From assembly GCA_033762295.1 (NCBI GenBank), contig JANRLW010000048.1, positions 1 through 39,034 on the forward strand: a DNA stretch of 39,034 nucleotides, in the 5' to 3' direction. The notes under the pieces are model-generated. The model saw only the letters and a program-made list of their open reading frames with translations. It did not search any database and had not been told where the DNA came from. The stretch is from Capsulimonadales bacterium (GTDB taxonomy: Bacteria; Armatimonadota; Armatimonadia; Armatimonadales; Armatimonadaceae). This document shows, one piece after another, positions 1 to 39,034 of the stretch. Each line of letters opens with the position of its first letter. The stretch's first letter is position 1. The position numbers and the translations under genes were made by a program.

Positions 1-1193
1 ACGCCACCCCGGCCAGCACTTCGAATATTCTGCTCTGGGATAACGTCGGCGGCGGCGACGGAGCAGGCTGCGTCATCAACCCGCTCAACCCGGATATCCA
101 GTACTGCAGTTCGCAGGAGCAGGTCCTGTACCGCACGACGAACAACTGGAACAACATCAGTTCGATCACCCCGAACTGGGGTTCGGACACGAAGCCGTTC
201 ATCGGCGTCATCGCCCTCGATCCGTCGTCGCCCAACCTCCTCTATGCCGGTACGAACTATCTCTGGCAGTATAACGCCACCAACAATACGTGGACGTCCC
301 GGTTGGGCAACCGGACGCTGGCGGGCTCCGGGGAGACGGTAACGGCGATCGATGTCGCGCCGACGAACGGACAGCGCCTCTACACCGGTTCTTCCGACGG
401 ACAGTTCTGGACGACGAGCAACCGGGGTTCGACCTGGACCCGCCTGGACGCCTCGCCGCTGCCGGTACGGGCCATCACCGCGCTGAACGTCCACCCGACC
501 AACGATCGCGAGGTCCTGATCGGGCTTTCGGGCACCGGCAGCAGCCATCTGTACCGCGCGTCGATCAGCGCCGGCGGCGCGGTGACCTTCACCAATATCA
601 GCGGAACCGGCGCGACCGGTCTCCCGGACTTCCCGCTGAACTCGATCACCCGCGACCCGAGCGACCCGGCGAACAGGATTTATGTGGCGACCGATGGCGG
701 CGTCTTCTTCACGTCGAACGGCGGCACGACCTGGTCGAACGCGACGGCTCCCCTCGGTCTGCCCAACGTCCAGTGCAACGAGATCAAGTACGTACCGGGG
801 ACCGGGTACCTGAACGTCGCGACGTTCGGGCGCGGTATGTGGCGACTCCCCCTCCCCAGTCTGACCGCGTCTCCGTCTCCCTCCCTGCGTCTGCAGAAGG
901 TCACGACGCACGTCGGCGGACAGTACCAGGTGCGGCTGACCATTACCAACGGTGGCGGTCCGGCTGCGAACGTCCGGATCACGTCGGCCACGCTGAAGGC
1001 GGGAACCACGACGCGCAACGCCGGCGAAACGATGCCGATCACGGTGGGCGCGATCGCTTCGGGGCAGGCGGTCAACCGGACCGTCACGTTCACCGACACC
1101 GGCCTCCCGGTCGGGACGGCGGCGGTGCTGACCGTCACCGGGACCTACTCCGGCGGCGTCTTCAACTACTCGTCCCGCGTCACTCTGCCGTGA
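1..1193 (+). CDS. Secreted BNR/VPS10-type beta-propeller protein (glycosyl-hydrolase-like) with C-terminal Ig-like domain; 5' end lies outside the window
   Basis: Frame is open from position 3 (ATPASTSNILLWDNVGGGDGAG...) into the 303..1193 ORF. Contains a GGDG motif, Asp-box-like repeats (TSNRGSTW, TSNGGTTW), YVATDGGVF and ATFGRGMW, then a ~100-aa beta-rich tail. Confidence 0.75.
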   Translation, partial: ATPASTSNILLWDNVGGGDGAGCVINPLNPDIQYCSSQEQVLYRTTNNWNNISSITPNWGSDTKPFIGVIALDPSSPNLLYAGTNYLWQYNATNNTWTSRLGNRTLAGSGETVTAIDVAPTNGQRLYTGSSDGQFWTTSNRGSTWTRLDASPLPVRAITALNVHPTNDREVLIGLSGTGSSHLYRASISAGGAVTFTNISGTGATGLPDFPLNSITRDPSDPANRIYVATDGGVFFTSNGGTTWSNATAPLGLPNVQCNEIKYVPGTGYLNVATFGRGMWRLPLPSLTASPSPSLRLQKVTTHVGGQYQVRLTITNGGGPAANVRITSATLKAGTTTRNAGETMPITVGAIASGQAVNRTVTFTDTGLPVGTAAVLTVTGTYSGGVFNYSSRVTLP

Positions 1194-1326
1194 CGCGGGC
1201 GGCCGCCCATTTCCCGGAAATTTTCTGACATTCCCTGTTTGAATGAACGTCCAAGCTCACGAGAGGAGTCTCGGTTTGCGCCCGGGTCAACGTCGCGATG
1301 GCTGTCGGACGAATGAGGTACATGCG

Positions 1327-1869
1327 ATGTTTCGACCCGTTCACGCGCGGCATTTCCTGGCGCGGTTTGTGTTCTCCGTCACTCTGCTGCTCACTCTGCC
1401 CGTTCTGGCGCAGGCGCAGTTGTCCTTCTCGCTGGTTTCGGATTTCCTGGAAGGAACGCCGAACAGCACCCTGACCTTTACCGGGTCGCTCACCAACAAC
1501 TACAACAGCCGACTCTATCTGAACTCCCTGGCCGGACAGTTCAGCAGCGCGTCCGGCGACGTTACCGTGGACACCGCCTCCTTCTTCGATTACGCGCCCG
1601 TCTTTCTGGAAGCCGGACAGACCTACAACGGCAATATCTTCGATGTTTTGATCGCTCCGACCGCGACGACCGGACAGACGTACGACGGCCAGGTCCTGAT
1701 CCTGGGTGGTTTCGCGATCGATGAGGAGGTGCCGCAGGCGTTCCGCGATATCCTGGTGCAGGTCAATGCCATCACCGTTCTGCCCGAACCCGCGACCGGG
1801 GCACTGGCTCTCCCGCTGCTGGGCGCGATCACGATCCTGCGCCGACGGTTCCGCGCCGGGTCACGGTAA
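1327..1869 (+). CDS. PEP-CTERM sorting-domain surface protein
   Basis: Signal peptide ending in AQA. C-terminus VLPEPATGALALPLLGAITILRRRFR has PEP, a hydrophobic helix and an Arg cluster. GAGG lies upstream of the ATG at 1327. Confidence 0.85.
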   Translation: MFRPVHARHFLARFVFSVTLLLTLPVLAQAQLSFSLVSDFLEGTPNSTLTFTGSLTNNYNSRLYLNSLAGQFSSASGDVTVDTASFFDYAPVFLEAGQTYNGNIFDVLIAPTATTGQTYDGQVLILGGFAIDEEVPQAFRDILVQVNAITVLPEPATGALALPLLGAITILRRRFRAGSR

Positions 1870-1920
1870 ACGCTCCGTTCTCCCGTTTCCGCACGGCGGA
1901 ACGGCGGCGCAGTTCTGCCG

Positions 1921-1926
1921 TATAAT
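1921..1926 (+). promoter_or_regulatory. -10 element TATAAT for a probably leaderless mutS transcript
   Basis: Perfect TATAAT 6 nt before the mutS ATG, with no Shine-Dalgarno sequence. Confidence 0.65.
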
Positions 1927-1932
1927 ATCGCC

Positions 1933-4563
1933 ATGCCCTCCGTGCCCCTTGAAAAACTGACTCCCATGCTCCGCCAGTACGTGCAGATGAAGGAGGAGCG
2001 TCCCGACGTTCTCCTTCTGATGCGGGTCGGCGACTTCTTCGAGGCGTACGGCGACGACGCCGAGCTGATCGCCCGCGAACTCAATATCACCCTCACCGGG
2101 CGGGAGATCCAGGGAATGGCCGAACGCTACCCGATGGCCGGCGTTCCGCACCATGCTCTCGAACGCTACCTCGCGCGGCTCGTCAAGCGCGGCCACAAGG
2201 TCGCCGTCTGCGATCAGGTGGAGGACCCCAAGCAGGCCAAGGGTCTGGTCAAACGGCAGGTCACGCGCGTCGTCACTCCCGGTACGCTGGTCGAGGACGC
2301 CCTGCTCGACGCTCGCTCCAACAACTATCTGGTCGCCGCCGTTCTCGGTTCGCCCGGTCCCCGGTTGCTTTGCGGCGTCGGGGTCATCGATGTCTCCACC
2401 GGCGAATTTCTGGTCACCGAACTGACCGAAGGGGCGCACCTGGGACGGGTACTGGAGGAGATCAACCGGCTGAACCCCTCGGAATGCCTGGTTCCGGAGG
2501 ATATGGAGGATCTGGCGGAAGCGATCCGGGGGGCCTGTCCGGCGACGCTCACCCGGATCGGTCGTCGGGACCTGCCCCGGTCGGCCTATGATTTTCTGCT
2601 CGACCATTTCGGCACCGCGACCCTGCGCGGATTCGGCTGCGACGACTACACCGCCGGACTCGACGCCGCCGCCGCCCTGCTCGTTTATGTCAAATCCACC
2701 CATATGTCGGCGGTCCCTCACATTCGGACCCTGGCGACCTACTCCGCCGGGGACGGGATGGCGCTGGACGCCCCGACCCGACGAAACCTGGAACTGACGC
2801 AGGGCATTTACGACCATGCGCGCGGCAAGTCCCTGCTGGCGGTCCTCGATCAAACGCTGACCTCGATGGGCGGTCGTCTGCTGAAAAAGTGGCTGGACTC
2901 GCCGTTGCTGTCCGTCGAACGTATCGAACGTCGGCTGGACGCGGTGGAAGCGTTCTTCGAAGACCCGATCGTCCGTGGCGACGTCCGGGATACGTTGCGG
3001 GTGGTCGCGGATCTGGAACGCCTGATCGCCCGTATCTCCACCGGCACCGCCAACGCTCGCGACCTGGTCGCCCTGCGCCTTTCGCTGCTCCAGGTTCCCG
3101 AAGTGGCCGAACGCGCCGCGACGATCGACAACGAGGCGATCCGCTCGCTCTGCGTCGAACTCGACCCCCTGACCGAGGTGACGGACCTGATCGGACGCGC
3201 CATCGCCGCGGAACCGCCGCTCTCCGTGCGGGAGGGCGGCCTGATCCGCGACGGGTACGACGCCGAACTCGACGAACTGCGCGGGCTGTCCCGGGGCGGG
3301 AAGTCGTGGATCGCCGAACGGGAGATGCAGGAACGGGAGCGAACCGGCATCAAATCGCTGAAGGTCGGTTTCAACTCCGTCTTCGGCTACTACATCGAAG
3401 TGACCAGAGCCAACCTGTCGCTCGTCCCGAAGGACTACATCCGGAAGCAGACGACCGCACAGGGCGAACGCTATATCACGCCCGACCTCAAGGAGATGGA
3501 GGCCCGTATTCTGGGCGCGGAGGAGAAGAGCACCGCGCGGGAGTACGACCTGTTCTGCGGCGTTCGCGATGCGGTCGCCGCCCTCGCCCCGGCGGTGCTG
3601 CAGGTCGCGCAGGCGATCGCTCGAATCGATGTCGTCGCCGCTCTGGCGGAGGTCGCCGCGACCAACCGCTATGTCCGTCCGGTCGTCGATACCGGCTCCG
3701 TCCTGGAAATCAAGGCCGGTCGGCATCCGGTCGTGGAAAAGCTCGCCGAAGGCGCGGTGTTCATTCCCAACGATACGCTTCTTGATGATGGCCCGAATCA
3801 GGTACATGTCATCACCGGACCGAACTCCTCGGGAAAATCCACCGTCCTGCGACAGGTCGCGCTGATCACGCTGCTCGCCCAGGTCGGTTCGTTCGTCCCG
3901 GCGGATGCCGCGCGCATCGGAATCGTCGATCGCATCTTCACCCGGGTCGGGGCGCATGACGACCTGGCCGCAGGGCAATCGACATTCATGGTCGAAATGA
4001 CCGAGACCGCCAATATCCTGAACAATGCCACCGAACGCAGTCTGGTCATCCTCGATGAGATCGGGCGCGGCACCTCGACCTTCGACGGCGTTTCGATCGC
4101 CTGGGCGGTGGCCGAATTCCTTGCCGGACGCGGCTGCAAGACGCTGTTCGCCACCCACTACCATCTCCTGAACGATCTGGAAAAATCGCATCCCAATGTC
4201 CGCAACTTCCGGATCGCGGTCAAGGAGACCAACGACCGGATCATCTGGCTTCGTAAGATCGTCGCCGGAGGAACCGACAAGAGCTACGGTATCCAGGTCG
4301 CGCGGATGGCCGGTCTCCCCCCGGAGGTCGTCGCGCGCGCCGGAGAGATCCTGACCGACCTGGAGCGGAACGACCGGGCCAAACGCGACCTGGCGCGACA
4401 CGCCTCCGTTTCCGCGCGGACGCAAAAGATGCAGATGACGCTGTTCGAAGCCGAACCGCACCCGGTACTGGAACGCCTCAAAACGCTCGACCTGACCGTT
4501 CTCTCCCCGATCGAAGCCCTCAACCTCCTGTACGGGATGCAGCGAGAGATCAAAGAGAAGTGA
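1933..4563 (+). CDS. mutS: DNA mismatch repair protein MutS (MutS1)
   Basis: N-terminal TPMLRQY...GDFFE mismatch-binding motif, Walker A TGPNSSGKST, STFMVEM, ILDEIGRGTS, FATHY, SYGIQVA, and C-terminal clamp-binding-like QMTLF; 876 aa. Confidence 0.98.
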   Translation: MPSVPLEKLTPMLRQYVQMKEERPDVLLLMRVGDFFEAYGDDAELIARELNITLTGREIQGMAERYPMAGVPHHALERYLARLVKRGHKVAVCDQVEDPKQAKGLVKRQVTRVVTPGTLVEDALLDARSNNYLVAAVLGSPGPRLLCGVGVIDVSTGEFLVTELTEGAHLGRVLEEINRLNPSECLVPEDMEDLAEAIRGACPATLTRIGRRDLPRSAYDFLLDHFGTATLRGFGCDDYTAGLDAAAALLVYVKSTHMSAVPHIRTLATYSAGDGMALDAPTRRNLELTQGIYDHARGKSLLAVLDQTLTSMGGRLLKKWLDSPLLSVERIERRLDAVEAFFEDPIVRGDVRDTLRVVADLERLIARISTGTANARDLVALRLSLLQVPEVAERAATIDNEAIRSLCVELDPLTEVTDLIGRAIAAEPPLSVREGGLIRDGYDAELDELRGLSRGGKSWIAEREMQERERTGIKSLKVGFNSVFGYYIEVTRANLSLVPKDYIRKQTTAQGERYITPDLKEMEARILGAEEKSTAREYDLFCGVRDAVAALAPAVLQVAQAIARIDVVAALAEVAATNRYVRPVVDTGSVLEIKAGRHPVVEKLAEGAVFIPNDTLLDDGPNQVHVITGPNSSGKSTVLRQVALITLLAQVGSFVPADAARIGIVDRIFTRVGAHDDLAAGQSTFMVEMTETANILNNATERSLVILDEIGRGTSTFDGVSIAWAVAEFLAGRGCKTLFATHYHLLNDLEKSHPNVRNFRIAVKETNDRIIWLRKIVAGGTDKSYGIQVARMAGLPPEVVARAGEILTDLERNDRAKRDLARHASVSARTQKMQMTLFEAEPHPVLERLKTLDLTVLSPIEALNLLYGMQREIKEK

Positions 4564-4755
4564 CCGCCGGGTCTGCGGATGCCCCGGCGTCCGCAGCATC
4601 CGTGGCGTCCGTGGCGCGTTTCGTGAGAGGTTCCGGCAGGGTCCGGAAGGAGGGAACCCGACCGTCGTGGAAATCTGTAACCGGATTCCCGCAGGGTCCG
4701 GGGCGCATCCCGACCGGTCGGGACGATTTTCGGAAGCGGATAGGATGATACGACG

Positions 4756-6141
4756 ATGTTGCAAGGCGTTGAGCGTTTGGTGGACCTGGTGGGCTTTCGG
4801 CAGGAAGCGTTGAGAACCGGAGCGGAACTTCCGGCGGCGATCCGGGAGGGCGATATCGAGGCGTTGAGCCGGAGCGCGGGGCATTTCGCCGGCACGGCGC
4901 GGGACGGGCAGACGGTTCGGCTGGCGCGGACGATCGGCCTGCCGTTGCGGTATTTTGTCGCCAAGATGTTCCATGGGCCGTTCCTGGTGGTCGCGGACCG
5001 GATCGATACCCTGTACGCATGGTGTCAGCAGGAAAAGATCGGCTGGCAGTTCGACCCGCTGTACACCCGGATGGTCCCGGCGCACTACCTGATCGAGATT
5101 GATCAGATCGGCTGTCCCGACCCGTCGCCGCGTTACCATCGCTTCTTCAACCCGCCGGTGGCCGAAGGCTCGACGGATATCGAGCCGCTGGGCGCGGCCT
5201 ATGCCCGGGCAACCGTCGATGCCCTCACCCGATGGATTTCCGGCGTTCCGGACGGCGAACCGATCGCCGTCGCCTTCTCCGGCGGCATCGATAGTACCTC
5301 CGTCCTGTTGCTCGCCCGCCATGTCCTGACGACCCTCGGACGGGACCCCGGTTGCCTGCGGGCGTTCACGCTCGATCTGGGCGGCGGAGCGGATGTCCGT
5401 CAGGCGGAAGCCGTCGTCCGCGAACTCGGTCTGGCCGATCAATGGGAGGTCATCGCCCCGCCGAACGCCCGTGTCGATCCGGAGGAAGCCATCCGGGTCA
5501 TCGAGGACTACCACCCGCTCGATGTCGAGTGCGCGGCGGTCGCTCTGTGCCTCCTTCGCGGAATTCGCGAAACATATCCGAACCTGAAGTACCTCCTCGA
5601 CGGCGACGGCGGCGACGAAAACCTGAAGGACTACCCGCTGGAGGACTCGGACCTGACCCTGTCGAGCGTCCTCCGCAACCCGTTCCTCTATCAGGAGGGG
5701 TGGGGGATCGACGCGATCAAGCATAGTCAGACCTATTCCGGCGGTTTGTCCCGCGCCTATGTCCGAACGTACGCCCCGGCCCGTCGTTTCGGCTTCGACG
5801 CCTTCTCCCCGTACACCGACCGCGCCGCCATCGCGGCCGCGGTGGCGATCCCCTTTGAGACGGTTCTGAACGGAAGCGTCGAACGGCTCTACACGCTGAA
5901 GGCCGACGTGGTCCGCGCCGGAGTGGAGCAGGTGACCGGCATCACGATGCCGACCCCGGTCAAACGCCGGTTCCAGGACGGGGTCGGCGGCGCCTCGTAC
6001 CGCCAGTGGCGTGTCAGCAAGGCGTGGTGCCGACAGGTGTTCCTACGCCAGTGGGAGGAGCGACTGCGGGTGGCATGGGACCCGCAGGGCGAACGGCTCT
6101 CCGGCAACGATCTGTCCCGCCCGATCCCCACCGCCCGATGA
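4756..6141 (+). CDS. Asparagine synthetase-like ATP-dependent ligase (PP-loop) with degenerate N-terminal glutaminase region
   Basis: AFSGGIDS PP-loop and LDGDGGDE (cf. SGEGADE of AsnB), late SPY and KRRFQDG motifs. No N-terminal Cys nucleophile. Confidence 0.85.
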   Translation: MLQGVERLVDLVGFRQEALRTGAELPAAIREGDIEALSRSAGHFAGTARDGQTVRLARTIGLPLRYFVAKMFHGPFLVVADRIDTLYAWCQQEKIGWQFDPLYTRMVPAHYLIEIDQIGCPDPSPRYHRFFNPPVAEGSTDIEPLGAAYARATVDALTRWISGVPDGEPIAVAFSGGIDSTSVLLLARHVLTTLGRDPGCLRAFTLDLGGGADVRQAEAVVRELGLADQWEVIAPPNARVDPEEAIRVIEDYHPLDVECAAVALCLLRGIRETYPNLKYLLDGDGGDENLKDYPLEDSDLTLSSVLRNPFLYQEGWGIDAIKHSQTYSGGLSRAYVRTYAPARRFGFDAFSPYTDRAAIAAAVAIPFETVLNGSVERLYTLKADVVRAGVEQVTGITMPTPVKRRFQDGVGGASYRQWRVSKAWCRQVFLRQWEERLRVAWDPQGERLSGNDLSRPIPTAR

Positions 6142-7142
6142 ACCCGTTTCCCCGAACTCCGCTCCCTCTGTTGCCGTCGCGGGTCTACCCGACACAACCG
6201 GGGGCGCGGTCCCACTGGATCGAGACGCTACGCGGTCCGAAGAACGTGGTCAACGCCTCCCTGCCATACGCCTATCTCTGGGAGGAGGAGACCGGTCCGG
6301 ACGGATCGCCCGTCGCCACGGCGACCGTCTTTCTGACGAATCGGGAATGCCCTTACCTCTGCCTGATGTGCGACCTCTGGCGCAATACGCTGGACGAACC
6401 GGTGGCGCCGGGCGCGATCGCCGCGCAGATTCGGCTGGCACTGGCGGACCTGCCCCCTGCCCGGAACGTCAAACTGTATAACTCCGGCAGTTTTTTCGAT
6501 CCCAAAGCCATTCCGACCGGGGATTACGCGGAAATCGCCGAAGCCATCTCCGGTTTCGAGCGAGTGATCGTCGAATGCCACCCCCTTCTGATCGGCGAGC
6601 GCACCCTCACCTTTCGGGACAGGCTGAAGGGTCGACTGGAAGTCGCGATCGGACTGGAAACCGTCCATCCCGAAGCGCTGAATCGTCTTAACAAACGGTT
6701 TACCCCGGACGATTTTCGACGGGCGGCGCGTTTCCTCACGGAAAATGGGATGGATCTGCGGGTGTTCCTTCTGGTCGGCGCACCGTTTCTGAACCGGGAG
6801 GAGAGCCGATACTGGACGGAACGTTCGCTGGAGAGTGCCTTTGACGCGGGCGCGACCGTTTGCTGTCTGATTCCGGTCCGTGGCGGCAACGGCGCGATGG
6901 AAGCCCTGGCCGAAGCGGGGGAGTTTCATCCGCCGTCGCTGAACGCTCCGGAGGCCGCGCAGGAGTACGGCCTGCGTCTGAACGCCGGGCGGGTCTTCTC
7001 CGACACCTGGGATATCGAGCGGTTCTTCACCTGCCGCTGCAGCCGCGAACGGGCGCAACGGCTGGAGCAAATGAACCGGGAACAGCGTATCCCGCCACCG
7101 GTCGTCTGCTCCGTCTGCGATGAAAAGGAAGACCGGGAATGA
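6138..7142 (+). CDS. Radical SAM protein resembling the archaeosine RaSEA/TIGR01210 family
   Basis: CPYLCLMC (CxxxCxxC), KLYNSGSFFD, VIVECHP and EVAIGLET. ATG overlaps the upstream stop codon (ATGA at 6138-6141). Extra C-terminal CRC...CSVC cysteines. Confidence 0.85.
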   Translation: MNPFPRTPLPLLPSRVYPTQPGARSHWIETLRGPKNVVNASLPYAYLWEEETGPDGSPVATATVFLTNRECPYLCLMCDLWRNTLDEPVAPGAIAAQIRLALADLPPARNVKLYNSGSFFDPKAIPTGDYAEIAEAISGFERVIVECHPLLIGERTLTFRDRLKGRLEVAIGLETVHPEALNRLNKRFTPDDFRRAARFLTENGMDLRVFLLVGAPFLNREESRYWTERSLESAFDAGATVCCLIPVRGGNGAMEALAEAGEFHPPSLNAPEAAQEYGLRLNAGRVFSDTWDIERFFTCRCSRERAQRLEQMNREQRIPPPVVCSVCDEKEDRE

Positions 7143-8740
7143 CACCGGAATACGATCTGGCTGTGGTCGGTTCGGGTTTCGGCGGATCGCTGCTGGCAAT
7201 GATCGCCCGCCGTCTCGGACGAACGGTCCTGCTTCTCGAAAAGGGAAAACATCCTCGTTTCGCCATCGGCGAATCGACGTCGCCGCTCGCCAACCTGCTC
7301 ATCGAGGAGATGGCGCATCGCTACGACCTTCCGAACCTGCTGCCGCTGACCTCGTTCGGCCCGTGGCAGCGAACCTTCCCCGAGATCGTCTGCGGATTGA
7401 AGCGCGGGTTCACCTACTACGGGCAGACCGCGAACGAGGCGTATCGCGACTCCGCCGACCGCACCCGGCAGCTGCTGGTCGCGGCCAGTCCGAACGACGA
7501 ACTCGCCGACACGCACTGGCTCCGTTCGGACGTGGACGCGTTCCTGTTGCGGGAAGCGGTGGCGGCGGGCGCGGACTACCGGGACGAGGCCCACGTCGAA
7601 CCGCCGACCCGCGACGGTCGGGGGGCCTGGCTTCTGCGCTGGCGGACGGGCGGCGGAGGCGCGGAGACCGGTGCGCGCGCCCGGCTGATCGTCGATGCGA
7701 CCGGCCCGCGCGGCTGGCTCAGCCGGGCGTTCGACATCCCGGAAAAGCCGTTCTGCGACTATCCCGGAACGCAGGCTATGTTCGGGCATTTTCGCGGGGT
7801 TGCCCGCTGCGATGAGATGCCCGAATACGCGACGCCGGGCGAAACGCCGCCTTACCCGCCCGATGATGCCGCGCTGCATCATGTGTTCGACGGTGGCTGG
7901 ATGTGGGTCCTGCGCTTCGGCAACGGCGTGACCAGCGCCGGGTTCGCGCTGCGGGACGACCTGGCCGATAGGCTGGGACTGCGGGACGGCGAGGCGGGCT
8001 GGCAACGGCTGATGGAACGCTTCCCGACCGTCGGCGCGCAGTTCGCCCGGATCGAGCCGCTGTTTCCGCTGATCTACCAGCCGCGTCTCTCCTATCGCGC
8101 AGCGGGCGCAGCCGGGGACGGATGGGCGTTGCTGCCGTCCGCCGCCGCGTTCATCGATCCGCTGTTCAGCACCGGTATCCCCCTGACGCTTCTCGGCATC
8201 GAACGGCTGGCACGGATACTGGAGGCAGAAACATCGGGAAAGAACCTTGCCGGGCTGTTGACGGAGTACGGCGCGACGACACTGGCCGAGGTCGATGCGA
8301 CGGCGGACTTTATCGGGGGCTGTTACGCCGCCATGCACCGGTTCCCCCTCTTCGCCGCCTATTCCCGGTTCTACTTCGCCGCCGCCAGTTTCAGCGAAAT
8401 GACGCGCCGCCTGGGGAAGCGGGTGCCGGTCGGACGGTTTCTGGCCTCCGATCACCCGACCTTCGGCGCGGCGCTGCGCGAGGGTTCCCGCTGGCTCCGG
8501 CAGCACGGACGAACGGCGGACGAGTCGGAGCGGGCGGCGTTCGACCGATGGGTGAATCAATCCGTCGACGTCCTGAATATCGCCGGTCTGTGCGCTCCGG
8601 GGAAACGCAACTGGTACGGCGTCGATCTGGCGGACGTGGTCACCGGGGCGCACAAACTCGGTTTCACGCCGGAAGAGATGCGGGCCGTGCTCGCCGACGC
8701 CCCCTGGACCGGCGGCGGTCCCCTTCCGGCCGGACCCTGA
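7139..8740 (+). CDS. Flavin-dependent halogenase (tryptophan-halogenase superfamily)
   Basis: VVGSGFGG FAD motif, HPRFAIGES, candidate catalytic Lys in GLKRGF, DATG, WMWVL (WxWxI-type motif) and FIDPLFSTG. ATGA overlap with the radical SAM gene. Confidence 0.85.
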   Translation: MTPEYDLAVVGSGFGGSLLAMIARRLGRTVLLLEKGKHPRFAIGESTSPLANLLIEEMAHRYDLPNLLPLTSFGPWQRTFPEIVCGLKRGFTYYGQTANEAYRDSADRTRQLLVAASPNDELADTHWLRSDVDAFLLREAVAAGADYRDEAHVEPPTRDGRGAWLLRWRTGGGGAETGARARLIVDATGPRGWLSRAFDIPEKPFCDYPGTQAMFGHFRGVARCDEMPEYATPGETPPYPPDDAALHHVFDGGWMWVLRFGNGVTSAGFALRDDLADRLGLRDGEAGWQRLMERFPTVGAQFARIEPLFPLIYQPRLSYRAAGAAGDGWALLPSAAAFIDPLFSTGIPLTLLGIERLARILEAETSGKNLAGLLTEYGATTLAEVDATADFIGGCYAAMHRFPLFAAYSRFYFAAASFSEMTRRLGKRVPVGRFLASDHPTFGAALREGSRWLRQHGRTADESERAAFDRWVNQSVDVLNIAGLCAPGKRNWYGVDLADVVTGAHKLGFTPEEMRAVLADAPWTGGGPLPAGP

Positions 8741-8743
8741 CGG

Positions 8744-10513
8744 TTATTCGTTCGGGAAGAGGCCGATGGTGCTGCCGTGGATATGGAACCCGATACGCGT
8801 GATATCGCTGACGTCGTCCTGGTCGCCGAACATGTCGTTGCTGACGATCGGCGCATGGCGGAACCGCGCCTGCCGGATCAGTTCGTCGTCGGCGGACGTC
8901 CCGGCGGGCACTTCCCGGACGATATCCCGGTCGACCAGTTGACGAAACCCCGCCCGGTCATCGACATGACGCCCCAGGTTGGCATCGGCGATCATCAGCA
9001 CCGGGAAAAAGCCGGCCCGGAGGAGAAAATCGCGCATCCGGCGCAGGTGCAGCGTCCGCGGAACGGATGTCAGGGCGAGCGGGTCCGGGTTGAACCGGGC
9101 CACGTTGGACGCATCGACCAGAATCGGCGCGGTGACCGTCCGCAGAAAGGGTTCGACGGTCGCCGGTTCCAGGGCGGCCACGGTCTCCAGAAGCGCGTCC
9201 GCGCGGCGATTTTCCGCCTCGCCCGCCGCCCGTAACGCCGCCACTCCCTGGCGCACGTTCCGCACCATGTCCGCCTCGCCGGACTCGACCGCCTGCACCA
9301 GACGACGGGGCGTGACCGGCATGCTGTTGAACGTCGGCAACAAAACCGGCTGATCCGGCCCGATCTGCGTCGTCACGCCCGAAATTTCCAGCAGGTCCTT
9401 GCCTGCGCTTCCGAGCAGTTCGCCCAGCCGCTGATAAGCGATGCGAGATCGAAGGCGCAACTGCCGGAACAGGGAGGCGACTCGCGCCTCGACGCCCGTG
9501 CGGCGCGCCAGCGCGACCAGTCGACGGAGCGGTTCGCCATCGGTTTTGCGGAGGTTTTTCGCCTCGCTCAGGAAACGCAGGGCGACTTCGGCGGCGACGA
9601 GGACCTCGCCCCCATCGAGCAGGGCCGGAATCGCCAGCCGACTCTGCTCCTCCCCGGCGGCGGTCTGCCCCTGACCGTAAAGAGCCGCGGCATAGAGAGC
9701 ATGGGTTCGGCCCCGCCCCGCGCTGTCCTCACGGGCGGCGTCGGCATTCAGCGCCTCCCGGCACAGGTCGATGACCGCGCCGTACCGGGCGCGTTTCAAC
9801 AGGCGCTCCGCTCCCTCGGCCAGCAGAGAGGCGCGTGGAACGATCGACGGGGCGGGCAACGGCTCGGCGAGACCGGACGGCGCGGGCTCGACCACGGTCG
9901 TGACGACGGCTTTACGCTCTCTCCCCTCGTCACGACGTTCCTCCCGGCGCAACTGGTGGCGCAGTCGCGCCTTTTCCTCCTCCGCCTGATGCAGGGCGTC
10001 CTGCGCCTGCGCCAGAGTCTGTCGGGCGAGGTCCCGCTCCTGCTCCGCGCGGGCCAGAGCGGCCTTTGTCTCGCGCAGTTCCATCTCGCGGGTGAGGACG
10101 GTCGCCTTTCGCTTTTCCAGGGCATCCCGGAGGATGGCGACCTCCTTCCGGAGATTCTCGATCTCGCGGGCCGGGGTGGCGGGCGGGGTTTTGACGGGAG
10201 CGGCGGCGGCGGGAGTCGGCTTCGGGGCGAGCGAGCGCAGCGATTCCGCGAATTTTGCCTGTTTCCCCGCCTCTTCGACGATACGACCGATCACCCGGGG
10301 GTTTTTCAGCGCGTCACCGGACGGACGAAACCCGGCGAAAATCCGGTTGGCCCGCGCCCTGTCTTCGTTGAGGAGAGCGAGCAGGTCCCGCGCCGCCAGT
10401 CCGGCCAGATGCTGTCGCCACTCCTCCGGGGACAACGACGCGACGACGGTTTCCGATCCCGGATTCGCCGGACTATCGTCCGGCCGGGTCGCCTCTTGTA
10501 AATCGGAGGTCAT
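8744..10513 (-). CDS. Coiled-coil/TPR-like protein with C-terminal NYN/PIN (Zc3h12a-like) ribonuclease domain
   Basis: ILVDASNVA, IADAN, ADDELI and IVSNDMF supply the acidic residues of PIN/NYN nucleases. Central heptad-rich region. Confidence 0.7.
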   Translation of the reverse strand: MTSDLQEATRPDDSPANPGSETVVASLSPEEWRQHLAGLAARDLLALLNEDRARANRIFAGFRPSGDALKNPRVIGRIVEEAGKQAKFAESLRSLAPKPTPAAAAPVKTPPATPAREIENLRKEVAILRDALEKRKATVLTREMELRETKAALARAEQERDLARQTLAQAQDALHQAEEEKARLRHQLRREERRDEGRERKAVVTTVVEPAPSGLAEPLPAPSIVPRASLLAEGAERLLKRARYGAVIDLCREALNADAAREDSAGRGRTHALYAAALYGQGQTAAGEEQSRLAIPALLDGGEVLVAAEVALRFLSEAKNLRKTDGEPLRRLVALARRTGVEARVASLFRQLRLRSRIAYQRLGELLGSAGKDLLEISGVTTQIGPDQPVLLPTFNSMPVTPRRLVQAVESGEADMVRNVRQGVAALRAAGEAENRRADALLETVAALEPATVEPFLRTVTAPILVDASNVARFNPDPLALTSVPRTLHLRRMRDFLLRAGFFPVLMIADANLGRHVDDRAGFRQLVDRDIVREVPAGTSADDELIRQARFRHAPIVSNDMFGDQDDVSDITRIGFHIHGSTIGLFPNE

Positions 10514-10581
10514 AAGGGCTGCTTTTTACGGAGTGCGATTCGACGTAGCTTTCGCCTATTATATCCTGTCAGCTCCCTCGT

Positions 10582-11712
10582 TCAGGCACCGGAAAGTACC
10601 GGTAACGGACGCATCGCCGAACCGGGGCGCAGCGCCGAGCGCTTCAGTTGCCCGCATGCCGCCGCGATCCGATGCCCCCGCTCCTGCCGCTGGGTGATGG
10701 TAACTCCGTAAGAAGCGACGATCTCCCGGAACCGGCGGGACGCCTCCGCCGTCGGCCGCCGGTACCGCGCCGCGACCTCGGTCGTGTTATAGGGAATCGT
10801 GTTCACGGAGACCAGCGGTTGATTTTGCAGCAGTTGCCCGAGTTCGTGGGCTTCCTTCTCCGTATCGTTGACGCCGGAGAGCAGCACGTACTCGAACGTG
10901 ATCCGTCGGCGGGTGCGATTCACATAATGGCGGCACGCCTCCATCAGGCGAGCGATCGGATACCGGTCGTTGAGCGGGACCAGTTCGGAGCGGAGAGTAT
11001 CGTTCGGGGCGTGCAGCGAGACGGCCAGAGTGATCTGCAGATCCTCCTCGGCCAGCTTTTCGATGTTGGGAACGACGCCGACCGTGGACAGCGTGATATG
11101 GCGCATCGCGATCCCGACCTCCCGGTTGAGCAGGCCAACGGCTTTCAGGACGTTCGGGTAGTTCAGCAGCGGTTCGCCCATGCCCATCAGCACGACATGG
11201 GTAATGCGGTTGTCGCGATGCTGCGACTGCATCAGCAGTACCTGATCGACGATCTCTCCGGCGGTCAGATTGCGGGCCAGTCCCTCGGTGCCGGTGGCGC
11301 AGAACGAGCAGGCCATCGGGCAGCCGACCTGCGAGGAGATGCAGACCGAGGTGCGTCCCTCATAGGGCAGAAAGACGGACTCGATCACCTCATCATCGGG
11401 CATCGTCAGGAGGTACTTGACCGTACCGTCGGGCGCGGCGGACGCCGATCGGAGGCGGCACGGCGCCAGCGGAAACCCGGCGGCCATCTCCTCCTTCAGC
11501 GTGCGCGGCAGGTCGGTAATCTCCTCCCACTCGCGGGCAAATCGCTGGTAAAGGGCCTGCGCCAGCTGCTTGCCCCGAAAGGCGGGCGCACCCCGATCGA
11601 GGAACAGAGCGACCAGTTCCTCGGTCGTCTTCCCGACGAGCGTCTCCGTCCCGCGACGGTTCCCCGTCGTTTCGACCTCCGTGATGGTTTCTAAAGTTTC
11701 TGCCCCGGACAT
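10582..11712 (-). CDS. rlmN: 23S rRNA (A2503-C2)/tRNA methyltransferase RlmN
   Basis: DGTVKYL, CISSQVGCPMACSFCATG, MGMGEPLLN, SLHAPND, FEYVLL and IAAACGQL. Confidence 0.96.
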   Translation of the reverse strand: MSGAETLETITEVETTGNRRGTETLVGKTTEELVALFLDRGAPAFRGKQLAQALYQRFAREWEEITDLPRTLKEEMAAGFPLAPCRLRSASAAPDGTVKYLLTMPDDEVIESVFLPYEGRTSVCISSQVGCPMACSFCATGTEGLARNLTAGEIVDQVLLMQSQHRDNRITHVVLMGMGEPLLNYPNVLKAVGLLNREVGIAMRHITLSTVGVVPNIEKLAEEDLQITLAVSLHAPNDTLRSELVPLNDRYPIARLMEACRHYVNRTRRRITFEYVLLSGVNDTEKEAHELGQLLQNQPLVSVNTIPYNTTEVAARYRRPTAEASRRFREIVASYGVTITQRQERGHRIAAACGQLKRSALRPGSAMRPLPVLSGA

Positions 11713-11739
11713 AGCGTCACAGTATACCGGGGAAAGATT

Positions 11740-12696
11740 TCAAGCGCCAGCGGCGGTCAGGCGGGCGACGACTTCGGCGGCGGTCGGAAGGTCGCGGATA
11801 TGCGCGACGGAGGTGCCGGCGTACAGGCACATCTCCTCGATGCGGCCGGTCATACCGATTCGCGGCGCGGTGTCCTCGTAACGGTAGATCGGTTCACCGT
11901 TCGTCGTATGCGCGAGGACGTCCCCCTCGCCGGGACGACGTCCGACCGGCGGGCTGCCCGCCGCCTCCCATTCGCGTAGCGTCCGGTTTCGCAGTACCCG
12001 GTGGGCGGCATAGGGCCAGCCTCCGTCGAAACAGACGGTCAGGGCCGTATCGTCCGCGGTGGCGGCGACCAGGGCGGCCTTATACTCCGGATGGGCGCGG
12101 CTTTCCTGAGTGGCGACAAACCGGGTGCCGCACATGACCGCCGCCGCCCCGGCGTCGAGGTAACGGCGCACCTGACCGGCGGTTGCGATCCCTCCCGCCG
12201 CGACGACCGGAACCGCCCCGGCCAGAGCCAGCACACCGGGCAACAGAGCATCCAGGGAAGAGGTTGCCTGAACGTGCCCCCCGGCCTCGCTCCCCTGGGC
12301 GATCAGGAAGTCCGCGCCGGACGCGACCGCTCGACGCGCCCCCTCCCCGGAGGTCACCTGCACACCGACCGCCGCCCCCGCGCGATGGCAGCGATCGGTA
12401 AACGGCGCGGCGTCACCCCACGAAAAAGTGATCACCGGCACGCCCGAATCCAGGGCGACATCGAGCGAGCGGGGTTCGAAATGGAGCGCGAAATTCACCT
12501 GAAACGGCGCATCGGTCCGGGCGCGAACGTCGGCGATCGCTTCCCGGGCCGTTTCCGGTTCGGTCCAGGTCAGGCCCAGGGCGCCGAGCGCCCCGGCTTC
12601 CGAGACGGCGGCACAGAGTTCCGGCCCGGCGACGCTGCCGGTCGGCGCCTGAAGCAGGCGAACATGTAGAATTATTTCGCTTAATTGCCTCGTCAT
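11740..12696 (-). CDS. Nitronate monooxygenase family FMN-dependent oxidoreductase
   Basis: LQAP, AAVSEAGALG, AQGSEAGGH, VVAAGGI, GTRFVATQES and YAG motifs. Confidence 0.9.
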   Translation of the reverse strand: MTRQLSEIILHVRLLQAPTGSVAGPELCAAVSEAGALGALGLTWTEPETAREAIADVRARTDAPFQVNFALHFEPRSLDVALDSGVPVITFSWGDAAPFTDRCHRAGAAVGVQVTSGEGARRAVASGADFLIAQGSEAGGHVQATSSLDALLPGVLALAGAVPVVAAGGIATAGQVRRYLDAGAAAVMCGTRFVATQESRAHPEYKAALVAATADDTALTVCFDGGWPYAAHRVLRNRTLREWEAAGSPPVGRRPGEGDVLAHTTNGEPIYRYEDTAPRIGMTGRIEEMCLYAGTSVAHIRDLPTAAEVVARLTAAGA

Positions 12697-12866
12697 TTCT
12701 TTATCCGGAATAAATGCCGGAATTTTGCGAAAGTCCGGCTGACACTCTCTGACAGCATGCTTGTCGGAACGGATTATGCTATATTGTCTGTACCCATCGG
12801 AGTAAGATTTTACACACTGTCGGCCAGATCGATCGGTTTCGATCCTGTCCGGAGGAGACTTTATTC

Positions 12867-14177
12867 GTGATACCGGAAAAATCCGATAAAAAGAACACCG
12901 TTCCTCCCTACACGGTAGTTGCCCTGTGCCTTATAAACCTCCTCCTGTTCACATTCGGGGGGTTGTCGGAGTGGTTCGCTTTTTCTCCGCGTGTCGTCCT
13001 GACGGAGCCCTGGCGACTGCTGACCGCGCTGTTTTTGCATCCTTCCGTGACGAACCTGATCGTGAGCCTGTCGGTTCTGGCGGTCTTCGGCAAAGATCTG
13101 GAGGAGCGCCTGAAGGGGGGATGGCTGCTGACCGCTTACTTTGGCGGCGGTGTGGCGGGGATGCTTTTCTACGGGATTGCGTCCCTTTTCGGCGAACCGG
13201 CCGCACCGTATACCGGAGCGTCCGCGGCCGTTCTGGGCGTTGTCGGGACCTATATGTACCAGCGTCCGCACTCCGCGGTTACCGTGGTGGCTCTGAGCCG
13301 TCCCCAGCCGGTTCTCCGGAGAGTGAACGCCGTCGGACTGACTCTGGTCTATCTGGTGGCCGATCTCTGGGCGGGTTCCGCCTCCGGTCAGGGGGGCCTC
13401 GCTTTTGTCGCGCATCTCTGCGGATACGTTTGCGGCTGGCTGCTGGCCCGTTTCCGCCATCTTCCGTACCAGACCGCCGAGCAGACAAAAACCCGGGAAG
13501 TGATCGAAGCCGCCGAAGGGCACCTGGGGGCGCTTCCGCTGGCGGATCTGGCGCGCGCTTATGATATGTGCCCCGAAAACCCGCAGGTTTCCGTCGCCTA
13601 CTGTCTGCATTCGGCCCGATCCGGCGCACGCCGCAAAGCGGTCGAGGTCATGCATACGCGCGAGCAACACTTCACCCAGTGCCCTGCGGACGAACTGGCC
13701 TATGTGATTCTGGAACTGACCCAGTACGATGGCAACCCGCCCGGCTGGCTTATTCTCCGCACCGCCCTCCGGTTGATCGACACCGATCCGGGTCTTGCGG
13801 AAGCGCTGCTCTGGCGTCTCCTGCGCAACCGTCCCCGTCCGACCGGGGAACTGCTGGAAAAGGGGCTGGCGCGACTCGCGGGGCTGCTGGACGCCAAAGA
13901 AACGCAGACCGCCGAGGCCGCCGCACTCTATGTGGTCGTCTGCGAGGAGTTCCCGATGAGCGATTCCGCGGTCCTCGCGCGGCTGCGCCTCAAGGAAATC
14001 GGCGTCCCGGAGGATCTTGTCTTCCTGCCGGAAGAAGGGAAGGTCGTCAAACTCGACGCCTGCACTCCGGCGGCGCCCCCCGCCCTCCGTCCGATGCCCG
14101 AACCGTCCCCGTACCTGCCGCCCGTCTTCCAGTCGTCCATCGCGCCGTCGTCCGTCTCGGTCGGCGCGAACGCCTGA
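12867..14177 (+). CDS. Rhomboid-family intramembrane serine protease with C-terminal helical/TPR-like domain
   Basis: PWRLLTALFLH, GASA (catalytic Ser), VAHLCG (catalytic His) and about six hydrophobic segments; GGAGGAG RBS before the GTG start. Confidence 0.8.
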   Translation: MIPEKSDKKNTVPPYTVVALCLINLLLFTFGGLSEWFAFSPRVVLTEPWRLLTALFLHPSVTNLIVSLSVLAVFGKDLEERLKGGWLLTAYFGGGVAGMLFYGIASLFGEPAAPYTGASAAVLGVVGTYMYQRPHSAVTVVALSRPQPVLRRVNAVGLTLVYLVADLWAGSASGQGGLAFVAHLCGYVCGWLLARFRHLPYQTAEQTKTREVIEAAEGHLGALPLADLARAYDMCPENPQVSVAYCLHSARSGARRKAVEVMHTREQHFTQCPADELAYVILELTQYDGNPPGWLILRTALRLIDTDPGLAEALLWRLLRNRPRPTGELLEKGLARLAGLLDAKETQTAEAAALYVVVCEEFPMSDSAVLARLRLKEIGVPEDLVFLPEEGKVVKLDACTPAAPPALRPMPEPSPYLPPVFQSSIAPSSVSVGANA

Positions 14178-14188
14178 TCGCGGAACGC

Positions 14189-14226
14189 CTCGCCGGTTTC
14201 GAAGTCCGTCCCTCGAAACCGGCGAG
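14189..14226. terminator. 14-bp perfect stem-loop between convergent genes
   Basis: CTCGCCGGTTTCGA-N10-TCGAAACCGGCGAG between stop codons at 14177 and 14248; no U-tract. Confidence 0.6.
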
Positions 14227-14247
14227 AGATTCTTCCCGGAGACGCCG

Positions 14248-14865
14248 TCAGACCGGATTCGACGGCACCGGTTCGGTATGCGCCGGGGTAACGCTTTTGG
14301 CGGGTTCCTCCATCGCTTCGGCAACCAGGTCCTGGGCCGATTCCGCCGCCACCGTGTTCCGATTCAAGCGCAGAAGCGCCCCGATGCTGAGGAAGGCGCA
14401 CAGAAACGCGCCGCCCAGAGAAAGCGCCAGCGGAAGGATGCTCTGCGCACCCGGCACGATCGATCGCTCGGGATTGTCCGGCAGCACCCGGATGTTGAGC
14501 GGAGAGCCACTGCGTACCATCTCCGTGTAGCCCGTCTTGCCGCCGTACGCCTTTCCGTTCATCTGGTAGCCGTACCAGACCTCATAAGGACGGTTCCACC
14601 GGTTCAGTCCGCCGCTTTCGAAAATCCGCTCCACCGTCGCGTTGACCGGCACGCCGCGCATCTCAAACTCTCGCTGATCATGCAGGATCATGATGCCCAG
14701 GGTCGCCAGAGCGACCGCGATAGCCCCGGAAATGACCGCCTGCGTCTTCTCTCCGGTACGCGTAGCGCCCCGTTTCGGGCTGTCCGACGCCTTCTCTTCC
14801 AACTCCGGACACGTACATTTCTGACAAAACGCCGGATCGTTGTCGTAAAGCGAAATTTCCGCCAT
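14248..14865 (-). CDS. Two-TM membrane protein, DUF3592-like
   Basis: TM, then GVPVNATV...YEVWYGYQMNGKAY...IRVLPDNPERS, then TM. GGGAGGA RBS before the ATG at 14865. Confidence 0.6.
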   Translation of the reverse strand: MAEISLYDNDPAFCQKCTCPELEEKASDSPKRGATRTGEKTQAVISGAIAVALATLGIMILHDQREFEMRGVPVNATVERIFESGGLNRWNRPYEVWYGYQMNGKAYGGKTGYTEMVRSGSPLNIRVLPDNPERSIVPGAQSILPLALSLGGAFLCAFLSIGALLRLNRNTVAAESAQDLVAEAMEEPAKSVTPAHTEPVPSNPV

Positions 14866-14999
14866 CGATTTCCTCCCACTCGGAAACACCAGAGGTCCGC
14901 CACTCCACACGAGAACGGCCTTTCCGATTATTGGTAGGAACCCTTTAAATCCATATACTTAGGTCTGGCAACCTATCACTTTTACCAGACATAAAGCAA

Positions 15000-16049
15000 T
15001 CAAAACATCGACCGGCGAACCTCAGAAGTGACTAACTCCGTCAGTGAGGCGACATAACGATCCAGGGAAGCATGCTCCGTTACCCAGGCGCGTCCCGCGC
15101 GTTCGAGACGGGCGGTCGCCTCCGGGTCCGTCAGAAGCGTTCGCAGGACCGAAGCGAGCGCATCGGCGTCGCCGGCCGGGACCGTTTGCGCGGCGATCGT
15201 ATAGTCGGCGATTCCGGGCGTCTCCGTCACGATGGTCGGACGGCCGACCGCCATGGCCTCCAGCAGCGCGGTCGATCCGGCGGCATACCGCGTCCCCGCC
15301 TCCAGCGGCACGACCGCCGCCGTCGCTCCCCGGTAAAGCTCCCGGAGCGTCCCCCAGTCGATGGCCCCACGCCTCTCGACATTCGGAGGAACGCGTAACG
15401 GTCCCGTTCGATCGCCCGTCCAGGCGCTTCCGGCGACCAGTATACAGCGGTACTCCGGCATTTTTTCGAGGGCGGTCATCAGGGTGGCGTAATCCCGTCG
15501 TTCCTTCCCGACCGCCACCAGATACGGCCTCCCCTCCTCCGGACGCGCTGCTACGGGGACGGCCTCCGTTACGGTCTCCGGTTCGGCGGGACGCCAGAAA
15601 AGGGTATCGGCGTGGTGATGCCATCGGACAATTCGCTCCGGCGGCACTCGCGCCTCGTTCTCCAGATACCGATGCTGTTCTCCGCTCAATACGACGATAC
15701 GCGAGAACCGGGACAACACTCCGGTTTGTCGCTGCAGGGTCCGTTTACGTGGCGAGGACAGGTGGTGCGCGATCAACAGGTGCGGGCGGCGGTGGCGGTC
15801 GAGCAGCGCCAGCGGCAACGCGACCTTCTCGGACAGGGACAGAAACAGCGTCTCGCGCGGCATCCGCCATGCGGCGAACGCCTGACGGAAATCCAGCGAC
15901 GTCGCCGCTTCCAGTCGCGCCCACGCGCCTCGTCCGCCGGGCGGATAAAGGATTTCGCCGCCCAGAATGCGAGCGGTTTCGATAAAATCGACTCTCGGGC
16001 CGAACGCCGACGCTCCGTGCCGCACGGACGGGAGCAGGACGACTCTCAC
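15000..16049 (-). CDS. Glycosyltransferase family 4 (GT-B)
   Basis: AVGKERRDY and AAGSTALLEAMAVGRPTIVT motifs. Probable GTG start at 16049, just after the araB stop codon. Confidence 0.85.
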   Translation of the reverse strand: MRVVLLPSVRHGASAFGPRVDFIETARILGGEILYPPGGRGAWARLEAATSLDFRQAFAAWRMPRETLFLSLSEKVALPLALLDRHRRPHLLIAHHLSSPRKRTLQRQTGVLSRFSRIVVLSGEQHRYLENEARVPPERIVRWHHHADTLFWRPAEPETVTEAVPVAARPEEGRPYLVAVGKERRDYATLMTALEKMPEYRCILVAGSAWTGDRTGPLRVPPNVERRGAIDWGTLRELYRGATAAVVPLEAGTRYAAGSTALLEAMAVGRPTIVTETPGIADYTIAAQTVPAGDADALASVLRTLLTDPEATARLERAGRAWVTEHASLDRYVASLTELVTSEVRRSMF

Positions 16050-16063
16050 CGGGCCGTGCTCAC

Positions 16064-17740
16064 TCAGCCGCGAACGCGATCCCGGATCTCGATCAGCCGC
16101 TTCATGACGTGGTACAGGCTTCCCTGCCATTCGGCGACGCCGAACGCGTCATGGAGATCGCGATAGAGCGCGTACAGTTCCTCATAAACGGCCACCGCGT
16201 CGGTCTCCGGTCGGAAAACGCTCTCCTTCAGATGGGTCATCGCCTTTTCGGCGGTCGCGAAATCGGGGAAGACGCCACCGACGACCGCCGCGGCACAGGC
16301 CGAGCCGAGGGCGCAGGTCTGGGCGGATGCGGAGATGCGGATCGGTCGCGCCAGCACATCGGCATAGATCTGCATGGCGACCGGGTTCTTCTCCGCGATG
16401 CCGCCGCAGCAGAGCACCTGTTCGACCGTGACCCCGTACTCCTCCCAGCGTTCGACAATCGCGCGTGCGCCGAACGCCGTCGCCTCCAGCAGTGCGCGAT
16501 AGATTTCGGCCGGCGCGGTCGCCAGGGTCTGTCCGAGGATCAGTCCGGTCAGTCGTTGATCGACCAGCACCGTCCGGTTTCCGTTGTTCCAGTCCAGAGC
16601 GAGCAGACCGGACTCGCCCGGCCTCAGTTTTGCCGCTCCGGCGGTCAGTTCCTCGTGGGTGCGGTGGCCGCCGAACTGCGCGACCCACCAGTTGAACAGA
16701 TCGCCGACGGCGGACTGACCGGCTTCCATGCTGAAGTAGTCGGGAATGACGGCCTCCGGCGCGATACCGCACAGTCCGGGGATATCCGGCAGGTTCTGCG
16801 TCAGCGGGGCGATCATGATATCGCAGGTGGAGGTTCCCATGATCTTGACCAGAGCGCCCGGCCCGATGCCGCAACCGACCGCGCCCAGATGCGCGTCCAG
16901 CGCGCCGACCGCTACCGGGATTCCGTACGGCAGTCCGGTCCGCCCGGCCCACTCGGGAGTCAGGGTGCCGGCGGCATGATCGACCGGTACCGGTTCGGGG
17001 GACAGGTCCAGGTGATCGCGCCAGCGGGCGAGATCGGGATGGAGTTCCGCCAGGAAATCACGATCCGGCCAGCCTCCCCACGCGGCATGGTACATTCCCT
17101 TATGTCCGGCCGTACACAGCCCGCGCCAGGGTCGCGCCTCCGTCCCGGTCAGGATCGCCGGGATCCAGTCGGCGATCTCGATCCACCCCGCCGCGGCCCG
17201 CGCCACTTCCGGAGCGACTTCGGCGCAGTGCCACATTTTCGCCCAGAACCACTCCGAGGAGTAGGTACCGCCGCATTTGGCCAGATACTCCGGATGTTTT
17301 TCACGAGCGGCCGCCGTCAGCGCGACCGCTTTCTCCACGGAGGTATGATCCTTCCAGAGCCAGGCCAGCGCATGAGGGTTGTCGGCGAACTCCGGATGCT
17401 CTCCGAGGGCGCGTCCGTGCGCATCGACCGGGAGCGGCGTGCTGCCGGTGGTATCGACGCCGATCCCGGCGACCTTCTCCGGCGAGAAGGCGGCGTCGTT
17501 CAGGCGGGCCTCCTCGATGGCCCGGCGTATCGCCGTCTCCGCGCCGGTCAGGTAGTCCCGTGGGTGTTGCCGCGCCAGTTCCGGGTCCCGCGGATCGTAG
17601 AGAACTCCGGCTTCCCCGTGCGGGTAGGCATAGACGAACGTTCCGACTTCGGCGCCGTCCGTCGTCCGCACCACCAGAGCGCGCACGGTATTGGTGCCGT
17701 AATCCAGACCGATCACATAGGCGGGAGCATCACTGGACAT
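16064..17740 (-). CDS. araB: Ribulokinase (FGGY family)
   Basis: IGLDYGT, GIGVDTTGST, WKDH, YSSEWFWAK, AGHKG, KIMGTSTC, EAGQSAVGD, LDWNNGNRT and GGIAEKN. Confidence 0.92.
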   Translation of the reverse strand: MSSDAPAYVIGLDYGTNTVRALVVRTTDGAEVGTFVYAYPHGEAGVLYDPRDPELARQHPRDYLTGAETAIRRAIEEARLNDAAFSPEKVAGIGVDTTGSTPLPVDAHGRALGEHPEFADNPHALAWLWKDHTSVEKAVALTAAAREKHPEYLAKCGGTYSSEWFWAKMWHCAEVAPEVARAAAGWIEIADWIPAILTGTEARPWRGLCTAGHKGMYHAAWGGWPDRDFLAELHPDLARWRDHLDLSPEPVPVDHAAGTLTPEWAGRTGLPYGIPVAVGALDAHLGAVGCGIGPGALVKIMGTSTCDIMIAPLTQNLPDIPGLCGIAPEAVIPDYFSMEAGQSAVGDLFNWWVAQFGGHRTHEELTAGAAKLRPGESGLLALDWNNGNRTVLVDQRLTGLILGQTLATAPAEIYRALLEATAFGARAIVERWEEYGVTVEQVLCCGGIAEKNPVAMQIYADVLARPIRISASAQTCALGSACAAAVVGGVFPDFATAEKAMTHLKESVFRPETDAVAVYEELYALYRDLHDAFGVAEWQGSLYHVMKRLIEIRDRVRG

Positions 17741-17944
17741 GTTTTTTTCTCCGGTTCCGAAACAGTAGCCCTCTCTGTTTCGCGGCCGACGGGATAAAAT
17801 CCTACGGCAGCGGGAACTCCGTCCCCTCTCGGAGCGTACGGATAACCGTTTTCAAGAGCAAAATATTTGCATTGCATTTTCCGTTCGAATCGTTCGCCGG
17901 AGGGCGCTCGATTCGCATGGGGAACGAAAGCAGGTGCGACACTT

Positions 17945-20227
17945 ATGCAGGCACAGGCAACGACGTCCGATCCGGTTCCCGTTGCGGACCGACCGGCGAC
18001 CGGGGAGAGCGTTCCCCTCCTACAACAGATCCTGCGTGGGGATCTGCCCGCTTCCCTGGTCGTTTTTCTGATCGCGATTCCCCTCTCGCTCGGCATCGCG
18101 GTCGCCTCCGGAGCGCCGGTTCTGGCCGGTCTGATCGCCGGGGTCGTCGGCGGGATCGTGGCCGGTGCGCTGGGAGGGTCCATCTACCAGGTCAGCGGTC
18201 CTGCCGCCGGTCTGACCGTTCTCGTGTTCGGGACGATCCAGCAGTTCGGCTGGCAGTTGACCTGTTTTATCACGATTCTGGCCGGCCTCGTTCAGATCGG
18301 CTTCGGCGCGTCCCGTATCGCCCGCGCCGCTCTGGCGATCTCGCCGGCGGTCGTCCATGGGATGCTGGCCGGCATCGGCATCACGATTGCCCTGGCCCAG
18401 TTGCATATCGTTCTGGGAGGCACCCCGGAAAGCCATGCCTGGAAGAACCTTCGTGACCTGCCGGGGCAGATTGCCGATCTGCACGGACCCGCGACCCTCC
18501 TCGGGCTCGTGACCATCGGTCTTCTGATCATCTGGCAGTATGTTCCCAAAATGCTCCGGGTCATTCCCGGTCCCCTGGTCGCCGTCGTCGTCACCACCGC
18601 CATCGCCGCCCTCGGCAATCTGAGCGTGAAGCGGATCGACCTTCCCGAGAATCTCTACCAGATGCCCTCCCTGCCGGCGCTTCCGACCGGGAACTGGGGT
18701 CCGATCGCCGTCGCGGTACTGACCATCGCCATCATCGCCTCGGTGGAGTCCCTCCTTTCGGCGGTCGCCGTGGACAAACTGCACTCCGGACCGCGCGCCA
18801 ATCTCGACCGCGAACTCGTCGGTCAGGGCGTTGCGAATACCCTGTCCGGCTTCCTCGGCGGACTGCCGGTCACCGGCGTCATCGTTCGCTCTTCCACCAA
18901 TGTCGCCGCCGGCGCGCGCACCCGCGCCTCGGCGATCCTGCACGGTATCTGGATCCTGCTCTTCGTCTCCCTTCTCGGCGGAATGATCGAACAGATTCCT
19001 CTGGCGGTTCTGGCCGGCCTTCTGGTGTTCGTCGGTATCCGGCTGGTCAAACCGGAGGATATTCGCGAATTGACCCACCACCGGGAGATCGTGGTTTACG
19101 TGATCACGGTGGTGGGCGTCGTCTTCCTCAACCTTCTGGAAGGCGTTCTTCTCGGAATCGCCGTCGCTCTGGTCATGCTGGTTTTCCGACTGTCGCGGAT
19201 GGTTCTTCGCACCGACCACCGTGGCGATCGTTACCTGGTTCGCGTCGAAGGCTCCCTGACCTTTCTTTCCGTCCCGAATCTGAATCGGGAGTTGTCCGCG
19301 ATCCCGCCCGGCGCGAAAGTGGACATCGACCTGGCGGTCGACTTCATGGATCATGCCGCCTTCGAAGCCCTGCACGGCTGGAGAATGACCCACGAAAAGC
19401 TGGGCGGCACGGTCGATATCGACGAAAAGCACGAGCAGTGGTACGAATCCGCGGTTTCCGGCACTCCGCGCAGGGACAAAACCACGCCGGTTTCCGCTCT
19501 GTCGGCGATGATCTTCGGAAGGAAATCGCCGAACGAGCCTTCCAAACCGCTGGATGCGCGGGTGCTGATCGAGGGAATCCGCGACTTCCAGCAGAACAGC
19601 GCGGCTGCGGTTCGGCCCCTGCTTTCCCAGCTTGCCCGGAACGGCCAGTTTCCGACCGCGCTCTTCATTACCTGTTCGGACTCGCGCGTCGTTCCCTACC
19701 TGTTCACGGCAAGCGGTCCCGGGGACCTTTTCAAAGTCCGCAACATCGGCAACCTGGTTCCACCGTACGCCGCGGAAGGGGAGAACTCCGTCGGCGCGGC
19801 CATCGAGTACGCGGTCGGCGTCCTCGGGGTCCGCAGCATCGTGATCTGCGGACACTCCCACTGCGGAGCGATGAAAGCGTTGCTGGCGGGCGGCGAGCCG
19901 ACCACTCAGGGGCATCTGGGCGGATGGCTGCGTCATGCGGAACGCAGTCTGGCGCGATTCAACGCCGGTATCATTCCGTCCGACTCCGATCATGCGGTCA
20001 ACCAGCTGGCCCAGGTGAACGTCATCGAGCAGATCGAAAACCTGCGGACCTACCCGATCGTCCGCCAGTATGAGTCGGATGCACGCCTGACCCTGATCGG
20101 TCTGTTCTTCGATATCGAGGAGGCGGAGGTGCTGCTGTTCAACCGCAACACCGCCCGCTTCGAGAACATCTCCGCCGAGGAGATCGGTCTTACCATCCGT
20201 CCGGAACCGGCCGGCAACCTGGCCTGA
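17945..20227 (+). CDS. SulP-family anion transporter with STAS-like domain fused to a beta-carbonic anhydrase
   Basis: PLSLGIAVASG, QVSGPAAG, ESLLSA and GVIVRSS SulP motifs; C-terminal CSDSRV and HSHCG zinc ligands. Confidence 0.93.
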   Translation: MQAQATTSDPVPVADRPATGESVPLLQQILRGDLPASLVVFLIAIPLSLGIAVASGAPVLAGLIAGVVGGIVAGALGGSIYQVSGPAAGLTVLVFGTIQQFGWQLTCFITILAGLVQIGFGASRIARAALAISPAVVHGMLAGIGITIALAQLHIVLGGTPESHAWKNLRDLPGQIADLHGPATLLGLVTIGLLIIWQYVPKMLRVIPGPLVAVVVTTAIAALGNLSVKRIDLPENLYQMPSLPALPTGNWGPIAVAVLTIAIIASVESLLSAVAVDKLHSGPRANLDRELVGQGVANTLSGFLGGLPVTGVIVRSSTNVAAGARTRASAILHGIWILLFVSLLGGMIEQIPLAVLAGLLVFVGIRLVKPEDIRELTHHREIVVYVITVVGVVFLNLLEGVLLGIAVALVMLVFRLSRMVLRTDHRGDRYLVRVEGSLTFLSVPNLNRELSAIPPGAKVDIDLAVDFMDHAAFEALHGWRMTHEKLGGTVDIDEKHEQWYESAVSGTPRRDKTTPVSALSAMIFGRKSPNEPSKPLDARVLIEGIRDFQQNSAAAVRPLLSQLARNGQFPTALFITCSDSRVVPYLFTASGPGDLFKVRNIGNLVPPYAAEGENSVGAAIEYAVGVLGVRSIVICGHSHCGAMKALLAGGEPTTQGHLGGWLRHAERSLARFNAGIIPSDSDHAVNQLAQVNVIEQIENLRTYPIVRQYESDARLTLIGLFFDIEEAEVLLFNRNTARFENISAEEIGLTIRPEPAGNLA

Positions 20228-20233
20228 CCTCTC

Positions 20234-20276
20234 CGGTCCCGCAGAGCGATCACCGAGCCATCGCTCTGCGGGATCG
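20234..20276 (+). terminator. Long stem-loop after the SulP-CA gene
   Basis: TCCCGCAGAGCGAT-N9-ATCGCTCTGCGGGA, a 14-bp perfect core, about 10 nt after the stop codon. Confidence 0.6.
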
Positions 20277-20278
20277 AC

Positions 20279-20307
20279 TTGACCCCACGGACGAAATCCG
20301 GCACAAT
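20279..20307 (+). promoter_or_regulatory. sigma70-type promoter of the MFS gene (near-leaderless)
   Basis: TTGACC-N17-CACAAT, with the ATG 9 nt downstream and no SD. Confidence 0.6.
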
Positions 20308-20316
20308 GGACGTGCC

Positions 20317-21531
20317 ATGGAAACCGCCAACGACTCCCCGAAGCCGGTTGCCGATGCCCCCCTGTCCCCGACCGTTCGTGCGCTGGGTCTGGTCAGTCTG
20401 CTGACGGACGCCTCCTCGGAAATGGTCTACCCGGTCAATCCGGTCTTCCTCACCAAAGTGCTGGGCGCGCCGCCCTGGGTCGTCGGCATGGTGGAAGGGG
20501 TGGCCGAATCGACCGCGAGCCTTCTGAAGCTGTACTCCGGCTATCTTTCGGACCGCCTGGGTCAACGGAAACCCTTGACCCTGATCGGCTACGGTATCGC
20601 CACCCTCTCCAAACCCCTGATCGGGCTTTCCGCCGCCTGGCCCCAGGTCTTTTTCGCCCGTTTTCTGGACCGCACCGGAAAAGGGTTGCGCTCCTCTCCG
20701 CGCGATGCGCTGATCGTCGAAAACTCCCTGCCACAGCAGCGGGGTCGCGCCTTCGGTCTGCATCGGAGCATGGACACGACCGGCGCGGTCCTCGGCCCTC
20801 TCCTGGGCTACCTTTACCTCCGGGCCTTCCCCGAGCATCTGCGTTACCTGTACTTCCTCGCCTTTCTTCCGGGTCTTCTCGCCGTGATCGTTCTGGCGCT
20901 GTTTGTGAAGGAGGCGCGTCCCGCCCCCGGCGAACGAAAAACACCGCCCCGGTTCACCCTGAAGGGACTCGATCCCGCCTATCGCCGTTACCTTCTGGTC
21001 GTCTTTTTGTTCGGCATGGGCAACTCGTCGGACTCCTTCCTGCTGCTGCGGGCCGGGGAGCAGGGTCTGGCAACGGATCACCTGTTGCTTCTGTACGCTC
21101 TCTTCAATGTTGTGGAGGCCGCCCTGGGGTATTTTGCCGGACGATGGAGCGATCGCATCGGTCGTCGACCGGTCATCGCTCTGGGCTACGCGGTCTTCGC
21201 ACTGGTTTATCTGGGTTTCGCCTGGCTCCCGTCTCCCCATCTGGTCTGGTTCCTTTTCCCGGTGTACGGGTTGTACTACACTCTGACCCAGGGAGCGCAG
21301 AAGGCGCTGGCCGCCGATCTGACAAATCCCGACCGGCGCGGCACGGAGATCGGCATCTTCCACCTGCTGGTCGGGATCACCGCGTTCCCCGCCAGTCTGA
21401 TTGCCGGCTGGCTCTACGCCGCCGTTTCCCCGGCGGCTCCATTTTTCATCGGCGCGGTCACCGCGCTGCTGTCTGCCGGGCTGCTTCTGACCGATCTCTC
21501 CGCCCGCGCCACCCCAACAGACATACGTTAA
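20317..21531 (+). CDS. MFS transporter
   Basis: GYLSDRLGQRK and GRWSDRIGRR motif-A copies, DRTGKGLRSSPRDALI, about 12 TM segments. Confidence 0.92.
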   Translation: METANDSPKPVADAPLSPTVRALGLVSLLTDASSEMVYPVNPVFLTKVLGAPPWVVGMVEGVAESTASLLKLYSGYLSDRLGQRKPLTLIGYGIATLSKPLIGLSAAWPQVFFARFLDRTGKGLRSSPRDALIVENSLPQQRGRAFGLHRSMDTTGAVLGPLLGYLYLRAFPEHLRYLYFLAFLPGLLAVIVLALFVKEARPAPGERKTPPRFTLKGLDPAYRRYLLVVFLFGMGNSSDSFLLLRAGEQGLATDHLLLLYALFNVVEAALGYFAGRWSDRIGRRPVIALGYAVFALVYLGFAWLPSPHLVWFLFPVYGLYYTLTQGAQKALAADLTNPDRRGTEIGIFHLLVGITAFPASLIAGWLYAAVSPAAPFFIGAVTALLSAGLLLTDLSARATPTDIR

Positions 21532-21573
21532 CCGGATACGCGTGAGGTACGTTATAATGAGAACGGTTCCAAC

Positions 21574-24500
21574 ATGAACGACAATACGTTCTTCGTCACC
21601 GGTGGCACACTGCCCCTGGGCGCGTCTTCCTACGTTTCCCGCCAGGCGGACATCGATCTCTATACCGCACTGGTACAGGGACAGTACTGCTACCTGCTCA
21701 ATACCCGCCAGATGGGTAAATCCAGCCTGGTCGTGCGCACCGCCGAACGGCTGCGGCAGGAGGTCGGTGCGTCGGTCGCGATCTTCGAACTCTCGGCGAT
21801 CGGTCAGAATATCACACCGGATCAGCTGTACTACGGCCTGACCAACCTCCTCGGACAGCAACTGGGACTCGAGGACGAACTGGACGAATTCTGGTTTTCG
21901 CAGGACCTGCTGAGTCCGATGCAGCGGTTCTTCGAGGGCATCCGGCGGGTCGCCCTGCCGGCGGTTCCCGGCCCCCTGGTGATCGTGGTCGATGAGGTCG
22001 ATGCGCTTCGGACCGTACAGCAGCACTTTTCGACCGACGAGTTTTTCGGCGGCATTCGCGACTGTCATAATCGGCGGGTGACGCAGCCGGAGTTCCGACG
22101 CCTGACTTTCTGTCTGGTCGGGGTCGCGACTCCGTCGAGTCTGATTCGCGACACCCGGGTCTCCCCGTTCAATGTGGGTCAGCGGATCGTCATCACGGAC
22201 TTTACGGAACAGGAGGCTTCCGGTCTGGCCGCCGGACTCGGCGCGGGCGGTCGTTCGCTGCTTCCCCGGGTGCTTTACTGGACCGGGGGTCATCCCTACC
22301 TGACACAGCGTCTCTGCCAGGAACTGGCCCGACAGCGAGCCGTCAGTCCTGCGGATGTCGACCGGGAGTGCCAGCGGTTATTCCTGACGAAAACGGCGAG
22401 AGAGAGCGACGACAACCTGACCTTCGTTCGTGACCGGCTCCTGCGCAGCAGCGATCATCGGGTCGAGGAGATTCTGGACCTCTACTCACGTCTCCGATCC
22501 GGTCGGCGTTTCTACGATGACGATTCCAACCCCCTGTACGCCACACTCCGGCTGTCCGGCGTCGTTAAAGTCATGGATGACCGGGGACGTCTCAGCGTCC
22601 GAAACCGCATCTACGAACGCGTCTTCGACGGCGATTTTATCCGGGCCAATACCCCCGGCGAGGAGTTGCGCCGTCAGGAGGCGGCGGCGCGACGGGGTCG
22701 GCTACAGGTCGGCGCGCTTTCGCTGACGGTCATTTCGACGCTTCTGCTGATGCTGCAGGCGACCATGACCGCGAACTCACAGGCGGAGGCGGACGCACGA
22801 CGGGCGAAACTGGCACAGACGAGTTCCGACACCGCCTATCGGGAACTGGCGGCGAAGAACGGGACACTGAAGCAGGTCAACGAACGTCTTGCGGAGATCA
22901 AGCGACAGATGGCCGTAGCGGAGCTTCAAGCGTTGCAGCGGGTCCGGGAGGCGAACCGGCGCGTGGAGAAGGAGCGGGCCAACGCCGAGCGCCAGATTCA
23001 AAACGCTCAGGAGCGGCGGAAACGGGCGGTCGATCGGCAGCGACAGGCGGAAGCCGTCGCCAAGGAGAAAAAAATCCTGGCCGACGCCGCACTGGACCGG
23101 ATGCGAAAGGCGCTGATCGACGGCAAGGAAGCCGCGGACGCCGCCGCCGCCAAGACAACCGCCGCCGAAAAGGAACGGCAGGAAGCGCAGGTCGCCGCGA
23201 CCCTCGCCCGTAACGAAGCCCTTGCCGCCCGCACGAAGGCGCAGGAGGCGCTCGAACAACTCGAGATCGCCAGAAACGCCGTCGACGCGGCGAAAAACGA
23301 GCGCGAGGAGACGACCCGCCAGATTGCGGCGCTGATCGAGGAGGGGAAGCGGCTCCAGGACAGCCGCGTCCGCCAGGAGAACATCTATCTGATCTCCTCC
23401 GCCCTGAACGAACTGGAAAGCGGAAGCGTCTACACCGTCCGTCCGGCCGACAATAACGGCGCGCCCACCGGGAACATCGGGCGGGCGGAACAACTGCTCA
23501 AACAGGTACGGTTCGTCGGTTCGCGACCGACGTTCGAGTGGCTCTATCTGAACAGCCTCTGTCACTCCGAGGCGACGCTCGATTCGCTGTCCGTGACGGA
23601 CGGCGTTCACGCCCTGGGCTTTGTCGGAAACACGAATGCCCTGATCGCTGCCGATCCGCGCGGCGCGCTGCTGTTCCGACAGACCGGGCGGAAACGCGAC
23701 TTCGGTTTCGCGCGTTTTCGAACCGTCGCCATCTCCCCGCAGGGCGATTTCCTGGCGGGCGGCGACGCCAGGGGAAACGTTCAACTAAAAGCGATCAACG
23801 GAACGGAGCCGCCGGTGACCTGTTCCGCCGGTCTCAGCGCCGTGACCGCGCTGGCCTTCTCGCGCGGACGCCAGCCACGTCTGCTCGTCGGTCATTCCGC
23901 CGGAAAGGTCTCGGTCTGGAACGTTCGCGGACAGTCGCTCGGGCGGATCGACCCGGAGAAAAACGCGCGTGGCGTGGTTCGTGCGCTCGCCCTCGACGAG
24001 AACGGGGATTATGCCATCGTTTCGACGGAGAAGCAAACCGCCATCTACTCCGTTTCCGACAGCCGACGCCGGGTCGTTCTGGACACGGAGAATGAAAAGA
24101 TCAATGCCGCCGCCTTTTTTCCCGGCGGTATTCAGGCGGCTCTGGTGACGAGTGACAACCACCTGCTGATTTACAATGCCATCAATGGCTCCCTCCTCGG
24201 CCGGGAGAAGATCGATCCCGACATCAAAAACCCCCGGACGATCGCCATTTCGGCGCGCGGCACCCGGATCGCCATCGGCGGCGCGACGAGCATCGTTTCC
24301 GTTCTGCAAATGAAAGCGCCGGACCCTATCCGGAAGACCGGCGGAATCCGCTCCCTGGTTTTCACGCCGGATTCTCAGAACGTGGCGATCATCAGCGAAG
24401 GAGATGGCCTCTCCCTGCCCCGCCCGCCGGAGATTGAGGGTTTCCTTCTGACCCATGCGCGGGTGTCCGGCACCTGCGTGGCGTTCTCTCCCGACCGGAA

Positions 24501-25206
24501 TTATGTCGTCGTCGGCTGTCGGGACGGCGCGGTGGAGATGTTCGACCGACGTCAGCCCCGACGTCTCTTTGCCCTGTTCCCGGCCGGCACACCGGCGGTG
24601 ACCCGGGTCGCCATCTCCCCGGACAGCCAGAAACTGGCGGTCGGACGGGCAAATGGGACGGTCACCGTTCGCCCCCTTGCGCCGTCGACGACCGTCCGGA
24701 CGTTCCAGCCGCATAAGGGCGCCATCTCCCTTCTGGCCTTCCTCCCGGACAGCCTTCAAGTGGTGACCGGCGCCCGAGGCGAGTCCGTTCATATTGCCGA
24801 TACCAACGGCGAAAAGCGCGGCGAAATTCCGCCCGAACCGGGACGTTCGGAAACGGCGTCGAATATCTCTCCGGACGGCCGTTACCTCGCCATCGCACGC
24901 GGCGACACGATCGACCTGATCGAAGTGGCGACCGGCAAGCGCTCTGCCACCTGCACCGGCCACATCAATACGGTCACCGGACTGGTATTTTCTCCGGATT
25001 CGACCCGGCTGGTATCGGGCGCCCACGATGGTTCGGTAAAATTGTGGGATGTAGCGACAGGGGATCAGGTACTGTCTTTGCGCGGACTGCGCTACTGGAA
25101 CGATTCCGGCCATGTCAGCACCGTGACCTTTGCGCCCAACGGCCGGGCGGTCGCGGTCGGTACCGAAACCGGCAAGGCGATCGTTCTCCGCGCCGACGAG
25201 GAATAG
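21574..25206 (+). CDS. AAA-like (AAA_35/STAND-type) NTPase, hydrophobic segment, long coiled coil and WD40 repeats
   Basis: SYVSRQAD, Walker A RQMGKSS, Walker B IVVDEVD, SPFNVG, WTGGHPYLTQ and NRIY. C-terminal repeats such as GHINTVTGLVFSPDSTRLVSGAHDGSVKLWD. Confidence 0.88.
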   Translation: MNDNTFFVTGGTLPLGASSYVSRQADIDLYTALVQGQYCYLLNTRQMGKSSLVVRTAERLRQEVGASVAIFELSAIGQNITPDQLYYGLTNLLGQQLGLEDELDEFWFSQDLLSPMQRFFEGIRRVALPAVPGPLVIVVDEVDALRTVQQHFSTDEFFGGIRDCHNRRVTQPEFRRLTFCLVGVATPSSLIRDTRVSPFNVGQRIVITDFTEQEASGLAAGLGAGGRSLLPRVLYWTGGHPYLTQRLCQELARQRAVSPADVDRECQRLFLTKTARESDDNLTFVRDRLLRSSDHRVEEILDLYSRLRSGRRFYDDDSNPLYATLRLSGVVKVMDDRGRLSVRNRIYERVFDGDFIRANTPGEELRRQEAAARRGRLQVGALSLTVISTLLLMLQATMTANSQAEADARRAKLAQTSSDTAYRELAAKNGTLKQVNERLAEIKRQMAVAELQALQRVREANRRVEKERANAERQIQNAQERRKRAVDRQRQAEAVAKEKKILADAALDRMRKALIDGKEAADAAAAKTTAAEKERQEAQVAATLARNEALAARTKAQEALEQLEIARNAVDAAKNEREETTRQIAALIEEGKRLQDSRVRQENIYLISSALNELESGSVYTVRPADNNGAPTGNIGRAEQLLKQVRFVGSRPTFEWLYLNSLCHSEATLDSLSVTDGVHALGFVGNTNALIAADPRGALLFRQTGRKRDFGFARFRTVAISPQGDFLAGGDARGNVQLKAINGTEPPVTCSAGLSAVTALAFSRGRQPRLLVGHSAGKVSVWNVRGQSLGRIDPEKNARGVVRALALDENGDYAIVSTEKQTAIYSVSDSRRRVVLDTENEKINAAAFFPGGIQAALVTSDNHLLIYNAINGSLLGREKIDPDIKNPRTIAISARGTRIAIGGATSIVSVLQMKAPDPIRKTGGIRSLVFTPDSQNVAIISEGDGLSLPRPPEIEGFLLTHARVSGTCVAFSPDRNYVVVGCRDGAVEMFDRRQPRRLFALFPAGTPAVTRVAISPDSQKLAVGRANGTVTVRPLAPSTTVRTFQPHKGAISLLAFLPDSLQVVTGARGESVHIADTNGEKRGEIPPEPGRSETASNISPDGRYLAIARGDTIDLIEVATGKRSATCTGHINTVTGLVFSPDSTRLVSGAHDGSVKLWDVATGDQVLSLRGLRYWNDSGHVSTVTFAPNGRAVAVGTETGKAIVLRADEE

Positions 25207-25217
25207 AAGGGGCGGAA

Positions 25218-25385
25218 ATGGAAGTCGGGACGAAAGTCATTCTTTATACGACGATCATGCGCGGTTCCACGCAGACCTCGTACGTCGGGCAGATCATTGC
25301 GATCAACGATCATGGCCTGACCATCGAGGGTTCCACGGGCAAAATGTTCTTTCCCTGGAGCGCGATCGAGCGAATAACGTTTTAA
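25218..25385 (+). CDS. Small hypothetical protein (55 aa), possible Sm/SH3-like beta-barrel
   Basis: Fills the gap between two + strand genes and has a purine-rich RBS; MEVGTKVILYT...YVGQIIAINDHGLTIE...FFPWSAIERI. Confidence 0.6.
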   Translation: MEVGTKVILYTTIMRGSTQTSYVGQIIAINDHGLTIEGSTGKMFFPWSAIERITF

Positions 25386-25408
25386 CCATCCGATAAGGAG
25401 TCAGGACA

Positions 25409-26164
25409 GTGATACTCGAAGGCAAAGTCGCTCTGGTCACCGGCGGGGCGCGCGGGATCGGCGCGGATATCGTTCGGGCGCTGGTGCGCGAGGGCGCGAC
25501 CGTCGCCATCAACTACGGCGGCAGCCAGGAAAAGGCCGAAGCTCACGTGGCGCGGATACTGGCCGAGGGCGGCAAGGCCCAGGCGTTCGGCGCGGACGTG
25601 CGTGACCCGGAGGCGGTCGAAACGATGGTCAGGTCGGTCGTCGATACGTTCGGACGCATCGACGGGGTGATCAATAACGCCATTGCCGGACGTCAGTCAG
25701 GCTCGTTCGAGGAAGTGACCTGGGAGGACTATGCCAACTCGTTCGACTTCGGCTGCAAGGCCGTGGTCCATACGGTCCGCGCCGCGCGTCCGTTTATGAA
25801 GGCGCAGGGGGGTGGACGGATCGTTAATATCGTCACCGAACTCTGGAACATGGCTCCGGCGAACTGGTCGGTTTACATGGCCGGAAAGGGCGCGATGGTC
25901 GGTATCTCCCGCTCCCTGGCGATGGAACTCGGACCGGACAACATTACGGTCAATATGGTCGCGCCCGGCTGGATGGCCGATGAGAAGGTCGACACGTCCT
26001 CGGAAGGCTCCCGCCGGTTCGGGGAATCGCTCCCCCTGCGACGGCACGGGAGCGGTGAGGAGATCGGCAACGGCTGTGTCTTTTTCCTGAGCCATCTCGC
26101 CACCTATGTCACGGGGGCGTACCTCCCGGTCACCGGCGGACGCATTACCCAGATGGGCGCCTGA
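25409..26164 (+). CDS. Short-chain dehydrogenase/reductase (FabG-like)
   Basis: VTGGARGIG, NNA, YMAGK (YxxxK) and VNMVAPG; AGGAG/AGGA upstream. Confidence 0.9.
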   Translation: MILEGKVALVTGGARGIGADIVRALVREGATVAINYGGSQEKAEAHVARILAEGGKAQAFGADVRDPEAVETMVRSVVDTFGRIDGVINNAIAGRQSGSFEEVTWEDYANSFDFGCKAVVHTVRAARPFMKAQGGGRIVNIVTELWNMAPANWSVYMAGKGAMVGISRSLAMELGPDNITVNMVAPGWMADEKVDTSSEGSRRFGESLPLRRHGSGEEIGNGCVFFLSHLATYVTGAYLPVTGGRITQMGA

Positions 26165-26221
26165 CCTTCCGATCTCCGGAGGCGGGTCCGCACAGGTCAG
26201 CCAGTCGGAAGGAACCGACCG

Positions 26222-26908
26222 TCAACGCGCGAATGTCGATGCCAGTCGGCAGAAGATAAGAATCCGGTACGGAGCGTTCGCGGTCGGTTCGTCGCAGGTA
26301 ATCAGGGTCAGTTCGGAGCCGACGTTGCGATTCAACAGATCACCTCGATCGGGCGTCACCGTTTTGCGGCCGGTGACGATGTACTTGTACGTCCGGTCGG
26401 GCTGATCCACCCAGACCGCGTCCCCTTTGCGCAGGTTGGGAAGATTTTTGAACCATCGGGCGCGGTGGGCCGCAATCGCACAATTTCCGGGTTCGCCCGG
26501 GAATCCGGTTCCGGGGATATGGCCGGGTCCGCGCCGCAGGTCGTCCTGATCCGTGCCTTCGATTACCATCGCTTCGAGGCCGATGCGCGGAATTCGCAGC
26601 CGTGCGAACAGGGCGCCTTTCGCCACCCGCCGGAACCGTACCGGACGTGTCCGTTCGGGCGGTCGCCCCTGCGGTTCGACCTCTTTCGCCGTTGTCAACG
26701 GCGGCAACGGTTCCACCGGCAGAATCATCGGTTCTTGATTATCGGACGGGGTCGTTGTCCGGTCGACTCGATCGAATTCCTGCCTGAGACGATTTTGCTC
26801 CGCGGTGCCGAAAAACTCGATCGCGGCTGGCCAGAGCGCCAGCAACAGGCCAGCCGTAATAAGCAGATTGGCGAGAAGGCGTCTTGCCCGTATGGTCGAT
26901 CGTCCCAC
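26222..26908 (-). CDS. Sortase (class D-like)
   Basis: N-terminal TM, LRIPRIGL, GHIPGTGFPGEPGNCAIAAHR (His), LTLITC (Cys) and PYR (Arg). Confidence 0.92.
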   Translation of the reverse strand: MGRSTIRARRLLANLLITAGLLLALWPAAIEFFGTAEQNRLRQEFDRVDRTTTPSDNQEPMILPVEPLPPLTTAKEVEPQGRPPERTRPVRFRRVAKGALFARLRIPRIGLEAMVIEGTDQDDLRRGPGHIPGTGFPGEPGNCAIAAHRARWFKNLPNLRKGDAVWVDQPDRTYKYIVTGRKTVTPDRGDLLNRNVGSELTLITCDEPTANAPYRILIFCRLASTFAR

Positions 26909-26937
26909 TCGCCCGATCCCTCCGTTAACGATTCGGA

Positions 26938-27585
26938 TTACCTGGCGGTCCGACGGCGCAGTGCGATTCCCACACCTCCGAGCAGCAGTCCGAGCACCGC
27001 CGGAAGAGCGGATTCCGCACCGGTATTCGGGAGATACCCGTCGTTGCCGTAACCCGAGTTGGCCCCGCCGCTACCGTAGCTGTCGGATGTTTCGTATCCG
27101 TTATTCATATTACGGTTCCGGTTCATATTCCGGTTCCGGTTCATGGTGGAGTCATCCTGCATCCCGGCATCCGGCGTCTGTCCGGTATTGGGATCGGTCG
27201 TCGTGCCGGTCGCGTCGTCCTGTCGCAGGGTCGGATCGTTGGTGGTCGGATCCGTCGGGCTGACGGGGGTCGTCTGATCCGGAGTTACCGGAGTCGTCTG
27301 GTCCGGGGTCACCGGAGTCGTCTGATCCGGAGTCACCGGCGTGGTCGGGTTCTGATTGTTCGGGATGTTCGGATCGGTCGGGGTCGTCTGATCCGGGGTC
27401 ACCGGAGTCGTCTGACCGGGAACGGTCGGGGTCGTCTGATCCGGAATAGCCGGCGTGGTCTGACCGGGGGTGGTCGGGGTCGTCTGATCCGGTATCGTTC
27501 CCGCATCCTGAGCATGCCCCGCTCCGCCGATCAGGGTTGTTATCATCAGCGCCGTTGCGCCGACGACGGTACACGTTCTCACCAT
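26938..27585 (-). CDS. LPXTG-anchored Pro/Thr/Asp/Gln-rich repeat protein
   Basis: Signal peptide, repeated PDQTTP(V/T)T units, and C-terminal LPNTG followed by a hydrophobic helix and RRRTAR; AGAGGAG RBS. Confidence 0.9.
   Translation of the reverse strand: MVRTCTVVGATALMITTLIGGAGHAQDAGTIPDQTTPTTPGQTTPAIPDQTTPTVPGQTTPVTPDQTTPTDPNIPNNQNPTTPVTPDQTTPVTPDQTTPVTPDQTTPVSPTDPTTNDPTLRQDDATGTTTDPNTGQTPDAGMQDDSTMNRNRNMNRNRNMNNGYETSDSYGSGGANSGYGNDGYLPNTGAESALPAVLGLLLGGVGIALRRRTAR
27265..27495 (-). repeat. Degenerate 24-bp tandem repeats encoding P(D/G)QTTPxx
   Basis: Recurrent GTCGTCTGATCCGG core on the + strand; about 8 units in two blocks. Confidence 0.85.
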
Positions 27586-27753
27586 AGTTCGCTCCTCTTG
27601 ATTTCACTGTCCGCACGGATTTGCGGACGACCGCATCGCGGCGTCAGCCACGTGATTGACAATACATTTGTATGTGTTTTTTGGTTCACTAATTTCCACA
27701 TCTTAAACGGTTACCACCTGATAAAGTTAACTGAAATCCACTATTCAATCGTT

Positions 27754-27770
27754 TTGGCATGGCTATTGCT
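27754..27770 (+). promoter_or_regulatory. sigma54 (-24/-12) promoter
   Basis: TTGGCATGGCTATTGCT matches YTGGCACGRNNNTTGCW with correct GG-N10-GC spacing and follows a ~100-bp AT-rich tract. Confidence 0.7.
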
Positions 27771-27780
27771 TTCCTGAGAG

Positions 27781-28095
27781 GGCAACAGGGAACCTCTTCC
27801 CGAAGGTTTTTGTCGGAGAGGGGCGATCACAGGAATCATGCGAATGGCGGAGGCGGGCGTTCCCGCGGAACGCATTCGGCGGAGGTCCGTTCGGAAGGAC
27901 CGGGGCTAACGAGAGAAAAGGAGATTTGGCATCCGAAAACGAGGGGAGTCACACGACCGGGGAGAGCCGCCACAGGACGGGGCGTCTCCCTGCGAACCTC
28001 GGATAGGGCGGATATGAACGACGGAAAGACATGCGCGCCATCGTAAGAATCGGAATAACGAGTTCACACGGTATCCTCCCGTCGGCGGGACCGGG
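27781..28095 (+). ncRNA. Candidate GGA-rich small RNA (CsrB/Rsm-like)
   Basis: Lies downstream of the sigma54 motif with no credible + strand CDS. Hand count gives 16 GGA versus 5 TCC in 27785-28055, plus several short hairpins. Confidence 0.4.
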
Positions 28096-28106
28096 GACCC
28101 TCTTCT

Positions 28107-28493
28107 CTACCAGAAGTGCTCCTCGGTCCAGTAGACGAGATCCTGTTCGGGGCAGACTCCGACAAAAAACCGGGTCGGGTAATGTCCGTTATAGACCCGG
28201 AGCAGAACCAGGGAATTCCCGGTCGTCGTCTCCGCTAGCGGACGGAGCGTGTCGGGCAACGAGACGATCATTTCGTCGATCCTGATCCGGCTTTTTTCCG
28301 GGTTTCTGACCAGATGGAGCCAGTCCATTTCAGCAGCCCCGGCGAACAGGGCGTCCTTTCGAATCGCTTCCTTCAATCGATTCGGCAGTTCTCGCCAGGT
28401 AACCGTCGTCCGGGTGACGCCCGGTCTTTCGTCCTGTTCCGATCTGCCATCCGGTCGGTACCCGGCGTTCCTTCCCCGATCGATGATCAACAT
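28107..28493 (-). CDS. Hypothetical protein (128 aa)
   Basis: AAGGGAG RBS, non-overlapping position and globular-looking C-terminal half. Confidence 0.6.
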   Translation of the reverse strand: MLIIDRGRNAGYRPDGRSEQDERPGVTRTTVTWRELPNRLKEAIRKDALFAGAAEMDWLHLVRNPEKSRIRIDEMIVSLPDTLRPLAETTTGNSLVLLRVYNGHYPTRFFVGVCPEQDLVYWTEEHFW

Positions 28494-28660
28494 GGCGGCC
28501 TATCTCCCTTCCGTATTTCGTCTGGCGTTCATTCATCCGGATTATAAGATTCAGCCGTTAAGCCTCCATTAAACCCGGCGTCGGATTTCGACATTCGGGG
28601 AGATTGCCGGAGAAACCGGTGGATATGCGGTGAGGAATTTCGGGCGAGGAAGAAAGCGCT

Positions 28661-29221
28661 ATGCATTACAAAGCAATTATCAGTATCGAAAAGATCAGTT
28701 GCGAACGAGTCAGCCAGATGGCGTTGTATGAGACGGTGCCGGCCTTTCGAGAAGCGGAGCGTATTCGACGCGAGGGACTGCCGCCGGAATCCCTGAGCGG
28801 TCTGATTCCTCAGGACAGCCTGCTTTTGATCGTCAACGGCGCGGCGCGGTTCGCCTTCACCGACCTCGGCGTCTTTATGCCGCTCGATTACCGCTTCGTC
28901 AACCGTATCGTTCATCATGGCGACGCGGACGCCTACCCGGTTCTGGACATGACGGTGGTGCGTATGGGGATGACGGACTTGAGTCGAACCGTGATCGGTC
29001 AAATGACCTTCCGACACGACGGCGCAGGGAACATCGAATGGGAATGCGGTGCGGATACCGCGACCTCGGGAATGCCGATCCGTCCCGGTCTGTACGCCTT
29101 TGATCTGCGCGGCGCGGGGGCTCGATACACGGTCTACCTGCGTGGTGCGATTTTGGACTGCCGTTTTGAGGAGTTTTCCGACCGTCCGTCGCCGAAGGCC
29201 GCAGAGGATTTTTCGCTCTGA
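28661..29221 (+). CDS. Hypothetical protein (186 aa)
   Basis: GAGGA RBS, protein-like composition, divergent from the 28493 gene. Confidence 0.6.
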   Translation: MHYKAIISIEKISCERVSQMALYETVPAFREAERIRREGLPPESLSGLIPQDSLLLIVNGAARFAFTDLGVFMPLDYRFVNRIVHHGDADAYPVLDMTVVRMGMTDLSRTVIGQMTFRHDGAGNIEWECGADTATSGMPIRPGLYAFDLRGAGARYTVYLRGAILDCRFEEFSDRPSPKAAEDFSL

Positions 29222-29254
29222 AACGGTTCGAACGAGCGACCGTCGATCGGTCCT

Positions 29255-29920
29255 TCAGGCAGGAGCCGGTTCCGGCTCGGATTCGACCCTGGGATCGGGA
29301 ATGACTTCCCGACTTTCCCGAAGCGCCTGTGCGAGAACGACCAGATCATCGGGAATACACCGGATGAAATCCGTCAGAGCCAGGCGGCGCAGACGATCGG
29401 TAAGAATCTCATCGTCCTCCGGGCCGCCGGTGATGTGCCGGGCTTCCGCGTTTACCTCCTCGAGGTCGGCGTCCGAGCAGCCCAGAAACGCGCGTAGTCT
29501 CGCCTGATCCGGGGGCGTCATCGCGCGGACGATGAGAAACTTGGCGACATTGCTGCAATTCCAATGAAAGAAATCGTACTTGATGTTTTTCAGACGGTGC
29601 CATCCCCGAAGGATCCGCTCCTCATCCAAACCGAACATCTCCTCCGTACGGTCCGGAGGCCGCTGCATATATCCGTCGGTCGGATCGGATTCCTGCGCCA
29701 GACTGACCGGGTGACGTTCCAGCCGATGCTTGAACAGGTTGGTCACCTGCCCGACGGCGGAATCCATTTCCGGCCAGAAACTGACGTAACCGATCGGTTC
29801 GTCATCCCGGACCACTTCCAGAGAGGCATGCCCCAGGTCGGGCATGATCCCCTGCTCCACGATTGTCAGAACGCTGGTCGGTTTCCAGACATTAAGAGTT
29901 ACCACATATGTATTACGCAT
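29255..29920 (-). CDS. Hypothetical protein, possible permuted papain-like (NlpC/P60, PPPDE/LRAT-type) cysteine hydrolase
   Basis: GHASL...YVSFWP early in the chain and YDFFHWNCS later give the His-before-Cys order. Confidence 0.55.
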   Translation of the reverse strand: MRNTYVVTLNVWKPTSVLTIVEQGIMPDLGHASLEVVRDDEPIGYVSFWPEMDSAVGQVTNLFKHRLERHPVSLAQESDPTDGYMQRPPDRTEEMFGLDEERILRGWHRLKNIKYDFFHWNCSNVAKFLIVRAMTPPDQARLRAFLGCSDADLEEVNAEARHITGGPEDDEILTDRLRRLALTDFIRCIPDDLVVLAQALRESREVIPDPRVESEPEPAPA

Positions 29921-30126
29921 CTCTTCAGGTATCTGTTCTTTTTCTCCGCCTGGCTCCCCCGTTTTACGTCACTAACAGGGGTACAATATTCAATACGAAT
30001 CGCCGTTTCCCATAACGTACGGGCAGCAAAAGACCAATACATTAAGTACAGGGAAAGTGCCGGTTTGCGAAGCCTCGCCCTCGCGGATTTTCCGCCGCAA
30101 CGGATTTCGTCGGTTCGACGGAAGAG

Positions 30127-33100
30127 ATGACACGTTCGGAAAAAAGGCAAAGCGTAATGACCAACGTGATCTCCGCAACAGGAGACACCGGAATCCACGG
30201 TTCCGTTGCTTCGGAGCCTGGTGAAACCCTTCCGAACACCGATCGGTTCCCCTCCCATGAGAGGAAAGGACCGGCCGGGTCGCTTTCGTCCGCCTCCCGT
30301 TCGAAGGGGTCCTCGTCGACGCAGGACTCTCTGCCCTTTACCTGGGAACAGGCTTTCGCCGCCACTGGCGACGGACTTCTGGTAATCGATCGTCACCGCC
30401 GGATACTTTATGGCAATCGTGTCGCGGAAGCCCTTTACGATCGTCCATCGGGCGGCCTGCACGGCCTGACATTCGATGATCTGTACCCTCCCTCGTTGAT
30501 GGGAACGGACCCGAACCCGCTCGACCTGCTTCTGGAGGCGCTCCGCCGCGACAACGGCCCGATCATCGAGGAGTTCCGTTGTCCGTTCAACCGGCGCTGG
30601 TACGAGACGCGAGTGCACCCCGTGCCCTTGCCGGGCGACAGCGGCGGACTGATCGTTATTCGGGATATCGATGCGCTTCGCTCGGCCCAGGATCGGTTCG
30701 AGCGTACCGTGACCGCGACCCGGGACGGCATCGCCGAGATCGACCATCTGCGTGACCGGGCCTACTTCTCCTCCCGGTGGCGCGAAATGACCGACTCGCA
30801 CGATCTTCCGGCTGAGGCGAACGAAGCGGAGCGGATCGCCTACTGGTGGCAACGCATCCATCCGGAGGATTTGCCACGGGTTCAAGCGCATCACGAGTGC
30901 TGGCGCTTCGGCAACGAGCCGTTCGACAGCATTACGTTCCGACTCCGCTTCCTCGACGACGACGGTTGCCCGTTCTACCGCTGGTTTATCGAGCGTGGGT
31001 ACGTTGAACGCGATGAGGAGGGTCAGCCGGTTCGCACCACCGGCGTCCTGACCGATATCACGCTTCAAAAAGAGACGGAATCGCTTCTGTCTTTTGAAAA
31101 AGCGCGATTCGAACGCGCGATGGACGCCGCCGACGAGGGGCTCTGGGAGTCCGACTTCACCATACCGACCGAGGATGGCGAAGGCGTCACCTACCGCTCT
31201 CCGGCCTGGAAAACGCTGCTGGGCGTGAACGACGGACCGCCTCCGCCCGACGACCCCTACTACCGCAAAGCGTTCGTGGAAAAACTTCATCCGGAGGACC
31301 GCCCCGGCTTCGCCCGGCTTCGCCATGACTGCATCTTCGGCGGCAAGCCCTTCCCCCGTATCGAATTCCGCCTCCTCCAGCCGGACGGCGCCTACCGCTG
31401 GTTCGTCATTCGCGGCAAAACGCACCGGGCGGCGGACGGCGAGTTGTTGCGTATCACCGGGGTTCTGGCCGACATTCACGACCGTAAGCAGGCGGAACTG
31501 GATCTGAAGGCCGCGCATGCGCGGTTCGAACGCGCCGTCGCGGCAACCCATGACGGCATCTGGGAACACGATTTCGTCCGTGGAGTCCACTACCGCTCCC
31601 CCCGTTGGAAGGAGATGGCGGATATCCCCGACGATATCCCCGACGACTTTCCTTCTCTCGAAACGGAGGAATGGCGGACCTTCTGGCAGCCACGGATTCA
31701 TCCCGAGGACTGGGAACAGGTGGAAACGCATCGGCGCGACCATATCGATCCGCACTCCTGGGTCGAACCGACGGAGTTTCGCCTGCGCCATCGTTCGGGG
31801 GAGTTTCGCTGGGTCCGGGAACGGTTCCGGGTCGAGCGGGACGAACAGGGTCATGTGCTGCGTCTGGTCGGTGTCATCGCCGATATTCACGACCGAAAGA
31901 CGGCCGAACTGGAACTGGCCTCGCGGGAACGCTTCCTGACCCAGGTCGCGCGCGCACTGCCGAACATCCTTTATGTCTATGATCGACGCAATCACTCCTC
32001 GGTCTACGTCAACGAACGGCTGGCCGATATCCTGGGCTACTCCGAGGAGGATCTGCGCACCACCACAGGCGGCATTCCGGAACTGATCCATCCCGACGAT
32101 CTGGAATCCTTCCACGAGCAGTCCGCCCGGATCGACGCTCTGGCGGACAACGAGTTCGCGATCCTCGAGTTCCGGGTCCGCCATAAGTACGGCGAATACC
32201 GATGGATACGCAACCGGATCGTTCCCTTCGGACGCGACGAAAACGGCGTCATCGTTCGGACGGTAGGCGTCGCCGAGGACATTACGGAGTTCAAGCGACA
32301 GGAATCGGTATCACGGGAAGCGACCGCGCGGTTCGAACGGGCGATCGAAGCCTCGCGTGACGCCGTCTGGGAGATGCATATCCGCTCCGTGACCGAACCG
32401 TCCCGGAACACCCTCTATCGATCGCCGCAGTTCTGGAAACTCTTCGGATTCGATTCGGTGCCCGAGGACAACATCGACCCGGTGACCGGCCGCTGGCCCG
32501 AGTTCGACGGCGACGATGTCTGGCAATCGCGCATCCATCCGGACGATTACGAACGGCTTCGAGCGTACCGCAACGGGGTATTCGACAGCGTCATCGGCAC
32601 GACCGAAACCGAGTATCGCATCCTTCGCAATGACGGCCAGTACCGCTGGATCAGTTCGCGTTCCCGTGTCGAGCGTGCCGCCGACGGCACCCCGTTCTAC
32701 CTGACCGGCGTCATCACCGATATTCACGACCGCAAGGAAGCCGAACAGCGGATTCGTCAGTCGGAAGCGCGTTATCGGACGCTGGTGGATTCCGTGCACC
32801 AGGGTGTCTGGCGAGCGGCCCCGGACGGACGCATCCTGTACTGCAACGACACGCTTTACGCCATGGTCCGTGGAGACGCCGACGATATCGGCGATAACGA
32901 GACCGCCATTCGCGCCTGGTCCGATCTGGTTCACCCGGAAGACCGTCCGGCGCTGGAAGACCGCTGGCGAACCTGCCGGGAGAGCGGAGCCATCTTCGAA
33001 GGGGAGTTCCGGCTGGCCACCGGCAGAGCGGACTGCTCCTATCGACGATGTTCGGTCCGGGCGGTGCCGGTGCGGGATGACCGGTCGGCGATCCGAGAGT

Positions 33101-36100
33101 GGATCGGCGTCGTTCAGGACATCACCGAGCGAGTGGAGGCGGCGGAGGCGCTGGCCCGAAGCGAGGCCCGCTACCGCCTGATCACCGAAGCCAGTGTGGA
33201 CGGTATCTTCCGCGTCTCTCCCGAAGGCAACCTGCTCGATGCCTCCTCCCACCTTCTTCGCGCCCTCGGACTTCAGGAAATGCCGGAAGGCGGCTTTACG
33301 AGAAGTGCCCTGAGGGCTTTCCTCCACCCGGAGGAGATCGAAGATATTGCTCGGGAGTGGCGACAGGCGACGAAAGCGGGCACCCGTCTCGAACTGCAGA
33401 TTCGGATCGGGGGGGAACGCACCGGGTACCGCCGCTGGCAGGTCCGTGCCGTCCCGCTTCGGAACGATCGGCGGGAGATCGCGGAATGGGTCGGCGCCGT
33501 TTCCGACATCACCGAACGGTTTGAGGCGGAAGCCCGCCTGCGAGAGTCCGAAACCCGCCTGAAGGAGGCGCAACGGATCACCCAATCCGGCCATTTCCGG
33601 CAGGAACTTTCGCTGATCTCCCCGGGCACGGACCCGGGGACCGCTCCCCTTCACGACTTCTGGTCGGACGAAATGTATCGTATTTTTGAGCGCGATCCGG
33701 CCGCCGGGCCTCCGTCCCGCAATGAACTCGATCGCTACTTCGCGTCGGAAGATCGTCTGCGAATGGAACAGGCTCAGGAGCGCGTCCGGCGCAACGGCAT
33801 GCGACACATGGCCGAGTTGCCGATCCGGACCGAGCGCGGCATCCGAAAATGGCTCCAGATCTATCACCGCGCCGATCGCGACGAGGAGGGAAAGGTCATT
33901 GCCCTGTACGGCGCGGTGGTCGATATCACGGCGTTCAAGGCGATGGAGGAAAGCCTCCGGCAGGCGCAACAGCTCGCACGGCGAATCGCTCTGGCGATCC
34001 CGGACCTCCTTTATGTATATGACCTCGAAGGCGGTCAGACCCGGTATGCGAATCGAAGCATCGCGCAGTTGCTGGGATTCGGCCCGGAGGATCCGGAACT
34101 GCTGGTCTATCCGGACGCCTGGATCGGTGTCGGCGATCATGTAAGCGCGTTTCTCTCCTCGCGGCTTCATCCGGCGGACTCCGCCGTGCACCTGGCGATG
34201 CGGCAACGCCTGAGCCATTTGGCGGACGGAGAGGTGATCGAGGTCATCGTTCGCATGCGGCACAAGGACGGCACCTGGCGAACGCTCTTCTGTCGGGAGA
34301 TGGTCTTCACACGCCATGAGATCACCGGGGAACCGCGCGAAATTCTGGGTGTCGCCCAGGACATCACGGAAAAGGTCGAGGCGGAGGAACAACGCCGCGA
34401 AAGCGAAGAGAAGTACCGCAACCTGGTCGATCTCCTGTCCGACTGGGTCTGGGAGTCCGATGCCGACGGCAGATATCGTTACGTCTCCGGGCAGGTAACC
34501 CGTCGGCTCGGCTTCCGCCCGGAGGAGATGCTCGGGGTTCCGATCGCCGACTTTGCCCCGCCGTCGGCGCGGGAGATTGTCCAGCTGACTCTGGGGGGAT
34601 TCGCGCAGCGCAAACAGCCTTTCACCCGGGTTCCCCTGGAAGTGATTGATATTGTCGGAGAAACCGTCTACCTGGAGATCTCCGGAGTGCCGATTCTCGG
34701 CGCGGACGGTTCCTTCCAGGGGTACCGCGGGGTGGCCTATGATGTCACCCAGCGCAAGCAGGGGGAGGACCTTCTGCGCAACAGCGAGGAACGGACCCGC
34801 CGGATCATCGAGAGCAGTCCGGACTGCATGCAGATCCTGGATATGAACGGCTACTTGCTGTCGGTGAACGAAACGGGACGCCGCCTGCTGGCGATTACGG
34901 ATGTCGAGGGAGTCCGGGGGGCGTACTGGCCCTCCTTCTGGGATGGCGAATGGCGTCAGGTCGCCGAGGATGCCGTCCGCCGTGCCGCCATCGGCGAGAC
35001 CCGGCGATTCCTCGGCTTTACCCGTTCGCTGAACGGCGACGGCCGCTGGTGGGACGTCGTCGTGACCGCACTTCCGGACGCCGAGGGGCGGAGCGAACAG
35101 CTTCTGGTCGTCTCGCGCGATATCTCGGCCCAGAAGACGCTGGAACAGCAGAAGGACCAGTTGCTGGCGGACGCGATGCAGCGAGCGGAACGCGATCCGT
35201 TGACCGGGCTGTTCGATCATCAGGCGTTCCATAAACGGCTTCAGGAGGAGGGGAAACGCTCGGAGCGTGACGGTTCGCCCTTCGCGGTCGCGGTCCTCGA
35301 TGTCGATAACTTCAAATACTTCAATGATGCGTTCGGACATCTGGAAGGCGATGCGGTCCTGCTGCACATCACCAACGCCCTGCGTTCGACCTGCCGCCCG
35401 ACGGATACCATCGGACGACTCGGGGGCGATGAGTTCGCGGTCATTCTCGCCGGCGTGACCAAGCAGGATGCGGTCCGACTGCTGGAATCTCGCCTGCGGG
35501 ATAACGCCTTCGCCTCCCGCTGGCAGCCGCGCGGGTATGATGCGCCCATTCCGCTGGGCATCTCGTTCGGCGTCGCCGTCTATCCGGACGAAGCCACCAC
35601 CCCGCTGGCCGCCCTCTCGCTGGCCGACGAACGGCTGTACCGCAACAAGAAAGAAGGTCAGGCGGGGCTTTTGCCGCACCTGCGCGCCGAGCTGGCGGAG
35701 ACCATGGTCGGCTTTCCGATGCTGGACTCCCTGGTCACCGCCGTGGACAGCAAGGATCGGTATACCCGGAAGCATAGCGAGGACGTTCTGATCTATGCGG
35801 TCATGATCGGCCAGGTCCTGAACCTTTCCGAGGAGGATCTGGGCCTGCTCAGTCCGGCGGCCCTGCTGCACGATGTCGGCAAGATCGGTGTCTCTCAGCG
35901 GATTCTCCGCTTGCCGACCTCGCTGACCGCCGAGGAGTACGAGGCGATCAAACAGCATGCCCCGCTCGGCGCGGCGCTGGTGGAGGTGCTTCTCACCCAT
36001 CCGTCCCATCGGCTGCCGGAATCGACGGAACCGGACGTCGAAACCATTCTCGAATCGATATCGGATCGTCCGATTCCTCAACTTCCGCTCCTGGAGCTCC

Positions 36101-36528
36101 CCGGCAGCGGGATCACCGGAGAGAACGCGCCGCGTCTCGTTCCGCCGGAGCAGAGGCAAAAACTGGTGGCGGCCGTCCGGCATCATCACGAAGCCTGGGA
36201 CGGCACCGGCTATCCGGACGGTATTCGGGGCGAAAACATCCCGATTCTGGCACGTATCCTGGCCGTGGCGGATGCGTTCTCCGCGATGACGACCGATCGC
36301 CCCTACCGGCGCGGCGCGGACCGGGACAAAGCGATGGCCGTTCTCCGACAAGGCGCGGGCACGCAGTGGGACCCGGAGTGCGTCGCCGCATTCATGGAGG
36401 TTGCCCAGGCCTCCTTCTCCTCGGATATTACACCGGTTCTGGCGGCATTCGAGGCATTGACGGCGACTCACCAGGCAGAACCAAGGAAAACTAACCGGAG
36501 GAAAGCGGAGGGAAACGCCGATGAATAA
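30127..36528 (+). CDS. Multi-PAS diguanylate cyclase / HD-GYP phosphodiesterase
   Basis: About 12 PAS/PAC units (IHPED...DITE-type), DPLTGL, DVDNFKYFND, RPTD-x5-GGDEF, LLHDVGKIG, HHEAWDGTGYPDG and DRPYR. The start may instead be the ATG at 30157. Confidence 0.95.
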   Translation: MTRSEKRQSVMTNVISATGDTGIHGSVASEPGETLPNTDRFPSHERKGPAGSLSSASRSKGSSSTQDSLPFTWEQAFAATGDGLLVIDRHRRILYGNRVAEALYDRPSGGLHGLTFDDLYPPSLMGTDPNPLDLLLEALRRDNGPIIEEFRCPFNRRWYETRVHPVPLPGDSGGLIVIRDIDALRSAQDRFERTVTATRDGIAEIDHLRDRAYFSSRWREMTDSHDLPAEANEAERIAYWWQRIHPEDLPRVQAHHECWRFGNEPFDSITFRLRFLDDDGCPFYRWFIERGYVERDEEGQPVRTTGVLTDITLQKETESLLSFEKARFERAMDAADEGLWESDFTIPTEDGEGVTYRSPAWKTLLGVNDGPPPPDDPYYRKAFVEKLHPEDRPGFARLRHDCIFGGKPFPRIEFRLLQPDGAYRWFVIRGKTHRAADGELLRITGVLADIHDRKQAELDLKAAHARFERAVAATHDGIWEHDFVRGVHYRSPRWKEMADIPDDIPDDFPSLETEEWRTFWQPRIHPEDWEQVETHRRDHIDPHSWVEPTEFRLRHRSGEFRWVRERFRVERDEQGHVLRLVGVIADIHDRKTAELELASRERFLTQVARALPNILYVYDRRNHSSVYVNERLADILGYSEEDLRTTTGGIPELIHPDDLESFHEQSARIDALADNEFAILEFRVRHKYGEYRWIRNRIVPFGRDENGVIVRTVGVAEDITEFKRQESVSREATARFERAIEASRDAVWEMHIRSVTEPSRNTLYRSPQFWKLFGFDSVPEDNIDPVTGRWPEFDGDDVWQSRIHPDDYERLRAYRNGVFDSVIGTTETEYRILRNDGQYRWISSRSRVERAADGTPFYLTGVITDIHDRKEAEQRIRQSEARYRTLVDSVHQGVWRAAPDGRILYCNDTLYAMVRGDADDIGDNETAIRAWSDLVHPEDRPALEDRWRTCRESGAIFEGEFRLATGRADCSYRRCSVRAVPVRDDRSAIREWIGVVQDITERVEAAEALARSEARYRLITEASVDGIFRVSPEGNLLDASSHLLRALGLQEMPEGGFTRSALRAFLHPEEIEDIAREWRQATKAGTRLELQIRIGGERTGYRRWQVRAVPLRNDRREIAEWVGAVSDITERFEAEARLRESETRLKEAQRITQSGHFRQELSLISPGTDPGTAPLHDFWSDEMYRIFERDPAAGPPSRNELDRYFASEDRLRMEQAQERVRRNGMRHMAELPIRTERGIRKWLQIYHRADRDEEGKVIALYGAVVDITAFKAMEESLRQAQQLARRIALAIPDLLYVYDLEGGQTRYANRSIAQLLGFGPEDPELLVYPDAWIGVGDHVSAFLSSRLHPADSAVHLAMRQRLSHLADGEVIEVIVRMRHKDGTWRTLFCREMVFTRHEITGEPREILGVAQDITEKVEAEEQRRESEEKYRNLVDLLSDWVWESDADGRYRYVSGQVTRRLGFRPEEMLGVPIADFAPPSAREIVQLTLGGFAQRKQPFTRVPLEVIDIVGETVYLEISGVPILGADGSFQGYRGVAYDVTQRKQGEDLLRNSEERTRRIIESSPDCMQILDMNGYLLSVNETGRRLLAITDVEGVRGAYWPSFWDGEWRQVAEDAVRRAAIGETRRFLGFTRSLNGDGRWWDVVVTALPDAEGRSEQLLVVSRDISAQKTLEQQKDQLLADAMQRAERDPLTGLFDHQAFHKRLQEEGKRSERDGSPFAVAVLDVDNFKYFNDAFGHLEGDAVLLHITNALRSTCRPTDTIGRLGGDEFAVILAGVTKQDAVRLLESRLRDNAFASRWQPRGYDAPIPLGISFGVAVYPDEATTPLAALSLADERLYRNKKEGQAGLLPHLRAELAETMVGFPMLDSLVTAVDSKDRYTRKHSEDVLIYAVMIGQVLNLSEEDLGLLSPAALLHDVGKIGVSQRILRLPTSLTAEEYEAIKQHAPLGAALVEVLLTHPSHRLPESTEPDVETILESISDRPIPQLPLLELPGSGITGENAPRLVPPEQRQKLVAAVRHHHEAWDGTGYPDGIRGENIPILARILAVADAFSAMTTDRPYRRGADRDKAMAVLRQGAGTQWDPECVAAFMEVAQASFSSDITPVLAAFEALTATHQAEPRKTNRRKAEGNADE

Positions 36529-36911
36529 TGGGAAGCGCTACTCGGCCCGGAGCGAAGAATGCTTGTCTGCTTTCTTCGAAATTATTGAAATACACTTATG
36601 TTGTCAAAATCACTTTTAATCGGTGTTTAGAAGAGTGGACGCACGGGTATACTGGTAGCGATCGTAGATTAGCCGTCGGCCGGACTTTCCCGGAGGGGCA
36701 GGCGATATTTTCGGTCCGTCATCATTTACGGACGCAGATTCGGAATAGGGATGGGTTGCGCGACGTAGCACATTTCTTCCTTATCCCATTGCATTGAAAT
36801 CAAGTCAGCGAAGGTTTTTCAAGACCGGTTCACCGGCCGCCGCTTCGAACGGATGGTGTATGGAGTGGTCGAAGCGACTAAATGAGGAAACCGTTGCGAA
36901 TGGGAAAACAA

Positions 36912-39034
36912 ATGACAAGGAACAATAGCGTTATCGGAACGGAGCTGCAGGGCAAGGGAAACCGCGTATTGCGGTCCGTACGTCGGGTCGCGACGGCGGG
37001 CACGGTCGCGGCGGCGCTTTCGCTGTTGGCCTCGTCCGCCCAGGCACAGTACATCTGGACGGGCCTCGGTGCCGACACGAACTGGACCACCGGTCTGAAC
37101 TGGAACCTCCTCAGCGCGCCGGTCGCCGGTTCCGACGTTCAGTTTCTGGCAGCGGCTCCGAGCATCAACTCCGTGGTCAACGCCAACTTTTCCATTTCCT
37201 CGCTCCTCTTCGGCGCGACGGCTCCCGCTTTCCGCATTCTGTCCTCCGGCGGCTCCTCGCTGACGATCGGCGCGGGCGGCATCACCCATAACGGGTCCGT
37301 CACCCAGCAGATCTTTGCGCCGGTAATCCTGAGCGCGGACCAGACCTGGAATGTTTCCAGCGCCACCGGCACCCTCCAGGTGCTGGGTAACATCAGCGGA
37401 GCGCAGACCATTACCAAGGCGGGTTCCGGCGCTCTGACTCTGGCCGGCACCAACACCTTCTCCGGTCTGAACATCAGCGCCGGCACCGTCAACACCAACG
37501 CGGCGGGGAACAATATCTCCGATACTGCGGCGGTCGACCTGTCCGGCGCGACGGCGATCCTCAACCTGAACCAGGCGGAGACGATCGGCTCTCTCGCCGG
37601 TGTCGCCGGTTCCCAGGTCAATATCAGCTTCCGGACACTGACGGCGGGCGGTAACAACAATACGACCACCTTCGCCGGCGTCCTTGCCGGTTCGGGCGGA
37701 TTCGTCAAGGCAGGTACCGGCACCCTGACGCTCTCCGGGACGAACACCCTGAGCGGTTCCTACACGGTCAACGGCGGAACGCTTCAGTTGGGCGGCAGCG
37801 GCACCAATATCTCCAACGTGGCCGCGCTTATTGTCAACGGCGGCACCTTCGCACTGGGCGCGGCCGGTGAAACGATCGGTTCCCTCGCCGGTACCGGCGG
37901 TACCGTCAGCCTGGGAGGATCGACCCTGACCCTGTCCGGGACAGCCACCACGACCTACGCCGGCGTTATCACCGGCACCGGCGGCCTCACCAAGACCGGA
38001 GGCGGTGTCCTGACCCTGACCGGAGCCAAGACCTACACCGGAGCGACCACCCTTAGCGGCACCGCCGGTCTCGCCATCGGCGACGGCGGCACCACCGGGT
38101 CGCTGACCAGCAATGTCGTGCTGAACGGTTCCGGAACCAGCCTCACCTTCAACCGCTCCGACGCTTCCACCTATGCCAACGTCATCAGCGGAAACGGTGC
38201 CGTCAACAAGAACGGCGCGGGGACGCTTTTCCTGACCGGTACCAACACGAACCTGGGTACGCTCTCGATCAACGCGGGTACCGTGTCCGTCGGTAACGGT
38301 GGCGCGACCGGTGCGATCGCCAACTCCAGCGTCGTCATCGCGGGCGGCGCAAACCTGACCTTCGACCGAACGGGTTCGACGAGCCTTGGCGGCATCATCA
38401 GCGGCGCGGGTTCCGTCACCAAGAATGGAACCGGAACCGTCACGCTTTCCGGAGCCAATACCTTCACCGGCGGGCTTACCGTGAACGCAGGTACTCTCCA
38501 GCTCGGAAACACCGGGGCGAACCTGGCGGATACGGGTGCGGTGGTTGTCGATGGCGGCACGCTGGCTCTGGGATTTGCGAACGAAACGATCGGTTCGCTG
38601 GCCGGTGCCGGCGGTACGGTCTTCACCAACGCACGCATCCTGACCCTGGGCGGAACGAATACCAGCACGGTTTACGCCGGAGCCATCACCGGCACCGGTG
38701 GCATTACCAAGAACGGAACCGGTACCTTTACCCTGACCGGGACCAACACCTACACGGGCGCGACCACCGTCAACGCCGGTTCGGTAATCGTGGGTGACGG
38801 CGGCACTTCGGGCAGTATCGCCGGACCGGTCAGCGTGGCCGGAGGCGCGAACCTGACCTTCAACCGCTCCGACGACCTGACCTACGGAGGCGTGATCAGC
38901 GGCACCGGTTCGGTCACCAAGGACGGCGCGGGCATCCTGACCCTCTCGGGGACCAGCACCTACTCCGGTCCCACCACCGTCAACGCCGGCACCCTCAACG
39001 TCACCGGAGCCGCCGCCAGCACCGACGTCACCGT
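36912..39034 (+). CDS. Large secreted autotransporter-associated beta-strand-repeat (PATR) adhesin-like protein; runs off the 3' end and is absent from the ORF track
   Basis: My translation: MTRNNS...AAALSLLASSAQAQYIWTGLGADTNWTTGLNW..., then repeats such as TKAGSGALTLAGTNTFSG, TKTGGGVLTLTGAKTYTGATT and TKNGTGTFTLTGTNTYTGATTVNAG, plus ETIGSLAG units. Alternative in-frame ATGs at 36882 and 36900. Confidence 0.88.
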   Translation, partial: MTRNNSVIGTELQGKGNRVLRSVRRVATAGTVAAALSLLASSAQAQYIWTGLGADTNWTTGLNWNLLSAPVAGSDVQFLAAAPSINSVVNANFSISSLLFGATAPAFRILSSGGSSLTIGAGGITHNGSVTQQIFAPVILSADQTWNVSSATGTLQVLGNISGAQTITKAGSGALTLAGTNTFSGLNISAGTVNTNAAGNNISDTAAVDLSGATAILNLNQAETIGSLAGVAGSQVNISFRTLTAGGNNNTTTFAGVLAGSGGFVKAGTGTLTLSGTNTLSGSYTVNGGTLQLGGSGTNISNVAALIVNGGTFALGAAGETIGSLAGTGGTVSLGGSTLTLSGTATTTYAGVITGTGGLTKTGGGVLTLTGAKTYTGATTLSGTAGLAIGDGGTTGSLTSNVVLNGSGTSLTFNRSDASTYANVISGNGAVNKNGAGTLFLTGTNTNLGTLSINAGTVSVGNGGATGAIANSSVVIAGGANLTFDRTGSTSLGGIISGAGSVTKNGTGTVTLSGANTFTGGLTVNAGTLQLGNTGANLADTGAVVVDGGTLALGFANETIGSLAGAGGTVFTNARILTLGGTNTSTVYAGAITGTGGITKNGTGTFTLTGTNTYTGATTVNAGSVIVGDGGTSGSIAGPVSVAGGANLTFNRSDDLTYGGVISGTGSVTKDGAGILTLSGTSTYSGPTTVNAGTLNVTGAAASTDVT

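Follow-up and report, generated by a model that had tools for sequence, protein, structure and literature searches.

RaSEA, in complex with ArcS, converts preQ0-Lys to archaeosine, according to the parts of PMC11298593 that we consulted. Excerpts from two further sources describe QueL, which regenerates preQ1 from queuine (10.1101/2023.12.05.570228), and YhcC/MnmL, which strip the carboxymethyl group from cmnm5s2U (10.64898/2026.05.18.725915). In the ammosamide route, as outlined in the sections of PMC12715798 available to us, AmmB3 and Amm14 append an amino acid and remove its carbon skeleton, leaving the nitrogen behind. We analyzed a locus from a Capsulimonadales bacterium, carried on a window of 39,034 nucleotides (the whole stretch of DNA analyzed), in which a ligase, a radical SAM enzyme and a halogenase-like flavoenzyme are encoded together.

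Layout of the locus and enzyme families

All three genes lie on the forward strand, where their open reading frames were read from the sequence at 4756-6141 (ligase, 461 aa), 6138-7142 (radical SAM enzyme; 334 aa, counted from an ATG at 6138) and 7139-8740 (flavoenzyme, 533 aa). ATGA stop/start overlaps join the ligase to the radical SAM gene (6138-6141) and the latter to the flavoenzyme gene (7139-7142). Upstream, a 192-bp intergenic region (4564-4755), presumed to hold the promoter and ribosome-binding region, follows mutS, which ends at 4563; downstream, a convergent gene of 589 aa on the reverse strand (8744-10513) bounds the operon, ending 3 bp past its last stop. A sequence-only reading of this DNA had reported the three genes, both overlaps, the convergent gene and an intergenic region of 190 bp, and direct reading confirmed them, apart from the 2-bp difference. 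The convergent gene lies outside the system, since no conserved cluster was found for it among the neighbors. The radical SAM reading frame is open further upstream, from a GTG at 6006; alignments of its relatives mostly begin only at residue 3-28 of the product that starts at 6138.

A scan for sigma-70-like promoters gave 0 sites against 0.5 expected, and one for terminator-like sites gave 4 against 3.0. Rfam found no riboswitch in the window or in three partner loci, a single tRNA being the sole match. As the sequence-only reading had claimed, there was no NRPS/PKS, carrier protein or flavin reductase among the 26 window proteins scanned; a flavin reductase gene is present elsewhere in the host genome, on contig C52. 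The enzyme classes that it had proposed for the three genes were likewise upheld by family profiles and structure comparison.

The ligase belongs to Pfam family Asn_synthase (E 2e-13). Its N-terminal domain is shortened and lacks an N-terminal Cys, as does the family consensus, and the PP-loop SGGIDS (5278-5295) and the motifs DGDGGDEN and KRRFQ are conserved. The structure model (pLDDT 83.9) had beta-lactam synthetase as its top Foldseek match (1mc1, E 5e-14), and an Atlas search returned Asn_synthase-type clusters only. The predicted two-domain fold and the SGGxDS PP-loop identify the protein as a putative glutaminase-less ATP-dependent enzyme of the AsnB/beta-lactam-synthetase fold. Two narrower identities were rejected: a glutamine-hydrolyzing asparagine synthase AsnB, on the missing nucleophile Cys and a TIGR01536 score of 44 bits (cut-off, 267), and a lasso/macrolactam cyclase, on an NF033561 score of 21 bits (cut-off, 300).

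The radical SAM enzyme matched Pfam family Radical_SAM (E 2e-6). Its CxxxCxxC motif (C71/C75/C78; 6348-6371) is invariant in 78 radical SAM sequences, and four C-terminal cysteines (299, 301, 324 and 327) are conserved in at least 90% of the 78 relatives. Together with the partial TIM barrel of the model (pLDDT 95), which matches radical SAM structures, this motif places the protein, by prediction, in the radical SAM superfamily. Its top structural match was QueL (Z 17.1, rmsd 3.3 A, 219 aligned), a rank shared with HydE and BioB; Foldseek ranked Elp3 first and QueL 19th, and the sequence match to QueL was weak (E 0.47). A PDB profile search with alignment A2 gave no meaningful match. Among NCBIfam models, TIGR01210 (RaSEA) came first and matched 78/78 relatives, far above any other family, with TIGR01212 matching 29/78. 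A RaSEA equivalog was nevertheless rejected, since the enzyme scored 87 bits against a TIGR01210 cut-off of 212.15 and no ArcS partner was found: the ArcS domain DUF5591 was not detected in the host genome (94% complete), while the control detected it in three archaea. The trio does not appear to be an archaeosine synthesis system.

The flavoenzyme matched Pfam family Trp_halogenase (E 3e-11), and its closest solved relatives were CtcP and PltM (both E about 1e-41, with the next class at 1e-20). K88 (7400-7402) aligns without gaps with the catalytic K87 of PltM and is conserved in at least 95% of 60 flavoenzyme sequences. WMWVLRF, at 7898-7918, is a variant of WxWxIP, a motif of flavin-dependent halogenases; the family reads W.WvL.F, with both Trp residues conserved, and PltM reads WLWVIPF. 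The GxGxxG motif and the aligned lysine suggest a halogenase-like enzyme of the PltM/CtcP type. A PltM orthologue was rejected, as the phloroglucinol contacts E49, S404 and N405 are all replaced in the alignment (L50, A416 and S417). Membership of the QhpG, GoxB or LodB maturases was rejected as well, every curated cut-off being missed: QhpG, the top NCBIfam match, scored 62 bits (cut-off, 240), GoxB 39 and LodB 14 (cut-off, 400 each).

Distribution and partner genes

At least 393 loci of this pathway were found among species-representative genomes, and the carriers include Armatimonadota, Acidobacteriota, Planctomycetota, Verrucomicrobiota and Bacteroidota. Among 80 related loci, 75 held the ligase, 65 the flavoenzyme and 62 all three genes, in each of these 62 in identical order and strand, which is far beyond chance. 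In the host phylum, the radical SAM orthologue occurred in 25/151 genomes (9 weak matches of 34 dropped), the ligase in exactly the same 25, and the flavoenzyme in 25 (1 weak match of 26 dropped), 24 of them shared with the radical SAM enzyme, linked or not; co-occurrence thus holds even where the genes are unlinked, in counts that draw on related genomes and so not on independent samples. A second clade had the ligase in 64 of the 65 loci with sufficient upstream DNA, and in a second phylum the halogenase adjoined the radical SAM gene in 12 of 13 genomes. The distribution is patchy across genome sets (25/151, 13/171, 6/201 and 1/201), and one carrier is a MAG whose assigned species, Chthonomonas calidirosea, has been cultured (L002). 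The phage collection held no match to the radical SAM enzyme, and the plasmid collection held two distant ones (30%), in an unrelated Streptomyces cluster, and none to the ligase; these collections thus gave no sign of carriage on mobile elements.

The halogenase was present in only 2/51 loci of one clade and was not found in 7 of the 10 MAGs tested whose locus is without it. Of 10 full-length loci in this halogenase-free clade, 8 carried within the operon a gene for a stand-alone DAHP synthase (449 bits against a cut-off of 335), and two halogenase-free loci carried heme proteins of the hydrazine-synthase/MauG type. The ligase and the radical SAM enzyme are therefore the core, and the trio is not the minimal unit.

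The core pair also co-occurs with a cell-envelope module of five to six genes, encoded outside the window on three other contigs of the host genome. It comprises a secreted TPR/FG-GAP/UnbV protein of 1,150 aa that carries a C-terminal domain of 440 aa; two relatives of enediyne E4 and E5, namely a membrane-anchored CRTAC1/UnbV protein and an UnbU/RnfD-like membrane protein; and an SsuA/NMT1-type ABC importer whose solute-binding protein, encoded on contig C117 at 17020-18117, matches NMT1/THI5. Some Cys, Trp and Tyr residues of the large protein are invariant; its 440-aa domain had no match in Pfam, NCBIfam or the PDB, and its Atlas matches were unnamed or UnbV-linked clusters only. In the host phylum, this domain was found in 24/25 trio genomes versus 7/126 others, the UnbU-like gene in 22/25 and the solute-binding protein in 21/25; in the second phylum, the domain was found in 13/13 versus 20/67, a background of 30%. 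The UnbU-like gene also occurred in 43/80 related loci. The module is not obligate: of the 13 second-phylum genomes with the radical SAM gene, only 6 had a close UnbU orthologue, and five host-phylum genomes, two of them nearly closed, had the module without the radical SAM gene. DUF1559 pilin-like genes adjoined it in 7/8 loci and were rejected as background, since the host genome has 124 copies and these neighbors are only 25 to 34% alike.

Enediyne E3-E5 reportedly make a di-iodinated tetrayne. The host genome has 11 CRTAC1-like genes, of which the copy on contig C30 scored best against E4 (158 bits versus 111), and its neighbor matched E5 (E 5e-8). tblastn with two E3 (DUF1702) proteins gave no match in the host genome; a DUF1702 Pfam search was empty, but its positive control also gave no signal. 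Neither a PKSE nor a thioesterase was found among the recurring neighbors (ORFs called from 90 aa upward), and the system does not appear to be an enediyne cluster.

These data bear out the earlier view that the genes belong together, here as a unit conserved across at least five phyla, and we hold it almost certain that they act as one functional unit. The companion proposal of a minimal, self-contained pathway fails on the halogenase-free loci and on the envelope module. The view that no characterized system has this combination stood: no description of the cluster was found in the literature covered; supplementary tables could list these genes. The portions of PMC8269204, PMC11350584 and 10.64898/2026.08.03.742642 that we consulted had no bearing on it.

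Proposed pathway and competing readings

The reading that we favor, tentatively and at somewhat less than even odds, is that the trio forms the cytoplasmic part of a larger small-molecule pathway in which, by analogy with ArcS-RaSEA, a small aromatic acid would be halogenated, coupled to an amino acid and N-dealkylated to an amide, the product being handled at the cell surface. Of its parts, a small molecule rather than a macromolecule as product is probable, and both an aromatic substrate and a ligate-then-cleave nitrogen transfer are slightly favored. The flavoenzyme would chlorinate or brominate a free substrate on an electron-rich ring that is probably phenolic, with FADH2 supplied by an unlinked reductase. 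The ligase would adenylate the carboxylate and join it to an amino acid through the amine of the latter; Lys and Gly are examples of such a partner, which the lack of a glutaminase site suggests. The radical SAM enzyme may then abstract a hydrogen next to that nitrogen and break the C-N bond, so that the nitrogen stays on the product and the carbon skeleton is released, as in RaSEA, QueL and MnmL/YhcC. The product would finally cross the envelope, where the module would modify, bind or re-import it.

The DAHP synthase of the halogenase-free clade hints at aromatic chemistry; against this hint, it is rare in first-clade loci (2/80). Other observations also count against the proposal: the substrates of RaSEA, QueL and MnmL/YhcC are in every case nucleobase adducts, not free aromatic amides, the structural lead of QueL is a tie, Foldseek places Elp3 first, the phloroglucinol contacts of PltM are replaced, and the envelope module is dispensable in some carriers, with its large-protein family at a 30% background in the second phylum. 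A more specific version, which we consider unlikely, has the core pair as a bacterial, non-tRNA two-step nitrogen transfer (ligation of an amino acid with ATP, then radical N-dealkylation). Its product would be a halogenated aromatic compound that soil bacteria share as a cofactor, metallophore or signal, which an E4/E5-like surface complex would mature or use and module-only genomes would scavenge.

An equally unlikely alternative is import and processing, with the envelope module releasing or capturing an environmental compound, the ABC system importing it, the radical SAM lyase cutting off a side chain, much like QueL during the salvage of queuine, and the other two enzymes rebuilding or detoxifying the remainder. 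SsuA/NMT1-type systems are importers, QueL is the nearest solved relative of the radical SAM enzyme, and the module is commoner than the trio, as the five genomes without the radical SAM gene illustrate; this nested distribution is, however, equally compatible with producers versus scavengers, and three of the enzymes, the ATP-dependent ligase, the halogenase and the dedicated DAHP synthase, are marks of biosynthesis.

Somewhat less probable still is a role in protein maturation, with the trio building a covalent cofactor or a cross-link into the secreted TPR/UnbV protein, in the manner of QhpD/QhpG or LodB/GoxB. That protein, which has the invariant residues noted above, accompanies the trio more constantly than any other partner, the maturases QhpG, GoxB and LodB do match the flavoenzyme, and the MauG-type heme proteins of two loci would fit; but free-substrate halogenases match far better than QhpG, which falls well below its cut-off, and 7/31 and 20/33 genomes carrying the large protein do so without the trio.

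We give a similarly low probability to nucleoside or deazapurine chemistry, in which the pair would modify or salvage a 7-deazaguanine or uridine derivative (in tRNA, in DNA or free) with halogenation of the pyrrole ring. The nucleobase adducts handled by RaSEA, QueL and MnmL/YhcC, the first rank of the tRNA-acting Elp3 and the NMT1/THI5 match of the binding protein argue for it; the negative ArcS search with its positive archaeal control, the lack of TGT or que genes among the 27 recurring neighbor clusters scanned, the secreted partners and the patchy distribution argue against it. A last reading denies a single pathway and sees a housekeeping unit of two genes, beside which the halogenase and envelope genes merely hitch-hike. 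It would accommodate the halogenase-free loci and partners that vary from clade to clade, but is very improbable given the co-occurrence of unlinked genes and the halogenase adjoining the radical SAM gene in 12 of the 13 second-phylum genomes.

The trio defines an orphan pathway in bacterial groups whose metabolites are barely known, and its three cytoplasmic enzymes are amenable to expression and assay. If the chemistry that we favor is true, it would extend RaSEA/QueL-type radical C-N cleavage beyond nucleosides, provide a glutamine-independent route to amides, hint that soil organohalogens have a biological source of wide occurrence, and place relatives of enediyne E4/E5 in a simpler context; the version with nitrogen transfer and an E4/E5 surface complex would offer a PKS-free, E3-free setting for studying E4/E5 chemistry.

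Comparison with known systems

The ligase shares its fold, PP-loop and inactive N-terminal domain with beta-lactam synthetase, CarA and the lasso cyclases, but is only about 20% identical to them and has a constant radical SAM partner, and no lasso peptidase or RRE was found among the recurring neighbors. With PltM (phloroglucinol halogenase) and CtcP (tetracycline 7-halogenase), the flavoenzyme shares the aligned catalytic lysine of a free-substrate phenolic class, here with no PKS or NRPS among the recurring neighbors. The adjacent E4/E5-like genes on C30 follow the order of the enediyne cassette (E3/E4/E5; DUF1702, UnbV/CRTAC1, UnbU), but are only 27 to 29% identical to it, and they occur alongside a TPR lipoprotein, an importer and the trio.

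QueL and MnmL/YhcC may resemble the radical SAM enzyme in C-N cleavage, by analogy; identity is about 18 to 21%, the enzyme described here is extended at both termini, with four Cys conserved there, and the recurring neighbors included no queuosine-salvage or mnm genes. The ammosamide cluster, in the sections of PMC12715798 consulted, likewise includes a flavin chlorinase together with an AsnB-like gene; its route uses PEARLs, a scaffold peptide and an oxidoreductase, and is likened to the trio by description only. ArcS has a TGT-like fold, whereas the ligase has the AsnB fold, and the halogenase and envelope partners are a further difference; in the parts of PMC11298593 consulted, the ArcS-RaSEA system of Euryarchaeota likewise pairs a ligating enzyme with a TIGR01210-type radical SAM enzyme, and the logic of adding an amino acid and then cleaving it is what we propose the two pairs share.

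The gene trio and its conservation

The sequence-only reading had described a row of three genes with two ATGA overlaps, and this was borne out: the open reading frames of the ligase (4756-6141), the radical SAM enzyme (6138-7142), and the flavoenzyme (7139-8740), as well as both overlaps (6138-6141 and 7139-7142), were read in the sequence. The trio is flanked by mutS and a convergent gene, has the GC content of the flanking DNA (64-68%), and is present in one copy per gene in its genome, G000. Its closest relatives are labeled Chthonomonadales, Capsulimonadaceae, and other Armatimonadota, and the host therefore probably belongs to this phylum. Ordinary neighbors are mutS (1933-4563), rlmN (10582-11712), a nitronate-monooxygenase-family flavoprotein gene (11740-12696), and glycosyltransferase and FGGY kinase genes (15000-17740). 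A 589-amino-acid coiled-coil protein without a Pfam match is encoded at 8744-10513 (minus strand), its C terminus being, by its motifs, presumably similar to an NYN/PIN-type nuclease. A 2,133-amino-acid signaling protein, encoded at 30127-36528 (plus strand), combines a GGDEF domain and an HD domain with nine PAS_3 stretches.

Co-conservation of the trio across genomes, the check proposed earlier, was likewise found. Among the best 80 of 393 related loci, 62 carried the complete trio in unchanged order, 13 only the ligase and radical SAM genes, three only the radical SAM and flavoenzyme genes, and two neither partner, with contig ends explaining several gaps. When absent from the locus, the ligase was encoded elsewhere in 4/5 genomes and the flavoenzyme in 3/10. 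Within the host phylum, 25 of 151 genomes harbored the radical SAM orthologue (nine weak matches left out), the identical 25 harbored the ligase, and 24 of these the flavoenzyme, whose gene sometimes lies on a different contig or at a distance of 68 kb. In a second phylum, that of the Acidobacteriaceae record L012, 13/171 genomes were positive for the radical SAM orthologue (including the unpublished G188 and leaving out G176, at 31% identity), and the flavoenzyme gene adjoined in 12. The orthologue was rarer elsewhere (6/201 in the phylum of relative L055 and 1/201 in the order of relative L060). We conclude that the trio belongs to a real, uncharacterized pathway.

Predicted chemistry of the three enzymes

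The gene 1 product contains an Asn_synthase domain, and its structure model (67 sequences; pLDDT 83.9) resembled beta-lactam synthetase, asparagine synthetase, and carbapenam synthetase over the full length (E, 5e-14 to 1e-11). SGGIDS, DGDGGDEN, and KRRFQ are retained across the family, whose short N-terminal domain lacks the N-terminal cysteine. From the established chemistry of the AsnB family, the ligase should adenylate a carboxylate and use an amine source other than glutamine-derived ammonia.

In the radical SAM family, CxxxCxxC is invariant and four C-terminal cysteines are nearly so. All 78 aligned relatives matched the RaSEA model TIGR01210, against which the window enzyme scored 87 (cut-off, 212). 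Queuine lyase was the sole radical SAM enzyme matched in a sequence search of the PDB (E, 0.47) and ranked top, but tied, in structural comparison; the Foldseek ranking favored Elp3. RaSEA (PMC11298593), QueL (10.1101/2023.12.05.570228), and YhcC/MnmL (10.64898/2026.05.18.725915) each take a carbon skeleton off a nitrogen, and because this outcome is common to the three, we infer that the enzyme may perform N-dealkylation. One relative, P0259 (896 amino acids; a single record, either a fusion or a read-through), is extended by a CRTAC1/UnbV domain that carries a signal-like stretch of its own. A distant relative (30%) heads a different cluster on a Streptomyces sp. F8 plasmid (L092:11857-24684), with P450, SHMT-like, GT9, carbamoyltransferase, and heptose genes.

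The solved structures nearest to the flavoenzyme were CtcP and PltM (E, about 1e-41). Its K88, conserved over 60 sequences, aligns with PltM K87, mutation of which abolishes activity (PMC6424973). Since the polar substrate contacts of PltM are not retained, the predicted substrate differs from that of PltM. A flavin reductase gene is present on another G000 contig.

Envelope partners and a halogenase-free architecture

Among the same 80 loci, 45 encoded the C-terminal domain of a 1,150-amino-acid TPR/FG-GAP/UnbV protein (the large protein), 42 the specific CRTAC1/UnbV protein, 43 the UnbU/RnfD-like protein, and 14 the specific NMT1/SsuA-type binding protein; in two (L001 and L030), the envelope genes, the trio, and a methyltransferase gene form one co-directional run. 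G000 holds every envelope orthologue (45-74% identity), dispersed over contigs: C41 carries the genes of the permease, the ATPase, and the large protein, C30 those of CRTAC1 and UnbU, and C117 that of the binding protein. Where the locus lacked the large protein, it was found elsewhere in 5/5 further genomes. Directly after the C117 binding-protein gene lies an AhpD/CMD-like gene (L083:5421-6007, minus strand) whose in-frame TGA (Cys-Phe-Tyr-TGA-Thr) is probably a selenocysteine codon; selA is present in G000, and NCBIfam has, by name, a CFYUT selenoprotein family. CMD genes neighbor the system in 7/80 loci. Genome-wide, pilin-like genes of the DUF1559 type number 124 in G000, and at least 11 CRTAC1/UnbV paralogues are present.

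In comparisons that are all inflated by kinship, host-phylum trio genomes encoded the large protein in 24/25 cases versus 7/126 others, UnbU in 22/25 versus five others, and the binding protein in 21/25 versus five. For the large protein, the second phylum gave 13/13 radical-SAM-positive genomes versus 20/67 others (67 of the 158 available genomes without the orthologue; the unpublished G213 is one of the 20). Close UnbU orthologues occurred there in 6/13 positives and in two genomes without the radical SAM gene, leaving out the unpublished G311, which has a weak UnbU match only. A profile search did not find the radical SAM gene in five module-only host-phylum genomes tested.

The enediyne cassette proteins E3 (DUF1702), E4 (UnbV/CRTAC1), and E5 (UnbU) have a role in iodination. 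The best G000 match to E4 and E5 from a Streptomyces enediyne polyketide synthase (PKSE) cassette was the CRTAC1/UnbU pair on C30, while tblastn with two E3 proteins gave no E3 match in G000 and a Pfam search, its control silent, was also empty. E3, E4, and E5 are described as common to all enediyne cassettes (PMC4480864). On a Serratia proteamaculans plasmid (L095:1-12820), DUF1702, VCBS/UnbV, and UnbU-like genes adjoin ketosynthase genes, with no annotated enediyne PKSE in that stretch.

A second architecture emerged from 80 loci in metagenomes that are relatives of a radical SAM protein from Cytophagales. The ligase was present in 64 of the 65 loci having more than 600 bp upstream, and the flavoenzyme in just two of the 51 having more than 1 kb downstream. 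The operon order is LivK-type binding protein, DAHP synthase, LivK-type binding protein, large protein, CRTAC1, ligase, and radical SAM enzyme; 10 full-length loci contained the large protein (8), DAHP synthase (8), the binding protein (9), and the halogenase (0). As the Bacteroidales record L011 shares this layout, these loci may represent a branch living anaerobically, where a halogenase that depends on oxygen would have no use. In two halogenase-free loci (L024:11510-20630 and L060:11289-20740), there follow genes for CRTAC1, heme proteins of hydrazine-synthase alpha-like and beta/gamma-like type, a Rid-family protein, and a LivK-type binding protein. Comparison of both architectures identified the constant elements as the ligase, the radical SAM enzyme, the large secreted protein, a CRTAC1 protein, and a solute-binding protein.

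Proposed pathway and known systems

We tentatively favor a pathway in which a small, probably shikimate-derived aromatic compound would be halogenated and ligated to an amino acid, radical N-dealkylation would follow, and the product would be handled at the cell surface. Set beside both the importer genes and the DAHP synthase of the second architecture, import and processing instead of synthesis appears unlikely. Still less probable, and to an equal degree, are maturation of the large secreted protein by the system, considered alongside the constancy of that protein and the PltM-like flavoenzyme, and nucleoside chemistry, considered alongside the universal RaSEA-model match and the patchy distribution. 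That the genes do not form a single pathway is very improbable, in view of their joint occurrence even in genomes where they are dispersed.

A description of the cluster was not found in the literature searched, subscription papers and supplements being beyond reach. New here are the genome-level co-occurrence, the partner module dispersed in G000, the E4/E5 best-match result, and the DAHP synthase variant without halogenase. The system fell outside the nearest characterized families, namely, RaSEA, AsnB, PltM, QhpG, and the enediyne cassette, and every trio enzyme falls within a known superfamily. For the pathway that we favor, ammosamide biosynthesis (PMC12715798) offers an equal nitrogen-transfer logic carried out by unrelated enzymes.
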